From a virus (lineage: Duplodnaviria > Caudoviricetes), in IMG/VR virus record IMGVR_UViG_3300030330_003594, positions 1 to 59,691 of that record: a stretch of 59,691 nt of DNA; one strand, written 5' to 3'. Positions within the stretch are counted from its first letter, which is position 1. Each line of letters starts with the position of its first letter. This document shows positions 1-59,691 of this stretch, in pieces. A program made the position numbers and the translations under genes. The notes under the pieces are model-generated. The model was not told where the DNA came from and made no database searches. It was given only the letters and a program-made list of their open reading frames with translations.

Positions 1-11
1 TCAAGTGGACG

Positions 12-260
12 ATGCGGTCCAGCACATCTTACAATCAATCAAAGATGGAGACATCTAAACTAAGCGAGTACTTCTATATAGCTTGCGATAGGATTCACCA
101 GGTCATTGACGACCTGTATGAATCTCTGCATGACGAGGAGGGTAAACCGCTTATCTCTGCCGACGATGTAGAGCATGCCATGGAGGGGATCAAAGCCTCC
201 GTCTATCAGGAGCTAGACTTGATTAAGTCCGTCATCGATGAGTACGAATCTGAGCAATAA
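12..260 (+). CDS. Hypothetical acidic phage protein (start may be 45)
   Basis: ORF overlaps the next + gene; helical acidic composition. Confidence 0.55.
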   Translation: MRSSTSYNQSKMETSKLSEYFYIACDRIHQVIDDLYESLHDEEGKPLISADDVEHAMEGIKASVYQELDLIKSVIDEYESEQ

Positions 261-747
261 GCGCAGAGCTTATAGCTCATCTACGGGTCGGATGGCCGAG
301 GTTAGATTTGTTAGGGCGGCTAGATCGAAGGGACTCCTTGTCACCAAGTCAACGCATACAGAGGACAGACACGAACACATCGACTACTGGCTGGCGGTGA
401 GCCCCAACGGGAAGCGGTGGGGCGTGGATGTCAAAGGCAACAATCTACCTGATGAGATCTGGGTAGAGTTCAAGAATGTAAGAGGTGATGCAGGTTGGCT
501 GTATGGGGGCGCTACCATCATAGCTTTTGACATACCAGAAGAAGGCGGGTTCTCGATCGTTGATCGCGAGGAGCTCGCCTTTTTTTGTGAGAAGCACGTA
601 AGAGATGAGGCGGTGTCCAACAAGAGGGATGCATACTTAAAAAAGTATACTCGCAAGGACAGGCAAGATGTAATAACAATACTTAAACTGCACGATATCA
701 AGTCTTTGCTGTCGTACAGAGTGTGGGAATACGATAAAAAGTATTGA
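238..747 (+). CDS. PD-(D/E)XK-family nuclease-like phage protein
   Basis: Motifs HIDYW...VDVKG and EIWVEFKNVRG..GWLYG fit a restriction-endonuclease-like fold. Confidence 0.65.
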   Translation: MSTNLSNKRRAYSSSTGRMAEVRFVRAARSKGLLVTKSTHTEDRHEHIDYWLAVSPNGKRWGVDVKGNNLPDEIWVEFKNVRGDAGWLYGGATIIAFDIPEEGGFSIVDREELAFFCEKHVRDEAVSNKRDAYLKKYTRKDRQDVITILKLHDIKSLLSYRVWEYDKKY

Positions 748-763
748 CTATCTTTATCGGTCC

Positions 764-970
764 ATGAAAACTAACAGGCACAAGAAGATCAAGATGAAAA
801 TCGACAAGCTCTTACAGCAGAATGCAAGCTACCAAGCTCAGCACACTTGTGTCAACAACACGCCTGAAGAAAAGAAAAGGATCAACGAGTACTGCGAGAA
901 GAACTTCATTGATCCTATCCGAGAGATCGACTGCCGAACCTACGACCTCGTAAAAAAACAGAGCGATTAA
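764..970 (+). CDS. Hypothetical protein
   Basis: 68-aa ORF preceded by TATCTTTA (749-756); converges on the thioredoxin-like gene. Confidence 0.55.
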   Translation: MKTNRHKKIKMKIDKLLQQNASYQAQHTCVNNTPEEKKRINEYCEKNFIDPIREIDCRTYDLVKKQSD

Positions 971-1332
971 AAGTCGCTCATCAGCACCTCGTCTACTGCC
1001 TCCTGCACATCATCTTGGCTGGCCTCTAGTGTCATCATGATGTTGGCTTGGAAGCGCTTGACTTCTTCCCCTTCGTTGAAGACTACGACAGTAGGGACGA
1101 CGACAATCTTGTGCTCAGTCTGCATCGATGGGTTAGATGCGATGTCAACACGAGATGTCTCGCAGTCGTTCAGGCTTTCGATCCAGGGCACGCTGTTGCC
1201 TGAGTTAAACGAAGCGTTAAACTCGACGACGCATACACCCGATCCGCATACTCCTTTATCCTCCGCAACGTCCACAGAGGTGGCCGCCCAGAAGAATGCA
1301 GAGAGCGCAAACAGGGTTAGTGTTGCTTTCAT
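967..1332 (-). CDS. Exported thioredoxin-fold protein lacking the CxxC site (allele A)
   Basis: Signal peptide; VVEFNASFN in place of F.A.WCxxC; RVDI...HKIVVVPTVVVFNEGEEVKRF matches the Trx C-terminal half with cis-Pro. Confidence 0.75.
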   Translation of the reverse strand: MKATLTLFALSAFFWAATSVDVAEDKGVCGSGVCVVEFNASFNSGNSVPWIESLNDCETSRVDIASNPSMQTEHKIVVVPTVVVFNEGEEVKRFQANIMMTLEASQDDVQEAVDEVLMSDF

Positions 1333-1335
1333 TGA

Positions 1336-1620
1336 TCATCTTAGTTGGTCTATCTTTTCTTCAATACGTTTGATATCCTCCTTCATCTCGGTGATATCTT
1401 CTTGTGTACTCATGATTGTTTGACGGACAAGCTGGTCCTTCATGTCGAACTCCATGCGCGTAATGTCTGGGTCGGGCGGTATGGGCAACTCCTTTGCCTC
1501 TGCGATGTCTGCCTGCAGGGCGAACCACATGGCTACGATTGTGCCAATCCCCGCCGCCAGCATGCCTATTGTCTTTAGGTCTAGCGTAATCTTAGTGTCC
1601 TCCCCAATCTGCTGAGCCAT
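1336..1620 (-). CDS. Single-pass membrane protein with C-terminal coiled coil (allele A)
   Basis: Hydrophobic IGMLAAGIGTIVAMWFAL, Pro-rich hinge, heptad tail; 84/94 residues identical to 57721-58005. Confidence 0.75.
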   Translation of the reverse strand: MAQQIGEDTKITLDLKTIGMLAAGIGTIVAMWFALQADIAEAKELPIPPDPDITRMEFDMKDQLVRQTIMSTQEDITEMKEDIKRIEEKIDQLR

Positions 1621-1621
1621 A

Positions 1622-2656
1622 TCAAATAATTACATAGTTGATTCCCAGGGAGAAGTCATGCCACGATCTATCCCAGTACTTGTGGTACTTACCCTCTGCG
1701 AACACTCCAAAGCTTTTGTTAAATCTTTTACCAAAGATAAGGCCGCCAGAGTAATCAAGCCACTGACCACTGTTAACAAACCTATGATAGGAGTACTCTC
1801 CGTCCGTGTCTAGGTGATAGGGGATCAGGTTACCCCAGCTGTGTAGCCAGAAGTTCTTGGTGAAGTGGTAGTAGTCAAACCCAACTACCACAGAATGAAC
1901 CCATTGGTTGTCCAGTTCACCACGCTTCTTGTCTACGTAATCTTCGAGAGCCTGAGGGATTACCACCTCCTCCCACACTTCGTAGCTGCTGGCTACGAGT
2001 GTCCCGTCGGGGCTGAAGAACTCCCCTGTGTTTACGTCAATGCTGTACCCCTCTTGCAGAGCGAGCGAAGTGAAGTGAAGCTGGTTGTTGTCAAGCAACC
2101 ACTCGTTCAGTGGGTCGTATCCGTATGGCTCTGACAACCGTTGCATGATGCCTGCATTGAGGGACAGCTTGCCAATCTTGGCCCTTACCCTTTGTGATGC
2201 CTCGAAGTACCTGACGTCTGCGAATCCATCTTGCAGGAACTCTACCTTAGTGATCCACCTGTCCGCCACGTATCTCAGGAAGTAGTCCTGATCTAGATAG
2301 TTGACGCCCTGCTGCCTCCTGTAGTCTCCCTCGAATAGGAACTCAAAGCCGCTCACCTTTCCGATGGTGGCGGCGTCACCGTATGACTTCTCTGTCCCGT
2401 TGTAGAATGTGTTGGCTCTGTTCTCGTATCCGAAGCGTGCGATCTTGCGGACGCCAGCAGTAAGAGAGTAGTCGAACGGAGTCTCGATCACATCAGTCTG
2501 CAATCCATTGGCTACAGAGAACACCTCTCTATCTGACAAGGAGTTGCCTCCGCTGAAGGCGGTGTAGAACGTAGCAAACTTGAGTGCCTTCTTGATTCCC
2601 TGGCCTGACGCATCAAGGCTGATCAGCAGGGTCAATATGGTTGCGATGTATCTCAT
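1622..2656 (-). CDS. Exported, probable outer-membrane beta-barrel-like protein (allele A)
   Basis: Signal peptide ending ASG|Q; aromatic-rich alternating strands; terminal strand FSLGINYVII. Confidence 0.65.
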   Translation of the reverse strand: MRYIATILTLLISLDASGQGIKKALKFATFYTAFSGGNSLSDREVFSVANGLQTDVIETPFDYSLTAGVRKIARFGYENRANTFYNGTEKSYGDAATIGKVSGFEFLFEGDYRRQQGVNYLDQDYFLRYVADRWITKVEFLQDGFADVRYFEASQRVRAKIGKLSLNAGIMQRLSEPYGYDPLNEWLLDNNQLHFTSLALQEGYSIDVNTGEFFSPDGTLVASSYEVWEEVVIPQALEDYVDKKRGELDNQWVHSVVVGFDYYHFTKNFWLHSWGNLIPYHLDTDGEYSYHRFVNSGQWLDYSGGLIFGKRFNKSFGVFAEGKYHKYWDRSWHDFSLGINYVII

Positions 2657-4794
2657 TGCTTGACGATTCTTTCTACCACGATTCTTCCCTTGTAGTTGAT
2701 GACAACCTCATACAGCCCATTAGGAAGCGATCTGAGGTCGATCTCTCTGTCGCCAGTACAAGATACCACAAGCTGTCCAGAGTGGCTGTAAACGTCTGCA
2801 AATGCTCCGACTGGTCCCTGGAAGTTGATTACTCCAGATGTCGGGTTCGGGTACAGGTGGATCAAACCCATCGCCACGTCCTCTACACTGGTCACGCCTT
2901 GGCTGCAGTACTCGTACATCTCAATGCACACGGCATCCCATCCAACCTCACAGCAGTAGGGGTCAACCTCGATCACCCATGAGTAGCAGTAATCATTGGC
3001 CCAGTATGGTTCCCCTGGGCCAGTGATACATCCAGCATCATATAGGCACTCCTCGTTGGCGGGTACGTTGGCGTACACGTTGTAGTTAGCTGCGTCAGGG
3101 TCCATGCAGCCAGGCATAGGCAACTCACAGCTCCCGTTGTTGGTGTTGGCCATTGGGTCGTAGTTCAACGCCTCGGGGATCGTGCATCCGTAGATGAACG
3201 GGATGCAGCTATTGTTCTCTGTGTTGGCCAGCTCATTATAGTTGAACATGGTAGGGTCAGTGCATCCAAACACAACCTCCTCGCACTCTGCTGGATCGGT
3301 AGCCGCCTCGTTGTAGTTGTAGGCTGTTGGGTCTTGACATCCGACCACCTCTAGCTCATCACACACTCCGTCTCCATCCGTGTCGTTGATGCACTCGTTG
3401 TCGCACCCGTAGTATTCGATAGGGAACGTGCAGTCCCCGTCTACGTTTGCCTCTGGGTTGTAGTTGCAGGCGAAGCTAAGAGTACATCCCTCGATACCAG
3501 GCACACAGAAGTCTCCGCATACTGGGATGCCGCTGTACTTGAATGGGAACTTCTTGATGGCGTCAGACCACGGGTTGGTACCCCCTTCCATGAACACACC
3601 GTTTGGTCCGTCGAAGTAAAATCCACACTGAGAGGCTGTTGTTTCGGCGTTGCCCTGCGTGAAGAACATGACGTTCACACCCTCGCCAGAGTAAAGCGGA
3701 ATCTGAATCTCTTTCTCAAACCCGTCGTTGGGGTGCATGGTGATCGGCCCCCAGATCTCGTCACCCTGCTGCACTCCGATCCAGCTACCGAACCAACCGT
3801 CACCTGCGCCGTCTGTAAGTGTCAGAGTGAACTCACAGTTGTCTTCTGTCTCTAGCGTGTTAGCATCTTCGTTGAAGTTAATGGCACCTGGATCTGTACA
3901 GCCCAGGATCACCTCTGTCTGGCAACTGCCATCGTCGATCACGGCACTGGGGTCATACTCTGTAAACCATGAGTCGGTACACCCCTGAGGGATCGGAGGA
4001 AAGCACGGGTCTACAACGATGATATCGCTACCAATGCTCTCGTATTGAGTGGTGTCACCAACGTAGTACAGCTCATCTCCGCACAGGTTAGACACGAACA
4101 GGTTGCCATCGACGCCACCGTAGCAGCTACCGCACATGCCGTCGCCAAAGGCGTCGTATACGTTGACCTTGAACTCTGATCCGATGGGCAGGCATACAGC
4201 TTCTACAACAGGGGCCCCTACAATAGAATAGCCTGACCCCTCTGCAACTATCTCACCATCTGGGAATGTCATTAAGTCCCAACTGATTTCTGATGCGTAA
4301 GTGTCAGGCGTTACTGTGACAAGAACATTGCTGTATCCTTCTTCACATTGTGCGGGGGGAAAGTCGCATGGGGCCGGGGCGTTGGCCCAAGGGTGGTAGT
4401 TGATAGCACCCGCCTGCATACATCCAAAGATTGGAGGAGGGCACGACAATACCTCAAAGGGAATCGTTTGTTCTGAGGTGCTGAAGTCGTATACTGTAGT
4501 GTCTAGGACGCAGGTGTTGACAGAAAACCAGCCCTCACCAAAACCACAGCAGATGCCGTCGCCGAAAGAGTCGTAGATAGTAAAGGTATAATTACCTACA
4601 GGCAGGGGAAGAAAGGCTTCAACATAGGGATACTCTCCCTGCAATGGAGCCGACCCAGCAACGATAGCATCGCTAGAGTCTCTTACCAGCCACGTTGTCT
4701 CTCCACCGTATGCGTCTCCTTGTATGGAGATAGAAACCCAGCCTGTCTGCGCTGTTGCAAACAGCGGGAACAAAAGGAGAGGTAGAAATCTCAT
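2653..4794 (-). CDS. Cys/Asp-rich secreted protein with type IX secretion (type A) C-terminal sorting domain
   Basis: Start reassigned to MRFLPLLLFPLFATA|Q (ATGA overlap with amidase stop); three D(S/A/G)xGDG modules; GCTDxxAxNY repeats; DTDGDGVCD; CTD LYPNPTSG...SGQLV...LPNGLY...ERIVKQ. Confidence 0.85.
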   Translation of the reverse strand: MRFLPLLLFPLFATAQTGWVSISIQGDAYGGETTWLVRDSSDAIVAGSAPLQGEYPYVEAFLPLPVGNYTFTIYDSFGDGICCGFGEGWFSVNTCVLDTTVYDFSTSEQTIPFEVLSCPPPIFGCMQAGAINYHPWANAPAPCDFPPAQCEEGYSNVLVTVTPDTYASEISWDLMTFPDGEIVAEGSGYSIVGAPVVEAVCLPIGSEFKVNVYDAFGDGMCGSCYGGVDGNLFVSNLCGDELYYVGDTTQYESIGSDIIVVDPCFPPIPQGCTDSWFTEYDPSAVIDDGSCQTEVILGCTDPGAINFNEDANTLETEDNCEFTLTLTDGAGDGWFGSWIGVQQGDEIWGPITMHPNDGFEKEIQIPLYSGEGVNVMFFTQGNAETTASQCGFYFDGPNGVFMEGGTNPWSDAIKKFPFKYSGIPVCGDFCVPGIEGCTLSFACNYNPEANVDGDCTFPIEYYGCDNECINDTDGDGVCDELEVVGCQDPTAYNYNEAATDPAECEEVVFGCTDPTMFNYNELANTENNSCIPFIYGCTIPEALNYDPMANTNNGSCELPMPGCMDPDAANYNVYANVPANEECLYDAGCITGPGEPYWANDYCYSWVIEVDPYCCEVGWDAVCIEMYEYCSQGVTSVEDVAMGLIHLYPNPTSGVINFQGPVGAFADVYSHSGQLVVSCTGDREIDLRSLPNGLYEVVINYKGRIVVERIVKQ

Positions 4795-5210
4795 GAGTCG
4801 AGGTGTGAAAACTTTTCTTGAACGACGAAGCTTGGGCAAGCTTTGTTGGAGTATTCGTTGTGACCGTGGATGGTGATGTCTTTTCCAAAAAGACATCTCA
4901 CACCGTTGACGATTTCTTCAAAAGCGCAAGCCTGATCCTCAGTCATTGTATCTTTCGGAAGCATGCCCTCATCACATCCTCCGATGTAGCATACACCAAC
5001 CGTCGTTTTGTTGTGCCCCTTGACGTGAGCACCTGCCTTGTCGATGGGTCGTCCCAGCTCCACACTACCGTCAAGCCTGATGACGTAGTGGTATCCGATG
5101 TCAGCCCAGCCGTTTCCGTTGACGTGCCAATCACGGATTGTTTCCACGCTGTAGTCTTTGCCCTCGGGTGTAGCCGAGCAGTGCAATACAATTCTGTCAA
5201 TGTTTCTCAT
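4791..5210 (-). CDS. N-acetylmuramoyl-L-alanine amidase endolysin (T7 lysozyme/Amidase_2 type)
   Basis: Zn-amidase motifs IVLHCSAT, DIGYHYVI, GAHVKGHN, HGHNEYSNKACPSF. Confidence 0.93.
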   Translation of the reverse strand: MRNIDRIVLHCSATPEGKDYSVETIRDWHVNGNGWADIGYHYVIRLDGSVELGRPIDKAGAHVKGHNKTTVGVCYIGGCDEGMLPKDTMTEDQACAFEEIVNGVRCLFGKDITIHGHNEYSNKACPSFVVQEKFSHLDS

Positions 5211-8200
5211 GGTGTAGCAAATGCTTTTTCTGTTAGAATAGATTCAAGACCTGCCTCAGATTTTATACCTAAGTAGAAGAAAGCAAAATTAAAGTATGCA
5301 TTGTACTCTTCCTCAGTCATCTCCCTCTCTTTTGCCTTGAGAACAGAAGCGATTTTCTTAGAGCTTTCTTTGGACAATCTACGCATTTCGTTCGCATGCT
5401 TGCTGTACTGCTCAGGCATTATGTTTTGCAGCAGCTTTTCAGCAACAGCGGGCTTCAAAGCAGACTTGAATTTTGATGCGCTGATGTTTTTATCTAAGGT
5501 GGTCAAGTCGCTCTCTGCTTGCATCTTCAAGATGCGCATGAGTTTGTCAATACCGATCTCTTCACCAGCTTCAAGGTAAGCTTGAAGCTCTGGGTCTTCA
5601 CTGAAAGCTTGTGTCACAAACTCGTATGCCGCAGCTTCCTCCTCGCTCGTCAGAGATCTGTTCATAGGCATGTCGTCCATAGCCTTGGCAAAGTATTCCA
5701 ACTCTTTGACACCCAAGCCCACAAGGTTGGCGCCGTGTAGTGTTGCCCTCAAGACCGTGCTGATCTGCATGTGCTCTTGATCTTCAGGCCGCACAAATCT
5801 TTCACTTCCAGAACTAGTCGTATACGACTTGCCATCTCTGTTTAGTCGATCAATAGCAGTGGTAATATCTCTGAACTTCTGTCCCGCCGGGCCAGTCAAC
5901 CCAAGCAAACTATACAAGGCTCTAGCCCCTGGCTCTTTTTCATTTTGCGCCATGTCCGCATAGCTATCTCCATACGTTGGGACAGCACCACCGTACTTTT
6001 TGAACAAAGCAAACTTGTCTTCTTTTTCAAGGCCAGGAATGTCATAGTCCGCTTCGTTGAAGAAAACGTAATAGTTGAAAGCATCTCGAACGTTGTCGTC
6101 TACCATACCGATAGATGGAACGGGAAGAGCGTCAACCACAGCACCCACACCAGCCTCCTTGATGGCCTGTGCAGGATCAAACTCCTTTTCTTCGTCATCA
6201 TCATCACCCATCACTTGTTTGACAATCTCGTTAAAGAGTGCCCGGGTCATTTGAGATGCCAGGTGAAAGGCAAACAAGGACGACATCGTTGCAGCAAAAC
6301 CTTTGGCTCCATCCTTTCGTGCTTGCAGATCCTCTCCCATCAGGAGTCTCCCCACGTCTGCTGTGAGCGATCTTTTCGTGTTGATGGCAAAACTTTGGAA
6401 CGGGAAGAACGCTTGCATCAAGCTTCGACCAGCACCACCAGCTTTTTTGTAAATCGCCGCTGCCATTCGAGCACTTGAGGTGTTCTGATCTTTCTCAAGC
6501 ATGTTGTCGGCATACGCCAAGGCTTCCGGATTTGCATTAGCAGCTTCGCTTGTCCAATCGATATCAGATGCGCTCGTCACAATGCCCTGTTCAATCAAGA
6601 AGTCTGCATAGTAAGCAAAGAAAGAAGCAACAGCAACTGCCTTATCCGTTGTAGTCAAAGCCCACAAAGACTTGTTTGTGAACATGTCTCTCAAGCGTCG
6701 GAATCTAGACCTGTCAAAGTTTGTGTTACCCTGAAACGGGTCGATGTTTCCCGCACGGTAGTCTCTCAAAAATGCCGCACTTCTTTTGAGCAACTCGAAC
6801 TTGTCTCCAGGAAGCTTGACAGTAGGATCGCTCAAGACCCTACGCTTGCCCTCAATGTCTGTTCCAACGAACGTCAATGCAAGGATGCTCGTTGACTCCT
6901 GAATGAAATACATCATGGAGCTGATGCTCCGCATATTCATGAATGTCGCCAAGCCGACGGTGCCCTGTTTGACAACCTGAACAAAAATCGATCCGAACGC
7001 ACCAACAACCGCCGCAGCACGCAAGGATTCGATGGGGTTCAACAATGTCTTATCGCCAACCCGCACACGACTGCTGAAGATGAACGGTTCGCTTTGCGTT
7101 TCAACTTGCAAGAAATCCCTGACGTACTGCTTAAGCTGACCAGCAGCTTCGTCTTTTACCAAGTTGCCAAACGCTTCAGTGCCAAACGCATACTCCATCG
7201 CAAGGATGTCCCCCAAAGCTGTAGTGATCAATGCATTCTCTCTCAGGGTGTTGTGATTGATGTCGATGAAATTTAATCCCAAGATGGCATCACCACCGAC
7301 GGCTCTTTGCTCTCTTTCGAAAGTTGCGCCTGGAGTTTTCTGTACTCCGCCTCTTGATGAGGCTTGCATCCTGCTAACCAGTGCATTGCGCAAGGCCATA
7401 ACAGATTCTACATCCTCATCTTTAGAGGTTTTCCTAATCTGGAATGGCGTGTAGTTGTCAAGGACGCTAAGCTCTTTACCAAGAAATCTTTCTGCAAAGA
7501 TTTCCAAGTCGGGCCTCGCTCGTTCGTGCAGATCGACCATGAAGTCCACCATCTCTACAACCTCAGGGCGCCCTGTCTGCACACGGTTTTGCAACGCCTC
7601 TAGCGTTGCTTCTCCTGTAAACAAGAAGTCAAAAGCTTCTTTGAACTGGTCGATCGTTTCCTGAACAGCACTTTCATTTTGCTCTATGTCCTCGATCGTA
7701 GCCTGCATAGAATCACGCAAGGCTTTATACCATGCCGCTTTCTTTTCTGCAAGACGCTGCTCAAACTCCTCTTGCGTCCGAGAAGCAGCACGAGCCTCTT
7801 CAACAAACTCTTTTGGCATCTGACGAGACATGCTGTATATCTGCGACAGTGCTTGACTCAGCTTCGATGTAATATCTGTTTTGCCCTTCAGAGAAAACTT
7901 CTTGTTGATCTCGTCAATCTTGTCTTGCAATCCTCTGGCAGTTTCCAAGTGCCTTTGTTCAAAAGCATTGATGGCCATGATTACGTCTTGCAATCCGATG
8001 GCGACCTTGATTCGAGCAATGTCTCTGTTGCTCACACGGAAAAGATTCCTGAGCAGACTAGACAAGTTATCCAACACACCAAGAACGGCTGTTCGCTTTG
8101 ACGAAATACCTCTGTCTGTCAGTTCCGTGATTTTGTCGGCATAGTTGATGCGCCCCTTGGTGAGTGCCGCCAAGTATCCGAGTCCAAATGTTCTGCCATT

Positions 8201-11200
8201 GACGAGGTAGTCGTTGAGCTTAAACTCGATCGCCAAGAGGTGGTGCTTCTCAAGTTTGTCTAATCTTTTACGAATTTTGTTAAACACCTCATCATCTTCG
8301 ATGTTGGCGTTTTGAGGCAAGCCCAGGATCAAGCGGAACCCTGGGTCAGCAAGGATAGCCTCGGCATTGAAAAGCAACAGAGGCATAATGCCTTCATCAA
8401 TGATCAAAGATTTCTTTAGATCAACCAGCGCCTTCTCCTCTTTGGCAAGCTCCAAGTAGATAGTCTCCAGATCGTCCACTTGAGCTGGATCAAGGCCCAG
8501 CTTCTCTGCCATCTTGTTGACCCTTTTCTGCGTGGCACTAAGCCTGCTCTCGAAGAACTTCTTCAAGATAGCTTCGTACTCTGCTTCAAACGTGGTTTCT
8601 TCACCCCTCAAAAGCTTACGCTCTACGGCTCTCTCAGCCCTAGCCCGAAGCTCCGCCTGCTGCTGTGCTTGCTCGATTGCTTTGAATGCATCGAGCTGCG
8701 CTTGTAATCCTTTTACCTCATTCAACTGAGTGGCGTTGAACACAAGATTGCCCTCCTCATCCTTGGCAAACCGTCCACGGCGCATGTTGTTGTTGACCGT
8801 GTTGAGCAAATCCATGAACGCCTCAAGCTCGTGGAGAGGAATCAAGGACGCCTTGATGCGAGACAAGGCTGCTGCAAGATCAGCGTATGTCGTGAAGTCT
8901 CGTTGCTTCGACTTACGCTTCAACGTGCTTTGCAACCTACGAATGAGCTGCAAGTTTTTAAGGTGCCTCTCCATAGCACCCTTAGCATCTTGCTCATCAA
9001 AGATGGCAGCGAGCTTGTCTAAGTGAGCATCGATGTACTCTAACTCGTTGCCCTTCAGCTTCTTAGCCGACGAACGAGACAACTGAGACATGACCTTGAA
9101 GAACTCTGTCAGTTGCTTTACAGTGAAGACTTTGGATGCGCCCTTGTCCTTGGCCATCCGATCTTTGATCAGCTTGCGGGCCTCACGGATGAACTGCTGC
9201 ACCGTAGACACTTTGTTTTTCAAAGCGTCCAGCTCTTCTCTCAGCTTCTTTGCCTCGTTAGAAAGCTTGTTCTTTTCTCTTCTAATCTTAGAGACAACCT
9301 TACCCTGCTCCGTGCGTCCGACTCTGCGGCCCCGAGCAAACTGCACTGCCTTCTTGTAGGTTTCCTCAGCATCCTTTTTGCTCATGCCAGAATCCTCTAG
9401 CACCTTCAAGACTTCCTCCTTCTTGGGCTTGAACAGTCGGATTTGATCGCTCTTTTCTAGAACGAGCTTTTTCTTTTTACCTCGGCCCACCTGCTTCAGG
9501 GTGAACCCTGGCTCCGTCATGATATCTGCGACGGTGCTCACAATTCCCTGGCGCTTCGTGACAGACTCAACCGTGGTGTCTGCATCGGACAAAGACTCAA
9601 TGCTGTTGCGGATCAGATCAATCTGGCCCTCAGAAAACACCCCGCCTACATCACCAGCAATCGTTTTGATCAGGGCTGGCTTGGAAAGAGCTGCGATATC
9701 TGCGCCCGCCTTGGCCAGTTGCTGTACAATTTCTGTCGGCACGATGTCCACGACATTGAACAGAGAGGTAGGTGTACCTACAAACTTGCCCAGGATAGAG
9801 TGTTGATAGGTGTCGTGAACGTCAGAGTCCTCTTGGATACCCGTCGGCTCCAACACCCCTACGATGTCACCCGTTTGCGCATCAATCTGGGCAAGGTATT
9901 CGTCTCTAAGGAGTTGGTTGAAGACGTCTTGCTTCGGCACGCCAAGCTCGTCGTGCAAGAATCTATGGAACTCCAGGGATGGCTTGACGCCCATCCCTTG
10001 GTGGAGCATGTTTTGCACAAATGTCTTGCGTGATGGGTGATCGACCACGTCTTTGCCTCGGCTGTTCAGGGCCTTCAGCACGCCCATCCACTTCTTTGTT
10101 TCTGTCTTGTCTTTCAAAAGAGAGTTTGTGATTTGCACAAACTCATCAAACGACCCCTCTACAATCTCGACCCCACCAAAGGTTTTGCCGATGTTTCTTT
10201 TCATCCCAGCTTCGATCTCCTGGATCAACACCTTGGACGTACCCTTAGAGAAGTTGTGTGCCGACTTGGGTGAGCCAGACATCAGGAAGATGTAGTCAGC
10301 TCGACCGACCCTGTCATTCAACGTCTTGGGAGACAAGCCTGAAGCCCAGACCACATCATTGTCTTGGTTTTGCTGGTCGGTACTAAATCCGATGCCCCCC
10401 AAAACCTGTGCCTCAACGCCTGTATCAGGGTTGCTATATGTGCCTCTCTTCAACTGGTCAGCCATCCACACCCACACGACAGGGTTGCGATTGTTTTCAG
10501 CCTTGAAGTCAGACAACAGCTTGCCAATATCTACCCTCGGCTGGTTGGCCATGTAGGTTCCTGCCACATTGATGGCTTGCTTCTTGGCCTGGACTTGGGC
10601 GGGATCAACAGGAAGCCCCTCTTCAGTGACAGATTCTTGCGAGTCCAACCCCGGCTGCACACTGTTGCCGTCCTCATCTACCTGTGCCTCTAAAATTTGA
10701 GCACGAACTTCACGATCGTCCAGCGTTGCATCATCCTCCTCTTCATCGATGGCTGTTGGGCCCTCTTGCAGTCTCAGGCCAGCTTCGATAATGGCTTCGG
10801 TGTCGGCCACGGCCTCACCCCTAGCCATCGTTTGCGTAGCGGCGTCGATGGCGTCAACAACGGCTTTGAGCTTTGGGTCTTTGAAAGAAGTGCCAAAGGT
10901 GCGAGACACAAACTCCTTGAGCCCTGAGATCAAGCCCGCCTTGAACTCAATGCTCAACGTTCCTGATGTAATCAACGACTTGATCTCTGTCAACAGCTCG
11001 TCTGCCGCAGTATCGTTCTCCGAAACGACTTGCATCAAAAGCTTTCTCTGCATAGCAGGGTCTGCCTCAGCCAAAGCAAGGACGGATCGTTGCTCTTCAG
11101 GCAGGTATGCCGCAATAAATCTCGAGAAGACCTCGATGTTTGGAATCAGACGTGCCAACGTTGCGGCAAGACGTCTGGTGCCTGCCTTGGTATCTTCTTG

Positions 11201-14200
11201 ATTTTCGTTTTGCAAAGTGGCCTGGTGAAAGGCTTCGTGATATGGCGTGTTGGCCTGTAGTGCAGGCAAGAACAAATGCACCTCAGCACTTTGCACTGTG
11301 CCATCCTCCTTTCTCTTGTACACCACATGCACACCTCTAGCAACACGCTCCCCTGTAGCTTTTTCATACGCTTTCGTGGTGCCGTGCAAAAACACCTTGC
11401 CACCTGTCCCAGCTTCAGTGACCGTGGCAATAATGTTCTTGATGTTTTGCAGTCCACGAATGATGTCTTCTCTGTTTGAAAAGGCGGTGGTGACGATTTT
11501 GCCTGATGCGATGATCCTGTCGATGACAGAGCCCGCATTTTTCGATGTCAGCTCAACCGTGTTTCCTCTACCTACCCTGCCGTATTCAGTGATATCGGGG
11601 TCCGTAGATCCCACCTCTCTGATGACAGCCTGCACTTCAGGATCTTCCAAAGCAAGGTCTACAGAGTTTTCGTTCTGAGCATATTTGCTTTCGATTTCAA
11701 ACTTCTTCTTGAAGCTTTCTCTAATCTGGTTCTGAAGCAGATTTATTTGTGCCTCGTAAGTAGCGACCGCAGCTTTGTTATTAGCTGCTTTGGCTTGTGC
11801 AAGTAGGGCTCTAAGCTTGCGAGCTTCTTTACGAGCCCCTGTAATGTCTTGATTGTGACCGAAAATAGCTTCCGCATCTTCGTCGGAAACGTTTGCAAGG
11901 AACGATAAGTCTCTTGCAGCCACTCTATGCTGTTCTTCTTGAACAGCAAGCATCTTTCTTTTAATGTCATCTCTTTCTTGTTTTGTTGTTGCATTTTTGA
12001 ACTGCTCACTGAGCTCTTCGTATCTGTTTTGCAGACGAATTTGATCTTTCAGGCGGAACTTACTTGCCACATACGATGGCGCTCGAACAATGCCAGTTTG
12101 TATGCCTCCTGCTGCCACGCCCACCACGAAAGAGTCAGCTACCTGACCCCACGAGACGGACAACTGTGCCTTCTGTATTTCTTTTGCGGCGATGCTTTTT
12201 TCCAGACGGTCTTGGACCTCTGATGCAATACCTGGTGTCTCGATCTTTTTCTGGATATCCTCGATCTCACGATCCAATGCCAGCCTCTCGGCGTAGTTGC
12301 GCAACCCTTGATCGGCAACAGAAACCAAGCCCTCCTCAATACCCTCCTCCAAGAACCTGAACGCTCTGTTGGTTGTGACTTTGTCAAAGACATTTTTTGC
12401 CTGCAACAAGACACCCTTTTCGGCGGGGACAGTGCCCCACAAAAGAGCCTTACCGCCACGCCCTGCCAGTGGCTTGAGACCTACAGCTTTGCGGATGGCA
12501 TCAGCAGAACCTAATTCCGCCTTCATGAAAAGCTTTTCTGACAGATACTCTATGCCACCAGCCAGCGTGCCAAAGGCCAGCTTTTCACCCGAAGTAAGAT
12601 TTGAATTTTGGTTCAAATCTTCTATTGTAGACCCTGCGCTTCCCAGTGCAAAGCTGATAAGTGTTGCTTCAGTAGCCCCTGTTGCCAAGCCTACAATTTG
12701 TAAGCCAATCTGTGGGAGTGCTTCGGCTACCATGCTTGTAAACATGACGCCTCGTGCATACTCGTCCCCAAGGCTTTGTCCAAACACACCTCTTTGAATC
12801 TGCTCTAGGGTCAGTCCTTTTTTAAGATTGCTGGCCTGTGAGATACCCGCTGAGAGCTCCCCGAAGGTAGGAGCTTGATCAGGTTCTACACCTAAGATTC
12901 CTGCGTAAATATCTTGAAATGATGCAGAGTCAAAAAAATCTTCATCTCCTTCTGCCGTGTCTAGGATGGCATCAGTAAAGTTTAAGACACCTGAAAAAAC
13001 CATACCGACCGTCTTGAAAAGGTTGGGGGCGATAAGATCCTCCTCCAACTGACGGCCTAAAAACTCTCCTGACGTTCTGTACGCTTGCAGAGCCATGTCG
13101 CTTTCCATAGCAACCTGATCCAAGGCTACTTGCCCGATAAGCTCAGAAATATTGTACGCTCTACGCTCCAAACCCAACACCTCATTCGCCTCGTTGTAGG
13201 TGTTGATGATGTCGGTGCGTCTGCTTGCCAAATCTGCTTGCACTTCTTGGCGCTCCTCCTCTGTTACTGCTGTGTTGAAGCGATCCACAAAAGCCTCAAG
13301 CTCTGAGATAGCGGCCTTCTTTCCGTCCTCTGCCTGCACGACCTCATTGCGTGCGTTCCAATACCCCGCAATTTTCTTGTACTTGTCCTCTGAAAACTCA
13401 ATGTTTCTTCGCAAGTAGTAGTCTGATGCCTTCTCAAACGTGTTAATTTTTTCAGGCATGTTTGGCTGAATGGCAGCCAGCTCTTCGTCCGTCTGAGGGA
13501 TATAAGAAGAGTTGATGTTGCCTAGCTGACTCTCATAAAAGGGCATGCTCATACCCTCCTCATCTTCAACCTCAGGCAAGGCTTGAACCTGCTCTTCGGT
13601 GTACTTGCCGATACCAAACTCATTGTTGATAATCGACGTCTTGAGGTTCTCTTTTGATGAGGATAGCTCTGCACGATCGACGATCAAGCCAGCACTCAGC
13701 ATCACATCGTTGATATCCTTTGTGGTCACTGAGGTGCCTGTAAACAGAGGTGTGTCTTTTAGCGTGTCAAAGATTTCTTTTGAAAAACCCTCCCTTTCCT
13801 GTTCGCTAAGCGCATTGCCCAACACCCCTCTACCCTGCAACCACTTTTGCGTTTCCTTGAAGATGAAGTATTCTCTTTGGTTCGCTTGGTACTCAGATGG
13901 TGCGGATCCTTCAGTGCTGTATGCCTCAATAACCGACTGAGTATCAGTCTCATACAGCTCTTGTATGTCTTCTGGAGAAAACTCTCTACCACGCCCTGTC
14001 TCTTCAGCGGACATGGTGGCCATCCTTTCATAAGGATCTACCGCCTCACCAAAAAGCGATGACAGATACCCAGACCTATTTTCTTCAGCTTGCTTTCTGG
14101 CGCTCTCTATGTCTTGCACGGGCTCGAAGCTTGAATCGCCTGTAAGCGATTCTAAGCCTGCAACATAGTCGGAAGAGAAAGCTGACTCTTTTTTTTTTGG

Positions 14201-14398
14201 ATTGATGCCTGACAAATAGATCAGGTCTCTTTCGTCACCCTTGAAGCCAGCACTGTTCATCACGGTCATGATTCTGTTGAAATCATCCGTTTGACCCATC
14301 TGACGAATCAAGTCTTCCTTGGTTCCGAGGTATCCTTGCGCTTGAAGGACAGTGTAGATCTGATCAATCCGATCTACGTTGTATGATCCGTTTGACAT
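5207..14398 (-). CDS. Giant (3063 aa) internal virion/ejected polyvalent protein with zincin-like motif
   Basis: Last of three genes after the tail muzzle; helical and coiled-coil; PYHEAFH followed by ADELLTE; no polymerase DxDGD/DFDID motif seen. Confidence 0.7.
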   Translation of the reverse strand: MSNGSYNVDRIDQIYTVLQAQGYLGTKEDLIRQMGQTDDFNRIMTVMNSAGFKGDERDLIYLSGINPKKKESAFSSDYVAGLESLTGDSSFEPVQDIESARKQAEENRSGYLSSLFGEAVDPYERMATMSAEETGRGREFSPEDIQELYETDTQSVIEAYSTEGSAPSEYQANQREYFIFKETQKWLQGRGVLGNALSEQEREGFSKEIFDTLKDTPLFTGTSVTTKDINDVMLSAGLIVDRAELSSSKENLKTSIINNEFGIGKYTEEQVQALPEVEDEEGMSMPFYESQLGNINSSYIPQTDEELAAIQPNMPEKINTFEKASDYYLRRNIEFSEDKYKKIAGYWNARNEVVQAEDGKKAAISELEAFVDRFNTAVTEEERQEVQADLASRRTDIINTYNEANEVLGLERRAYNISELIGQVALDQVAMESDMALQAYRTSGEFLGRQLEEDLIAPNLFKTVGMVFSGVLNFTDAILDTAEGDEDFFDSASFQDIYAGILGVEPDQAPTFGELSAGISQASNLKKGLTLEQIQRGVFGQSLGDEYARGVMFTSMVAEALPQIGLQIVGLATGATEATLISFALGSAGSTIEDLNQNSNLTSGEKLAFGTLAGGIEYLSEKLFMKAELGSADAIRKAVGLKPLAGRGGKALLWGTVPAEKGVLLQAKNVFDKVTTNRAFRFLEEGIEEGLVSVADQGLRNYAERLALDREIEDIQKKIETPGIASEVQDRLEKSIAAKEIQKAQLSVSWGQVADSFVVGVAAGGIQTGIVRAPSYVASKFRLKDQIRLQNRYEELSEQFKNATTKQERDDIKRKMLAVQEEQHRVAARDLSFLANVSDEDAEAIFGHNQDITGARKEARKLRALLAQAKAANNKAAVATYEAQINLLQNQIRESFKKKFEIESKYAQNENSVDLALEDPEVQAVIREVGSTDPDITEYGRVGRGNTVELTSKNAGSVIDRIIASGKIVTTAFSNREDIIRGLQNIKNIIATVTEAGTGGKVFLHGTTKAYEKATGERVARGVHVVYKRKEDGTVQSAEVHLFLPALQANTPYHEAFHQATLQNENQEDTKAGTRRLAATLARLIPNIEVFSRFIAAYLPEEQRSVLALAEADPAMQRKLLMQVVSENDTAADELLTEIKSLITSGTLSIEFKAGLISGLKEFVSRTFGTSFKDPKLKAVVDAIDAATQTMARGEAVADTEAIIEAGLRLQEGPTAIDEEEDDATLDDREVRAQILEAQVDEDGNSVQPGLDSQESVTEEGLPVDPAQVQAKKQAINVAGTYMANQPRVDIGKLLSDFKAENNRNPVVWVWMADQLKRGTYSNPDTGVEAQVLGGIGFSTDQQNQDNDVVWASGLSPKTLNDRVGRADYIFLMSGSPKSAHNFSKGTSKVLIQEIEAGMKRNIGKTFGGVEIVEGSFDEFVQITNSLLKDKTETKKWMGVLKALNSRGKDVVDHPSRKTFVQNMLHQGMGVKPSLEFHRFLHDELGVPKQDVFNQLLRDEYLAQIDAQTGDIVGVLEPTGIQEDSDVHDTYQHSILGKFVGTPTSLFNVVDIVPTEIVQQLAKAGADIAALSKPALIKTIAGDVGGVFSEGQIDLIRNSIESLSDADTTVESVTKRQGIVSTVADIMTEPGFTLKQVGRGKKKKLVLEKSDQIRLFKPKKEEVLKVLEDSGMSKKDAEETYKKAVQFARGRRVGRTEQGKVVSKIRREKNKLSNEAKKLREELDALKNKVSTVQQFIREARKLIKDRMAKDKGASKVFTVKQLTEFFKVMSQLSRSSAKKLKGNELEYIDAHLDKLAAIFDEQDAKGAMERHLKNLQLIRRLQSTLKRKSKQRDFTTYADLAAALSRIKASLIPLHELEAFMDLLNTVNNNMRRGRFAKDEEGNLVFNATQLNEVKGLQAQLDAFKAIEQAQQQAELRARAERAVERKLLRGEETTFEAEYEAILKKFFESRLSATQKRVNKMAEKLGLDPAQVDDLETIYLELAKEEKALVDLKKSLIIDEGIMPLLLFNAEAILADPGFRLILGLPQNANIEDDEVFNKIRKRLDKLEKHHLLAIEFKLNDYLVNGRTFGLGYLAALTKGRINYADKITELTDRGISSKRTAVLGVLDNLSSLLRNLFRVSNRDIARIKVAIGLQDVIMAINAFEQRHLETARGLQDKIDEINKKFSLKGKTDITSKLSQALSQIYSMSRQMPKEFVEEARAASRTQEEFEQRLAEKKAAWYKALRDSMQATIEDIEQNESAVQETIDQFKEAFDFLFTGEATLEALQNRVQTGRPEVVEMVDFMVDLHERARPDLEIFAERFLGKELSVLDNYTPFQIRKTSKDEDVESVMALRNALVSRMQASSRGGVQKTPGATFEREQRAVGGDAILGLNFIDINHNTLRENALITTALGDILAMEYAFGTEAFGNLVKDEAAGQLKQYVRDFLQVETQSEPFIFSSRVRVGDKTLLNPIESLRAAAVVGAFGSIFVQVVKQGTVGLATFMNMRSISSMMYFIQESTSILALTFVGTDIEGKRRVLSDPTVKLPGDKFELLKRSAAFLRDYRAGNIDPFQGNTNFDRSRFRRLRDMFTNKSLWALTTTDKAVAVASFFAYYADFLIEQGIVTSASDIDWTSEAANANPEALAYADNMLEKDQNTSSARMAAAIYKKAGGAGRSLMQAFFPFQSFAINTKRSLTADVGRLLMGEDLQARKDGAKGFAATMSSLFAFHLASQMTRALFNEIVKQVMGDDDDEEKEFDPAQAIKEAGVGAVVDALPVPSIGMVDDNVRDAFNYYVFFNEADYDIPGLEKEDKFALFKKYGGAVPTYGDSYADMAQNEKEPGARALYSLLGLTGPAGQKFRDITTAIDRLNRDGKSYTTSSGSERFVRPEDQEHMQISTVLRATLHGANLVGLGVKELEYFAKAMDDMPMNRSLTSEEEAAAYEFVTQAFSEDPELQAYLEAGEEIGIDKLMRILKMQAESDLTTLDKNISASKFKSALKPAVAEKLLQNIMPEQYSKHANEMRRLSKESSKKIASVLKAKEREMTEEEYNAYFNFAFFYLGIKSEAGLESILTEKAFATP

Positions 14399-14400
14399 TC

Positions 14401-17235
14401 TTAGAGAGTTTCAGCGTATCGTCTAAGGGCTTCTGCGGCAGCCTCTGCTCTGCCTAAAATCTGTCTGTTAGTCACTGTATCCTTGTCGTAATAGTCATCG
14501 TATTTAGCGGCTAATTCTAAGACATCCGCCTTTCTAATTTCTTCTTGCTTGAGCAAAGCTTTCAACAATGGCAGTGGACGCCCTTTTCCTGGTTTTTTTA
14601 CACTGCCAGGAACATTGAACTCCACATCTAACATAGATTCCACAACATCTCTTGGAAGGTCTCTTAATTTTTGCTCGTTGCCCACTTTCCTGACAAAAGC
14701 CTGGTAACTTTTTTCACCGTAGTCAGCGGTGATGTTATTCAAGTCTTCTTGCGTAAGATTCAAAACTTCTGCTGACAATGGCCCCCCCTCCCCTGTATAT
14801 TCTTCCAACGCCTTTTTTGCTTTTGGACCAATCAGGCCACTCAATGCTTTCAGAGCATCGATAGACTCTTCATTTTTTAAGTATTTACCAATAATCTCAA
14901 TCTTCCTTTCTGCATCGCCTGCACTCCTCCCAATATCAAGTCCAGCTATCGTAACACCACTTTTGCTTTTTGCTTTTTGAGCTTCGTTTCGTCCTAGAAT
15001 CGGAACATTGATGGGTAACTCGGGAGTGTATCCTTCATTTTTAGCAATCCGAGTCATATACATTTCTCTGATTGTTTCATCTGTCAAGCCCGTCAACAAG
15101 TCGTCCTTCTTTGCAAGGCTATAATACAGGCTGTCCTTTGGTGGGTTGCCAAACTCCTCGATCGCTTGGCGCAAAGTTTCCTGGTTTGTAATCGTATTGA
15201 CCCCATCTCCAGAGAACAGCTCTTCCTCGTTTGCAAACTTAGTGCCCCAGAACTTTTTGCCTCCATCTGTCTTTTCTCTGACACCTGACCAAAAGGCTTT
15301 CGTCTCTGCCTTCTGTACAGTCAACTGTTGTTCTTTTGTTTGAAGCCTTTGACGCTCTTGAGCCTGGGCCTCTTCTCGGATTTTTTTGCTTTGACCAGCA
15401 TAGCCAATGTCAAGCAACTCGGGCAACTCAGCCCGCTGTTGTTCTAAAAAAGCCTTATCACGGTCTTCGGCTTCTGTAGTTGCTACAACCTCACCCTGAG
15501 GTGTAATCTCCAAAGGCTCTTGTGTTGCTGCGGCTGTACCAACAGACGCTGGAACAGCGAGACCGTTTTGACCCTCCTCAGGGTCTTCAGCTCCAACGCC
15601 CTGATTCAAGCCGCCCAACGCTGTCTGTGCTGCTGTAGGTGTAGGCGTAGGGGCTGGGGTGGTGCCCGTGCCGACCGCCCCAAGTTGTAGTCTACCCAGT
15701 CGAATCAGATCACTGTAGCTGGGATTCTGTTTGTTTTTTGCCGCCATCCTGCTGAGCTGTCCTTGCAGCTCTGTAAACAACTCCACATTGTTGTCTCGTG
15801 TAATTGTCTCAGCTCCTGATTGCAGCAAATCGATCAGGTTTTGTTGCACTGCGGAACGCTGATCCTCTGGCAGAGCAAGTAGCTTATCTAGCAAGTCTCT
15901 GTTTCTACCAATTGAGTATCCAACGACTTCTCCCTCTGGGTTCATGTACACGTTCTCTACCTGCACCGCAGTGTTTTCAACATCCACAGCATTCAAGCGT
16001 GCCGAAGTTGGGATGTCAAGCACCTGACCAACCTCTTCAATCTCAACGGCTTGAACAGTGTTGTTTTCCCCATAGTTTCTAGGAGCAAACGGAATAAATG
16101 CTGCCCCAAGCTCTCTTGCTGTTTCTGTCGTGGTCTCTTCAGGGACACTGAATCTAGACTTAGCCCTTAGGTATGCGTTCTTTGCGTGCAAGCTCTGTGC
16201 TTCACGGAACTTCATCAGGTTGTCCTCTGTGACAGTAAATGACCGATCTCCTGCGGTAGTCATCTCTGTCCCAACAAGCGTTTTCAATTCATCCTCAGAC
16301 ACGTCATACTGTGGATTGCCATCTGCATCAAAGCCTGTAATCTTGGTGATAGATCGACCTTCTACATTCAAATCCTTGAGCGAGGGAGAATAGATCTGAT
16401 CAACAGCATCCAGATCTTTCTCTACAACACCCCTGTTTGGGATGTCTTTGGTCTTGTATGCCTCAAGAGCAACAGCGTTCCACATGGTGCCCTCTCTTTT
16501 GGCGTAGCCGTTGTATTTGTCAGCAAAGTCTTTAGCAAAAGAGTTTTGATCGACAAGAACTCCAGAGCTAATTCCCGCTGTATTTCTGCCCTGATATGAG
16601 TCCACAAAAATTGTATCCGACACCTTAGTTGACAACTGAGTGTATGCGCCTTCGACACTACCCTGAACCACAGGAAGATTGTCGGGGTTTGAAGCAGTAA
16701 CCGCTGAATCAAAGTAATCGACACTTTGATCTCCTTGCACAACTCTCACCTTATCTCCTACAACTTGATAAGTTGGTGCTTGACCAAACTTTTGGTTGAA
16801 GAGATTTAGATTGAAATCTCTCAACCCAGCCTCAGCCAAATCTTGATCTCCTCTGATAGAAAGGTTTTGCTCCAAAATAAACTTACTACCAAAGACAGCA
16901 TCTTGAGCGATGCTGCTGTATTGAGACTTTGCCGCAGCCACCCTTTGTGCGTTGGCGTCAGAAGGGTTTTGTTTGAAGTCAAGCTCTGTCTGCTGCCAGA
17001 CATCAAGAGCCTTTTGAACACCGTCCTTGTAGTAAGGGTTGATATTCCCAGGGGCCGTAGTCACTCCAGCCGTCCCGATGCCAAGCACCTTCTCTTTGTC
17101 CAACTGTTTCTGCGCACGTTCCTGCACCACCCCGAGGATGGGATTTATGAAACTACTCGCCGCCTCCCTTCCGATCGCACCGTAGTCTGGCAGAGGTGCA
17201 AGGAATCCTGTTTTGAACTGTGGACCGTTAGACAT
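14401..17235 (-). CDS. Internal virion protein with C-terminal pesticin-like muramidase domain
   Basis: IAKNEGY...NVP...SKSGVTIAGLDIG resembles the pesticin/T4-lysozyme-like core; follows a Pro/Thr linker. Confidence 0.7.
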   Translation of the reverse strand: MSNGPQFKTGFLAPLPDYGAIGREAASSFINPILGVVQERAQKQLDKEKVLGIGTAGVTTAPGNINPYYKDGVQKALDVWQQTELDFKQNPSDANAQRVAAAKSQYSSIAQDAVFGSKFILEQNLSIRGDQDLAEAGLRDFNLNLFNQKFGQAPTYQVVGDKVRVVQGDQSVDYFDSAVTASNPDNLPVVQGSVEGAYTQLSTKVSDTIFVDSYQGRNTAGISSGVLVDQNSFAKDFADKYNGYAKREGTMWNAVALEAYKTKDIPNRGVVEKDLDAVDQIYSPSLKDLNVEGRSITKITGFDADGNPQYDVSEDELKTLVGTEMTTAGDRSFTVTEDNLMKFREAQSLHAKNAYLRAKSRFSVPEETTTETARELGAAFIPFAPRNYGENNTVQAVEIEEVGQVLDIPTSARLNAVDVENTAVQVENVYMNPEGEVVGYSIGRNRDLLDKLLALPEDQRSAVQQNLIDLLQSGAETITRDNNVELFTELQGQLSRMAAKNKQNPSYSDLIRLGRLQLGAVGTGTTPAPTPTPTAAQTALGGLNQGVGAEDPEEGQNGLAVPASVGTAAATQEPLEITPQGEVVATTEAEDRDKAFLEQQRAELPELLDIGYAGQSKKIREEAQAQERQRLQTKEQQLTVQKAETKAFWSGVREKTDGGKKFWGTKFANEEELFSGDGVNTITNQETLRQAIEEFGNPPKDSLYYSLAKKDDLLTGLTDETIREMYMTRIAKNEGYTPELPINVPILGRNEAQKAKSKSGVTIAGLDIGRSAGDAERKIEIIGKYLKNEESIDALKALSGLIGPKAKKALEEYTGEGGPLSAEVLNLTQEDLNNITADYGEKSYQAFVRKVGNEQKLRDLPRDVVESMLDVEFNVPGSVKKPGKGRPLPLLKALLKQEEIRKADVLELAAKYDDYYDKDTVTNRQILGRAEAAAEALRRYAETL

Positions 17236-18085
17236 CTTTTTCGAATTTCATAAGGAGTTTCAAGAGGAACTTATGCAAAGGTGAGTCACCCTGCTTGGCC
17301 AACCGCAAAAGCTTTCTAGATTGTTCTGGATTGAAGACGTATTCACCACCCGTCAGCTCGATGCCAACAGAGTCACCCTCTTTATCGACCAACGTCAACG
17401 GGTTGGTCTTGTGCGAAAACGATCCAGGCGTTTTCGCAACCTTGTATCCCCTCTTGGCAACCTTCATGCCTTTTTCTCCTTTCCCCATCCCAACACCAAT
17501 GACACCACCGACGATGCCTCCAATACCACCAGCGATATTGGCAAAGTTTTGAATACGCTGCTGCTCGGCCTGGGCTACACGGGCCTCGGCCAACCGCTGA
17601 GCGTCAAGGCCAAACTCGATGTTTCGTGTAGACCGAGCCTCTTGCCTGGCAATGGTTCTGTCTTCGGCTAGGCCCAGGTCTCTCAAAGCCTGCGTTTGCA
17701 ATCGCTGTTGTGTCAATACCTCCTGTCGCTGCGCCGTCTGAGCCTGTTGAGTGGCTTGGGCTAAGGCCCCAAGACCACGGGCCCCAAACTGCGAAACTGC
17801 CTGAGTGGTGGTGGCCAGAGATCTGTTGATGTCCTCGAGCCTCTGTTGCATAAGGCGTTGATCGTAAGCCTGCTGAACTTGTTGATAGAAGGCACTGGGA
17901 GTAGCCAAAGAAGGCTGCGCCGCTTGCAAGTCGGCAAGATTTTGTTGTGCCGCCTCTAATTCTTTTTGAGTGCGTTGCTCAAGATCTTTTTGCCTAAAAG
18001 CGCCCACAATACCACCTGCCAACTGGCCTACTCCGCCAATGGCCGACCCTAGAGCCTGTGCTTGTCCTGCTGAAAATTCTGACAT
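17228..18085 (-). CDS. Internal virion (ejection) protein
   Basis: Gly-rich amphipathic ends, Gln-rich coiled coil, ELTGGEYVFN tail; directly after the muzzle gene. Confidence 0.6.
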   Translation of the reverse strand: MSEFSAGQAQALGSAIGGVGQLAGGIVGAFRQKDLEQRTQKELEAAQQNLADLQAAQPSLATPSAFYQQVQQAYDQRLMQQRLEDINRSLATTTQAVSQFGARGLGALAQATQQAQTAQRQEVLTQQRLQTQALRDLGLAEDRTIARQEARSTRNIEFGLDAQRLAEARVAQAEQQRIQNFANIAGGIGGIVGGVIGVGMGKGEKGMKVAKRGYKVAKTPGSFSHKTNPLTLVDKEGDSVGIELTGGEYVFNPEQSRKLLRLAKQGDSPLHKFLLKLLMKFEKDV

Positions 18086-18087
18086 CT

Positions 18088-21000
18088 TTATTTATCGTTG
18101 TGTAGTGGTGAGGAGGAGTATGAAAGGTTTACGGCATAGAGCTCAACAGCAGCCGTGTCTGTATTCGTCAAGTCAACTTGAGCGTAATAGTCACGGATCT
18201 TGTCGCCATTGATGTCGTCATCAGATACGGCCATCACCGTGTCGCCTGCTGTCAGCCCTGTGACTGTGTCGCTGGCTGTAATTTCTTTGCGTCCTGAAAC
18301 AGAGGCAAGAGTTACACTGAGGGATGTTTCTGACGACGATTCCAACTTAAATAAAGTGTCTCCAATTCCGAAAGGCAAGTTACTCACTTTTGTAGTAAAC
18401 GTAATCTTCCTGCCATCGACGCTTGCTACCTGGCCAAGCACCACCTTGTGTGACGAGTTGGAGGTGCTACTGGCAGTGGCGTCTTTTGCAATGACCCTGT
18501 AGAACATGCCCTCCCTCTCATCAAACTCAGAGGCTTGCATAGAGCTGGCTCCCGTGGTCTGCGTGCTGTTGGAAACCACGGCTTTCCAAGCCTTGTTGCC
18601 CTCAAGACTCATGGCGTTGTACACCTTGACGTCGCTAGGATTTTTGCGGGACGCCACAGAAACCTGTGAATCAGCCTGACTGCCGTAGAAATTGTTACGT
18701 GTGGCGTTGGAGTTGTGCTTGTAGATGACTCCGTCTTTGAAAGAAAAGAACTTGTCATGCAACCGTGCATACATCTCAGGGATGAAAGAATAGAACGTGA
18801 GCCAGACACCTTTCGTCGTTGAATACGCCGAGGTCTCAGCATTGATTGCGGAGCTGAGGCTTGTCTTTGTCATGCCAACACTACCCTTGTCGCTTTGACG
18901 TGTAAAGCTTGTCGGCAAGGTCAATGAGCTGTCACGAGCTGAGACAGAGCCTGTAGCCACATGTGATCCAGTGGATGTAACCGCCTTGACCGTGATATTG
19001 TCTGTCGAGTTGCGAAGAGAGCTGTCGAGGTATACACTGCCAATATCACCCAGCTTGTCCACATAGATAACTCCCTGACCCGAGACCTCCCAGTTCAAAT
19101 CAAGCACCTCCCACTTCGTCTCACCAAGATCCCATGTGTCTCGACCGCCCTTTTCAAAAAGCACATGACCCTGTGCATCGGTGTTTATCCTGGTGCCAGA
19201 AGCAGGTTTTTTTGCGGAGCTGAGAACAAGCCCCTCGTCAACAGGAAACGACAAGCCCATACGGTCTACTTGTGGTGACGTAATGATAAGCTCCTCATTG
19301 TCAGGGTCATAGCCGCAGGGAACAAACGGCCTTTGATCGATGGCTTTGATGCCTGAAAACAGAGTCTGGAAGTGAGACATCATGCTCTTGGAGCTCAACA
19401 AATCAATGCCTTCAGAAGACAGTTGCACCACAGCCGCCCGAGCGACATCGACGAAGTATACTCGCCCAAAGTTTTCTACAACACTTTCGGGTTGTAACCC
19501 AGGGCCAAGATTGCCTGCGTAGTAGGTTGGAGTACCCAGCACATTTGTCGATGTCACAAGCTGTCCTCCCGCAGCACTTTCAATCAACACCCGTGATACG
19601 GGTGTCTTTGAGATTTTGTTTTCCTGCATGACCATCAATGCTTCATTGCGGTCCAGCAAGAAGCAGATATCACCGTGCTGCGTGTTGTAATCCTTGAAAG
19701 GAAACAGTGAAGGATTGAATGAAGACAATGCCAGCACTGCCGAGTCCAAAGCAAACGGATCACTGTATGTGACTGACGATGACCTGACTTGCTCTATCTG
19801 ATCTGGCGTTTCGATATGAGGTCGCCCAATATCTACCGCTTTAGATTCGAAGAAGTCACTGACTGACTCGTCCTCAATAATAAAATTCTTGTAGATCTGG
19901 TCTCCTGGCTTTGTTTCATCAGACTGGTCTGTGCTGCTGTTTGTGGGATTGGTCAAAATCTCACGCAACTTCAAATGCACATCGCCAGTATCCAAGGTGA
20001 TGCATCCTGGGAAGACGCTGTCCAAGGCCCCCACCGTAGTTGCTACAGTGCTTGTAAACGAAGATGGTATTGCCGCATCGGGGAACGGGAACGCTTCGTC
20101 GATTGTATAAAGGAAAGTGCCGTCGCTTTGCGGTTGGATCCCTGTGACAAAAACGTCAGTGGCATCCTGAACGATCGCCGCTGGCGTGAGTCTGTCTCCG
20201 ACAAAAAGACGAGTAGCAGAGGTAAACGACGTCGCACTTGCAACAAGAGTGGTTAAGCTCACTTGCGTGGTGTTGCTTCTGTCTCCGCCATGAGTGCGTC
20301 TTCCTCCCGCAACTACGATGTCGAAGGTCTTGCCGACCTCGTGAAAAACCTGATTCTCTACCCGTAGCTTGGGTCGAAAGATTTCTACGATGCAATCGTT
20401 GGTAAAAAAGTCCGACCCCGCAGCTACATCGACCTTATTGAACCCAGGGATGTCCTGATCTCGTATGCCAAGGAAGAACCCTGTTCTGCGATAGGTTGTG
20501 TCAGATGCTTGATCACTATCCGCAAACAATTTGATAGGGTTCTCTTCGTTGTCGATGTACCTTTTGTATGAGCTAATCTTGAACTCATGCATAGGTCGAA
20601 CGGTATTGCCGTCTGAGTCCTTGTATCTAAGCACACGCAGAACATCACCCTCTTGGTATTCGTATTCTAGGTTGGCACCCTTAGATTCATTGTACGAGTT
20701 GGTCTTGCCTTCTAAAGAACGCATGGAGAGATAGATAAGACCGTCAGGGTCACTACCAGAAGTCGTGCCCAAAGCATCGATGATTGGTCGGGAAATATTT
20801 CCGCCATCACTTAAAGGGTCATCGTATGTTTCTGTTCGTGGCAAGCCTGCCTCCAAAACAGAAATCTGCAAGATCTTTTCGTAGCTCGTGTTCTTAGAAT
20901 ACACAGGAGCGTACTTGGTAGCCCAATATGGTGGGTCGTGTTCAATCCTCAAGTCAACCTCTGTCCTTCCCTCGTTGCCATTTCTATCTACATCACCAAA

Positions 21001-23292
21001 ATGAACGACATCAACAGAATCAATTTTTTGTACGCCCCCATGTCTATTTCTGTGATCGAAATAAACAATGCCAAATTCATGAGTGGCACCCGCCTTGAAA
21101 GATATCGATTGACCCTCAGACACATAGTCGATGTTTGAGCTGACATTGAACCCTTTGAAAACGTGATTGATAGCCTTTACTACACTATGCGTCGCATCTC
21201 TGAAATCCTTAATGCTCTTGCCCGCAGCGTTCAAAAATGATGGCCCACCAAAGCTTGATGGATCTAACTGGAGCTGATTGTAAATCACGTTTCCAGAGAC
21301 ACCGCCAAGGCCAGACGCCACGTCAAACTGCGCATCGACATCCGTGACATTCAAGTCCACTTCCTCAACACGCAATCTGAAGTCTACTGTTTGTGTTGCT
21401 TCGTTGTATACGCCGCCAAAAATTCTAAACCTCACAACGCCATCAAGTCCAAGCAAAAATTGTGTGAGTGCCGTGTTGGGCGCAAGGTCAGTTAGCGACC
21501 CTGTAGTAAAGCGTGTTTTTTTGCTTCGAGTTGCGACAAAAACAGATGTCTCTTGTCCATTCAGGGCGTTGATAACCTTGTCTGCAAACTGCTCTTGAAC
21601 AGTAAGATCTGAGCCGCCATCTATACCATTTACATTGGAGCTTGATGAAAAACTCAGTGGCTGTGATCCCGATTGTTGCTCAAATGTAAAAGACCTTCTA
21701 GTTGTCTGTGGTGACTCCCCTCCAGAATTGTAACCCAAGGGCCTCAACAATTCACCCCTAATTTCGGTCGGCGGAAGGCCAGCAAGATTTTGTTGTTCAG
21801 CCAAAGTCAAAGGAGTGATGGCTTCTCCATTGGCTGCAACACCATCAGAAAATGTGATGGTGTGTTCAAAAACCATGTTTTCGCCACCAAACGACGCAAT
21901 GCCAAGGGTAGAGTAATCAATGGTGAGATCAATATTCAAAACACCAGCCTCGAGAGATGTGAAATCACTTAATTCAGACACATCAATAGAAAAGCCACTT
22001 TGTCCTGCATTGCTATTGAAAGACACCAGCCTGGGGTTTTCGTCATTCGCATCAACAATGTTTTCCCCATCTGGACTTAGGCCAAGAGCGTGACGAAACT
22101 TTTCATTGTTTGTAACGCTGGCTCCATCTCCTGGAAAATTTTTCAGGACAGGGTAAGTGTTCTGGTCCAGTGTAGTGGACGTCTGTAAGCCCCTGTCTGA
22201 TGCTGGCAGGTTGAAGTTGTCTGGCTCAGGGTGATACACAGGAGTGGCCCCCACCTGTACATTATCTAAGTTGTCAAATCCCTCTAGATAGTTGCCGTAG
22301 AAAAGCCTGTTGTTGCTGACGGCCTGCGCAAAAGCCTTGCGAGGGACAGCGTCAAACATCTTGAAAGCCTCTTGGTCGGGCAACAAAGTGTACACCCCGT
22401 CGTTCGCAAATGGGATTGCGGCAGGGCTGCTAGGTCTGTGCGGGATCTCAGCGATACGATAGAAAGCCTGATCGTTGTTTCTACGCACAAAGACTCTGAT
22501 CTTTTCTACAGGGCCATCGCTGCCCTCCATCTTTAAGATCAGTTTGTTGTTTCTATCACGCAAGAAGTTTTGCGCTGGCACATTGAAGGCTCTGTTTGTA
22601 GTGCTGACAGCCAGCTCGGAGTATGGCGACAGGGCGCTTAGCTCACCGTCGTCATAGACATACTGATAGGCAAACTGAAAGCAATTGTTTTGCAGATTGT
22701 TGAACTTAATGTCAGGATCGTCTACAAACGTAAATGTGATGGGCGTTTGTGGTGGTTGCTTGCACACCGACACAAAGAGTTCTTTTTGAACATCGGTGCC
22801 CGAGGTAAGCAAAGAGTGGTAGCCATTGGTCAACGCTCTTGTAGCGTTGATCTTCCTGGGCTCATTTCTGTTGTCTGTGAAATACAGCAGGTGGTCACCA
22901 AACTGATTGATTACCACGTCGGCCTTGACGAACATCTCAGGATGAAACCCCAAGAAAGAACCCTCTAGAACCTTGTGATACTTATCTGTGTTATGACGGT
23001 ATTGGTAGATACCGTGATTGCCATTACCATTCGAGAGGAAGAAATAGATGCAGTTGCCCGCCTCTGACGACACAGCCCCAACGATCTTGTTGGTACCAGC
23101 GCCAGGAATAGAGTCTGAAGAGCTGGCCGAAGCAATCGCAGTATTGCCCTTTACATTTTTAAGCACACCCTGGTTCCCATCATCGTCTGTAGAGACTCTG
23201 ATGTTGAGGGCGTTTGACATCTCCACCTCCTTCAGAAGCCTTGGGTCTTCATCTTTGTTGAGGTACTGAGGGATAAGCTTATCAATAGCCAT
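18088..23292 (-). CDS. Tail muzzle/stabilization protein (crAss-like, P22 gp10 analog)
   Basis: N-terminal LNKDEDPRLL...ALNIRVS...GVLKNVKGN, LYFTDNRNEPRKIN, FAYQYVYDDGELS, NRLFYGNY; beta-rich; synteny. Confidence 0.8.
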   Translation of the reverse strand: MAIDKLIPQYLNKDEDPRLLKEVEMSNALNIRVSTDDDGNQGVLKNVKGNTAIASASSSDSIPGAGTNKIVGAVSSEAGNCIYFFLSNGNGNHGIYQYRHNTDKYHKVLEGSFLGFHPEMFVKADVVINQFGDHLLYFTDNRNEPRKINATRALTNGYHSLLTSGTDVQKELFVSVCKQPPQTPITFTFVDDPDIKFNNLQNNCFQFAYQYVYDDGELSALSPYSELAVSTTNRAFNVPAQNFLRDRNNKLILKMEGSDGPVEKIRVFVRRNNDQAFYRIAEIPHRPSSPAAIPFANDGVYTLLPDQEAFKMFDAVPRKAFAQAVSNNRLFYGNYLEGFDNLDNVQVGATPVYHPEPDNFNLPASDRGLQTSTTLDQNTYPVLKNFPGDGASVTNNEKFRHALGLSPDGENIVDANDENPRLVSFNSNAGQSGFSIDVSELSDFTSLEAGVLNIDLTIDYSTLGIASFGGENMVFEHTITFSDGVAANGEAITPLTLAEQQNLAGLPPTEIRGELLRPLGYNSGGESPQTTRRSFTFEQQSGSQPLSFSSSSNVNGIDGGSDLTVQEQFADKVINALNGQETSVFVATRSKKTRFTTGSLTDLAPNTALTQFLLGLDGVVRFRIFGGVYNEATQTVDFRLRVEEVDLNVTDVDAQFDVASGLGGVSGNVIYNQLQLDPSSFGGPSFLNAAGKSIKDFRDATHSVVKAINHVFKGFNVSSNIDYVSEGQSISFKAGATHEFGIVYFDHRNRHGGVQKIDSVDVVHFGDVDRNGNEGRTEVDLRIEHDPPYWATKYAPVYSKNTSYEKILQISVLEAGLPRTETYDDPLSDGGNISRPIIDALGTTSGSDPDGLIYLSMRSLEGKTNSYNESKGANLEYEYQEGDVLRVLRYKDSDGNTVRPMHEFKISSYKRYIDNEENPIKLFADSDQASDTTYRRTGFFLGIRDQDIPGFNKVDVAAGSDFFTNDCIVEIFRPKLRVENQVFHEVGKTFDIVVAGGRRTHGGDRSNTTQVSLTTLVASATSFTSATRLFVGDRLTPAAIVQDATDVFVTGIQPQSDGTFLYTIDEAFPFPDAAIPSSFTSTVATTVGALDSVFPGCITLDTGDVHLKLREILTNPTNSSTDQSDETKPGDQIYKNFIIEDESVSDFFESKAVDIGRPHIETPDQIEQVRSSSVTYSDPFALDSAVLALSSFNPSLFPFKDYNTQHGDICFLLDRNEALMVMQENKISKTPVSRVLIESAAGGQLVTSTNVLGTPTYYAGNLGPGLQPESVVENFGRVYFVDVARAAVVQLSSEGIDLLSSKSMMSHFQTLFSGIKAIDQRPFVPCGYDPDNEELIITSPQVDRMGLSFPVDEGLVLSSAKKPASGTRINTDAQGHVLFEKGGRDTWDLGETKWEVLDLNWEVSGQGVIYVDKLGDIGSVYLDSSLRNSTDNITVKAVTSTGSHVATGSVSARDSSLTLPTSFTRQSDKGSVGMTKTSLSSAINAETSAYSTTKGVWLTFYSFIPEMYARLHDKFFSFKDGVIYKHNSNATRNNFYGSQADSQVSVASRKNPSDVKVYNAMSLEGNKAWKAVVSNSTQTTGASSMQASEFDEREGMFYRVIAKDATASSTSNSSHKVVLGQVASVDGRKITFTTKVSNLPFGIGDTLFKLESSSETSLSVTLASVSGRKEITASDTVTGLTAGDTVMAVSDDDINGDKIRDYYAQVDLTNTDTAAVELYAVNLSYSSSPLHNDK

Positions 23293-24101
23293 CAGTATTT
23301 GGGTGCTTGCTTGAAGTTCTTACGGATGGTCTTCAACGCCTCCTCTTTGCTGAACGCTTTGAGTCGAGCGTTGGCCTTACGTCTCTCGTTGTAATACTCT
23401 TGACGTGCCCTATTCTTTTCCATCATGGGCACGCTGCTTTTGCGCTCAATGATCTTGTAGTAGATAAAGCATCTCAATGCCTCCTCCGCCTGCACGTGGA
23501 TGGTAGGGTTCGAAGACCGTGCTTCATCAGCGATGTATTCAATCACCACCTCGGACACTCCGCTGTTGACGGCAAGCTCAATCCTGTTCTGATCGAGGTT
23601 GAGTCTGTACTCACCCTCGTAGAATCCGCCACCCAAACCGTAGATCTGACCGATGTTGTTCTGGTAGATGTAGTTTGAGAACACGATGAAGTCGTCAGCA
23701 CCAAACACACCGCCTGTAGAGAACCCCGTCTTGGCATCCTCCCTGTCGTTGACTCCGTCGCTGTCGCTGTCAATGACATTGCCCGCTGTGTCGGTCTTGT
23801 ACTTCTGTGAGTAGTTGATGTTCTTGTTTTCGCCAAAGACGTGAACCAGGCCATCCTGTCCTACGATGCCGATCTTGATGAGGTCTACAAAATCGTCAGG
23901 CAACGCCACCGTGTTATTGGCTCCCGCAGACAGCTTGACAGAGCGCACACGTTGCAACACATCGAACCCCATCTCTCTGATGCCTCGCAGGGCATAGTTG
24001 TGGATCAGCGTGTCCGACGCATTGTTGGCGTAATCATCACCTTCCAAGGTGAGGATGTAGTCGTTAACGACCTCTGCTACTGTAACTAAGTTTCTTGCCA
24101 T
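23292..24101 (-). CDS. Tail ring/tubular structural protein
   Basis: VALPDDFVDLIKIG and VVIEYIAD motifs; between adaptor and muzzle genes. Confidence 0.7.
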   Translation of the reverse strand: MARNLVTVAEVVNDYILTLEGDDYANNASDTLIHNYALRGIREMGFDVLQRVRSVKLSAGANNTVALPDDFVDLIKIGIVGQDGLVHVFGENKNINYSQKYKTDTAGNVIDSDSDGVNDREDAKTGFSTGGVFGADDFIVFSNYIYQNNIGQIYGLGGGFYEGEYRLNLDQNRIELAVNSGVSEVVIEYIADEARSSNPTIHVQAEEALRCFIYYKIIERKSSVPMMEKNRARQEYYNERRKANARLKAFSKEEALKTIRKNFKQAPKY

Positions 24102-24108
24102 CTATCTA

Positions 24109-24837
24109 TCACTTTTGGGACTCAGCGTTGGAGTAGTTGTATACGTCAGCGTCACGCAGATTCACACCCACCAGCTTGCCAAGCTCAAAGACCAACTCCG
24201 AGGTGTAGTGCTCAGGAAGTTCAAAGTCCACGGATGTAGAGGCATTGTACGCCTCCTTACCGTTGGACAATGTAAACCCGAACTTAGGCAAAGAGACGGT
24301 GCGGGCATTGGTCGTGGGGTTCAAGCCCTCGGGCTGCTTGTAGTAGCGCACGCTAATGCTAGATATAGAGGTAGGGAACACCTCGAAGTTATCGCTCATC
24401 AACACCACTGGCCGTGAGCGACTAGGAGCTGACAGAGTGCTCAAAAGAACTCTGTCCAGCTTCTCTTCGTCGTAGATTACGTCAGCCATGACGCTGTTGG
24501 TTACACCCAACAATCTATCTCCGCCTGTCTTGATGTTGATGAGACGGGCGAAGTCATCAGGTCTGGCGAAGACGCCGTTGGTCTTTGGGATGGATTCTGT
24601 CTTGGCAAAGACACCCAAGTCCTCTTTGATCTGCTTGATGCGAGACTTGTCTCGGGCAGGGTCGATGTTGCGACGCCGCATATTCTCCGCTGCGGTCAAC
24701 TCGTCGAACAGCTTGTTGAAGATGTTCATCTGAGCGATGGGCGCAAAAGAGTTGAACTCTGTCGGTGTTACAAACCCACGTTCGTCCTTATTTGCCAGAT
24801 CGTTAAGTGCGTTGTATACCTCTCTTACGCTTGCCAT
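24109..24837 (-). CDS. Head-tail adaptor/tail ring protein
   Basis: ANKDERGFVTPTEFN, RYYKQP and DFELPEHY motifs; synteny. Confidence 0.7.
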   Translation of the reverse strand: MASVREVYNALNDLANKDERGFVTPTEFNSFAPIAQMNIFNKLFDELTAAENMRRRNIDPARDKSRIKQIKEDLGVFAKTESIPKTNGVFARPDDFARLINIKTGGDRLLGVTNSVMADVIYDEEKLDRVLLSTLSAPSRSRPVVLMSDNFEVFPTSISSISVRYYKQPEGLNPTTNARTVSLPKFGFTLSNGKEAYNASTSVDFELPEHYTSELVFELGKLVGVNLRDADVYNYSNAESQK

Positions 24838-24858
24838 ATCGTAGTTATATCAATATAG

Positions 24859-24866
24859 CAAATATA
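24859..24866 (-). promoter_or_regulatory. TATATTTG -7 promoter box
   Basis: Matches Bacteroidota TAnnTTTG; 21 nt upstream of the 24837 start; directly after a terminator. Confidence 0.75.
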
Positions 24867-24869
24867 AGA

Positions 24870-24891
24870 AAAAGGGCCCGAAGGCCCTTTT
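24870..24891 (-). terminator. Intrinsic terminator
   Basis: AAAAGGGCC-CGAA-GGCCCTTTT perfect hairpin with UUCG loop and U-run on the minus strand. Confidence 0.85.
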
Positions 24892-24912
24892 CACTTGAGA
24901 CGCACCAAAACG

Positions 24913-25764
24913 TTAGGCGATTGCTTGGAGCTGCCTGTCAATCTCTGACAGCACCGAGGCGCCCTTGTCTGTCATCACAAAACGTGTCAGCGTATCGACG
25001 GCATCCTGACCAACAGGTACGGACAAGATCATCTTTCCTGTATCGGCCCATACGATAGCGCCACCTTTTTGCGTTACAATCTGGAAGTCCATAGCCTGCA
25101 TCACTGTCGTTCTTGCATGCACCATAGGGTTGTCAAACATGCCCATGAACTTCGTTGGGTTCTTCTTGGCGTATTGCACAAGAGCTCTTTTGAGCTGCAA
25201 ATCTTTTTGATCTGTATTGATGTTCAACGCCATAGCGACAGGAAGAAGTTCATCGATAGGTCGAGCCTTAATCATCGTGATGGCATCGGTAATAAGGAAC
25301 TCCTTTTCTACTTCCTTCTCAACATCGATTTCTTTATTGACCAGTTGGAAGACCCCGCCTCCGTTGTCGGCATTTTCAGGGTGTTTTTCCAAAAAGGCAA
25401 TGAGATTCGGTTGATCATATCTCACTGTCAGCATCTTGTTTCTGAATACAACATGCTCTTTAACAGCGTTTTCTGATTGCTCATCGACGTAGATAGACTG
25501 CTCTCCTGGGCAGTAACGAATCTGCCTTACTGATCCTGTCTCTTCGTCATATACATTGATGCCGTCGCTTTTAAGTTTCAAAAAGATGCCACCACGACCA
25601 CCCAATGTTTCATACAGCTTGGGCAGCTTGTTCTCATCAGGAAGATTTCTTTTGACAGTTCGTTTCTTGGCTACAGGCTTCTTTGCTGTGGGTGCCTGGG
25701 GAGCTTCTGTCTTCTTGCGTGTTACGGGACGGCCACGCTTAGCCGCTGGTTGATCCTGTGTCAT
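24913..25764 (-). CDS. Conserved hypothetical protein of the head-gene cluster
   Basis: Start reassigned to MTQDQPAAKRGRP because the longer ORF runs through a promoter and terminator; RQIRYCPGEQSIYVDEQ motif. Confidence 0.7.
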   Translation of the reverse strand: MTQDQPAAKRGRPVTRKKTEAPQAPTAKKPVAKKRTVKRNLPDENKLPKLYETLGGRGGIFLKLKSDGINVYDEETGSVRQIRYCPGEQSIYVDEQSENAVKEHVVFRNKMLTVRYDQPNLIAFLEKHPENADNGGGVFQLVNKEIDVEKEVEKEFLITDAITMIKARPIDELLPVAMALNINTDQKDLQLKRALVQYAKKNPTKFMGMFDNPMVHARTTVMQAMDFQIVTQKGGAIVWADTGKMILSVPVGQDAVDTLTRFVMTDKGASVLSEIDRQLQAIA

Positions 25765-25788
25765 ATTGAATAATGTATTTAACTGTAA

Positions 25789-25796
25789 CAAATATA
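25789..25796 (-). promoter_or_regulatory. TATATTTG -7 promoter box
   Basis: TAnnTTTG match upstream of the 25764 start, after a terminator. Confidence 0.75.
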
Positions 25797-25800
25797 AGGC

Positions 25801-25830
25801 AAAAGAAAAAGGCCCCCGAAGGAGCCTTTT
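25801..25830 (-). terminator. Intrinsic terminator
   Basis: AAAAGGC.CC-CGAA-GG.GCCTTTT hairpin with long U-tract on the minus strand. Confidence 0.8.
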
Positions 25831-25848
25831 CATTAGAAATATATCGGA

Positions 25849-26763
25849 TTATGCTGGAGCAGAGTTCAAGTGGTTTTGAGGAGCTCCGAACAATCTAATA
25901 ATAAACTTACCAGCAGTGTATGCATCATCCGTGTTACCTCCCTGTATCAGATACAGCTTATCAAGTTGAATCCCTCCCGCTGGCATGGTAAAAGCCGTTC
26001 TAAGGCCCCTGGTTTGCGTTGCAGGAGTGACGAGTGTATGACCGCCACCGCCCGTAACAGCATTAGCATCAGGGGCAACATCAGCAGTGTTTGCGGCGAT
26101 GCCAATAGAAGTGTCGCCACCAGTGGGAGCCTCAACACAGATCAACTCACCTGCATACACGATGCCGTTAACACCATAGCTTACGCTTGTAAAAAAGGCG
26201 GGATTAGAATTGGTGGCGATACCAAGAGCATCATTTGCGGTGGTGCCAGAGCTAATCCCTCGTGCCTCAAGATCGATAAAGATGCTAGTTGTGATCTCAC
26301 CGTTGATCTGACCCACAAGACCAGTGTTCGCAGTATATGCAAGGGTGCTAAAACCAGCACCTGGATCTGTAGCACTTTGGGTGATTGCCCTGGAAGCAAT
26401 AGGCAAATTCAAAATAATTTTAGTATGCTCAGCAAAATTTAGACTGACGTTGCTTAACCTATGGTCAGCGTACTCTCCAGTAGAGTTATCTCCTAGAACT
26501 ATAGTAGGCTCTTTGGAGTAGTTGATCTGATTTACGATACTCTCCATGATCTCCCTAGGATCAGAATCGGCGGTGCGAGACATAACCACATCAAGGGTGT
26601 CAGTCTCCACTGATTCCTTGAAGTACATTTTAAAATTACTAGCACTCGTGACCTCCATTCCAGCGGAGGTCGATACAGGAACCGTGGTGGCGCTGACTTC
26701 GGTAGGCCCACTAACAGCAGCACCATCAGCGTTGAGGTATAAGAATTTTTTGTTTGGATCCAT
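25849..26763 (-). CDS. Putative capsid-associated protein: N-terminal KFLY domain plus beta-rich C-terminal domain
   Basis: First ~110 aa resemble the two upstream small genes; C-terminal YTAGKFIIRLFG domain. Confidence 0.6.
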   Translation of the reverse strand: MDPNKKFLYLNADGAAVSGPTEVSATTVPVSTSAGMEVTSASNFKMYFKESVETDTLDVVMSRTADSDPREIMESIVNQINYSKEPTIVLGDNSTGEYADHRLSNVSLNFAEHTKIILNLPIASRAITQSATDPGAGFSTLAYTANTGLVGQINGEITTSIFIDLEARGISSGTTANDALGIATNSNPAFFTSVSYGVNGIVYAGELICVEAPTGGDTSIGIAANTADVAPDANAVTGGGGHTLVTPATQTRGLRTAFTMPAGGIQLDKLYLIQGGNTDDAYTAGKFIIRLFGAPQNHLNSAPA

Positions 26764-26771
26764 GATTTCTA

Positions 26772-27089
26772 TTATGTAAGGCTGAGGCCTGTAGTTTCGA
26801 CCGCCGTAATGTCTCGATGAATAAACTCATTGTTTATCTCATCCGCAATAACAATAAAAGGTCTTTTGCTGGTTCTGATAGCATCAGTTATAGCATCCAT
26901 AACCTCTTTGTTTTTGTTTGTATTGGTGGTGATTTTCATTGCCACCTCCGTTCCAATTCCGTCTTGGACATCCTTGAACTCAAAAGTAATACCCTCGCTA
27001 TCGGAGTCAGCCTTCATCGCTCTAAGCAAATCAGTAGGCATACAAGCAGCGTCACTTAAGCTGTTTGCAAAGTATAAATATTTAAACAT
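26772..27089 (-). CDS. Small putative capsid-associated protein (paralog of 27195-27542)
   Basis: KYLYF...KEVMDAI...PFIVIAD. Confidence 0.65.
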   Translation of the reverse strand: MFKYLYFANSLSDAACMPTDLLRAMKADSDSEGITFEFKDVQDGIGTEVAMKITTNTNKNKEVMDAITDAIRTSKRPFIVIADEINNEFIHRDITAVETTGLSLT

Positions 27090-27138
27090 CGTAGTTATTT
27101 CTTTTAGCTGAGGCTTGTCCCCACCTAACTGTTAATGT

Positions 27139-27177
27139 AAAAAAGAGAAAGTGGGGAGAGCCATTCTCTCCCCCTTT
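27139..27177 (-). terminator. Intrinsic terminator closing the capsid transcript
   Basis: GGGGAGAG-ccatt-CTCTCCCC stem with U-rich tail on the minus strand. Confidence 0.75.
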
Positions 27178-27194
27178 CCAAGTTAAACTACCTG

Positions 27195-27542
27195 TTATGC
27201 TGCCGCAGTAACAGTGATAACGCATGCAGTCACATCAGAATGTGCAAACACACTGTTAGAGCCATCAGACACAACAACAAATGGATCTGTTCCAAAAGTG
27301 ATTTTATCAGAGATAGCCTCGATAACCTCCTTGTGTTTATTCTCAGTGATTGTCAAAATCACCTTGTCAACGGCTGCGATATCTGCACCGATACCCAACA
27401 AGCTTTCAAAATGCATCTCAAGTTCAGTGGTTGTCCCATTTGCCTTGAAGCCTCTAAACTTAGAGGTTGGAACGCAGTAAGCATCATTGTCCGCATTAAA
27501 GATACCGTCTGTTTGCTGCATGAAGTACAAAAACTTTTCCAT
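27195..27542 (-). CDS. Small putative capsid decoration protein
   Basis: Directly after the major capsid gene and before its terminator; KFLYF...KEVIEAI...PFVVVSD. Confidence 0.65.
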   Translation of the reverse strand: MEKFLYFMQQTDGIFNADNDAYCVPTSKFRGFKANGTTTELEMHFESLLGIGADIAAVDKVILTITENKHKEVIEAISDKITFGTDPFVVVSDGSNSVFAHSDVTACVITVTAAA

Positions 27543-27568
27543 GTTTTCTAGGTTCTTTCAGTTAATGA

Positions 27569-29011
27569 TTAGGAACCTTGGATCAGAACGTGCTGGTTAG
27601 CAGCTCTAGTCACGAGGCAACACTCAGAACGGTAGTGGAACTTAGCAACGTCTTTTGTGTCGTTGGTGAAACCAAGGACGCCACCGCCAGTCACCCAGTG
27701 CTCCATCTCACGAGAGTATCCTCCAGCAGCTTTGTAGTTCAACTCCAAAGCGGGAGCTCTCTCACCTGAGCGTGGATCAACCACATTAGCCAAAGGAATC
27801 ATGACACCAGCGCACAATCTGTTCGCCACGTCAGTATTTCCGAGCAAGGTTGGATCGTTCAAGAGCTTGAAGCTGTTCTTGTGGAAAGTGTATCCACCAC
27901 GAGAGTAAGACTTGAAACCGAGGTTCAAAGCCATATCTCTGTCGTTGTTGAACGCTCCATAGCTTGAAGCCACACCAGCAGTCACGCCACCGCCTGAACC
28001 TGCACCACCAATCATGTCGTCGAGCAACAAGTCTTGCTGGGTGTTAGAGTACACAGCGTATTCAGCAGGCGCACCGTTCTTGTCGAGCTCTCTGATCAAG
28101 AGATCGAGATCTGACAAACCAGCTTGACCAATCAAGGTGCTGCTCACGATACCTCTGTCTTCCAATGCTGAGAAGTAACCCTCAGTACCGTCGATAGAAG
28201 GAAGATCAGCGTTGGTGTTGTCAGCCTCCTGGCCCAAGAGCATCACCATCTCACGCTTGTCCAAGAAACGCTGACGGGTGTCCATCTCGCTCTTGATGTA
28301 GTAACGGTAGTCACCACCGCCCACATCGATGTAGCCGATGTTGGTGGCCTGTGAACCAGACACCTCATACGACTCCTTAACGATGGCGTAAGGGTTGGTT
28401 CTCTTCACCACGTTAGACTCGAGGAACTCATCAGGCTGATCAGAACCCTGAGCAAACATGTTACCGATGATTGGCATAGAGACCTCATCACCGTCTGTGA
28501 TAGCCACAACCAGTCCTGAGTTTTTCAGGGGCACTGCGGTAAACTCACCGCCAGAGCTTCCAGCACTGTCCTCGTTGACGACAACAATTCTGTCAACACC
28601 GTTCAACAACAAGATATCTCCGTTACGAACGATTTTTTGCTTGCTTGTAGCGTCAGCGAATGATCCATCGGTGTGCTCCAACATACCGTCAAAAGTGATG
28701 GTTGTTTTCGCACCTACTGCGGTTGTAGAATCAACGACAGCAGTTTGCACTTGGTGCAAACGAGCTTCCTCGAAGAACTGCACGTTGTCAGCGGTACCGT
28801 TGTTTTTGATAGCGCCTGTCATTTCCAAGAATCCAGAAATACCCTGAGCTCCGAAAGTTTTAGTGAGCTGGGACCGAACGTCTGGGGCGTTGACATCCTT
28901 GATGAAGTCAAACAACGAAGTGTACTTCGTTGGATCGGTTGGTCTGTACAGGTTGTTGTTGATGCCCTTGGGAGCACTGCTAAACGTACCTGTGCTTTGT
29001 GAAATAGCCAT
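27569..29011 (-). CDS. Major capsid protein
   Basis: 480 aa; follows the acidic scaffold; FLDKREMVML, ALNLGFKSYSRGGYTFH, HYRSECCL patterns typical of Bacteroidota phage capsids. Confidence 0.82.
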   Translation of the reverse strand: MAISQSTGTFSSAPKGINNNLYRPTDPTKYTSLFDFIKDVNAPDVRSQLTKTFGAQGISGFLEMTGAIKNNGTADNVQFFEEARLHQVQTAVVDSTTAVGAKTTITFDGMLEHTDGSFADATSKQKIVRNGDILLLNGVDRIVVVNEDSAGSSGGEFTAVPLKNSGLVVAITDGDEVSMPIIGNMFAQGSDQPDEFLESNVVKRTNPYAIVKESYEVSGSQATNIGYIDVGGGDYRYYIKSEMDTRQRFLDKREMVMLLGQEADNTNADLPSIDGTEGYFSALEDRGIVSSTLIGQAGLSDLDLLIRELDKNGAPAEYAVYSNTQQDLLLDDMIGGAGSGGGVTAGVASSYGAFNNDRDMALNLGFKSYSRGGYTFHKNSFKLLNDPTLLGNTDVANRLCAGVMIPLANVVDPRSGERAPALELNYKAAGGYSREMEHWVTGGGVLGFTNDTKDVAKFHYRSECCLVTRAANQHVLIQGS

Positions 29012-29030
29012 TTTTGTTTAGATAGAAAAA

Positions 29031-30089
29031 TTAGACATTAAACGTCATTCCTCCCCCACCTCCGAGTGCCTTCAAAAGCTGTTCCGACAACTGCGTATTC
29101 GAGTCTGGCTGTGTTCCAACGTCTGGTCGTGAGGCGTCAACATTTGCTGCCGTCTGCACTACACCTCTCTTGCCATCGCTCAACCCTTGGTTGTAGATGG
29201 AAGAGATGATGCTGTCTACGTTGTCGATCAACGCCCTGTGAGCGTTGAGCTTGAAAAAGTCCCACGAGCCATCCTCTGCAATGTAGTCGTCGAAATAGTT
29301 TTCGATGTTCGAGTTTCTGTTTACTAGCTGAGCCCTGTAGTCATCGTCAACCCCGAACTTGAACGTTTCGTCCGTGCCAGGGAGTTCGAACTCCAGATAA
29401 CCAAACTCGTTGGTCGTTCTCTGCATGGTATTCAACCACTCTTCGTCGATAGGGGAACCGACGTCGTCACGAGAGACATCAGGAGCCATATAAGAATCTC
29501 TTAGATCGCTAATTTGTCTCTTCGCCTTTTCCGCATCCATCTTGAGCTCTAGCTTCGACAAACGAATCTCGTCCTCAGTGTGTACATCCTCATCGAGTTT
29601 GTACTTCCTTCCAATCAAAAGATTGACCTCTTCAGGTGAAAGGCTAGGGTGGTCGGCAGTCATCTGGAGTCTCATCACTGACATGTCATCCATTTCGGAA
29701 GGGTCGAGCGATTGATATTTGTACCAGTCTTCTGGTGACCGCCCCGTTTCGAGAACGAACTTGTTGATCGCACTAACACGCTCATCAATTTCTACGGGTG
29801 TATATGATAGCGCCTCCGAGATGTCGTCGTAGCTTCCGAAGTTCCTCCCCAGCCTTTCGCTTAGGAAGGACAACACTTCAGCATCGACATCGATCTCTTC
29901 GGACGTCGTATCCTCATTTACGGGCTGCTCCACAGTCTCTGGCTCAGCTTGTGGCTGAGCTTCGACTGGTGCGGCCTCTACTTCTGGCTGAACCTCTTGT
30001 TGCGGTTCGGCCTGGGTATCGGGCGTGGGAGGAGTGTCGCTGATGGCGAATCCCGCCTGTCCCAATGCTTCTTCTACTTCCTTACTCAT
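29031..30089 (-). CDS. Putative scaffolding protein
   Basis: Very acidic with disordered E/P/Q N-terminus; immediately upstream of the capsid gene. Confidence 0.65.
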   Translation of the reverse strand: MSKEVEEALGQAGFAISDTPPTPDTQAEPQQEVQPEVEAAPVEAQPQAEPETVEQPVNEDTTSEEIDVDAEVLSFLSERLGRNFGSYDDISEALSYTPVEIDERVSAINKFVLETGRSPEDWYKYQSLDPSEMDDMSVMRLQMTADHPSLSPEEVNLLIGRKYKLDEDVHTEDEIRLSKLELKMDAEKAKRQISDLRDSYMAPDVSRDDVGSPIDEEWLNTMQRTTNEFGYLEFELPGTDETFKFGVDDDYRAQLVNRNSNIENYFDDYIAEDGSWDFFKLNAHRALIDNVDSIISSIYNQGLSDGKRGVVQTAANVDASRPDVGTQPDSNTQLSEQLLKALGGGGGMTFNV

Positions 30090-30104
30090 ATCTGTTAATT
30101 TTTA

Positions 30105-30665
30105 TTAGTATTCAAATGTTAAAATAATCCTGCAACTATCTGTCGCTGGAAAGGACGGAGATGTGCTAATGCCATCAATCGTGCCCACCATAAAAACAGT
30201 GTGTCCGGGGTTGATGCTGGTCACCGTGGTGTCCTCCATCAAGGGAAACTCTGCTCCATCTACACCCTGCTCCCCAATGTGTGCGATGTGATACACCTGT
30301 GGAGAGTGGAAGCCTACCTGATTTCCATTCACCCCCTCGACTTCTTTGTTGCTGATCTGCAAGGACGCCATCCAGCCCATCTCTCTCCTACGGACATTGT
30401 TCGGAAAGTTATCCGCACTATTGCAGCTACTTCCTGCCGCACCAAAATAGGTTCTGTCGGAGGTAGCCGTTTTTTGAAAGAAGTGGATTGCACATTCGTC
30501 CTCGTTCAAGTCAGCCGTGCTTGTGTCATCTACAATGAAGAAGCCACTCACCAAACGAACACTTTGTGCAGGAAGCTGCAACTCGACAGCATCAAACAAT
30601 ATCTGGTCGCTGCTGTACGTTCCTGTTGAAACAACTACGGGTTGTATGATCGTCTTGAAAGCCAA
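30105..30665 (-). CDS. Paralog-array protein 5 (TTG start), unknown function
   Basis: LPAQS, ECAIHFFQ, GHTVFMVGTIDG, ends FEY. Confidence 0.8.
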   Translation of the reverse strand: MAFKTIIQPVVVSTGTYSSDQILFDAVELQLPAQSVRLVSGFFIVDDTSTADLNEDECAIHFFQKTATSDRTYFGAAGSSCNSADNFPNNVRRREMGWMASLQISNKEVEGVNGNQVGFHSPQVYHIAHIGEQGVDGAEFPLMEDTTVTSINPGHTVFMVGTIDGISTSPSFPATDSCRIILTFEY

Positions 30666-30669
30666 CTTC

Positions 30670-31245
30670 TCAGTATTCTACATGAAAAACAAAACGCAAG
30701 TTATCTGCGCTGTCAAACTCAGGGCTTGTGGCAATGCCGTCAATCGTACCCACCATAAAGACGGTATTTCCAATGTTGCTGCTTGTCAGCACCAAAGAAC
30801 TCATGTACGGAGTTTCTACCGTTGAGCTGTTGTTGACACTGACACCGATATTTCCAATGTTAGTCATCTTGTAGACGACATCACCTGAGAACCCATAATT
30901 GCCTTGGCTAATGATGCCGCTTCCAAATGAAACCGATCCGAGATACCCATTGGCCTCCATCTGAATGCCTGTCAATCCAAAAGCCTGACTCAACCCTCCC
31001 GGGGCGTGCGTTGTGTTTTGGAAGAAATGAAGGGCACACTCGTCAGAGCTTAACTGAGCTGCTGTGCTGCTAGCCCCGGCCTGATTCATCGAGATCGCCT
31101 TGCCTCCATGAATGATGCAATCCTTAGCAGGCAACTGCAACTCCACAAATGCACTCCCGCTTGAATCGACAAACAGCACGTCATCATTAACGTAGTTGGC
31201 GTTTGTGTCAACCACCACTTCTTTTATGATTGTATGGAACGGCAT
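30670..31245 (-). CDS. Paralog-array protein 4, unknown function
   Basis: LPAKDC, ECALHFFQ, NGYLG, GNTVFMVGTIDG, ends VEY. Confidence 0.8.
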   Translation of the reverse strand: MPFHTIIKEVVVDTNANYVNDDVLFVDSSGSAFVELQLPAKDCIIHGGKAISMNQAGASSTAAQLSSDECALHFFQNTTHAPGGLSQAFGLTGIQMEANGYLGSVSFGSGIISQGNYGFSGDVVYKMTNIGNIGVSVNNSSTVETPYMSSLVLTSSNIGNTVFMVGTIDGIATSPEFDSADNLRFVFHVEY

Positions 31246-31248
31246 CTG

Positions 31249-31785
31249 TTAATATTCTACACTTAATATAACTCTCATGTCGTCGGTCGCATCAAAACCA
31301 GTGTTGCCTGATGTAATAAGGTCAATAGTTCCGACCATGAAAACAGTGTTCCCTATCCTAGTGCTTGTAAGGACAAAATCGCTGAGAGGTGGGTTTTCAT
31401 GGCCTGGGTTGGGAAAATCTTCGTTACCTAGGTGGGTAAGCTGCTGCAAAACCGTAGCTCCGTCAATCCCCATTACAGCGGTGGAGACGTGTGTTTGGCT
31501 AATCTGGATCCCGCCTATGTATCCGTTTGCTTTGATCTGATCCGCCGTCAAACCAAAGACTTCATTGGCAGCGCCTGGCTGATGAGTGTTGTTTTGAAAA
31601 AAGTGAATGGCAGCCTTGTCACCGTTAAGTCTTATAGTGCTCGCTCGATTCCCCACAAAAAATCCACCGTGCAAAATACAGTCCTTTGCAGGCAACTGAA
31701 TTTCTACCATGTCAAACAAGGTGTCGTGATCTGCATACCCTGATGTAGACACAGTAACTTTTTGTACGATGTTTTTGAAAGGCAT
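31249..31785 (-). CDS. Paralog-array protein 3, unknown function
   Basis: LPAKDCILHGGF, AIHFFQ, NGYIG, GNTVFMVGTID, ends VEY. Confidence 0.8.
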   Translation of the reverse strand: MPFKNIVQKVTVSTSGYADHDTLFDMVEIQLPAKDCILHGGFFVGNRASTIRLNGDKAAIHFFQNNTHQPGAANEVFGLTADQIKANGYIGGIQISQTHVSTAVMGIDGATVLQQLTHLGNEDFPNPGHENPPLSDFVLTSTRIGNTVFMVGTIDLITSGNTGFDATDDMRVILSVEY

Positions 31786-31788
31786 GGC

Positions 31789-32310
31789 TCAGTATTCGAG
31801 TGACAATTGAATGTAACTTTTATCTGTGTCAAAGAAAGCACTTGCCGTGCCTAGTCCGTCGGCTACGCCCACCATAAAGATCGTGTTACCTGGGTTGACG
31901 CTTTTCAAAACCAAGTTCCCAAGATACCTTCTTTCGCTCGGATGATTTCTGACATTGCCTAAAGCCGTTAAGACATAGTGCTCAATGACGTCCGCTAAGC
32001 CCACAACTCCGCTAAAGCTGATTTGGGAAATCTGTACTCCGCCTAGGTATCCATTCTCTTCGATCTGAGCTGCCGTCAAGCCAAAAGCTTCATTGGCTGC
32101 TCCAGGTGCATGGGTGTTCTTTTGGAAAAAATGAATAGCGCACTCATCATTCGCCGCCCACCCATCGTTAGGGCTTACAAAGAACCCGCCATGAAGGACA
32201 CATGATTTGGCGGGAAGCTGCACCTCTACCATATCGAACAACGTATCGTTGTTCGAGTAGTTCGGTGTCGTAGAAACCGTGATGTCTTGTATGATGTTTT
32301 TGAAAGGCAT
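31789..32310 (-). CDS. Paralog-array protein 2, unknown function
   Basis: LPAKSCVLHGGF, ECAIHFFQ, NGYLG, GNTIFMVG, ends LEY. Confidence 0.8.
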   Translation of the reverse strand: MPFKNIIQDITVSTTPNYSNNDTLFDMVEVQLPAKSCVLHGGFFVSPNDGWAANDECAIHFFQKNTHAPGAANEAFGLTAAQIEENGYLGGVQISQISFSGVVGLADVIEHYVLTALGNVRNHPSERRYLGNLVLKSVNPGNTIFMVGVADGLGTASAFFDTDKSYIQLSLEY

Positions 32311-32316
32311 CGTCGA

Positions 32317-32979
32317 TCAATATTCTAAAGACAACAGTATACGAATTTGACCTTGAGCAGTGAAGTTTGGCACGTCATCGTTAGCTGATGTGGTACTAGG
32401 ATTGCTTGCCAACTCATCTATCGATGCAAAACAAAACATCTTGTTCCCTAGCTCTGTACTGGTCAAGCCCATGATCCTGTCATTGCCCTGTCTGAATCTT
32501 TGGGACGTAGAACTTGTATTCACGATGTTGTCTCCAAACGGTACCAGCTTGAAGATGCGTGGCAAATCAAATCCAACAACGTCAGGTTTGATTAGCGATA
32601 CTGGAGTTTCGCTACCAGAAGAGGCATCAAAATCGTGCTTCATGACATGGACGCTGCCCAGATAGTTGTTGGCTTTAATCATAGCCTCTTTATCTGCATT
32701 TATGTTGCCTCCGTTAGCCATCCATGTTTGAGGCGCTCCTACCGTACTTGAATGGTTTTGAAAGAAATGCAGGTTGATGTTGTTGATTTTATGAGCATCG
32801 GCCTCGCCGTCTTGACCGTAAGAATCAAGCGTTCCTGAGTCATCAAGAACAAAGCCTCCGAGAAGCACGCAGTCCTTGGCAGGCATCTGGAACTCCGTCA
32901 TGCCGAAGATGACGTGCTGTTCGACATACCCGTCCCCCGTAGCAATGAGTGGCGTTATTTCGATCTGTTCAAATGGCAC
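32317..32979 (-). CDS. Paralog-array protein 1 (GTG start), unknown function
   Basis: MPAKDCVLLGGF, LHFFQ, NNYLG, GNKMF, ends LEY. Confidence 0.8.
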   Translation of the reverse strand: MPFEQIEITPLIATGDGYVEQHVIFGMTEFQMPAKDCVLLGGFVLDDSGTLDSYGQDGEADAHKINNINLHFFQNHSSTVGAPQTWMANGGNINADKEAMIKANNYLGSVHVMKHDFDASSGSETPVSLIKPDVVGFDLPRIFKLVPFGDNIVNTSSTSQRFRQGNDRIMGLTSTELGNKMFCFASIDELASNPSTTSANDDVPNFTAQGQIRILLSLEY

Positions 32980-32989
32980 GCTCTACTCT

Positions 32990-33358
32990 TTAGCCTTTAG
33001 TGAAAAATGCATACTCCAAAACACAACTGGCTGTATCGGCTCTGGCCTCAAGCCCTACTGAATCATTGATAGGAAAGAAGCAAAACTCTCCAGGGCTCAA
33101 TCTGGCGTACTGAACACTGGCTGTAGTTTGAAGCACAACGAAGTTTGTTGTGTCCATGTTTTTAGCATAGAAATATCTAATGCCGCTAACCGCATCATCC
33201 ACAAGTTCCTGGTTATCAGCCGTCGTAATCGTTTGTCTTGTCAAGCCTTGATTCGGACCTGCTGCTGAAATGGTCAACGAGTCAGACACAGAAAAATTTA
33301 GGCTATCTGATGAAATATCAGTGCTCACAAGAGTTAGCGTAGGGGTCAGGGTTGCCAT
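32990..33358 (-). CDS. Small beta-rich putative virion protein
   Basis: First gene after the 33383 promoter; YFYAKN...LSPGEFCFFP...CVLEYA. Confidence 0.6.
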   Translation of the reverse strand: MATLTPTLTLVSTDISSDSLNFSVSDSLTISAAGPNQGLTRQTITTADNQELVDDAVSGIRYFYAKNMDTTNFVVLQTTASVQYARLSPGEFCFFPINDSVGLEARADTASCVLEYAFFTKG

Positions 33359-33382
33359 AGTTGTGGTTTGTGTACTTTACCA

Positions 33383-33390
33383 CAAATATA
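33383..33390 (-). promoter_or_regulatory. TATATTTG -7 promoter box for the array/scaffold/capsid unit
   Basis: TAnnTTTG match in the intergenic gap. Confidence 0.75.
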
Positions 33391-33402
33391 AGAATATCAA
33401 CC

Positions 33403-33756
33403 TTACCTTCTTTTCAGGCCAAATACCTTCTTCTGACTCTTCGGCGGGCGCTTCTTGCTCCCGCCTTTGCCTGACCACAAAAACCTGTTGGCCCAGTACG
33501 CAGCACTGCCCTTGCGCTTGATGTTCTTGCCGTGCCGTGACTTAAACGCACGACGTGCCTCAGGGCTGTAGTTGTGGCCCATAGACTGCGCTCCGAAACG
33601 AATGATCTCGCCTGACTCTTGTCCAGGGCCAATCGTCGATACTACGACAGCCTTTTTGGTTTTGTGATTGGGCGTCATCTTAGGAGAGTTCACCTTACGC
33701 ACCCCAGCTTTTTTAAGCTTGGATGCGATGGCTTTTCTCATTGACGACCTGTCCAT
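33403..33756 (-). CDS. Highly basic conserved viral protein
   Basis: IRFG...RRAFKSRH...SAAYWANRFLW, a pattern recurrent in aquatic viruses. Confidence 0.65.
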   Translation of the reverse strand: MDRSSMRKAIASKLKKAGVRKVNSPKMTPNHKTKKAVVVSTIGPGQESGEIIRFGAQSMGHNYSPEARRAFKSRHGKNIKRKGSAAYWANRFLWSGKGGSKKRPPKSQKKVFGLKRR

Positions 33757-33760
33757 ATTA

Positions 33761-33768
33761 CAAATATA
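33761..33768 (-). promoter_or_regulatory. TATATTTG -7 promoter box
   Basis: Only 4 nt from ATG 33756, so the mRNA is near-leaderless or the start is the later Met at 33741. Confidence 0.6.
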
Positions 33769-33993
33769 TCAAATCTCAGAGGAGTATTCCATCAGGTTGC
33801 CATGCTCCAAATCATCAAGCTTATCTGCGTCTGATATACTGTTGTCAGTATAGAACTCAACAGAAGGAATGTTGCCTGCCTTGGCCCATGCCAGAGCACC
33901 TGATTCAGTTTCAAAATACTCTTCAATACCAATCATTTTGATCACATATCCCTCAGTGATCTTATTGCCTGTGTCTGTTGCAGTCTTCGCCAT
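33769..33993 (-). CDS. Small acidic protein, possible fibre accessory
   Basis: Start reassigned to MAKTATDTG (TAATG overlap with upstream stop). Confidence 0.55.
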   Translation of the reverse strand: MAKTATDTGNKITEGYVIKMIGIEEYFETESGALAWAKAGNIPSVEFYTDNSISDADKLDDLEHGNLMEYSSEI

Positions 33994-34946
33994 TAGAAAA
34001 CAGAGTAGTGTGTGTTCATATCCGTCATAACATCGTTTTGTGTTGGAAGCGATGCAGCAGACCACATTACAACTTCTGAGAGAAATCCAGTGTATTGTGC
34101 AGCTCCATTGTCAGGTCTTCGACCTATGGCTACAAGAATATTCCCATTGTTGATGAGACCAGCCCCAGAGCTGCCAGGAAAGCCTGTATCTGTATCAGCG
34201 GTATCACCATTGACATCCAGATCTCCTGAGGCGTGGTCCAAAGATCCAACCACAAGATACTCCGTGTTGACAGCTACCTGGGCATTGGTTTGAACTCTAC
34301 CCAAGTGTTTTGATCCTGTGCCAAATCTCGCAGCAAGCCTTAGATCACTTGCAGCACCAAGAATATTCATCTGAAAAACCTGTGTAGACTGACTTGAAGT
34401 CCACTGACTGAAGATATACTGTCCAGCAGTAACAGATCTAAACTCAGCCATAAGCGACAGCATAAGCCTGTCACTGTTGTTAGTCACAAAAGTATCTTCT
34501 AACCAACGTGATGTGGAGCTGAAATAAAAGTCAAGAGCTGGTATCGAGCTGTCTGTTGTTGTAATCAAGTTCCCAGATGCATCAACGATGTAGGGCCTTG
34601 AGGCAGCAGTAGACTGCTCCATGTGATTTGAGTTTCCACTCTGATCCCACCATTTTGAAACTCGACCATAGTTGCTTCCACAGTGCGTAGTAAGAGCTGA
34701 AGTGTCCAATCCTCCAGCCGCAGTAAATCCAATATCTGCTGTTGCCCCTGATGAGTTCTCTACAGTAATTGCATAGGTGGCAGTAGAAGACAACTGCCTC
34801 AATGAATAAGCACAAACTGAGCCAGCATGATCATCTAAAAAGTAAGAGGGGACTATCCCTTTCACCTTTGCTACACCAGACTTTGTTACACCAGAAATCT
34901 TATTGATAGAGCTGTAAGTAACTCCAGAAAGTTTGCTTATGCTCAT
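33993..34946 (-). CDS. Putative receptor-binding protein with ConA/LamG-like lectin domain
   Basis: AYSLRQL, VSKWWDQSGNSNH, IGRR...YTGFLSEVVMW. Confidence 0.65.
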   Translation of the reverse strand: MSISKLSGVTYSSINKISGVTKSGVAKVKGIVPSYFLDDHAGSVCAYSLRQLSSTATYAITVENSSGATADIGFTAAGGLDTSALTTHCGSNYGRVSKWWDQSGNSNHMEQSTAASRPYIVDASGNLITTTDSSIPALDFYFSSTSRWLEDTFVTNNSDRLMLSLMAEFRSVTAGQYIFSQWTSSQSTQVFQMNILGAASDLRLAARFGTGSKHLGRVQTNAQVAVNTEYLVVGSLDHASGDLDVNGDTADTDTGFPGSSGAGLINNGNILVAIGRRPDNGAAQYTGFLSEVVMWSAASLPTQNDVMTDMNTHYSVF

Positions 34947-36394
34947 GACAACTCAACCCAGTCTTTTGATGGATCAAAGTAAATCTCTCTGTTACCCCCG
35001 TCAGTGCAGTATCCAACGATTCTAACAATGTCTGCGCTTCCAGTGGGTGCAGTTTTTGTAATCCCCGCCGCAGTGCCTGATACATACAAAACATCACCAG
35101 TTGTAAATCCTGCAAAGGATGAATGTCTTGCCAATCCTTTTACAAGAAATCTTGCGCTATCATCAAGGATGGCCAAAGCGATCATGCCTGTAGCTGAGGC
35201 TGCTGCATTTGCATTAGTCTCTTCCCACTGCTGCGACGAGTCTAAATAGTACAGCTTACCCTGCTCAATATCTCCGTCAACTCCATTGGGTCCACTTCCA
35301 AACTGCACCATATCTCCATAAAACTGACCACTGCTTGTTGGTGACGGTATTTTTCTCTGACCTGTAATCGTTAGAGTGCTGCTGGTAAATGTCAAGTCAC
35401 TTTCAGATACGATCGCACCAGTGCCATTCCCAGTAAGCACACCATTTGCACTTAGAGTCGTAGCACCTGTGCCGCCACTGCTTACAGCCAAAGTAGAAGA
35501 TAGACCCGCAGCCGTTCCCGTGGTGTTTTGATTTAGTGTAGGAACGTTGTTCGCATGGATCGTGCCAGCGCCATCAGATGTGAGGTCTACAGGTATTGCG
35601 TCAACAACCAAATCAATGGTGCCGTCACCGTCTTCGTATGTCGCCGAGATCCTGGTCTCAGTGTTGCCAGTAAACATGGCCCCAACAATGTCCTGCACCT
35701 CCTCAGTGCTAAGCTGAGTGTTGGCGGTCATGTCATCTACAACAAAGTCAATCGTACCGTCACTATCTTCATAAGTGACTGAGATGCGGGTCTCTGTATT
35801 GCCAGTAAACATGGCCCCCACAATATCTTGAACTTGTTCTGTGGTAAGCTGCGTGTCAGCGGTCATGTCATCAACCACCAGGTCAATAGTGCCGTCAGAG
35901 TCCTCGTATGTAGCAGAGATTCTAGTCTCAGTATTTCCACTGAACATAGCGCCTACGATATCTTGAACCTGTTCCGTAGTTAGCTGAGTATCAGCCGTCA
36001 TATCATTAACTACAAGGTTGATCTTTTGGCTACCGCTATCGTATGTAGAGGTGATTCGAGTATCCGTATTTGAAGTGAACATGGCGCCCACAACAGACTG
36101 AATAGATGAGTCGCTGCGACTTGATGACGGGGTTGAGGCTGTAAATGCTCCCGCCGAAGTGTCAAACGTTAGAATTTGACCATTTGTAATCCCTGAGATA
36201 CTGACATCAGTCAACTCAGCAATGCTAGTTGGAGTTATTGAACCGCCAAGATCAATGGACAAAGTGTTTTGAGGACTGACAACCTTCGTGACTACATTGG
36301 TAGACTCACTGAGAGTTAGGTTGATTTCATCAGACCCGACAACACTCGTCAGCACATTGGTGCTGCTCGTCACTGAAAGTGTCAAGTCGCTCAT
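34943..36394 (-). CDS. Fibre protein with four 45-aa repeats
   Basis: Ser/Thr/Gly-rich; TEQVQDIVGAMF...TIDLVVDDMTADTQL repeats; LAVSSGGTGATT fibre motif. Confidence 0.75.
   Translation of the reverse strand: MSDLTLSVTSSTNVLTSVVGSDEINLTLSESTNVVTKVVSPQNTLSIDLGGSITPTSIAELTDVSISGITNGQILTFDTSAGAFTASTPSSSRSDSSIQSVVGAMFTSNTDTRITSTYDSGSQKINLVVNDMTADTQLTTEQVQDIVGAMFSGNTETRISATYEDSDGTIDLVVDDMTADTQLTTEQVQDIVGAMFTGNTETRISVTYEDSDGTIDFVVDDMTANTQLSTEEVQDIVGAMFTGNTETRISATYEDGDGTIDLVVDAIPVDLTSDGAGTIHANNVPTLNQNTTGTAAGLSSTLAVSSGGTGATTLSANGVLTGNGTGAIVSESDLTFTSSTLTITGQRKIPSPTSSGQFYGDMVQFGSGPNGVDGDIEQGKLYYLDSSQQWEETNANAAASATGMIALAILDDSARFLVKGLARHSSFAGFTTGDVLYVSGTAAGITKTAPTGSADIVRIVGYCTDGGNREIYFDPSKDWVELS
35600..36110 (-). 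repeat. Tandem 135-bp coding repeat, about 4 copies
   Basis: AACATGGCCCC recurs at 35673 and 35808 (135-bp period); synonymous divergence between units. Confidence 0.9.
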
Positions 36395-36753
36395 GATGAT
36401 CCATCAGTAACGTCTTCGACAATCGTGAGAACACCAGTCAACCAGGTTTGGACGACGCCGCCTTTGGTGGTTTCTAAATCATAAACGTACAGTCCAGCGT
36501 CCTTTTCCATAGTGGCGGCGGGTATCGTGATGGTAAGAACTCCCCCTGCGGTGCCGCTTTTTGTGATATCAGTGTTAGCCACCCTTGAAGTGGCAGATAC
36601 ATCAGTGTCTCTTATCTCCATCTTGAAAGTGTAAGTGGACAGATCGACGGCATTACCAGAAGAGTCAGAGACATTGATTACCAAGTTGAACGTATCACCC
36701 TTGCGACAGGTGATGTCCAACCGTTGAGCTACATCGAGGCTTACCTTACTCAT
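36391..36753 (-). CDS. BppU-N-like fibre attachment protein
   Basis: LDITCRKGDTF...VDLSTYTFKMEIR...GLYVYDLE. Confidence 0.65.
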   Translation of the reverse strand: MSKVSLDVAQRLDITCRKGDTFNLVINVSDSSGNAVDLSTYTFKMEIRDTDVSATSRVANTDITKSGTAGGVLTITIPAATMEKDAGLYVYDLETTKGGVVQTWLTGVLTIVEDVTDGSS

Positions 36754-36754
36754 A

Positions 36755-39208
36755 TCAAATCAGGTCTTCTAAAAATTTCTCCAAGCCCTCGTCCTTTTCT
36801 TGGACTTCTGGTAAGCGAGGGATCTCACCTTTTCTTTGAGAGATAAGCTTGGACTGCTCAGCAGCCTGACGTGCAATCCTTTCGTCTTTGCCCGACTCCT
36901 TCATCGTCTCAATCTTTTCTCTGAACTCCTGATCGCTGGCACGGGCACCGAGGACAGCTTGGGCTTTGATCTGCTCAATCTCTTTCCTCATCTGATGCAT
37001 GGCCGCCGCCACCTGCACATCGACCTGAGCCTTGAGCTGCATCTTCTGCGCATCGATCTGAGCTTCCATCTGCATCTCTTGCATCTTCGCTTGTGAAGCG
37101 GCCTGCGAAGCCTGGGCGTTGGCTTGAGCCTGAGCTTGCATGTTCTGCTGAGCAAGCTGCTGCTGCTGAGCAATACGTCTCTTGCGACGTACCACCAACA
37201 GCCTCTCCGCTTGGTCGATATCCTTGAGCTGCCTCACGGCCATAGCGTCCTCCAAGTCGATTTCTTTCTGAGCCAAAGACGATTGGATGTTTTGCTCCAG
37301 GAAGATGCGATCCTCGTCAGACATAGACTTGATGACCTGGATGCCAAAGTTGTACATGGGCAAGTCCTTGAATGAACTCAACACCTCCATGTTGTACTTG
37401 CCAATCGCTTTCTCGTAGGTGCGGTACAAGACAGACTTCTCTGGGATGATCTGCAAGCACCTGACAATATCCTGACAAACACGTCTGTACAATACAAGCG
37501 ACGCATTTGTAATGTCGTACAAAGCGTTGTTGCCCGCAGCCAAAGCTTGTTGCTGAACACCCACCAAAGCATCGCCCTTGGGGGTCGATGCATCCATCAC
37601 CTCATTGACACCCGTGGCATCACGAATCATTCTCAGGTAATGATTGTACAGCGTGATGAACGAATTGATATTTCTGATCTGGTTCTCGATAGATCGAATC
37701 GGTGGGTTCTGGAAGCCGCCCTCAGGATTCTTCGAACGGTAATACATGATACCCGTCTGCTCGTAAATGTCTTGCAGCTCCAGAGGGCTCAAGTCACCAC
37801 CACGGCCAAGCTGCACATTCTCCAGCCCTTCGATGTCAATAATCAATCCGTCAGGCTTGGCCTTGGCCACAGCCTGCTGGATCTTGCAGTGCGTAAGCTG
37901 CAACTGATCGGCAAAGCCCGTGATGCCACCCACCAATGATTTGGGGATCATGCGGCGGATGTTTGTGCAGGCGATGCTGTACGAAAGCTCGGCACGGGAG
38001 ATGTCGTGAACATTCTTGGGAATGTTCTTCATCCGTCCGTAGTTGAAAATCTTTTTGCTATCAATGATGTAACAACCTCCATACAAGGTCTCCACATCCA
38101 TCTTGTATGGCTTGCGGTCGTACACCGACTCGGTGGCAGGCTTGAAAGCCATACCCTTGTAGTAGAATCCGACATTGCCGAAGCGTGACTCCTTGCTTTC
38201 GTAGTATACGCAGTCCACAGACTTGAACTCAAAGTCCAAGACCTCAATCAAGTAGTCGTCATAGCCATAGGTCTGCTTGCGCCCTGCACGGTCGTAGCCA
38301 CCGCCCGTCATAAACTTGCCCTTGTCGTTGTAGCTCTTGTGCATGACCTTCCTGGCCAACTCCTCGTATTCCTTTTCTGTAAATTCATCACCCGCCATAC
38401 GCTTCAAGTCCATGATCGACATGCGCTTGATGTGGCCCGCATACACGATATCATTCATGTGGGGGTCTTCGGTGTAGCTGTGCAAGAACATGGCAGGATC
38501 GACGTACTCCGTCGTGATGCCGTAGTTCGGGTCGTTCTTTCTTTTGGTAACACCCATACCCACCTCTACCAGATCCTGCACACAGCGGCGGTATATGTTT
38601 TGGTCGAAGCTGTTCCAGTCCAGCGTCAATGACGTGGCCATCTGCGCAGCGATCTCGGCGTTGGTCTTGATGTTCTGATCCAAAAAGATTTCAGCCTCCT
38701 CAGTCGTATCGGGGACTGTGTCTGGATCGACCTTGGTGTTTAGGCCCAAAGCCTTCGCCTCTTGAAACGCTTGCTTGTTTTCAATCGTGATTTCGATCTC
38801 CTGCCTCTTGGTCTCCTTCTCCTGGCGTGACACAGGGTCGATGGCCTCTACAGATGGATACGGCTTGCGAGAAAGAATCCTGTTGACGACGACCTTGACG
38901 AACTTGGGGATGATAGGGACGGGTGACCAATCGATATTCAACAGTGTGCCATCGCCGTTGTTGGGGTCAAGGCTGTTGAGGATCTGCTTGTAGATAGAGG
39001 TGTCCTGTGTGCCGTTGGCGTAGTCCCGATTCTTTTCAAACTCGTAGAAACGTCTGTTCAAAAGAGATGACGAATCCTGGTAGGTACCCCACTGCCCCAT
39101 GATAGCGTTTGCAAAGGCTTGCCCATACGACTTACTTTCCTTGACTTTTGGCTCCGCAAATGGATCGGGGAAGTTGCCGTATACGCCTTTGTTGTCGCTA
39201 TAGTTCAT
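36755..39208 (-). CDS. Portal protein
   Basis: 817 aa after terminase; NIDWSPVPIIPKFV, IRDATGVNE; Gln-rich C-terminal helical barrel. Confidence 0.85.
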   Translation of the reverse strand: MNYSDNKGVYGNFPDPFAEPKVKESKSYGQAFANAIMGQWGTYQDSSSLLNRRFYEFEKNRDYANGTQDTSIYKQILNSLDPNNGDGTLLNIDWSPVPIIPKFVKVVVNRILSRKPYPSVEAIDPVSRQEKETKRQEIEITIENKQAFQEAKALGLNTKVDPDTVPDTTEEAEIFLDQNIKTNAEIAAQMATSLTLDWNSFDQNIYRRCVQDLVEVGMGVTKRKNDPNYGITTEYVDPAMFLHSYTEDPHMNDIVYAGHIKRMSIMDLKRMAGDEFTEKEYEELARKVMHKSYNDKGKFMTGGGYDRAGRKQTYGYDDYLIEVLDFEFKSVDCVYYESKESRFGNVGFYYKGMAFKPATESVYDRKPYKMDVETLYGGCYIIDSKKIFNYGRMKNIPKNVHDISRAELSYSIACTNIRRMIPKSLVGGITGFADQLQLTHCKIQQAVAKAKPDGLIIDIEGLENVQLGRGGDLSPLELQDIYEQTGIMYYRSKNPEGGFQNPPIRSIENQIRNINSFITLYNHYLRMIRDATGVNEVMDASTPKGDALVGVQQQALAAGNNALYDITNASLVLYRRVCQDIVRCLQIIPEKSVLYRTYEKAIGKYNMEVLSSFKDLPMYNFGIQVIKSMSDEDRIFLEQNIQSSLAQKEIDLEDAMAVRQLKDIDQAERLLVVRRKRRIAQQQQLAQQNMQAQAQANAQASQAASQAKMQEMQMEAQIDAQKMQLKAQVDVQVAAAMHQMRKEIEQIKAQAVLGARASDQEFREKIETMKESGKDERIARQAAEQSKLISQRKGEIPRLPEVQEKDEGLEKFLEDLI

Positions 39209-39230
39209 TACAACATTATTGTGCTATTTG

Positions 39231-39238
39231 CAAATATA
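39231..39238 (-). promoter_or_regulatory. TATATTTG -7 promoter box for portal
   Basis: TAnnTTTG in the terL-portal gap. Confidence 0.75.
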
Positions 39239-39245
39239 ACAATTT

Positions 39246-41384
39246 TCACTTGCGAAGGGTAGAGGGTCCGCCAGCGTTGTACTTGTATCTGCGGAAGAAT
39301 TTCTTTTCACTAAAGTCTGCCCTCTTTGCTTTGGGCTTTTCTTTTTGAGCTGCAAGCAAAGCAAGACCTGAACTGATTGACAAGTCGTACTTGGTTCGAT
39401 TGGTAATCTTGAACTGTATCCAATCTTCAAGCGTCCTATTGAAGTACATCTTCCCCATATCGCCCTCCTCATTATATCCCACATGCTGATGGATGTAATC
39501 TTCGATGGCTTGGGCGTGAGCCTGCAACACGTCTTGAGAGTTAGACGGAATCCCCTTTGTCTTGACGTTCACCGAGCTCGATGTAGACTTCAGGTGATCG
39601 GGCCTATCCAGGACATAGCCGTCGTACCCACGTTCCTCAAAATACCTCACGATCCCATACTTGTTGTTCTCAATCAACAGAGGGTAGCCATAGAAAAACG
39701 AAGCCATCAAAATATCCTCGTAAAAGATCTTGGCCATTGGTGGCCTGCTTATATATTCAGCAACAAAGATGTTCGAAGGGTGCTGCATGCTGAACTTATT
39801 GTACAGGTGGCAGGCTCCCTTAGACCCCCTACCATCGACAGTGGCATCGAGGTCGTAGCTGTCTACGCCCCCACAGCCTAGGGAGCTGTGTGGGGCTATC
39901 ATCTTACCCCGGTACTCCTCCCTCTTGTTTCTCATACCTGAAGGAGGCATCCACGCCACCCTCCATCTTCCATTTTTAGTGGGGCGAAACACAACCTCTG
40001 TATCACGCCTGCCGTCTTTCCAGACAAAGTTGCCCTCCACGATAGGGTTGGGATACAGCATGTCATTGTGCTCTATCTGGTCGTAGATCTTTGAGATGTC
40101 GAAGAGGCTGCCTTCGATGGAGTCACGGAAAGCCTCCTCAGGAGAAAATGGGAACTGCCTGATGAACTCATTGAGCTCTCTCGTATCAGACTTCATAGCC
40201 GACCTTTCGTTTTTCAAAAACGTCCTGGAACCAAAAGCAATTGGCTCACCATCCAGCCCGTCAACTGCTGTGACTGGATCGTCTTTGACAGCGTTGCCGT
40301 GCTTGTCAAAAAAACCTTCTAGAGCTTCGTCGGCAGGCATGAAGATGCGGTACAGTCCACTCACCGTCCTTCCGTTGGCGTTGCGGGCTTGAGGGTCACT
40401 GTCTTCCCACAGCTTTTTGTATTGCTTACCGCCCTTGTCCAAGGGGTTGACGGTCGAACCGACCAGGGCGGTCCCAATGATTTTTCTACCTACAATCAAA
40501 CACGTCCTCTGGATACGCCACGCCTCCCTGATGTCTGTGGGCTTCTCCCACTTGCCTGCCTCGTCCAGATACAAGATGTGCAGCTTTTCACCATCGTAAG
40601 CGTTGTTTGTGGTGTTCTTCCAGTTGATGACCGTGTTCAAAGCATCACCCTTGAACGCCGTCTTGTTGTTTTTGGTGATCCTCTTCGATGGCTCACGGAA
40701 AGCAAGCTCTACACGAGGGTTGGTCGTTCCGTCTTGGATGGGCTTAAAAAAGAAAGGGTAGTGCCGGAACATCTGCACCACCTTTTTCATGAAGATGTTT
40801 TCTTGGGCGTCTTTACCTGTTTTCGACTGGATGCCGAGAAGCTTATCCTTAATCTGCGTAGCCTCATCGACCAAGACTGAAGAGCAGATATTAGTGTATC
40901 CAGAACGGCGACACTTAGTGTAGAGCTGACCCATGCAGCGTGGGTCCGCTTCGCACGCAGCCATGTGGAGAAAGATTTCACGTTGGAAAGAAAGGTACGA
41001 AGGATAGCCTATGTCCATCTTCGTCCATTGCAGCATCATGTAGTGCCGACCCGTAATATATGTAGGGACGCCATCGTTGAAAAACCAAAAGCCCTCACGC
41101 CTACGGCGAAACTCCTCTTCGATATACGGACGAAACTTTTCTCTGAACTCCCTTGGCATCTCCCCCCACTCATCCATAGAGCGAATCCTAGACAGCTCCT
41201 CTGGCATAGCCCGCCTCTCCCACAACTGCATGTCGTTTGGACGGTCATGTCCTTCAACTTCCTCTGGGGGCGGGACAGCGGGAAGTACAATGACCAACCC
41301 ACCGAGTTCAACAACCTCACCCTGCGTGCCGTTGGGACAAATGCTGACAGCCTGCTCATCATACTTATCTACCTTGACCAGCAT
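39246..41384 (-). CDS. terL: Terminase large subunit
   Basis: Walker A-like KCRRSGYT, Walker B LYLDEAGKW, nuclease GGVDSYD and LIENNK. Confidence 0.92.
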   Translation of the reverse strand: MLVKVDKYDEQAVSICPNGTQGEVVELGGLVIVLPAVPPPEEVEGHDRPNDMQLWERRAMPEELSRIRSMDEWGEMPREFREKFRPYIEEEFRRRREGFWFFNDGVPTYITGRHYMMLQWTKMDIGYPSYLSFQREIFLHMAACEADPRCMGQLYTKCRRSGYTNICSSVLVDEATQIKDKLLGIQSKTGKDAQENIFMKKVVQMFRHYPFFFKPIQDGTTNPRVELAFREPSKRITKNNKTAFKGDALNTVINWKNTTNNAYDGEKLHILYLDEAGKWEKPTDIREAWRIQRTCLIVGRKIIGTALVGSTVNPLDKGGKQYKKLWEDSDPQARNANGRTVSGLYRIFMPADEALEGFFDKHGNAVKDDPVTAVDGLDGEPIAFGSRTFLKNERSAMKSDTRELNEFIRQFPFSPEEAFRDSIEGSLFDISKIYDQIEHNDMLYPNPIVEGNFVWKDGRRDTEVVFRPTKNGRWRVAWMPPSGMRNKREEYRGKMIAPHSSLGCGGVDSYDLDATVDGRGSKGACHLYNKFSMQHPSNIFVAEYISRPPMAKIFYEDILMASFFYGYPLLIENNKYGIVRYFEERGYDGYVLDRPDHLKSTSSSVNVKTKGIPSNSQDVLQAHAQAIEDYIHQHVGYNEEGDMGKMYFNRTLEDWIQFKITNRTKYDLSISSGLALLAAQKEKPKAKRADFSEKKFFRRYKYNAGGPSTLRK

Positions 41385-41493
41385 AAGCCTTCACGTAGTT
41401 TTTGGACTTCTTGTTCTTAGAGTGGTTGTTCTTAGAATGCACGCCCTTTCTGCGGATGCGTTTCTTTTCTACTTTGACAGGCAGCTTTTTCAT
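41365..41493 (-). CDS. Small basic protein
   Basis: MKKLPVK...KNYVKAYAGQGR; ATGA-region overlap with the HNH stop. Confidence 0.45.
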   Translation of the reverse strand: MKKLPVKVEKKRIRRKGVHSKNNHSKNKKSKNYVKAYAGQGR

Positions 41494-41852
41494 TTTATTG
41501 AATTGTTTCTTCTTTCTATTGTCTTGATCCTGTGGCAGTTGGCGCAACGTATCTCACATTTTCTTATCTCTTCTTTGATCGAAGCGATGGAGTACGAGCC
41601 ATTCACCATATCGGAGATGTTGTATGACTTCTCTTTTACATGATCAAACTCCAGTACCAGTGGATTGGACTGACCGCAATCGATGCACTTGTTCAGCCTC
41701 TTGACCCTCTGCACGTAATCTCTTGCCCATCTCCTTTGCGACCTGTTCCACTTCTTAGCCTTCTCCTTGTACTTGGCACTATGGTCTTGATAGTACCTTC
41801 TATGATATTCTCTTTGATATTGTTTTCTTTTTTCGGGATCCTTGAAAGGCAT
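41490..41852 (-). CDS. HNH endonuclease (packaging-associated)
   Basis: CIDCG...LEFDHV...CEIRCANCHR. Confidence 0.88.
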   Translation of the reverse strand: MPFKDPEKRKQYQREYHRRYYQDHSAKYKEKAKKWNRSQRRWARDYVQRVKRLNKCIDCGQSNPLVLEFDHVKEKSYNISDMVNGSYSIASIKEEIRKCEIRCANCHRIKTIERRNNSIK

Positions 41853-41933
41853 CAGTCCCCTGACTTCTTATTCCAGGACTCCTCCCAAAACTTGTGCTCT
41901 ACTTTGTTTCTTTCCCAGACAATCTCTTTCCAA

Positions 41934-42218
41934 TCACTTTGAGTATCTCTCAGCGAAACCTCCTGAGTAGTCTTTGTCTTCTGCGATCGCTCCATTGTTC
42001 GTAAGGTCTTTGATCATTTGTTCAAGCCGCTGGCGCTCTACCAGAAGCTCTTTGCAGTCCGTGGCTGTCTGCTTGATCGCTTGCAGCTCAGCCTTCCTTG
42101 CGCTACCATTGATGTCTGGGTCTACGGGTTTTTTGATTTCATCAATCATGTTATTGATTGCCGTTTCCATAGACTTCATCAATCGCTTGGCAGCCTCAAT
42201 CGTCGTGAACTTCGACAT
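41934..42218 (-). CDS. Putative terminase small subunit
   Basis: Helical ~94 aa upstream of terL; start reassigned to MSKFTT; ends GGFAERYSK. Confidence 0.5.
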   Translation of the reverse strand: MSKFTTIEAAKRLMKSMETAINNMIDEIKKPVDPDINGSARKAELQAIKQTATDCKELLVERQRLEQMIKDLTNNGAIAEDKDYSGGFAERYSK

Positions 42219-42801
42219 AGCTAATGTCTTGTACACGCATGCGATAGACAATGTCGTCATTGTCTAACTTAATCTTGTAGTCAGCACTCTTTTCAAATCC
42301 TACAATGTCACCAGGATTTACATCTTGCTCCTCCAGCTCTGGGTGTGGCGTATACACCTCGGCGATATCTCTGACCTCAGGATTGAGGTCGGGGATAATG
42401 ACCCCTCCCTCAGTTTTTTCTTCTTCTTTAGTCTGGTCTACAGGCAAGACAAAAAGCCAGTCAGCGAGCATGTGAAGATCCTCTGTATCCTTGCTTCGGT
42501 ATGCAATGGCTTGGCTGAGCTGACCATGTTCCTCGTTGTACATGCACATGTACAAATCGTCACCTAGATCGTCTGAGATTTTCAGAGCACTGTTTGTTGT
42601 GACATGATGGTGGAAGATCAAAGTATCTCCCTTCTTGGCGTCGCCGTCGTACCTCAAAGGCACAGAGACGATCTCTCCGTAAGCAATCCTGTTTTCAAAC
42701 TCATTCCACTTGGTGTCTAGATACAACTCCTGACCACCGACCTCGATGGTATCTTCAAATCGTTTGGGGACTCTTACAATGAAGTGATGTAGGGCTTTCA
42801 T
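42196..42801 (-). CDS. GroES-like co-chaperonin with two tandem domains
   Basis: Second half LADWLFVLP...KTEGGVIIP...VNPGDIVGF; first half LHHFIVRV...GGQELY...KKGDTLIF. Confidence 0.7.
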   Translation of the reverse strand: MKALHHFIVRVPKRFEDTIEVGGQELYLDTKWNEFENRIAYGEIVSVPLRYDGDAKKGDTLIFHHHVTTNSALKISDDLGDDLYMCMYNEEHGQLSQAIAYRSKDTEDLHMLADWLFVLPVDQTKEEEKTEGGVIIPDLNPEVRDIAEVYTPHPELEEQDVNPGDIVGFEKSADYKIKLDNDDIVYRMRVQDISYVEVHDD

Positions 42802-42805
42802 AAAA

Positions 42806-43060
42806 TTAAAATTTGCAATCGTATTCTATCAGGACGGGCTGATTCTCGATCGTCTTCCAAAGCATGGTTGAATCCTCATCCTCTACATACACTTCGTATC
42901 TACGCACGTTGTATTTGTACATAGACCTCTCGTCTTCTACGATCATGCTGATTCGTGAATCACCCGCACGCATACCAATGAAGTATGCCATAGCGTCTTT
43001 GGGGTTGGGCCCCACGACGATCTTTCTAATTATGTTGGCCACTTGATTTAATTTAGGCAA
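42806..43060 (-). CDS. Conserved hypothetical phage protein
   Basis: IRKIVVGPNPKDAMAY...LWK...PVLIEY; tight operon packing. Confidence 0.6.
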   Translation of the reverse strand: MPKLNQVANIIRKIVVGPNPKDAMAYFIGMRAGDSRISMIVEDERSMYKYNVRRYEVYVEDEDSTMLWKTIENQPVLIEYDCKF

Positions 43061-43326
43061 ATATCATCTAACCAGTCGCCTCTGTTTTTGCGGCTGGCTT
43101 GATATGCGCTGTCAAGTATACTAACTAATTCCTGAAATGCCTCATCGTCTTTCACTGACCATGAGTACCCTGCCGTGACCTCCTCATCAATGATGTGGTC
43201 CTCACGTTCAATCACAAAACAAAAGATGAAAGCGAAATCATTAGGTAAGAACTCGTCCTTGATAGCACCATGCAGCTCGCTTATCAAGTGGTGTACATAC
43301 CTTAGTCTTTCGTCATTCGGATCCAT
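43048..43326 (-). CDS. Hypothetical acidic protein
   Basis: ORF coupled to its neighbours. Confidence 0.55.
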   Translation of the reverse strand: MDPNDERLRYVHHLISELHGAIKDEFLPNDFAFIFCFVIEREDHIIDEEVTAGYSWSVKDDEAFQELVSILDSAYQASRKNRGDWLDDICLN

Positions 43327-44198
43327 TAGGAGGCCCCAATCACAGCAATGCTTGATGGGTTTGCGTTTGTGGTTGTAAGTCTTGCGTCAACCACCCATGT
43401 AGCGACGGATGAAATGGTGGCGCAGTGCAAATGGATGACATCGCCCTCATTGCCACCGGAGGTGGCGGCATCACCGTCGATACTCAAGGTGTCGTTGTCA
43501 AACGTGTTGCCAGTGTTGGTGACCTTCTGCACAGCCACCTGATCGTCGGTGGTGGAGTTGACCACCACCTTACCGATGAATCTCTGTACTGTACCACTGC
43601 CAGCAGCATTGTTTGTGGTGATCTTGAAAGCTGTAGAGCTGGCATCGACAATCACAAACTTGAAGTACAAGCCCGCTGCCGCTGTAGGTAGAACAATCGT
43701 GCCCCCAGAAAGGGTGTTGGCATCGATGAAGTGTGTCTTGCCAGAGTCAGCAGCCGTGAGCGTCACGCCAGTGGTGATGTTGTTGACGGTCTGCGTGCTG
43801 TTGTCAAAGGTGATGGTGCCGCTGCTGTTGCTAACCTGGATGTTGGTTCCGCTGTTGAAAGTCACAGTGGAGCTCGACCCAGCAGTATCGGCGATGGTGA
43901 GGACGGGATTGCTGGCACCTGACACAGTAGCTGTGACAGAATCAAAGGCAGGGAGGGTCCTGAAGCCTACACTCTTAGCTGTGCTGTCCCACACAAGGAC
44001 ATCACTGGAACCAGAAAATACAGGGGTGTTGATCTGAAGGCTCTCGACCTTGACGGCTGCGGTAGACAGTGACAAAGCTGAATCGTTGCCCTCTCCATCT
44101 TCAATCACCTTCAAACTGGAGGTCAGAGCTGCTGCGTCTGATGTCTTCAAAAGGCCCTGATACGTGTTCTTGATTGTATTTCCTGAGAGTGTTCCCAT
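43326..44198 (-). CDS. Putative virion fibre/decoration protein
   Basis: S/T/A/G-rich beta protein; TLTAADSGK...LPTAAAGLYFKF. Confidence 0.6.
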   Translation of the reverse strand: MGTLSGNTIKNTYQGLLKTSDAAALTSSLKVIEDGEGNDSALSLSTAAVKVESLQINTPVFSGSSDVLVWDSTAKSVGFRTLPAFDSVTATVSGASNPVLTIADTAGSSSTVTFNSGTNIQVSNSSGTITFDNSTQTVNNITTGVTLTAADSGKTHFIDANTLSGGTIVLPTAAAGLYFKFVIVDASSTAFKITTNNAAGSGTVQRFIGKVVVNSTTDDQVAVQKVTNTGNTFDNDTLSIDGDAATSGGNEGDVIHLHCATISSVATWVVDARLTTTNANPSSIAVIGAS

Positions 44199-44203
44199 AT
44201 CCC

Positions 44204-44224
44204 TAATTTTACATCACAAATATA
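44204..44224. promoter_or_regulatory. Overlapping divergent promoter boxes (TAATTTTA on +, TATATTTG on -)
   Basis: Both lie in the 31-nt gap between divergent starts 44198 and 44230. Confidence 0.55.
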
Positions 44225-44229
44225 ATATA

Positions 44230-44664
44230 ATGGCTAGACACCATAAGGGGAGAAAAAACAGAGAGTTTTCTTACCTCAATGACAGGTACGTCAACAAGAA
44301 CTACCTCAAGTATTACAAGCACGCTGTGCGAGACATCAACGAGAGGTCAGGTCTTACCATGAATCAGATCAACGTCTTGCTGTTCATGTATGACTACGAG
44401 TTCTTCACCATAGATCACATCGCCGAAGCCTTGTACCATCACAAGGCCAAGTTCGCCAACTCTGTGCTGTACCCCCTGCAAAAGAAGGGGTGGATCACGA
44501 AGGTGTTCGACAAAAGCAAGGTCTCAGAGATGCACTTCCACGAAGCGCAGATGCACGAAAGGACCACATACAAAAACCGCTATGCCCTTTCGCAGAAAGC
44601 CCGACTCATGGTCCAACGCTTCTACCGTAAGTTAGAGGGCGAGGAAGAGATTATTTTGCCTTAG
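44230..44664 (+). CDS. Winged-helix (MarR-like) DNA-binding protein
   Basis: GLTMNQINVLLFMY...IAEAL...LQKKGWI...YALSQKA; start reassigned to MARHHKG. Confidence 0.65.
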   Translation: MARHHKGRKNREFSYLNDRYVNKNYLKYYKHAVRDINERSGLTMNQINVLLFMYDYEFFTIDHIAEALYHHKAKFANSVLYPLQKKGWITKVFDKSKVSEMHFHEAQMHERTTYKNRYALSQKARLMVQRFYRKLEGEEEIILP

Positions 44665-44857
44665 GGTGATTTACAAGTCTAAACTCAGCCTTTTTTACTG
44701 CTCCTGGGTGCGGAGCATAGTCACCCTTCATCAAATAGTAACGGCCTTTTTCAAGCATCCAGTGAAATCCTTCTGGTGCCTCCACTGTCTTTTTGCCTTT
44801 CAAAAATTGAAGCTTTGGAGCCTTGCCTCCTGTCTGCATTTTCTTTCCGTACTTCAT
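44651..44857 (-). CDS. Small basic conserved phage protein
   Basis: VEAPEGFHWM...YLMKGDYAPH; N-terminal MQTGG motif. Confidence 0.6.
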   Translation of the reverse strand: MKYGKKMQTGGKAPKLQFLKGKKTVEAPEGFHWMLEKGRYYLMKGDYAPHPGAVKKAEFRLVNHPKAK

Positions 44858-44923
44858 GTCTTTAACAGTTGTTGTATCTGGCAGGGAGAATAATCAGAAT
44901 CTCATGCCGTTATATGAGTAACA

Positions 44924-44931
44924 CAAATATA
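44924..44931 (-). promoter_or_regulatory. TATATTTG -7 promoter box
   Basis: TAnnTTTG upstream of 44857. Confidence 0.6.
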
Positions 44932-44938
44932 CACCACC

Positions 44939-45346
44939 ATGAAAAATTTACTTATCATCCCCCTGCTGCTTTTGAGCAGCTTCGCCCTCGGTCAAGACGA
45001 CTTGGTCAACTACGAGGAATTTGAGTTTTACCTAGGCCCCATTCAAGACCCTTCCGTTTCAGACATCCCGTGTCTGTTCACTCAAGACATTACAAGCGTT
45101 CAACAAACAGGGGTCTACATCGTATTTCGCAAGTCTATGGACCAGCTCATCCCTTACGACTACATCACTCCTGGATCAGAGTTTGGGGCACACTTCCTTA
45201 CTACTGGAAACTTCGTAGCTATTGGCCTCGATGACGATGGACAAATCAGCACACACCCGCACAACTTTCAGATTACTGAAAACCACTGTGAGTACGAATA
45301 CGGATCAGACAAGAAGGCACCACCTATTGTATTGAAGCCTATGTAA
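44939..45346 (+). CDS. Exported protein of unknown function
   Basis: Signal peptide MKNLLIIPLLLLSSFALG|Q; followed by a terminator. Confidence 0.7.
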   Translation: MKNLLIIPLLLLSSFALGQDDLVNYEEFEFYLGPIQDPSVSDIPCLFTQDITSVQQTGVYIVFRKSMDQLIPYDYITPGSEFGAHFLTTGNFVAIGLDDDGQISTHPHNFQITENHCEYEYGSDKKAPPIVLKPM

Positions 45347-45374
45347 AAAGAAAGGGGCCGAAGCCCCTTTTTTT
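45345..45374. terminator. Bidirectional intrinsic terminator
   Basis: AAAGGGGC-CGAA-GCCCCTTT between convergent genes, A-run before and T-run after. Confidence 0.88.
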
Positions 45375-46557
45375 ATTGCTTGGCTGCTCTAGCCATAGCT
45401 TTCTCCATGTCACCTTTTTTAAGCATCGGTGGCCGCTTCGCTGCTTTCATAGCGCCAGCCAACTGCTTTTGCTCCGCAGCAATCAGTGCATCGTATCCCG
45501 CATGGAGCTTACTCACTGCACTTGAGCTGATGTTAGACAAGCCGACGAGACTCTTGAACTTGTCATCACCAGCCAGGGCCTTCGCTCCAGTGGATGATCC
45601 TCCAGCTTGAATGCCTGCCTTCTCCTTTTTGAGTCGGGCGATGTTGGCCTGTCTAAGCTTGACTTGACCCTTCGCTTCAGCTCGTGGGTTGCCTTCAACT
45701 TTCGTTCCCTCGTTAGCCTTCTTAAATACGTGACCACCGCCAGGCATCTTCATGCCGTCCTTACCAACGTACTTGAGCTTCGGGTTTTTGGCCGCCAAAG
45801 CCTTGAGTCCCTTGCTGCCCTTACGAACAGCCTTTTCAATGTTTTCCTTACGGGCTGTCTGTGCGGGGAGCACGGCACCAAGCTGACCTGTAGGCTCCTG
45901 TCGAACCTGCTTTGACTGCCCCTGTCTTTCGGCTGCCGCCACAGTATCCATCAACTTCTTCTTAATACGAGTTCTCTTTCTTGAAGCTGCCTTATCGCTG
46001 AGCTGTTTTGCTGTCATAGGCTTGTCGCCACGCTGCTGCACCTTCTGCCCATCAGGGGTGATCGTAGTGCTAACTCTTCCGCCGAGTCCTGGTCTAATTG
46101 TAGTAAAACTCATTTTGTTGGCGTCACTACCAGTCGTGGTTGCATCTGCTACAAACGTCCTTCCCGTGACAGCAGGAAGTCGGCCTTGCTTACCCGCTAC
46201 TTGTTGAAAACGACCTGGCTTGCCCTCTTCATCGTAGTTGTACTTGGTGACACTACCAGACTTGGTTTTAGTGAACCCAGGGCCTGAGGTGCGTTGCACT
46301 GCCGAAGCACCCTTGATCTTCTTAGGGTTCTTACCACCGCCATTCATCTCCTTGACAGCACCGCCATCTTCCATTGGCATGATCTTCACCATGACGCCAC
46401 CGTCGGTGACCTTCATGCCGCCCCTGGCCACCTTGGGGTCCATAGGCATCATGCCCCCATCAGCCATGTATTGCATGAGTCTTTTAGCAGACCCTCCATC
46501 TTCCATTTTCTTGGGTCTACCTCTCATCTTCCCGTAAGTTCCTGGTCCTTGTGGCAT
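45373..46557 (-). CDS. Basic low-complexity protein with repeated MxxGG motifs, putative core protein
   Basis: MEDGG x2, MADGG, MNGGG, ARGGMKV, KDGMKM, NEGTKV; K/G/M-rich. Confidence 0.65.
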   Translation of the reverse strand: MPQGPGTYGKMRGRPKKMEDGGSAKRLMQYMADGGMMPMDPKVARGGMKVTDGGVMVKIMPMEDGGAVKEMNGGGKNPKKIKGASAVQRTSGPGFTKTKSGSVTKYNYDEEGKPGRFQQVAGKQGRLPAVTGRTFVADATTTGSDANKMSFTTIRPGLGGRVSTTITPDGQKVQQRGDKPMTAKQLSDKAASRKRTRIKKKLMDTVAAAERQGQSKQVRQEPTGQLGAVLPAQTARKENIEKAVRKGSKGLKALAAKNPKLKYVGKDGMKMPGGGHVFKKANEGTKVEGNPRAEAKGQVKLRQANIARLKKEKAGIQAGGSSTGAKALAGDDKFKSLVGLSNISSSAVSKLHAGYDALIAAEQKQLAGAMKAAKRPPMLKKGDMEKAMARAAKQ

Positions 46558-46574
46558 ATCTGTTGTCTTTATGA

Positions 46575-46991
46575 TTATCGTAAATCAGTATCGTGTTTTC
46601 TGGAGCCTCTAATATAACTATTTACTCGGCCCATAGCCCAAGCTGCCATAGAAGCACCCCTGCGGCTACCTCCTGACAACCAAGCGCCTTGACCCCTGCG
46701 GTACACCTTGACAAGTGTGCCATAAGAGATGCCAGACTTCTTGGCCTTGGCCTGCAATGTTTTCTTGACTGAAGAACTTAGTGCCTTGCGAGAAACCTTC
46801 GCACCCTTCTTCGCCACCCTATCCTTGAAGTAGCTGTCGGGGAGCTTCTCGCCTGTCTTAGCCGCCTCCTGCCCTCTTTTCAGCAAAGCCACAGCCTCGG
46901 CAGTCGTACTCTTCGTATCCGACTTGCCCTGGGATCTATCTACATACTTTGCAGGAAATCCAAGTCTGTATGGCTGCGTGCGTTTACCCAC
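46575..46991 (-). CDS. Basic conserved viral protein
   Basis: AKKSGISYGTLVKVYRRGQGAW...WAMGRVNSYI; TATATTTA box at 46996-47003. Confidence 0.65.
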   Translation of the reverse strand: MGKRTQPYRLGFPAKYVDRSQGKSDTKSTTAEAVALLKRGQEAAKTGEKLPDSYFKDRVAKKGAKVSRKALSSSVKKTLQAKAKKSGISYGTLVKVYRRGQGAWLSGGSRRGASMAAWAMGRVNSYIRGSRKHDTDLR

Positions 46992-47014
46992 AGCGTAAAT
47001 ATACTAACTATATC

Positions 47015-47275
47015 TTATCCATCAGTAAAGGCAACGAACAGAGGAGTCTTGTCTCCCATGTGCGATCCCACCACGTTGAACTCGAAGTGCTCTATGGCTT
47101 CCATCTCGGTCATGCCCTCATCGATAAGGATCTCTATACAGCTCATGGCGTCATAGATAGCTACAGGGTTGGCCCCACAGGTGACGCCCACTAGGGCTTT
47201 TTCAAACCCGTTAGCCAGTAAAGACCCATTGTCGGATAGGATCTCCATAAGACCCTCGGTTGATTGATGATACAT
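47015..47275 (-). CDS. Conserved hypothetical phage protein
   Basis: ANGFEKALVG...EAIEHFEFNVVGSHMGDKTP, a pattern common in aquatic phages. Confidence 0.7.
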   Translation of the reverse strand: MYHQSTEGLMEILSDNGSLLANGFEKALVGVTCGANPVAIYDAMSCIEILIDEGMTEMEAIEHFEFNVVGSHMGDKTPLFVAFTDG

Positions 47276-47485
47276 TTAGATTGAATTGAAATGAGATTCT
47301 GCAAAAGACTCGATGCCCTGCTCCGTAAGATACTTCCCTTTGGTGTAGTCGGACCTGATCAAGTACAACACCTCACGACGGAACCCTACATCTTTTGTAT
47401 GCACACTACAGATGCAGTCCACCAGGGCTTCTGCCTCTAGAGTAAAGGGATTGACCGTGTCTGTTGGTGCTGAAAAGAGATCCAT
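47276..47485 (-). CDS. Hypothetical protein
   Basis: First minus-strand gene; TAGCTTTG box at 47508-47515. Confidence 0.55.
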   Translation of the reverse strand: MDLFSAPTDTVNPFTLEAEALVDCICSVHTKDVGFRREVLYLIRSDYTKGKYLTEQGIESFAESHFNSI

Positions 47486-47647
47486 TCTATTGTACTTGAT
47501 GTCTAGGCAAAGCTAACCCGTGATACCACATCATTCATGTGATCGAGCCTGAAATGTGTCCTTCATGTAGTCTAAAAGGTAGAGTACATGATGTTGAAGC
47601 TGTGGACCCCAAGTCCACATTAGCGAACAACACGATCACTACTTTAG

Positions 47648-47679
47648 CGAAGTTACCAAGGAAAATTTAGAAAGTCAAG
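47648..47679 (-). promoter_or_regulatory. Leftward promoter CTTGACTTT...TAACTTCG
   Basis: TTG-N20-TAnnTTCG, close to the Flavobacterium TTG-N19-TAnnTTTG consensus. Confidence 0.55.
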
Positions 47680-48100
47680 AAGCCTGGGGAAAAACTCTTG
47701 GTGAGTTTTCCAAGGCGGCAAGGTAGCCTCTGTGATCACATACAGCGTGTTTTACGGCCTCTAGGCTGTGAAAATACCGCCAGACATGTTTGGGGTGGGG
47801 ATTATACATACATACAGGCGCTGACGCCACGCACCCGGAACGCATCTGCAAACCCAGGGGGCCTGTGTGCCGCCACATGTCGCTGCAACTTTTGCCGTTT
47901 TGCCGCTGGCCGTGGTCGGGCATCCGCTTGGCTCCATCATCCCGGCGGCAGACAGAACTCGCTCGGACGTCGGCCATCCTCCACACATCGTTCGGACAAC
48001 CCCACCCCCGACCATGTGCGGCCCTCCACCCCCACCCGAGCGGGATGCACGCACCCCAAATTCTGTTGGCTTTTGTTGGCAAAATATTTAGTGGACAAAA

Positions 48101-48131
48101 CTTGACTTTGTCAACTTCTTTCGTACTTTAG
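48101..48131 (+). promoter_or_regulatory. Rightward early promoter CTTGACTTT...TACTTTAG
   Basis: TTG-N19-TAnnTTAG; includes palindrome TTGAC-TTT-GTCAA. Confidence 0.6.
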
Positions 48132-48175
48132 TGATGTAGTTAAACCTGTGCGAAAGCACCCAATACCCATACCCC

Positions 48176-48445
48176 ATGACATTCGTCGAACAACTCCAAC
48201 AAGCCAGTGACGCTACCTTGGCGGCCACCATGTACAACGCCCGTTCCATTGCGGCAGAGGATGTGCCGCAGGGCGACATTGCCCAAGCCACTCGTGTGGC
48301 AACTGCGCATAAGGTCGTCTACCAATGCATGCCACTGATTCAGGAACGCATCCGTGAGCAGGGGCCGGACGGCACCATGATGGAGTGCGTCATGCGAGAG
48401 CACGCCAAGCGCATGGAGGAGTTCTATGCCCCAACCCGAGACTGA
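48176..48445 (+). CDS. Early hypothetical protein
   Basis: First + gene; hairpin plus CAATACCC leader. Confidence 0.65.
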   Translation: MTFVEQLQQASDATLAATMYNARSIAAEDVPQGDIAQATRVATAHKVVYQCMPLIQERIREQGPDGTMMECVMREHAKRMEEFYAPTRD

Positions 48446-48500
48446 ACCCAACCCCAACTCGGGGGGATGGACACCCTGTCCCCCCACAATACCCAACCCC

Positions 48501-48686
48501 ATGCCCAATATCCATTCCAAGAACACCCTGAAGTCTCCCACGCAAGTTGCATGGGAAGCTATGGAGGCCACCAAGGCGAAGTTGATTGAAGACACCAAGC
48601 AACGTCTCAAGGAGATTCGTGAACAGGTGCGCCGTCTCGAGAACGAGGAGTGCCAACTCGAAGACTTCTTGCGCAAGGGCCTCTAA
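48501..48686 (+). CDS. Early coiled-coil protein
   Basis: Start reassigned to the ATG after CAATACCCAACCCC. Confidence 0.6.
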   Translation: MPNIHSKNTLKSPTQVAWEAMEATKAKLIEDTKQRLKEIREQVRRLENEECQLEDFLRKGL

Positions 48687-48754
48687 ATTCGATTCCTTCT
48701 GCACTACTAACCCGAGGACGGGCAATGCCGTCCGTCCTCACAATACCTATACCC

Positions 48755-49102
48755 ATGTCTGAAGTACAAAATCTCCGAGCCTTCAAGGTCACGTTCCTGT
48801 CGCCCACGAACCATCGTGGTGCCCGAATCAAGATTGTTGATGTCATGACCAAGCGGTACAAGAACGTCAACGATGCATGGGGCAAGATGCGTCACACCAT
48901 CGTCCTGCCCTACGACTATGCCATCGGTGCGCCGTTGTCGCAAGCCATTGAGCACATGGTGTCTGTCGGCCTCTCTGTAGTTGCCCATACGCAAGTTGGA
49001 GATGATGAGCACATCATCCTCTCCGATTCATGGAGCTATGGCCCACACCGAAAGTTCCTAGACCTTGACGGCGTATCCTTAGACGAGCACGAGCAGAAAT
49101 AA
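48755..49102 (+). CDS. Early conserved hypothetical protein
   Basis: FLSPTNHRGARIKI motif; start after CAATACCTATACCC. Confidence 0.65.
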   Translation: MSEVQNLRAFKVTFLSPTNHRGARIKIVDVMTKRYKNVNDAWGKMRHTIVLPYDYAIGAPLSQAIEHMVSVGLSVVAHTQVGDDEHIILSDSWSYGPHRKFLDLDGVSLDEHEQK

Positions 49103-49140
49103 AGGGATCTGAAACCCCTGTCCCCAAACCCCGAGAACAC

Positions 49141-49401
49141 ATGAATACTCACATGAAATACTTGGTCACCATGACCGATGCCATCCATGACGGAATGTCT
49201 TGGGTGGCCAATGGAAGCATCGTTGACAGACGCATGTTGGAAGTTCCCTGCGGCACATCAGAGCGCAAACTTTGGATGGCTGTCCGTGAGCGATTCGGCT
49301 ACACCGGATGTCGTGGTCGGTTCCTCGACATGAACACATGGATGCCGTACAATAGTTGCATGATGCTTCACGTTGTATATGCGGACGGCACCGAAATCTG
49401 A
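49141..49401 (+). CDS. Early hypothetical protein
   Basis: ORF in the early gene run. Confidence 0.55.
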   Translation: MNTHMKYLVTMTDAIHDGMSWVANGSIVDRRMLEVPCGTSERKLWMAVRERFGYTGCRGRFLDMNTWMPYNSCMMLHVVYADGTEI

Positions 49402-49406
49402 ATATC

Positions 49407-49586
49407 ATGAAAGCCACCATCGTTTTCCATACCCCCGACAGGCACCGAGGATGGTCTGTCACCAAGACCTTCAATGACAAGTTGCACATGGACAACTTCA
49501 TCAACCACATCGAACGTACGAAGCATGGCTTCAAGTACGATGAGCACTACATCCAAAGAGAAACCACCAATACCCAAACGCAATGA
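49407..49586 (+). CDS. Early hypothetical protein
   Basis: MKATIVFH...TKTFNDKLHMDNFI; ATGA overlap with next gene. Confidence 0.55.
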   Translation: MKATIVFHTPDRHRGWSVTKTFNDKLHMDNFINHIERTKHGFKYDEHYIQRETTNTQTQ

Positions 49587-49921
49587 AATACGCAAGACAA
49601 TGCTCCGTATCGGGAGCAGGAATGAACAAAGGATTCTGTATCGAAGACGGAAGGTTCTATGTATGCGAGGCCGTTGGCATCGAAGCATGGCTCAAGGAGC
49701 ACACAACCTACGAGAGCGCAGACGAAGCCTACGAGGATGGCTACTACTACTACACCGAATGGGAGGACGAGGACGATTTCCAATACGAGGAAACTCCTGT
49801 CAACGCATCAGCGGAGTTCCTCCGAAGCATGGTGGCGTGGATGAATCGCCGACCCGAAACCTTGAACGATGGAAAGACCATCGAACAACTCATCATCGAG
49901 TACAAAAACGACAAAAACTAA
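49583..49921 (+). CDS. Early acidic hypothetical protein
   Basis: RQCSVSGAGMNKGFCI...DGYYYYTEWED. Confidence 0.6.
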   Translation: MKYARQCSVSGAGMNKGFCIEDGRFYVCEAVGIEAWLKEHTTYESADEAYEDGYYYYTEWEDEDDFQYEETPVNASAEFLRSMVAWMNRRPETLNDGKTIEQLIIEYKNDKN

Positions 49922-49926
49922 ATACA

Positions 49927-50262
49927 ATGGGATTCTTCAGTTTTATTACACAAGACACCTGCGAGAGCATTGCAAACAAACATAGCAATCGACCAACCTT
50001 TCGTGTGACCATGACCGATGGACAACTCAACCAATGGGTGGAGGACGACTACCAAGGCTATGGTGTGTTCGGCGGCAAGGATTACTACGAACTGCTCGAC
50101 GAGATGAACGGCGGTGACGGAAACAGGATGCGTGGCATCGACATTGCCTTTAGCAAAAAGCCATTCAAAGCACCATCTCTGTCACGATGTGGCGCATACT
50201 ACAACGGCGATGCGCCCGAGGATTGCCCCGACCAAGGATACTTCTACGACGATAACTTCTAA
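49927..50262 (+). CDS. Early conserved hypothetical protein
   Basis: MGFFSF...YQGYGVFGGKDYYELL...CPDQGYF; start reassigned. Confidence 0.65.
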   Translation: MGFFSFITQDTCESIANKHSNRPTFRVTMTDGQLNQWVEDDYQGYGVFGGKDYYELLDEMNGGDGNRMRGIDIAFSKKPFKAPSLSRCGAYYNGDAPEDCPDQGYFYDDNF

Positions 50263-50272
50263 TACAAGAACA

Positions 50273-50437
50273 ATGGACAAAGAAATTTTGAAACGCCTAG
50301 AATGGAAACATGGTGGCGATGGAGTTGAATATGAATTTTGGGAAGACCCAAAGACAGGCAAGATATACAACGTACCCATCGAAGTAGTCCGTGATTTCAA
50401 CAACGCAGAAGAAGTAGAACGTATCACTAAATTCTAA
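50273..50437 (+). CDS. Early small hypothetical protein
   Basis: MDKEILKRLEW...; start reassigned. Confidence 0.5.
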   Translation: MDKEILKRLEWKHGGDGVEYEFWEDPKTGKIYNVPIEVVRDFNNAEEVERITKF

Positions 50438-50564
50438 TGACGATGAACAAAGACAACGAGCAGTTCAACCTCATCAAAGAACTTGCAGACCTACACAACA
50501 AAGCTATGGACAGGCAGGTCATCAACATTGTCCGCATACCCAAACCCAAAAAACCCAAGAAGCC

Positions 50565-50783
50565 ATGACTAAAGCAGAATTGATTGACGCATTGCGAGAA
50601 TACAATGACGATGATTTGGTAGTCATCGAAGTACACGACACCATGTTGTCTGAAGACCTATATGATTTCACGTTTGATGCAGTATGGCTTGGCCGAGATG
50701 CTAATGGAGAAAACCATGAACTTCGGTTGTGCGCAGTAAACCACAAGGAAAATAATTCAGACCCATTAGATTCATGGACATGA
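50565..50783 (+). CDS. Early hypothetical protein
   Basis: MTKAELIDALREYNDDDLVVI, a common phage N-terminus. Confidence 0.55.
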   Translation: MTKAELIDALREYNDDDLVVIEVHDTMLSEDLYDFTFDAVWLGRDANGENHELRLCAVNHKENNSDPLDSWT

Positions 50784-51001
50784 CAAAGAACCCCTTCCTC
50801 GAATTGTCCATCGACGAACTCGCTGTTGCATGGAACAACTACAGCAACCTGCACGGAGAGGATGCTTTGGATCTGGAATCCAAAGCATGGCTTGAAGATG
50901 CCATCATGGAAAACATCGGTCTGTTGGTGAACTTTTGGCCCACCTTCAGGTACGGAGTGAAAAAGAAGAAAGTTTCTGTTACCCTATACCCACGTAAATA
51001 A
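50774..51001 (+). CDS. Early hypothetical protein
   Basis: Overlap-coupled ORF. Confidence 0.5.
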   Translation: MDMTKNPFLELSIDELAVAWNNYSNLHGEDALDLESKAWLEDAIMENIGLLVNFWPTFRYGVKKKKVSVTLYPRK

Positions 51002-51007
51002 TACCCA

Positions 51008-51235
51008 ATGAACAACCCACACAACCACCTACAAATTACCCATGTCCGATACTTCGAAACCCGAAGGGGCGTTGGCTATGAATGCAACACAAACATTGAC
51101 GGCATCAAGGTTTGGAATGACGGCATGGGAGGAGACACATACATCGAGCCGTGCAAGAAAGCACGAGAGATGAAGCTGTACGACATCAGCGAATTTGATT
51201 TGGAAAAACTTATCGATAAATACGAATCAGCATGA
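51008..51235 (+). CDS. Early hypothetical protein
   Basis: VRYFETRRGVGY...WNDGMGG; AATACCCA leader. Confidence 0.6.
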   Translation: MNNPHNHLQITHVRYFETRRGVGYECNTNIDGIKVWNDGMGGDTYIEPCKKAREMKLYDISEFDLEKLIDKYESA

Positions 51236-51340
51236 GTACCATTGAAGAACTAAAAACCACGATGGCCCTGCTCACCGATGAAGTGGAGCAGTACAAGAGT
51301 GCCTTGGAAGACATCTGTAAAATCCTCAACAAACTTGGAT

Positions 51341-51532
51341 ATGTACACAATCGTAAATGAAATAGACAACACCATCTATGATGGCACACCAATCTTCGAC
51401 ACCATCTCTGAAGCTATTGCATGGTGGAGGAAGAACAGCGGCAGACCAAGCGACATCATCGTCAGCATGGAGAGCCTCGGCACCGCCCAAAACATGGACA
51501 ACACCATGCAGGAGTTTTTGGGTGAAGGTTGA
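51341..51532 (+). CDS. Early hypothetical protein
   Basis: MYTIVNEID...; start reassigned. Confidence 0.45.
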   Translation: MYTIVNEIDNTIYDGTPIFDTISEAIAWWRKNSGRPSDIIVSMESLGTAQNMDNTMQEFLGEG

Positions 51533-51570
51533 AAAAGACGTATCTTTATCCCCCACTAAAATTTAATTAC

Positions 51571-52152
51571 ATGAAATTAGTTGAGAAAGTGAGCCACATT
51601 CAAGGTGTGCTCAAGGCCCCCAAGGGCCAAACAAACAACTTCGGCAAGTACAAGTACAGGTCAGCCGAAGACATCCTCGAAGCGGTCAAGCCCTTGACCA
51701 CAGAACATGGTCTCATCCTCACCTTGAGTGACGAGATTGTGGAGGTGTCAGGACGCATCTATGTCAAAGCCACGGCTCGATTGACCGATGGTGAAACGGA
51801 ACTCAAGACCACGGCATTTGCCCGTGAGGAAGAAAGTAAGAAAGGCATGGATGGGAGTCAGGTCACTGGAGCATCGTCAAGCTATGCACGCAAGTATGCC
51901 CTCAATGGTCTGTTCTGCATCGACGACACCAAGGATAGCGACAGCACCAACACGCATGGTCGAAGTGCCCCTGCGCCTCCGAAAGCAAAGAGCGAGGACT
52001 CCCTGTACGACAAGTGTTGGACACACGTTGAGCAGAGCAAGAACAAATCTGCCGCTGTGAAAGCTGTCTTGGCCAAGCACAGAACTAACCTTACTTCTGA
52101 TCAGGTCAAGAAGTTGGAAGACGTGGGGCGTCTTGCTGAAGCCATGCCGTGA
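51571..52152 (+). CDS. erf: ERF-family single-strand annealing protein
   Basis: LKAPKGQTNNFGKYKYRSAEDILEAVKP and TGASSSYARKYALNGLFCIDD. Confidence 0.92.
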   Translation: MKLVEKVSHIQGVLKAPKGQTNNFGKYKYRSAEDILEAVKPLTTEHGLILTLSDEIVEVSGRIYVKATARLTDGETELKTTAFAREEESKKGMDGSQVTGASSSYARKYALNGLFCIDDTKDSDSTNTHGRSAPAPPKAKSEDSLYDKCWTHVEQSKNKSAAVKAVLAKHRTNLTSDQVKKLEDVGRLAEAMP

Positions 52153-52907
52153 TGGATTTCGCATTGAAGCTATCGAAGGAATACGGCAAGGGATACCTTT
52201 CGTACTCCTCCATCAAGTATGCTCTCGAGGACATGAAGAAGTTCGAGATGAAGATGCGTGATGAGTTGGTATTCGACAGCCCTGCCTTGGCTTTCGGCAA
52301 ACTCTACGATTGTATGCTCCTTACTCCTGAGTTCTTTGAAACTCAGTTCGTAGTCGTCGATGACACAGAGATATGCAAGGAGATTGGTGGCAAGGCTCCC
52401 AAGCGCACCAAAGCATACAGCGAATGGCTTGCCTCGCTTGAAAGCGATGGGCGTGCCGTGGTGATGCCAGAGGACGTGGCCAAGGCTCAAGAGATGATTG
52501 ACAGGCTCAAGCTGACGGGCGTAGATAAAATTGCTTTGCAAGGCAATATGCAGTACGAGTTCAACGATTTTATTGATGACGTGCCTGTCCGTGGCTTCTT
52601 GGATGTGTTGGGCGATGGATACATCACCGACAGCAAAACGACAGCCAACATCTCAAAGTTCAAGTGGGCTGTGCGTGACTTCGGTTACGACATCCAAGCC
52701 TTCATGTACAGCAAGGTTCTTGGCACCACGGACTTCCGTTGGGTTGTCCAAGACAAAAGCTACCCTTACGCTGTTGGGTTGTACTACGCATCGGAGGACA
52801 CCCTGAAGTTTGGAGAGCAGAAGTTTTGGACTGCCGTTGACCGCATCAAGACTTACCTTGATGGGGGCAAGAAGACAGAGTGCGATTATCAAACAGGAGA
52901 AATCTAA
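52149..52907 (+). CDS. PD-(D/E)XK exonuclease (RecE/exonuclease VIII-like)
   Basis: LSYSSIK, AFGKLYD, RGFLD...ITDSKTT, YDIQAFMY; adjacent to erf. Confidence 0.8.
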   Translation: MMDFALKLSKEYGKGYLSYSSIKYALEDMKKFEMKMRDELVFDSPALAFGKLYDCMLLTPEFFETQFVVVDDTEICKEIGGKAPKRTKAYSEWLASLESDGRAVVMPEDVAKAQEMIDRLKLTGVDKIALQGNMQYEFNDFIDDVPVRGFLDVLGDGYITDSKTTANISKFKWAVRDFGYDIQAFMYSKVLGTTDFRWVVQDKSYPYAVGLYYASEDTLKFGEQKFWTAVDRIKTYLDGGKKTECDYQTGEI

Positions 52908-52911
52908 TATC

Positions 52912-53142
52912 ATGATCAATACAATTCAGAAAATCACAGGCGTCGGTCGTTCCGACGCAGAGGCCATCGCTGTGAGGTGGATTATTCAAGATGACCACGG
53001 GACATACCGAGATGCCGCTGTTGAGACAGGGCTACCACGAGCAAGCGTCTTTGCCGCATGGCTCGACTCTGACTACCGCATGCAATCGAAAGCATTCCGT
53101 GATGCTTACGAGGCGACAAAGAAACATTTTTCAAACCCCTAA
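52912..53142 (+). CDS. Hypothetical protein, possible HTH
   Basis: YRDAAVETGLPRASVFAAW; start reassigned. Confidence 0.5.
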   Translation: MINTIQKITGVGRSDAEAIAVRWIIQDDHGTYRDAAVETGLPRASVFAAWLDSDYRMQSKAFRDAYEATKKHFSNP

Positions 53143-53152
53143 AACTTTTAAC

Positions 53153-53476
53153 ATGGGTATTTTAATTAACGGCTCCATCAATGTGAGCAAACTTCCAAAG
53201 GACAAACTCGACAGGTCTAAGAAGGGCGAACTTTTCTACAACTTTACCATGAGTGTAGAGGACGAGACAGACCAATTTGGCAACAACGTTGGCATTTGGG
53301 ATTCGCAGACCAAAGAGCAGAGAGAGGCGAAAGAAAAGAGAAACTACACAGGCAATGCCAAGGTGGTCTGGACTGACGGCAAGGTGGCGGTGGCTGACAA
53401 AAAAGCGTCAGCGGCGGATGAAAAGGTGGTTCCGCAACAAGCCGCACCTGCGGTAGATGACGATCTGCCGTTTTGA
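53153..53476 (+). CDS. Putative single-stranded DNA-binding protein
   Basis: DQFGNN motif; acidic tail DDDLPF. Confidence 0.75.
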   Translation: MGILINGSINVSKLPKDKLDRSKKGELFYNFTMSVEDETDQFGNNVGIWDSQTKEQREAKEKRNYTGNAKVVWTDGKVAVADKKASAADEKVVPQQAAPAVDDDLPF

Positions 53477-53502
53477 GTGACGGGATTTGGTAGTCCGTTG
53501 CA

Positions 53503-53543
53503 AGGGGGGGACAGGGTCGGGTATGCCCTTCCCCCTCGTTTTT
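53503..53543 (+). terminator. GC hairpin with T-run directly before the tRNA
   Basis: GGGGGG..AGGG...CCCTTCCCCC then TTTTT. Confidence 0.55.
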
Positions 53544-53617
53544 GCCCTCGTAGCTCAGTTGGATAGAGCAACAGCCTTCTAAGCTGTGGGTCATAGGTTC
53601 GAATCCTATCGGGGGTA
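53544..53617 (+). tRNA. tRNA-Arg (anticodon TCT)
   Basis: Acceptor GCCCTCG/CGGGGGT, D-arm TAGCTCAGTTGGATAGAGC, anticodon arm ACAGC-CTTCTAA-GCTGT, T-arm ATAGG-TTCGAAT-CCTAT; no encoded CCA. Confidence 0.95.
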
Positions 53618-53622
53618 CACAA

Positions 53623-54156
53623 TTGAATGCAATGAATCAAGAACAAAAAGACCGAAACGAACTCTTGTGCTCTATTCGAGAAGAGTATCTGCGGATTGTC
53701 GGCATGGAAAATACAGGGTCACGCAAGCGGCCTGAGGTGGAGATGCGGTACGCCCTCGTCAATGCCCTGTGCAGGTTCTGCTCCGACACAGAGGCCGCAT
53801 GGGTTTGGGGCATCGACAGAACAACGGTGATACATGGCAAAAGAAACCATGAGATGTACTTCATCAACAGCCCGTTTTACCGGGTGTCGTACAGGGCCGC
53901 CAATGAATTGGTGGAAGACCAAGCCGACGCCCTGATGCACTACGCCCCAAACACCGTCAGGCCGGAGTTGGGAAGGATGAAGCTTTCAGGCAAGCGTCGT
54001 TACGAGGAGGAACTGATGTACCTGCAAGACTCTATCGATAGGATCAATGACAAGATTGACAAGCTCATTCTGAAGCGGAAAGAAATCAAACATCAGTTGA
54101 GTGTGATGAAAAGAAAGACCTTCAAGAACATCATGAAAGACAAAAAAATGCTGTAA
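53623..54156 (+). CDS. DnaA C-terminal-like HTH protein with coiled-coil tail
   Basis: SRKRPEVEMR...IDRTTVIHG resembles DnaA domain IV (RDHTTVIH). Confidence 0.65.
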   Translation: MNAMNQEQKDRNELLCSIREEYLRIVGMENTGSRKRPEVEMRYALVNALCRFCSDTEAAWVWGIDRTTVIHGKRNHEMYFINSPFYRVSYRAANELVEDQADALMHYAPNTVRPELGRMKLSGKRRYEEELMYLQDSIDRINDKIDKLILKRKEIKHQLSVMKRKTFKNIMKDKKML

Positions 54157-54161
54157 CACCT

Positions 54162-55931
54162 ATGATCACAATATACCCGAACCACTACGAGACTGAAAAC
54201 CCACGTCATATTGATCTCGACCTTGCCTTCCATCGCATCAAGACTGGCAAGCAAGCAGAAACCATACAAGCCATACGAGAGGGCAACAAGAAAAAAAAGA
54301 AAGACTTGCCTCTCATCTTGTTCAGCGGTGTCTTTGACAACCGCAAGGATGACAGCCTACGCAAACACAGCGGATACATAGTCCTGGACTTCGATCACAT
54401 CGACGTGCCTGTGGCCAAGCAGTCACTTAGCGATGACGATTACGTCAAGGCGTGCTGGGTGAGCCCATCGGGTGATGGTCTCAAGGCTCTCGTCAAAATA
54501 GACGACCCCACCAAGCACAGGGCACACTTCAGGGCCATGTGCAATCACTTCTCTGAGACGCACGGCCTGTTGGTTGACCAAAGCGGCATCAACGAGTCAC
54601 GAGGATGCTACGAAAGTTACGACCCCGACATCCACATCAAAGAGGAGGGCAAGGTCTTTACCAAGACCATAGAACATGCCGTAAACAACGACACCCCGAC
54701 ATCTGACGACACGGACTACAGCAAGCTTTACCTGGCGGCTTGCATCATACGAAAAGCGCCGGATGGTGGGAAGCATGAAGCCTTGCTCAAGGCCAGCATT
54801 TTGTTGGGGGGCTTCATAGCAGCACGACGTGTTGAGGAGTCGGAGGCTGTCCGTGTCTTGGAAAAAGAAATAGCCAAGCGCAATGTGGACAGCATGGAGA
54901 CGGCACGCAACACTATAGCTGATGGCATACGGCAAGGCAAGCTGTCACCGTTGGCTGAGACCATAGAGGCCGAGCAAGCTATGCGGCGTGAGATGATGCT
55001 CACCGACGGGGACATGTCATTCATGAGTGATGATACTGAAGATTTAGATTGGATCATCAAGTTCAGATCGGGCGACTTCGAGACAGGGCTATCTACAGGC
55101 AACGTTATCCTGGACAGGAACTACAGGTTCAAAAAGGAGTTCACCATGATCTCCGGGCACAGCAGCATAGGTAAGACAACCTTCATGTTGTACATGATAG
55201 TATCGTCAGCTATCAACCACGATTGGCGATGGGTCATATACAGCAGCGAAAACAACACGGCCCTTATCAAGATGCGACTCATACAGTTTGCCACGGGAAA
55301 AACGATTCAGGACCTGAGCAAGAATGAGATAGCCACGATGATGAAGTGGGTCAAAAGACACTTCGTGCTTATCGACAACAGCAAGGTCTTGAGCTATGAA
55401 GATGTGCTGCTATACTGTGAGAAGGTGTCACGCAAGCATCCGATCGATGGACTGTTGATCGATCCATACAACTCCTTGAAGATCACCACCCTTTCAATGG
55501 GTGGTGTCCATGAGTACCACTATGAAGCGGCTAGTGAATTTTTGACCTTCAGCAACCGCATGAAAGTAGCGGTGTGGGTCAACGCCCACTCTGTCACCTC
55601 GGCCATCAGAGCCAAGGGCGACGACGGCCTTCCTGTAGCTCCTGGTGCAGAAGACACGGAACATGGTGGTAAGTGGGTCAATCGTGCTGATTGCTTTCTT
55701 ACTTTGCATAGGAAGATACACCACCCCAGCATCGACAAGCGCAGAGAGATTGAGTTCCATGTGCGCAAGGTTCGCAATCAAGAGACGGGCGGGGAGCCCA
55801 CGCCATTCGATACACCGTACATCTTTAAGATGTCAATGGATGGCACATGCTTTGAGATGGTTGGGCCCTTTGGTAGACTCTTCAATCACATACAAGCCAC
55901 GGATGTGGACAAACAAATGAGAGCGATCTGA
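54162..55931 (+). CDS. Primase-helicase: VirE-N/BT4734-like domain fused to DnaB-like SF4 helicase
   Basis: KKDLPLILFSG, SGYIVLDFDH, SPSGDGLK; Walker A GHSSIGKT, LLIDPYN, NAH, KVR. Confidence 0.82.
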   Translation: MITIYPNHYETENPRHIDLDLAFHRIKTGKQAETIQAIREGNKKKKKDLPLILFSGVFDNRKDDSLRKHSGYIVLDFDHIDVPVAKQSLSDDDYVKACWVSPSGDGLKALVKIDDPTKHRAHFRAMCNHFSETHGLLVDQSGINESRGCYESYDPDIHIKEEGKVFTKTIEHAVNNDTPTSDDTDYSKLYLAACIIRKAPDGGKHEALLKASILLGGFIAARRVEESEAVRVLEKEIAKRNVDSMETARNTIADGIRQGKLSPLAETIEAEQAMRREMMLTDGDMSFMSDDTEDLDWIIKFRSGDFETGLSTGNVILDRNYRFKKEFTMISGHSSIGKTTFMLYMIVSSAINHDWRWVIYSSENNTALIKMRLIQFATGKTIQDLSKNEIATMMKWVKRHFVLIDNSKVLSYEDVLLYCEKVSRKHPIDGLLIDPYNSLKITTLSMGGVHEYHYEAASEFLTFSNRMKVAVWVNAHSVTSAIRAKGDDGLPVAPGAEDTEHGGKWVNRADCFLTLHRKIHHPSIDKRREIEFHVRKVRNQETGGEPTPFDTPYIFKMSMDGTCFEMVGPFGRLFNHIQATDVDKQMRAI

Positions 55932-55935
55932 CAGC

Positions 55936-56424
55936 ATGAAACGAAAGCCACGCAAGAGACCCAAAGCAAAAGGACACAGGAGGGCAGGTAAGTCTCTGAA
56001 GAGCGCCTTGGAAGCATACTGCTACGACAGGCTCAAGGACACCGGGTGGGACTTTGCATACGAGGAAGAGGTCTTCTATCTGGTCGATGGCTTTCGATAC
56101 CCTGGGGTGTATCATAAGATGACCAAGGGCAGGGACGTCATGCGTAACAACACAAACAAAGCTGTGATCGGCATCAAGTACACTCCGGACTTTGTCTCCC
56201 ACAAGCACAAGTTCATCATAGAAACCAAGGGCTATGTCCACGGCCAACACACTTTTCCTTTGCGATGGAAGTTGTTTCTGAAATACCTCGTGGAAAACAA
56301 CATGGATGACTACATGCTCTTCATCCCTAAGAACAGAAAACAAGTAGACGCTACGATCGACATCATCAAAAAACACCTACACGATGGCACCAAACAAGCC
56401 CTTCGACAAACTTCTTCATCATGA
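55936..56424 (+). CDS. T7 endonuclease I-like resolvase
   Basis: KSALE...YEE...YTPDF...IIETKG. Confidence 0.75.
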   Translation: MKRKPRKRPKAKGHRRAGKSLKSALEAYCYDRLKDTGWDFAYEEEVFYLVDGFRYPGVYHKMTKGRDVMRNNTNKAVIGIKYTPDFVSHKHKFIIETKGYVHGQHTFPLRWKLFLKYLVENNMDDYMLFIPKNRKQVDATIDIIKKHLHDGTKQALRQTSSS

Positions 56425-56821
56425 ATACGACAATAAAGCACGAAGGGCTACGATCGCATGCATGGAGAAACAGGGCTACATCGTGACGGAAAATCCCGAT
56501 CCCTACGCACAAGACTTGATTGCTGAGCCTAGCTTTTTGTCTAAGCTCAATCAACCTTTCTTCGTGGAGTGTGAGGTCAAGACGGTGTGGCAAACACCAG
56601 GTTTCCCCTACTCTGATGTGCAATTGCCTGCCCGCAAAGAGAAGTTCTTTGACAAGCAGACCTTGTTTTTTATCTGGAGCCAAGACCTTTCACGGGCCGC
56701 ATGCTTTTGGAGTCAAGACATCAAGCACCTACCCACGCATGAGGTGTCAAACAAAATGATGGCAAAGGGGGAGAGGTTTTTCAAGATACCCCTGTCCTAC
56801 GTTAAGTTTGTCCTAGCATGA
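56384..56821 (+). CDS. PD-(D/E)XK-family nuclease-like protein
   Basis: YAQDLI...VECEVKTVW...RKEKF. Confidence 0.6.
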   Translation: MAPNKPFDKLLHHEYDNKARRATIACMEKQGYIVTENPDPYAQDLIAEPSFLSKLNQPFFVECEVKTVWQTPGFPYSDVQLPARKEKFFDKQTLFFIWSQDLSRAACFWSQDIKHLPTHEVSNKMMAKGERFFKIPLSYVKFVLA

Positions 56822-56907
56822 ACTATTGGACAACCCACACGACGGTTACAAATCAAGATTGCGTGATCGTGCCCTGCTACAAGGGCTACATGATTGCAAT
56901 TCGCTGA

Positions 56908-57342
56908 TTACTTCTTGGCCTTTTCGATGGTGCGACCTGCGAAGTATGCACCAAAAGCTGTGAGCATCAAGATCTGAAGAAGGTCAACGTAAGCGTCTTT
57001 CACATTGAACGCTACGTTGTCCATGCTATCAACAACCATAGTCACCATGAACATGCTCATCAAAGCAATCAAGGTGACGGGACGGATAAGCTTGGCCAGC
57101 TTTACATCGCTGCCCATGTCTGCCTTCCATCTCTCTGTTACATTGTTTTGAAAAGCGATTTCTGCATCTACCGCAGCTATGCCCGCAGCCGTATCGACTT
57201 CAGGATCTTTCTCAATCAAGTTCTTGACAACACCCAACCCACCGCTATCGGGGAGCAGGTCACCTACCACAGACAAAACATTGGGAGCTTTGTCTTTCAA
57301 CCAAGATCCTAGCTTGGTGTCTTTGATTTTCTTTTCACTCAT
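56908..57342 (-). CDS. Putative holin (3TM/GTA-holin-like)
   Basis: RWKADMGSD...LIRPVTL, two hydrophobic helices, AYFAGRTIEK. Confidence 0.72.
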   Translation of the reverse strand: MSEKKIKDTKLGSWLKDKAPNVLSVVGDLLPDSGGLGVVKNLIEKDPEVDTAAGIAAVDAEIAFQNNVTERWKADMGSDVKLAKLIRPVTLIALMSMFMVTMVVDSMDNVAFNVKDAYVDLLQILMLTAFGAYFAGRTIEKAKK

Positions 57343-57351
57343 AGTCTTGTG

Positions 57352-57717
57352 TTAAAAGTCACTCATTAAGATATCGTCGATGGCTTCTTGCACCTCATCC
57401 CTGCTTGCCTCCATTGTCATCATGATGTTGGCCTGAAATCTTTTGACCTCTTCCCCCTCGTTGAACACAACAATGGTTGGCACCACAACAATCTTGTGCT
57501 CCTGCTGAAGAGCAGGAGCAGTTACAATGTCCACACGGCTTGTTTCGCAATCGTTCAGTTTTTCTATCCATTCCACGCTGTTTTGGGAATTGAAAGATGC
57601 GTTGAACTCTACTACACAGATACCGATGTCACATATTTTGTCATCCGCTACATCTGCCACAGAGGTGGCCGCCAACAATAGCGCAGAGGATGCAAACAGG
57701 ATTGATAGGATTTTCAT
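57352..57717 (-). CDS. Exported thioredoxin-fold protein lacking CxxC (allele B)
   Basis: Homolog of 967-1332; ICDIGIC, VVEFNASFN, VVPT. Confidence 0.75.
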   Translation of the reverse strand: MKILSILFASSALLLAATSVADVADDKICDIGICVVEFNASFNSQNSVEWIEKLNDCETSRVDIVTAPALQQEHKIVVVPTIVVFNEGEEVKRFQANIMMTMEASRDEVQEAIDDILMSDF

Positions 57718-57720
57718 TTG

Positions 57721-58005
57721 TCATCTTAGTTGATCTATCTTTTCTTCAATACGCTTGATGTCTTCTTTAATCTCGGTGACATCATCTTGCGTAGTCATGA
57801 TTGTTTGACGAACCAGTTGGTCTTTCATATCAAACTCCATCCTTGTGATCACAGGGGCGGGCGCAACGGGCAGCTCTTTGGCCTCAGCAATATCTGCCTG
57901 TAAAGCGAACCACATAGCCACAATAGTCCCGATGCCTGCGGCTGCCATACCTATGGTTTTGAGGTCTAGCGTTACTTTAGTGTCTTCCCCTATCTGCTGT
58001 GCCAT
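57721..58005 (-). CDS. Single-pass membrane coiled-coil protein (allele B)
   Basis: Homolog of 1336-1620. Confidence 0.75.
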   Translation of the reverse strand: MAQQIGEDTKVTLDLKTIGMAAAGIGTIVAMWFALQADIAEAKELPVAPAPVITRMEFDMKDQLVRQTIMTTQDDVTEIKEDIKRIEEKIDQLR

Positions 58006-58006
58006 G

Positions 58007-59041
58007 TCAAATGATTACATAGTTGATGCCAACAGAGAAGTCATGCCATGACCTGTCCCAATACTTGTGATATTTACCCTCTGCAAAGACACCAAAACTC
58101 TTATTGAATCTTTTACCAAATATAAGGCCGCCAGAATAATCAAGCCACTGCCCACTGTTGACGAAACGGTGGTAAGAGTATTCCCCGTCGGTGTCAAGAT
58201 GATATGGAATGAAGTTGCCCCAAGTGTGTACCCAGAAGTCTTTTGTGAAGTGATAGTAGTCGAAACCCAACACGATTGAATGGACCCACTGATTCCTCAG
58301 GTCGCTCCTCTTTTTATCTACGTAGTCCTTCAAGACCTCGGGGATGACAACCTCCTCCCAAACGTCGTAGCTGTTTGCGACGACTTCCCCATCTGGATTG
58401 AAGAACTGTCCAGTGTTGACATCTATATTGTACCCTTCTTGTATAGCGAGTGAGGTGAAGTGCAACTGATTGTTGTCCAAGACCCACTCATCAAGTGGGT
58501 CGTATCCGTAGGGCTCAGACAATCTTTGCATAATACCTGCGTTGAGCGACAGCTTACCAAGCTTGGCACGAAACCTTTCAGATGCCTCGAAGTATCGGAC
58601 GTCAGCAAACCCGTCTTGCAAAAACTCTACTTTAGAAATCCACTTGTCGGCGACGTATCTCAGGAAGTAATCCTGATCGAGATAGTTGACGCCCTGTTGT
58701 CTTCTGTAGTCGCCTTCAAATAGAAACTCAAAGCCACTCACCTTGCCGATAGTAGCGGCATCACCGTATGACTTTTCTGTTCCGTTGTAAAAGGTGTTCG
58801 CCCTGTTCTCATATCCAAAGCGGGCAATCTTTCTGATGCCCGCTGTCAAAGAGTAATCGAAAGGTGTCTCTACAATGTCGGTTTGCAGGCCGTTGCCTAC
58901 AGAAAAGACCTCCCTGTCGGACAGAGAGTTTCCACCACTAAACGCTGTGTAGAAGGTCGAAAACTTCAGAGCTTTCTTCAGAGACTGGCCCGACGCAGTG
59001 ATCGAAAAGCCAATCAACAAAATGGTTGTGATGTACCTCAT
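58007..59041 (-). CDS. Probable outer-membrane beta-barrel-like protein (allele B)
   Basis: Homolog of 1622-2656; same length; ASG|Q signal peptide. Confidence 0.65.
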   Translation of the reverse strand: MRYITTILLIGFSITASGQSLKKALKFSTFYTAFSGGNSLSDREVFSVGNGLQTDIVETPFDYSLTAGIRKIARFGYENRANTFYNGTEKSYGDAATIGKVSGFEFLFEGDYRRQQGVNYLDQDYFLRYVADKWISKVEFLQDGFADVRYFEASERFRAKLGKLSLNAGIMQRLSEPYGYDPLDEWVLDNNQLHFTSLAIQEGYNIDVNTGQFFNPDGEVVANSYDVWEEVVIPEVLKDYVDKKRSDLRNQWVHSIVLGFDYYHFTKDFWVHTWGNFIPYHLDTDGEYSYHRFVNSGQWLDYSGGLIFGKRFNKSFGVFAEGKYHKYWDRSWHDFSVGINYVII

Positions 59042-59691
59042 TGTCTTACGATTCTTTCTTTTGTAATGCGACCTTGGTAGTTTGCCATGATCACATACAC
59101 CCCTGGAGATGGGAGGTTGATTCGAGTGTCTTGTGTCTCAACTACCCTCCTGCCTGATGCGTCGTAGATCGTAATCACTGTTCCTGTAGGCGCCTCCACA
59201 TTGATGATGTTTTGCGTAGGATTAGGGAAGAAGTACGTCATCTGTCCGACATCCGAGGTGATGGACGACACCTGCCCTGCACAGTATTCGTACTGGTTGA
59301 TGCACACCGCATCCCAGCCGACCTCGCAGCAGTAAGGGTCAACCTCGATCACCCACGAGTAGCAGTAGTCGTTGGCCCAGTATGGCTCACCTGGGCCAGT
59401 GATGCATCCAGCGTCGTACAGACACTCTTCGTTGTTGGGTACGTTAGCATACACGTTGTAATTGGCAGCGTCAGGGTCCATACACCCAGGCATAGGCAAC
59501 TCACAGCTTCCATTGTTGGTGTTGGCCATAGGGTCGTAGTTCAGCGCCTCGGGGATCGTGCAACCATAGATAAACGGGATGCAGCTATTGTTCTCTGTGT
59601 TAGCCAGCTCATTGTAGTTGAACATGGTAGGGTCAGTGCATCCAAACACAACCTCCTCGCACTCTGCTGGATCGGTAGCCGCCTCGTTGTA
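59038..59691 (-). CDS. 3' part of the T9SS cargo gene (allele B); continues across the overlap into 3316-4794
   Basis: Cys-rich repeats nearly identical to allele A; CTD FFPNPTQN...YDASGRRV...PGVYVI...ERIVRQ. Confidence 0.85.
   Translation of the reverse strand, partial: YNEAATDPAECEEVVFGCTDPTMFNYNELANTENNSCIPFIYGCTIPEALNYDPMANTNNGSCELPMPGCMDPDAANYNVYANVPNNEECLYDAGCITGPGEPYWANDYCYSWVIEVDPYCCEVGWDAVCINQYEYCAGQVSSITSDVGQMTYFFPNPTQNIINVEAPTGTVITIYDASGRRVVETQDTRINLPSPGVYVIMANYQGRITKERIVRQ

What the first reader, a model, noticed from the sequence alone, without database searches (positions are those of the whole stretch)
967..4794. Phage-encoded four-gene envelope cassette built around a type IX secretion cargo
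Seen: four tightly coupled genes (ATGA overlaps or 1-3 nt gaps), all with export or membrane signals. They encode a 713-aa Cys/Asp-rich protein ending in a YPNP...G.Y...K CTD, a 344-aa beta-strand protein, a TM/coiled-coil protein and a Trx-fold protein. Established: type A CTDs route cargo through the Bacteroidota T9SS to the cell surface. Inference: a phage with no integrase uses the host T9SS to display its own protein, with dedicated outer-membrane, inner-membrane and periplasmic partners. Possible roles are receptor masking or superinfection exclusion, adhesion of infected cells, or outer-membrane breach. I know of no characterised phage system of this composition.
Basis: partly seen in the sequence, partly recalled or inferred. 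Interest (0 to 1): 0.9.

Follow-up and report, generated by a model that had tools for sequence, protein, structure and literature searches.

The report
Phage envelope module with T9SS cargo
A marine Flavobacteria-type phage carries a conserved, phage-only set of four exported proteins, one tagged for the host's type IX secretion system; what the set does at the cell envelope late in infection is still unknown.

Summary
On the minus strand, 967-4794 encodes four tightly coupled genes. One is a 713-aa Cys/Asp-rich protein whose tail passes both T9SS type-A CTD models and matches solved CTDs. The others are a 344-aa 12-stranded outer-membrane beta-barrel, a 94-aa single-pass membrane protein and a thioredoxin-fold protein that has lost CxxC. 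In 80 related viral loci no member is missing wherever the contig is long enough, and bb-tm-trx order is fixed in 73 of 73. The barrel family is viral: it was found in 2 of 401 Flavobacteriales genomes, one of them on a contig also catalogued as viral. The cargo's N-terminal modules occur in 155 of 401.

The cassette is translationally coupled to the endolysin. A holin follows the second, diverged copy at the contig's other end (57352-59691), which is probably a strain-variant wrap-around of a ~56.4 kb genome. In same-backbone complete genomes the cassette sits about 25-29 kb from the holin.

Function is unproven. My best reading (about 0.4) is late, T9SS-dependent surface remodelling with dedicated partners. 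The main rival (about 0.3) is a non-canonical outer-membrane step of lysis. Phage-encoded T9SS cargo has been reported once; I found no description of this module.

The parts
2653..4794 (-). CTD713, the T9SS type-A cargo. Signal peptide is res. 1-16 (nt 4747-4794). Two homologous beta-sandwich domains (res. 17-115 and 154-255) and a third (319-422). About eight short Cys-bounded 'GCxDPxAxNYNxxAN..C' repeats. The CTD is res. 647-713 (nt 2656-2856).
   Evidence: 56 of 59 distinct homologue tails hit TIGR04183
1622..2656 (-). bb344, a phage-specific outer-membrane beta-barrel of the 12-stranded class, with a signal peptide and an insert of about 75 aa (res. 176-250).
1336..1620 (-). tm94, a bitopic membrane protein: one TM at about res. 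17-37, a Pro-rich linker and a charged helix. It is the most conserved member.
   Evidence: 73% mean column identity; at least 8000 homologues, nearly all 94 aa among the 120 listed; no match in deposited phage records
967..1332 (-). trx121, an exported thioredoxin-fold protein. CxxC is replaced by N-x-x-N, the cis-Pro 'VVPT' is kept and Cys57 is invariant.
961..979 (-). Terminator-like hairpin plus T-run at the trx121 stop codon; end of the late operon, convergent with orf68.
4791..5210 (-). Amidase_2 endolysin, translationally coupled (ATGA) to the cargo gene downstream and to the 3063-aa gene upstream.
   Evidence: PF01510 E 2e-11; phrog_822 E 1e-51; junction bridged by run contigs
56908..57342 (-). 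Holin (144 aa, C-terminal TM helices), immediately downstream of cassette copy B.
   Evidence: phrog_3427 E 2e-21; matches phage genes annotated as holin
57352..59691 (-). Second, diverged copy of the cassette: trxB 57352-57717, tmB 57721-58005, bbB 58007-59041, and the C-terminal 217 aa of a CTD gene cut by the contig end.
   Evidence: 75%, 89% and 88% aa identity to copy A; spacing 56385 nt; last 105 nt are 98% identical to 3211-3315
764..970 (+). orf68, a small Cys-containing cytoplasmic protein. Convergent here, but encoded between the cargo and barrel genes in other phages.

Best explanation
This is a horizontally mobile, phage-only, late-operon envelope module of marine Flavobacteriales phages.

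Shown: the cargo has an N-terminal export signal and a bona fide type-A T9SS C-terminal domain. It is disulfide-rich, and its N-terminal modules are also found in host proteins. The other three genes encode an outer-membrane 12-stranded barrel, a bitopic membrane protein and a redox-dead periplasmic thioredoxin fold. All four travel together.

Inferred: the cargo crosses the inner membrane by Sec and the outer membrane by the host T9SS while the proton-motive force still exists, that is, before holin triggering. It then stays on the cell surface. The three conserved phage proteins act as its dedicated anchor or assembly partners.

Most likely purpose (inference): to re-dress the infected cell's surface late in infection, by occupying or masking surface structures that serve as receptors. 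Progeny would then not be lost on debris and vesicles, and superinfection would be blocked.
For: CTD by HMM above both curated cut-offs and by fold. 56 of 59 distinct tails hit TIGR04183. 55 of 58 distinct complete cargo homologues show a hydrophobic N-terminus followed by Q, as in the Bacteroidetes Q-rule (PMC10367356, passage).

Co-occurrence in 80 loci: tm 77, trx 73, cargo 76. Every miss lies at a contig end.

The cargo is far more variable than its partners. Median identity to the window is 39% for the cargo, against 66%, 69% and 60% for bb, tm and trx; cargo lengths range 411-1134 aa. Its N-terminal modules occur in 155 of 401 Flavobacteriales genomes inside large ORFs, while the barrel occurs in 2 of 401. 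This is the pattern expected of a surface-interaction protein under diversifying pressure.

The region is a microdiversity hotspot: run contigs are fragmented over about 800-4400 and the contig itself holds two variants.

Position is not tied to lysis genes. In complete same-backbone genomes G402 and G403 the holin is about 25-29 kb away.

Phage resistance in Flavobacterium maps to gliding/T9SS genes (titles and abstracts only), so T9SS-displayed surface proteins are plausible receptors.
Against: There is no direct evidence of secretion, surface retention or receptor binding. Nothing explains why a displayed protein would need an inner-membrane and a periplasmic partner. Known exclusion or masking factors (T5 Llp, Cor; recalled) are single proteins and are often early genes, whereas this module lies in the late operon. 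In the window the cassette is coupled to the endolysin, and in 36 of 80 loci it lies within 2.5 kb of a holin or endolysin homologue, which favours a lysis role. The N-terminal domains have no convincing functional fold match: the multi-C2 hits have TM about 0.08.
Confidence: 0.4

Rival explanations
1. Non-canonical outer-membrane step of lysis. After holin and endolysin act, the conserved trio disrupts the outer membrane in place of Rz/Rz1-type spanins. The trio is an inner-membrane-anchored helical protein, a periplasmic Trx-fold adaptor and an outer-membrane barrel. The cargo assists or is an add-on.
For: In the circular reading the order is giant-endolysin-cargo-barrel-tm94-trx-holin, with ATGA coupling. 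L004-L006 show exactly this order with a single cassette. In other phages the cassette abuts endolysins of three other kinds: phrog_894, phrog_33083 and a PG-binding type. 36 of 80 loci have an annotated-type holin or endolysin seed within 2.5 kb on the same strand, and 10 more have only small-TM or unannotated seeds. tm94 has i-spanin-like topology. No lipobox protein, hence no canonical o- or u-spanin, was found in the window or in G402 and G403. Spanins are rarely identified in cultured flavophages (PMC8776804, passages).
Against: 34 of 80 loci show no lysis seed nearby, and the seeds were themselves picked from cassette neighbours, with no random-placement control. In G402 and G403 the cassette lies between the portal and capsid genes, about 25-29 kb from the holin and 12.7 kb from the endolysin. 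tm94 and the barrel are unusually conserved, whereas spanins are typically fast-evolving (recalled). A T9SS cargo is always present where testable but has no obvious lytic role. The periplasmic part of tm94 is only about 57 aa.
Confidence: 0.3
2. The genes are linked but have separate jobs. The cargo is an accessory secreted protein (adhesin or glycan binder). tm94 and trx121 regulate lysis timing, by analogy with the T4 holin T and its periplasmic antiholin RI (recalled), and the barrel does something else.
For: The cargo gene changes place relative to the trio: upstream in 58 loci and downstream in 18. Other small genes can be inserted between members (L022, L045, L067). The complex prediction gave no usable answer either way.
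Against: No locus lacks any member where the flank suffices. bb-tm-trx order is fixed in 73 of 73 loci. The module moves as a unit between genome positions.
Confidence: 0.12
3. A nutrient-capture auxiliary module: a surface binder, a Tsx/KdgM-like channel and a periplasmic binder that boost uptake during infection.
For: The best structural neighbours of the barrel are the specific channels Tsx, KdgM and NanC. The cargo is built of host-type surface modules.
Against: The module lies in the late or lysis operon rather than with early or metabolic genes. There is no transporter in the inner membrane; tm94 has a single TM. Barrel similarity is at fold level only and is equally close to outer-membrane enzymes and autotransporter barrels.
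Confidence: 0.05
4. A recently captured host operon with no phage-specific role.
For: The cargo's domains and CTD are host-like.
Against: The barrel was found in 2 of 401 Flavobacteriales genomes. One is the MAG whose 43,296-bp contig is also an IMG/VR viral contig. The 30 nearest Atlas clusters are all viral. The module occurs in at least six different phage genome architectures.
Confidence: 0.02

Closest known systems
T9SS type-A CTD cargo proteins of Bacteroidota (for example RgpB, NucA, FspA, RemA, mirolase)
   Same: N-terminal signal peptide plus a C-terminal beta-sandwich of about 70 aa. The tail passes PF18962 and TIGR04183 and superposes on solved CTDs.
   Different: It is encoded by a lytic-type phage and always accompanied by three phage-only envelope proteins. 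The functional domains are of unknown activity.
Phage-encoded T9SS cargo of 'Cryophage' (Bellas et al. 2020, PMC7468147; passages read)
   Same: Phage genes with type-A sorting domains that are highly variable between phage variants; the authors proposed that they hijack the host T9SS.
   Different: Those are an endoglucanase, a GH39 and a PA14 protein, reported without partner genes. Here the cargo is a Cys-rich multi-domain protein in a fixed four-gene module. I could not see that paper's source data.
SprB/SprF-type pairs: T9SS cargo with a cognate PorP/SprF-family outer-membrane barrel (recalled, not from a call)
   Same: A T9SS cargo gene directly followed, here overlapping by ATGA, by an outer-membrane beta-barrel gene.
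   Different: Those cargos carry type-B CTDs. bb344 gives no PorP/SprF or other NCBIfam or Pfam hit at E<=0.1. The cargo gene lies downstream of the trio in 18 of 76 loci.
Two-component spanins (lambda Rz/Rz1; recalled)
   Same: An inner-membrane-anchored protein with a periplasmic helical domain plus an outer-membrane protein, encoded beside the endolysin and holin.
   Different: The outer-membrane partner is a beta-barrel, not a lipoprotein; no lipobox was found. The genes are not embedded in or overlapped with each other. A third, periplasmic Trx-fold protein and a T9SS cargo are present. Sequence conservation is very high.
Phage surface-conversion or exclusion proteins (T5 Llp, lambdoid Cor, PA-2 Lc porin, lambda Lom; recalled)
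   Same: Phage-encoded outer-membrane or surface proteins that alter receptor availability.
   Different: Those are single proteins, mostly of temperate phages or early genes, and none uses T9SS.
Tsx / KdgM / NanC 12-stranded outer-membrane channels
   Different: Only 7-9% identity. There is no sequence-level relation: 0 PDB hits for the family profile at E<=10. bb344 has an extra insert of about 75 aa.
TraF of F-type conjugation, a periplasmic thioredoxin fold without CxxC (recalled)
   Same: A redox-inactive Trx fold used in an envelope machine. There is a weak Pfam hit to the F-type TrbC family (E 0.045).
   Different: No significant sequence relation was shown; the context is different.

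Membership tests
T9SS type-A cargo | C-terminal type-A sorting domain (TIGR04183 / PF18962) | tested here: met
   33.3 bits against cut-off 23; 28.1 against 27; 56 of 59 homologue tails hit
T9SS type-A cargo | CTD adopts the Ig-like beta-sandwich of solved CTDs | tested here: met
T9SS type-A cargo | N-terminal Sec signal peptide | tested here: inconclusive
   Hydrophobic N-terminus ending ...FATAQ; Q-rule pattern in 55 of 58 homologues; no signal-peptide predictor was available
T9SS type-A cargo | Secretion depends on the host T9SS | not testable with these tools
   The host is unknown. TerL relatives infect Flavobacterium, Cellulophaga, Tenacibaculum and Maribacter; a MAG label says Flavobacteriales
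PorV / PorP-SprF / PorQ T9SS outer-membrane barrels (for bb344) | Sequence match to the family models | tested here: not met
   0 families at E<=0.1 in Pfam and NCBIfam
PorV / PorP-SprF / PorQ T9SS outer-membrane barrels (for bb344) | Fold closest to PorV | tested here: inconclusive
Thioredoxin (for trx121) | Thioredoxin fold by homology | tested here: met
   The profile hits 185 PDB sequences at E<=1; the 60 shown are nearly all thioredoxins, best E 1.1e-7; the single sequence is below the curated cut-offs
Thioredoxin (for trx121) | CxxC active site | tested here: not met
   The site reads F-N-A-x-[FW]-N-x-x-N in most of 15 homologues and none has CxxC there; the cis-Pro motif is kept
Two-component spanin | i-spanin: N-terminal TM plus periplasmic coiled-coil domain | tested here: inconclusive
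   tm94 has one TM and a charged helical tail; only weak hits to coiled-coil chains, E>=0.2; no coiled-coil predictor was run
Two-component spanin | o-spanin: outer-membrane lipoprotein with a lipobox | tested here: not met
   The regex scan found no lipobox ORF in the window or in G402 and G403
Two-component spanin | Located in the lysis cassette | tested here: inconclusive
   True in the window and L004-L006 and in 36 of 80 loci; false in G402 and G403
Holin (for tm94) | Small membrane protein serving as the phage's holin | tested here: inconclusive
   A separate phrog_3427 holin exists on the B path; the A path of the contig shows none

The most novel reading that the evidence does not exclude
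The module is a new kind of phage exit machine for Bacteroidota. It would be an envelope-spanning complex (bitopic inner-membrane protein, redox-dead thioredoxin adaptor, outer-membrane beta-barrel) that breaches the outer membrane in place of spanins. It would be functionally coupled to a T9SS-delivered, hypervariable surface protein that prepares or marks the outer leaflet. That would be a lysis step depending on a host secretion system.
Probability: 0.2. Interest if true: 0.9.

Novelty: new variant of a known kind. Interest (0 to 1): 0.7.

Why it matters
Flavobacteriia are main degraders of algal-bloom carbon, and their phages are a main cause of their mortality. This module is very common in marine metagenomes: 3399 barrel homologues, at least 8000 tm94 homologues, and 20 marine or seawater DNA runs from 9 studies. 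Yet three of its four proteins belong to no annotated family, and no deposited phage record among those searched carries it.

Either reading opens a testable question. One is how phages of T9SS-bearing bacteria get through, or re-dress, an outer membrane for which canonical spanins are rarely found. The other is whether phages exploit T9SS to display their own proteins. It also offers a natural, compact T9SS display cassette.

Tried and rejected
Complex prediction (bb 20-344 + trx 27-121 + tm94 as partner): score 0.00, 'no answer'. It is not used as evidence either way.

RNA evidence: no RNA holder was listed among 20 runs, so expression is untested.

ESM Atlas for the cargo's N-terminus: scores 0.79-0.88, leads only.

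Multi-C2 (ferlin, E-Syt, copine) Foldseek hits for the cargo's N-terminal domains have TM about 0.08. VIA-wide was filled by the CTD, so the N-terminal folds remain unassigned.

Profiles of bb344 and tm94 against PDB sequences: 0 hits, and only coiled-coil noise at E>=0.2.

Host-operon capture: rejected.

A strict rule that the cassette always sits in the lysis cassette: rejected after G402 and G403.

Sigma-70 promoter scan: fewer sites than in shuffles, and it does not cover Bacteroidota promoters.

Mosaic test of the window against L001, L004 and L008: there is no clean two-parent breakpoint. Only the contig's last 105 nt rejoin copy A at 98%.

Literature: searches found no description of this four-gene set. 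Supplements were closed, so SI file 7 of PMC8776804 and the source data of PMC7468147 were not seen.


Full report
WHAT IS THERE. The window is a whole 59,691-bp viral contig, rated 100% complete and 'linear'. It is a tailed phage. It has a portal (phrog_6547), a large terminase (phrog_6681), several virion proteins, a primase/helicase and an Erf/exonuclease pair. Its terminase is 41-47% identical to those of Flavobacterium, Cellulophaga, Tenacibaculum and Maribacter phages (104 records). No tyrosine or serine recombinase was found.

The finding's four ORFs are real and lie on the minus strand. They are joined by ATGA overlaps or gaps of 1-3 nt. A terminator-like hairpin sits at the last stop codon.

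THE FOUR PROTEINS.

(1) CTD713 has 40 Cys and 53 Asp.
- Its tail passes both curated T9SS type-A models.
- Upstream of the tail are two homologous beta-sandwich domains (32% identity, E 5e-10) and a third sandwich.
- There are also about eight short Cys-bounded repeats.
- These N-terminal modules also occur, domain by domain, in 155 of 401 Flavobacteriales genomes inside ORFs of roughly 150-6600 aa.

(2) bb344 has no Pfam, NCBIfam or PHROG hit.
- It folds (pLDDT 75.7) as an outer-membrane barrel.
- Foldseek lists mainly outer-membrane barrels.

(3) tm94 has a single TM, a Pro-rich linker and a charged helix.

(4) trx121 is a thioredoxin fold. Its profile against PDB hits 185 sequences at E<=1; the 60 shown are nearly all thioredoxins, with a best E of 1.1e-7. 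Its CxxC is replaced by N-x-x-N, while the cis-Pro motif and one Cys are conserved.

The exported proteins follow the Bacteroidetes Q-rule: 55 of 58 distinct cargo homologues do (rule from PMC10367356, passage).

IS IT A UNIT, AND WHOSE?
- The barrel has 3399 homologues in metagenome proteins. On the 120 listed, the longest contigs are about 85 kb or less.
- It forms 312 clusters at 50% identity.
- It has no match in 50,697 deposited phage records. The same is true of tm94, even at E<=1.
- IMG/VR gave 172 confirmed loci, of which I examined the best 80 (70 distinct barrel sequences). tm94 is present in 77, trx121 in 73 and a cargo gene in 76. Every miss is at a contig end.
- The order bb-tm-trx holds in 73 of 73 loci. 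The cargo gene lies upstream in 58 and downstream in 18.
- 56 of 59 distinct cargo tails hit TIGR04183.
- Only 2 of 401 Flavobacteriales genomes hold the barrel. One is a MAG whose 43,296-bp contig is also an IMG/VR viral contig.
- All 30 nearest ESM-Atlas clusters are viral.
- The module sits in at least six different phage architectures, including contigs of 147-158 kb and loci with ribonucleotide reductase-like neighbours (named from their N-terminal sequence, not from a search).

So this is a phage-borne, horizontally mobile module, not a captured host operon. Its cargo evolves much faster than its partners: median identity to the window is 39%, against 66%, 69% and 60%.

CONTEXT.
- The gene directly upstream, overlapping by ATGA, is an Amidase_2 endolysin. 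Independent run contigs bridge that junction.
- At the contig's other end is a second, diverged cassette (75-89% aa identity) followed by a holin (phrog_3427, E 2e-21).
- The two copies are 56,385 nt apart. Their outer flanks differ, and the contig's last 105 nt rejoin copy A at 98%.
- L004-L006 have one cassette in the order giant-amidase-cassette-holin-p145-p162-primase.

I therefore read the contig as one ~56.4 kb circular or permuted genome walked once plus a strain-variant branch, with one cassette per genome. This is probable, not proven.

Elsewhere the cassette abuts endolysins of three other kinds, or small-TM genes. 36 of 80 loci have an annotated-type holin or endolysin seed within 2.5 kb. 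10 more have only unannotated seeds, and 34 have none. The seeds were chosen from cassette neighbours and there is no random-placement control.

Against a strict lysis link stand two complete genomes with the same backbone (holin 78-80% identical). They keep the holin after the giant gene but carry the cassette about 25-29 kb away, between the portal and capsid genes. In G402 the endolysin is 12.7 kb from the cassette.

No lipobox protein exists in the window or in those two genomes.

HOW IT MOST LIKELY WORKS.

Shown: the export signals, a genuine T9SS tag, an outer-membrane barrel, a membrane anchor, a redox-dead Trx fold, strict co-inheritance and placement in the late operon.

Inferred: Sec export; T9SS passage before the holin collapses the proton-motive force; a surface-bound cargo served by the three partners.

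I give about 0.4 to late surface remodelling (receptor masking, or protection of progeny and exclusion). The reasons are:
- The cargo is hypervariable and host-like.
- The region is a microdiversity hotspot.
- T9SS/gliding genes govern phage susceptibility in Flavobacterium (titles and abstracts only).
- The position is not bound to lysis genes.

I give about 0.3 to a spanin-replacing outer-membrane step of lysis. The endolysin/holin coupling, tm94's topology and the absence of any lipoprotein all favour it. Smaller weights go to separate functions, to uptake, and to host-operon capture, which I reject.

KNOWN OR NEW. Phage-encoded T9SS cargo was reported once, as a 'unique occurrence', without partner genes (PMC7468147, passages). 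A survey states that Bacteroidetes phages use only unimolecular spanins (PMC12596118, passage). Cultured flavophages rarely show spanins (PMC8776804, passages). Six full-text searches found no description of this module.

I rate it a new variant of a known kind (phage envelope or lysis accessory modules; T9SS cargo), built from three unannotated protein families. Interest 0.7.

Noticed in passing
window 57352-59691 versus 967-3315: The contig ends inside a second, diverged copy of the cassette, 56,385 nt from the first. The outer flanks differ and the last 105 nt are 98% identical to copy A. It looks like a circular ~56.4 kb genome plus a strain-variant branch rather than two cassettes per genome.
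   Followed up: partly
window 1-966 and 56384-57342: The 'A' branch (orf85, orf169, orf68) carries no phrog_3427 holin; the only holin homologue lies on the 'B' branch. If the A branch is a real genome, its holin is unidentified, and tm94 would be the only small membrane protein.
   Followed up: partly
window 5207-14398: A 3063-aa ORF with no Pfam or PHROG hit and one internal hydrophobic segment (about res. 2458). Giant genes of 1524-2723 aa precede the holin in related genomes.
   Followed up: no
window 35601-36005: Three tandem 135-nt repeats (76-79% identity), in frame, inside the 483-aa ORF 34943-36394.
   Followed up: no
L022 7485-10796; L045 8997-9642; L067 9036-9669: Small, very basic proteins (K/R-rich, 60-125 aa) are inserted between cassette genes or follow them in several phages. 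Their function is unknown.
   Followed up: no
L016 6769-8004; L023 6439-8004; L041 196-1431: Some phages carry a second, shorter (411-521 aa) signal-peptide protein, with a CTD-like tail in the copy whose C-terminus was printed (L041), between the main cargo gene and the barrel gene.
   Followed up: no
window 764-970; L015 6471-6671; L020 7801-8001: orf68-like small Cys-containing proteins accompany the cassette in many loci. They are convergent in the window and lie between the cargo and barrel genes elsewhere.
   Followed up: partly
L048 13182-14039: A 285-aa lipobox protein lies between the cargo gene and the small-TM and endolysin genes in the L048-type phages. It is a possible conventional outer-membrane lysis factor there.
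   Followed up: no
G403 about 8223-8684; L062 13270-13737: A phrog_1501 protein (unknown function, about 155 aa) lies at about 8.2 kb in G403, near where G402 has its phrog_894 endolysin (about 6.2 kb); whether the two positions are syntenic was not checked. It may be an unrecognised endolysin type.
   Followed up: no

Follow-up and report, generated by a model that had tools for sequence, protein, structure and literature searches.

It is an open question by what means the outer membrane of the host is opened when a phage has no spanins. In the relevant passages of Kongari et al. (2018), 91 of 677 phages are spanin-less, Bacteroides and Croceibacter phages among them, and it is proposed that 'an OMP could act as an o-spanin' (PMC6139136). 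The part of a 2025 survey that concerns Bacteroidetes phages gives them only unimolecular spanins (PMC12596118). The question is raised again by the window analysed here, a whole IMG/VR record of 59,691 nt, in which genes for a T9SS cargo, a predicted outer-membrane beta-barrel, a 94-aa membrane coiled coil and a putative thioredoxin-fold protein lie between an amidase endolysin and a holin (Table 1). The last three of these four proteins form a trio that is a concrete and conserved candidate for this step, without known relatives.

The preliminary description had closed the record into a circle at a 77-nt overlap, and this join is borne out. The exact run stops precisely where the record ends and the longest other exact run, within a 410-nt stretch aligning at 90.2% identity, is 29 nt, which indicates an assembler k-mer overlap and not chance. 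Closure gives a 56,376-bp circle (3239-59614) and a cargo frame of 710 aa with no stop inside; over 698 aa its product shares 91.5% identity with the cargo that is uninterrupted in two related contigs (L001 and L002). Amidase, cargo, barrel, coiled coil, thioredoxin-like protein and holin are contiguous on single contigs in L001-L003, one of them 55,807 bp long; the uninterrupted minus-strand run from amidase to holin that had been read from the window is thus found intact in relatives, and its ORFs are all present in the record. There is good support for reading the record as a lollipop-shaped assembly, derived from the circular genome (about 56.4 kb) of an uncultured marine Flavobacteriia phage. 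Among deposited phages related by TerL, 86 of 87 infect Flavobacteriaceae.

Two copies of the set, alleles A and B, are present in the record and differ by 10-29% at the nucleotide level. The cargo gene as it stands is a chimera, its 5' part above 3315 belonging to the circle and its 3' part (2653-3238) to allele A. It had been noted as a caveat that no holin follows the thioredoxin-like gene of allele A. This is resolved by genomes of the allele-A type, in which the holin lies directly upstream of the cargo (L004-L009, L011 and L014). One of them, L009, has the allele-A arrangement with allele-A flanks, and there, as in the window, the thioredoxin-fold gene is followed by plus-strand genes (764-970, 238-747 and 3-260 in the window). 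A genuine duplication, that is, a linear genome with two diverged copies at its ends and no single amidase-to-holin run, would fit the classing of the record as linear in IMG/VR and the divergence of the copies, but it is very improbable in view of the place and length of the exact run, the cargo frame restored by closure, the closed arrangement on single contigs and the allele-A flanks of L009.

Table 1. Features of the locus and their coordinates in the window
Feature	Position	Strand	Basis or remark
Putative Trx-fold protein, allele A	967..1332	-	72% identical to allele B; 97% to L009 copy
94-aa membrane coiled coil, allele A	1336..1620	-	89% identical to allele B; 100% to L009 copy
Barrel, allele A	1622..2656	-	88% aa identity to allele B
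Cargo gene as in record, 713 aa from Met35	2653..4794	-	TIGR04183, Por_Secre_tail, AF2 model
Amidase endolysin (N-acetylmuramoyl-L-alanine amidase), 139 aa	4791..5210	-	Pfam Amidase_2, phrog_822
3063-aa protein, precedes amidase in same late run	5207..14398	-	95% identical in L001-L003
Holin, 144 aa, last gene of minus-strand late run	56908..57342	-	phrog_3427, tblastn, TM scan
Putative thioredoxin-fold protein lacking CxxC, predicted to be exported (N-terminal signal peptide), allele B, 121 aa	57352..57717	-	Pfam, TIGR01068
94-aa bitopic membrane protein, allele B	57721..58005	-	TM 17-35, Pro-rich hinge, heptad helix, no cysteine
Predicted outer-membrane beta-barrel, allele B, 344 aa	58007..59041	-	AF2 model, Foldseek, VIA-align
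Cargo 3' part, allele B	59038..59691	-	open at record end; continues 3238 downward after 77-nt overlap
Assembly overlap	59615..59691	.	77-nt exact copy of 3239-3315; closes circle

There is good support for the conclusion that the run closes a late minus-strand operon composed of amidase, T9SS cargo, barrel, coiled coil, redox-dead and putatively periplasmic thioredoxin-like protein, and holin. The set and the lysis genes are tightly packed by ATGA overlaps and gaps of 1-9 nt. Four nt are shared by the end of the 3063-aa gene and the amidase start; as first described, the amidase in turn ends within the cargo start codon (ATGA at 4794-4791, with Met35 of the 747-aa ORF as the start), and 9 bases separate the thioredoxin-like stop from the holin ATG. 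Scanning 56300-59691 for sigma-70 promoters and terminators gave counts at shuffle level, with a promoter model that is unsuited to Bacteroidota. The amidase matches Pfam Amidase_2 (PF01510; 44.7 bits, cut-off 26, E 2.2e-11) and phrog_822 (E 1.3e-51), and the TM scan finds neither a signal nor a TM segment in it. The last gene matches phrog_3427 'holin' over residues 52-144 (E 2.3e-21) and, by tblastn, annotated holins in 9 phage records over residues 64-144 only. Its soluble N-terminal part of about 80 aa precedes a hydrophobic segment at 82-100 and a weaker one at about 120-137 (TM scan). We assign the product as a holin, hole formation being predicted from its sequence.

The four genes between amidase and holin had been taken as one cassette. 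Comparison of relatives revises this: the conserved unit is the trio of barrel, coiled coil and thioredoxin fold, and the T9SS-tagged cargo is a variable addition of clade 1. That the trio is phage-only and travels as a unit is well supported. It was found in at least 590 IMG/VR stretches, which fall into two deep clades, and in 3502 protein clusters. The 50,697 deposited phage records contain no copy of it, and a search of 185,579 species genomes yielded just 6 MAG contigs. Identity to the window is 62-65% for the barrel, 55-64% for the coiled coil and 53-66% for the thioredoxin-like protein, compared with 46-48% for TerL and 32-39% for the portal. Since its conservation exceeds that of the terminase, the trio must be kept under strong constraint, whatever its role.

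The linkage to lysis genes seen in the window extends to these relatives. It was counted by tblastn for holin and endolysin homologues, leaving out cluster c93, whose sequence is structural-looking. A lysis homologue lies within 1.5 kb of the set in 63 of 80 clade-1 loci (52 of the 64 with a unique barrel sequence) and in 41 of 80 clade-2 loci, counts that are inflated by the shared ancestry of the loci. When at least 1.5 kb of flank is present on both sides the fractions are 46/57 in clade 1 and 36/54 in clade 2, and the other full-flank loci (11/57 and 18/54) show no recognisable lysis homologue within that distance. The linkage is kept across about 10 gene orders. These include amidase-set-holin, holin-set, set-M15 endolysin-holin, coiled coil..Trx-cargo-barrel..holin and barrel..coiled coil-Trx-cargo-M15; in clade 2 they include barrel-226aa-60aa-coiled coil-Trx-M15-holin, barrel-coiled coil-Trx-holin, coiled coil-Trx-barrel-holin and holin-barrel-coiled coil-Trx, besides others.

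The 94-aa protein does have the i-spanin-like build attributed to it, as far as sequence can tell. Its single hydrophobic segment is followed by a Pro-rich hinge, LPVAPAP, and by 41 residues with a heptad pattern, seen in the sequence only, whose a/d positions are hydrophobic in 9 of 12 cases. The charges that flank the membrane segment (+2/-3 before, +1/-3 after) do not fix its orientation, which in an i-spanin is type II (N-in, C-out). The length of 94 aa is kept by 50 of the 53 unique relatives, and 26 columns are invariant among 42 sequences. The part beyond the membrane comprises 59 aa. An alpha-helix rises 1.5 Å per residue, so that 41 residues would span about 6 nm and the protein is too short to cross the periplasm alone. 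It matches no Pfam family, has only weak PHROG matches and gives no tblastn match to deposited phages at E <= 1; an atlas look-up returned only unnamed viral clusters.

The thioredoxin-like protein has a hydrophobic N-terminus (3-21). Its similarity to Pfam Thioredoxin (19.1 bits) is below the 23.5 cut-off and confined to the C-terminal half; TIGR01068 is matched at E 4e-4, and tblastn aligns residues 56-96 with phage thioredoxins. The CxxC that follows the first strand of the fold in thioredoxins is absent in all 42 aligned members, the active-site region reading FNA.FN..N, and C57 is the only nearly invariant Cys. The protein therefore cannot be the usual kind of redox enzyme. Bacteroidota signal peptides follow a 'cleave before Q' rule, and those of the thioredoxin-like protein, the barrel and the cargo are of this type.

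The signal peptide of the barrel protein ends ASG/Q, an alpha/beta region is inserted at about 176-250, and the C-terminus, NYVII (family consensus NYVIF), is beta-signal-like. No Pfam, PHROG or NCBIfam family matches it. The AF2 model (pLDDT 68.5) matches NanC and NalP in Foldseek (E 3e-6 to 3e-5), and in VIA-align the EstA barrel (Z 14.8, rmsd 4.4, 204 aligned), KdgM (14.0) and NanC (13.9). Among the matches listed in the fold search the barrels are generic and of the 12-strand type, and no T9SS barrel appears. None of 46 barrel sequences matches the named T9SS outer-membrane families of NCBIfam (PorP/SprF, PorV, PorQ and others) at E <= 1. Pfam searches with 10 divergent full-length relatives gave nothing relevant, an FGE-sulfatase match lying outside the barrel-like part. 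For the three most distant relatives (P0262, P0173 and P0140) no IMG/VR locus was found, and tblastn with three barrel clades gave no match in deposited phages. In an alignment of 22 barrels, down to 24% identity, seven residues are invariant (five Gly, E105 and Y263), and Arg, Glu, Ser, His and Asn are also conserved. We considered an OMPLA- or LpxR-like enzyme; the alignment contains no convincing catalytic triad, and this reading was dropped because S255 and H272 would not be neighbours in strand register. A complex prediction with barrel 20-344, thioredoxin-like protein 23-121 and coiled coil 36-94 scored 0.01 against a mark of 0.32, and, run without controls, it is uninformative either way.

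An o-spanin is a small outer-membrane lipoprotein whose gene lies inside, overlaps or adjoins that of the i-spanin. The lack of one, first remarked for the gene cluster, holds for the whole record, and canonical spanins were not found elsewhere in it. A six-frame lipobox scan returned 6 short ORFs, all of them antisense to larger genes or with a mature part of a few residues. There was thus no plausible lipobox ORF in any frame for a unimolecular spanin of the T1 gp11 type (lipoprotein signal plus C-terminal TM). Neither Pfam Rz1 nor Rz (Phage_lysis, PF03245) was matched at E <= 1, the Rz result excluding only that family, as spanins are very diverse. In the related loci, the lipobox pattern is matched by 25 ORFs of clade 1 (1494 in all) and 17 of clade 2 (1555 in all), with few exceptions the barrel or the thioredoxin-like protein. 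The suggestion that the set and spanins exclude each other is, however, not demonstrable. The cultured relative Elemovirus elemoF has no set, and beside its endolysin there is no lipobox protein, only three small TM proteins. The absence of spanins is therefore shared across this group of phages and is not something for which the set specifically compensates.

What, then, would open the outer membrane? We tentatively favour the trio, which may perform the outer-membrane step of lysis in place of lipoprotein spanins; with slightly more reserve, we propose that it represents a new lipoprotein-free machine for breaking the outer membrane, a 'barrel spanin', of a large and abundant group of uncultured marine Bacteroidota phages. 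The three proteins would be produced in the late phase, at the same time as the holin and the endolysin, and would assemble across the envelope, the helix protein in the inner membrane, the thioredoxin fold as a periplasmic connector and the barrel in the outer membrane. After removal of the wall by the endolysin, this assembly would break or open the outer membrane, replacing the spanins built on lipoproteins, which are missing from these phages. The secreted protein, which varies between relatives and in clade 1 would be exported by the T9SS, would be a cell-surface accessory outside the core machine. If true, this would explain how lysis is completed by phages of this phylum that have no spanins, and it would confirm the idea that an outer-membrane protein can replace an o-spanin. 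In literature searches, which covered main texts, we found no description of the trio or of a barrel acting as an o-spanin.

The proposal is plausible. In its favour are the lysis linkage that persists through rearrangement, the absence of another spanin candidate, the tight packing with the lysis genes, the predicted placing of one protein in each envelope layer, the strong constraint on the trio and the fact that Kongari et al. raised the possibility (PMC6139136). As with two-component Rz/Rz1 spanins, the set lies in or beside the lysis cassette, a small partner with an N-terminal TM segment and a coiled coil would sit in the inner membrane and another partner in the outer membrane, and the trio would bridge the envelope and do its work once holin and endolysin have acted. 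It differs in that the outer-membrane partner would be a 344-aa beta-barrel and not a small lipoprotein like Rz1, the helix protein, unlike Rz, has no cysteines, a periplasmic thioredoxin fold would be a third partner, and none of the proteins is homologous to Rz or Rz1. Spanin-free routes to outer-membrane opening exist, such as the disruptin of phiKT (gp28). Membrane-active endolysins are named as another in a passage of Kongari et al. (PMC6139136). Such routes use one small cationic peptide or a cationic tail on the endolysin, and neither is seen here, the amidase ending in ...QEKFSHLDS. Several points weigh against a role of the trio in membrane disruption. The cultured relative without the set likewise shows no spanin, a part of the full-flank loci have no lysis homologue nearby, and the helix protein has no cysteine, is too short to cross the periplasm alone and is of ambiguous orientation. 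Spanins tend to change quickly in evolution, but the conservation of the set is far above what is common among them and above that of the terminase. No T9SS tag is detectable in clade 2, disruption does not explain a hypervariable, adhesin-like cargo, and the fold matches of the barrel include autotransporter translocators.

The cargo has a signal peptide (MRFLPLLLFPLFATAQ, from the Met35 start of the 747-aa ORF), three 'GDG' modules of the beta-sandwich kind and Cys-rich GCTDP..NYN linkers that recur, and it ends in a T9SS CTD of type A. The CTD matches TIGR04183 (33.3 bits, cut-off 23), as it does in 5 of 5 tested relatives, and Pfam Por_Secre_tail (PF18962; 28 bits, cut-off 27). In the AF2 model (pLDDT 73.2) it superimposes on the CTD of the NucA substrate in a solved T9SS complex (8glk_D; TM 0.84, rmsd 1.6, 75 columns). 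We conclude that the tag is genuine and, from the tag and the Flavobacteriia host, that the protein is probably exported by the host T9SS. Structure comparison found no enzyme fold, the modules being beta-sandwich and adhesin-like, and an atlas look-up with residues 18-460 returned only unnamed viral clusters. The cargo is the variable partner, with 31-38% identity where the barrel has 62-65%, and its N-terminal modules are mosaic among relatives.

These properties also fit the main alternative, which is possible and somewhat less probable, namely a surface-display or exclusion module in which the barrel would be dedicated to anchoring the variable cargo in the outer membrane or to exporting it. 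The thioredoxin fold might then, with similar reserve, be a periplasmic chaperone for the Cys-rich cargo, with the helix protein tethering or regulating. The displayed cargo could perhaps mask or bind host surface receptors, so that neither superinfecting phages nor released progeny would be lost on infected cells and debris; it could, on an equally tentative footing, make infected cells stick to new hosts. The linkage to lysis genes might then possibly reflect nothing but late, strong expression. Besides the tag, the adhesin-like modules and the variability, display is favoured by the secreted GDG-module protein that stays beside the trio in clade 2, and by the barrel itself: its best fold matches include 12-strand autotransporter translocators and FapF, so that display fits as well as disruption.

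Pairs of a T9SS cargo and a linked outer-membrane partner, of the SprB/SprF and PorP type, have type-B CTDs and barrels of the PorP/SprF family. As in these pairs, the T9SS-tagged gene is directly followed here by a gene for a barrel (about 340 aa), and the stop codon of the first overlaps the start codon of the second. The present CTD is, however, of type A, the barrel belongs to none of the T9SS families searched, the genes are phage-encoded, and two further proteins are involved. Another parallel is 'Cryophage', a phage with a Bacteroidota host that is described in passages of Bellas et al. (2020) as carrying T9SS type-A cargo genes that are hypervariable between variants, and whose authors link them there to inter-strain competition or superinfection (PMC7468147). 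Here too a Bacteroidota phage encodes a variable type-A cargo, and the two alleles of the set that co-exist in the sampled population, and that broke the assembly, resemble the situation in those passages. The 'Cryophage' genes differ in encoding enzymes and a PA14 protein in metagenomic islands, and the same passages describe neither a trio of barrel, coiled coil and thioredoxin fold nor a linkage to lysis genes (PMC7468147).

Several results count against display. No barrel sequence fell in the named T9SS families, a T9SS CTD was detected in none of 6 small secreted neighbours of the clade-2 trio, and some clade-2 loci have the trio and no such neighbour. Display would not require the persistent place of the set between or beside endolysin and holin through rearrangements. 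The extreme conservation of the trio is, to our knowledge, unlike that of known exclusion proteins.

A control of lysis timing is improbable. The 94-aa protein would then be antiholin-like, likened to T4 RI in size and build, and would act with the barrel and the thioredoxin fold in sensing the envelope or superinfection and in delaying or triggering the holin. It is indeed a small N-terminally anchored protein encoded beside a holin, and this holin has a large soluble domain; in five clade-2 loci (L158, L160, L163, L168 and L169) a second copy of the coiled-coil gene lies directly beside holin or endolysin. However, the protein does not resemble known antiholins in sequence, it also occurs at loci that have no holin homologue nearby, and it co-occurs with the barrel and thioredoxin-fold genes and not with one holin family. 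In clade 2, the thioredoxin-fold gene directly follows the 94-aa gene in 59 of 80 loci.

The window is an entire IMG/VR virus record of 59,691 nt, classed as linear with a CheckV completeness of 100. It carries the set twice: allele B at the right end and a diverged allele A near the left end (identity of 77.4% across 1722 nt and of 90.2% across 410 nt). The last 77 nt are an exact copy of positions 3239-3315. No other exact run in the 410-nt stretch exceeds 29 nt, and that of 77 nt terminates precisely at the record end. We therefore read this run as an assembler overlap, and the record as a circle of 56,376 bp (3239-59614) plus a tail (1-3238) from a second variant. Closing the circle at this overlap, as the preliminary description had done, gave an intact 710-aa cargo frame with 91.5% identity to the unbroken cargo of two related IMG/VR loci, L001 and L002, and the closed gene order is present on single contigs in L001-L003. 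A genuine terminal duplication of the set ranks below this reading and is highly improbable. The tail matches a further related locus, L009, in its coiled coil (100% identity), its thioredoxin-like (Trx-like) protein (97%) and its plus-strand neighbours. Genomes of the L009 type have the holin directly upstream of the cargo, which explains why allele A, as had been cautioned, has no holin after its Trx-like gene. In allele-A-type genomes (L004-L009, L011 and L014) the holin directly follows a giant protein, and a search of the retrieved flanking sequence detected no homologue of an endolysin, which must sit elsewhere or belong to another family.

Features of the two set copies and their neighbours in the record
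Feature	Coordinates	Strand	Remarks
Holin ORF	56908-57342	-	144 aa
Trx-like ORF, allele B	57352-57717	-	121 aa
Coiled-coil ORF, allele B	57721-58005	-	94 aa
Barrel ORF, allele B	58007-59041	-	344 aa
Cargo ORF, 3' part, allele B	59038-59691	-	runs open at record end
Second, diverged copy of the cargo, barrel, coiled-coil and Trx-like genes	967-4896		
Amidase gene	4791-5210		upstream of the second set copy
3063-aa gene			upstream of the second set copy, beyond the amidase gene

Genes in the joined run from amidase to holin are separated by gaps of 1-9 nt or overlap. The amidase matched Pfam Amidase_2 above the cut-off as well as phrog_822, and showed no signal or transmembrane (TM) segment in a sequence scan. 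The cargo probably starts at Met35 of the long ORF; this start yields a signal peptide and forms an ATGA with the amidase stop, so that the overlap of the two genes noticed earlier holds with it. The T9SS type-A sorting domain of the cargo scored above the cut-off. The cargo model (pLDDT 73) consists of beta-sandwich modules with Cys-rich linkers between them; its C-terminal domain (CTD) superposes on the substrate CTD of a solved T9SS complex, and no enzyme fold was found in it. Pfam, PHROGs and NCBIfam gave no family match for the barrel. It was modelled (pLDDT 68.5) as a 12-strand-type beta-barrel that matched the EstA translocator (Z 14.8), KdgM (14.0), NanC (13.9), NalP (13.1) and OMPLA (12.4). 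Residues 73-100 of the barrel are conserved but have low model confidence. Outer-membrane proteins carry a C-terminal motif, the beta-signal, which the consensus C-terminus of the barrel family, NYVIF, resembles. The 94-aa coiled coil has the i-spanin-like build ascribed to it, with a single TM segment (17-35), a Pro-rich hinge, a heptad helix and no cysteine. The Trx-like protein has a signal peptide; its thioredoxin match covers the C-terminal half only and is below the cut-off, and FNA.FN..N stands in place of the CxxC site. The holin matched phrog_3427 (2.3e-21).

All four set genes were present in 71 of 80 loci of clade 1, the barrel clade of the window, and contig ends or ORF calling account for the remaining loci. 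In clade 2, a second barrel clade, the barrel, coiled-coil and Trx-like genes (the trio) occurred together in 60/80 loci, with the Trx gene directly after the coiled-coil gene in 59/80. The large T9SS cargo was not found in clade 2; in many of these loci a secreted 180-240-aa protein with similar 'GDG' motifs adjoins the trio, and a T9SS CTD was detectable in 0 of 6 such proteins tested. Identity to the window was 62-65% for the barrel, 55-64% for the coiled coil and 53-66% for the Trx-like protein, with lower values for TerL (46-48%), portal (32-39%), holin (45-49%) and cargo (about 31-36%). Because the trio exceeds TerL and portal in identity, the cargo falls lower and clade 2 has no large cargo, the unit under constraint is, judging from these sequences, the trio, with the secreted protein as a variable companion. 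Between L004-L009 and the window the set was 84-91% identical (72-92% for set and holin together) and the primase-helicase only 50-54%, a pattern of mosaicism in which the late/lysis and replication modules have different histories.

Several loci depart from the common layout. In a minority of clade-2 phages (L103, L106, L107, L112, L114 and L144) a clean lipoprotein signal (..LLISC ATPKKCCAQ..) stands ahead of the usual mature N-terminus of the barrel, which may be lipid-anchored in some lineages. L021 (9304-9606) and ten other clade-1 loci have an additional gene of 100-120 aa between the coiled-coil and Trx genes. Its product is similar to the YfiM family of lipoproteins (NCBIfam 9.6e-9, below cut-off; phrog_26616 'lipoprotein') but has an ordinary signal peptide. 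L158, L160, L163, L168 and L169 have a second coiled-coil-like gene after the Trx gene, beside holin or endolysin.

Linkage to lysis genes was surveyed in clade 1 by tblastn with the holin and amidase of the window plus representative holins and M15 endolysins taken from the loci (the M15 type matched phrog_894, 1.4e-28), and in clade 2 with HMMs; a homologue at most 1.5 kb from the set was counted. Such a homologue was found in 63/80 clade-1 and 41/80 clade-2 loci (holin, 56/80 and 36/80; endolysin, 47/80 and 30/80; both, 40/80 and 25/80), which bears out the proposed association. The counts were 52/64 for clade-1 loci with a unique barrel sequence, and 46/57 and 36/54 for full-flank loci of clades 1 and 2. 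Raw counts are inflated by shared ancestry and weigh less than the preservation of linkage across about ten gene orders. Where no lysis homologue was found, other small TM proteins (c12, c63, c69, c229) were often nearby.

We tentatively favor, at somewhat less than an even chance, a reading in which the trio would be made late and would assemble into an envelope-spanning structure with a function in the outer-membrane stage of lysis; the secreted protein would be an accessory at the cell surface. The strongest competing reading is a module for display or exclusion, whose barrel would anchor or export the variable secreted protein. Such a module, which we consider rather unlikely, is favored by the variable cargo, by the co-existence of two alleles and by the barrel's autotransporter-like matches. 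A role in lysis timing ranks below both and is improbable.

The lack of a lipoprotein o-spanin, reported initially for the gene cluster, extends to the whole record: none of its reading frames encodes a plausible lipoprotein, and neither Rz nor Rz1 was matched. Lipobox patterns in related loci were nearly confined to the barrel or Trx-like protein of certain lineages. Elemovirus elemoF, a cultured relative without the set, is also without a lipobox protein by its endolysin. Spanin absence is therefore a trait of the wider phage group and by itself assigns no job to the trio. In excerpts of Kongari et al. 2018 (PMC6139136), Bacteroides and Croceibacter phages are counted as spanin-less, and an OMP acting as o-spanin is raised as an idea, without a test; the excerpted part of a 2025 survey gives only unimolecular spanins for Bacteroidetes phages (PMC12596118). 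A literature search, supplements not covered, found no description of the set. In L071 a 115-aa ORF (9309-9656) separates the coiled-coil gene from the Trx gene; with its lipobox-like MTIASC and helical tail at the C-terminus, it is the sole o-spanin-like candidate seen in 160 loci.

The barrel had 3502 relatives at E <= 0.001 in a collection of 5.8 billion proteins, and none of the 120 relatives listed had an informative name or Pfam domain. A 50%-identity library held 403 representatives. In IMG/VR, the barrel of the window had relatives in 195 of 201 candidate stretches, and a clade-2 barrel profile (about 32% identical to it) found at least 590 relatives among at least 598 stretches. Neither barrels from three clades nor the 94-aa protein had a tblastn match in 50,697 deposited phage records. 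Among 185,579 species, with one genome each, only 6 loci were found, each on a MAG contig; three carry a Bacteroidota label, and the three assigned to other taxa we take to be binning errors. Given the lack of deposited matches and the few MAG loci, the set appears confined to uncultured phages. At least one barrel member may lie in a deposited record beyond the reach of tblastn, as suggested by BFVD A0A516LKJ4. This viral UniProt protein of 342 aa, which has no name in the tables, is related to the barrel in both structure and sequence (Foldseek E 2.8e-21, 24% identity).

The window encodes recognisable TerL, portal and virion proteins. TerL is related at about 41-47% identity to 87 deposited phage records, 86 of them phages of Flavobacterium, Cellulophaga, Tenacibaculum or Maribacter. 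Most of the set's signal peptides stop directly ahead of a Gln, a habit of Bacteroidota. Together with the T9SS tag, these features point to a flavobacterial host.

Repeats were also seen elsewhere in the window. Three tandem 135-nt copies at 35601-36005, 76-79% identical to the reference copy, encode a 45-aa protein repeat inside a 483-aa gene (34943-36394) that matches phrog_30390 in two stretches. At 30105-32310, the ends of four minus-strand genes in tandem (173-191 aa) have a 41-nt repeat in common, at a spacing of 525-580 nt; these genes are probably a paralogous array in the structural region.
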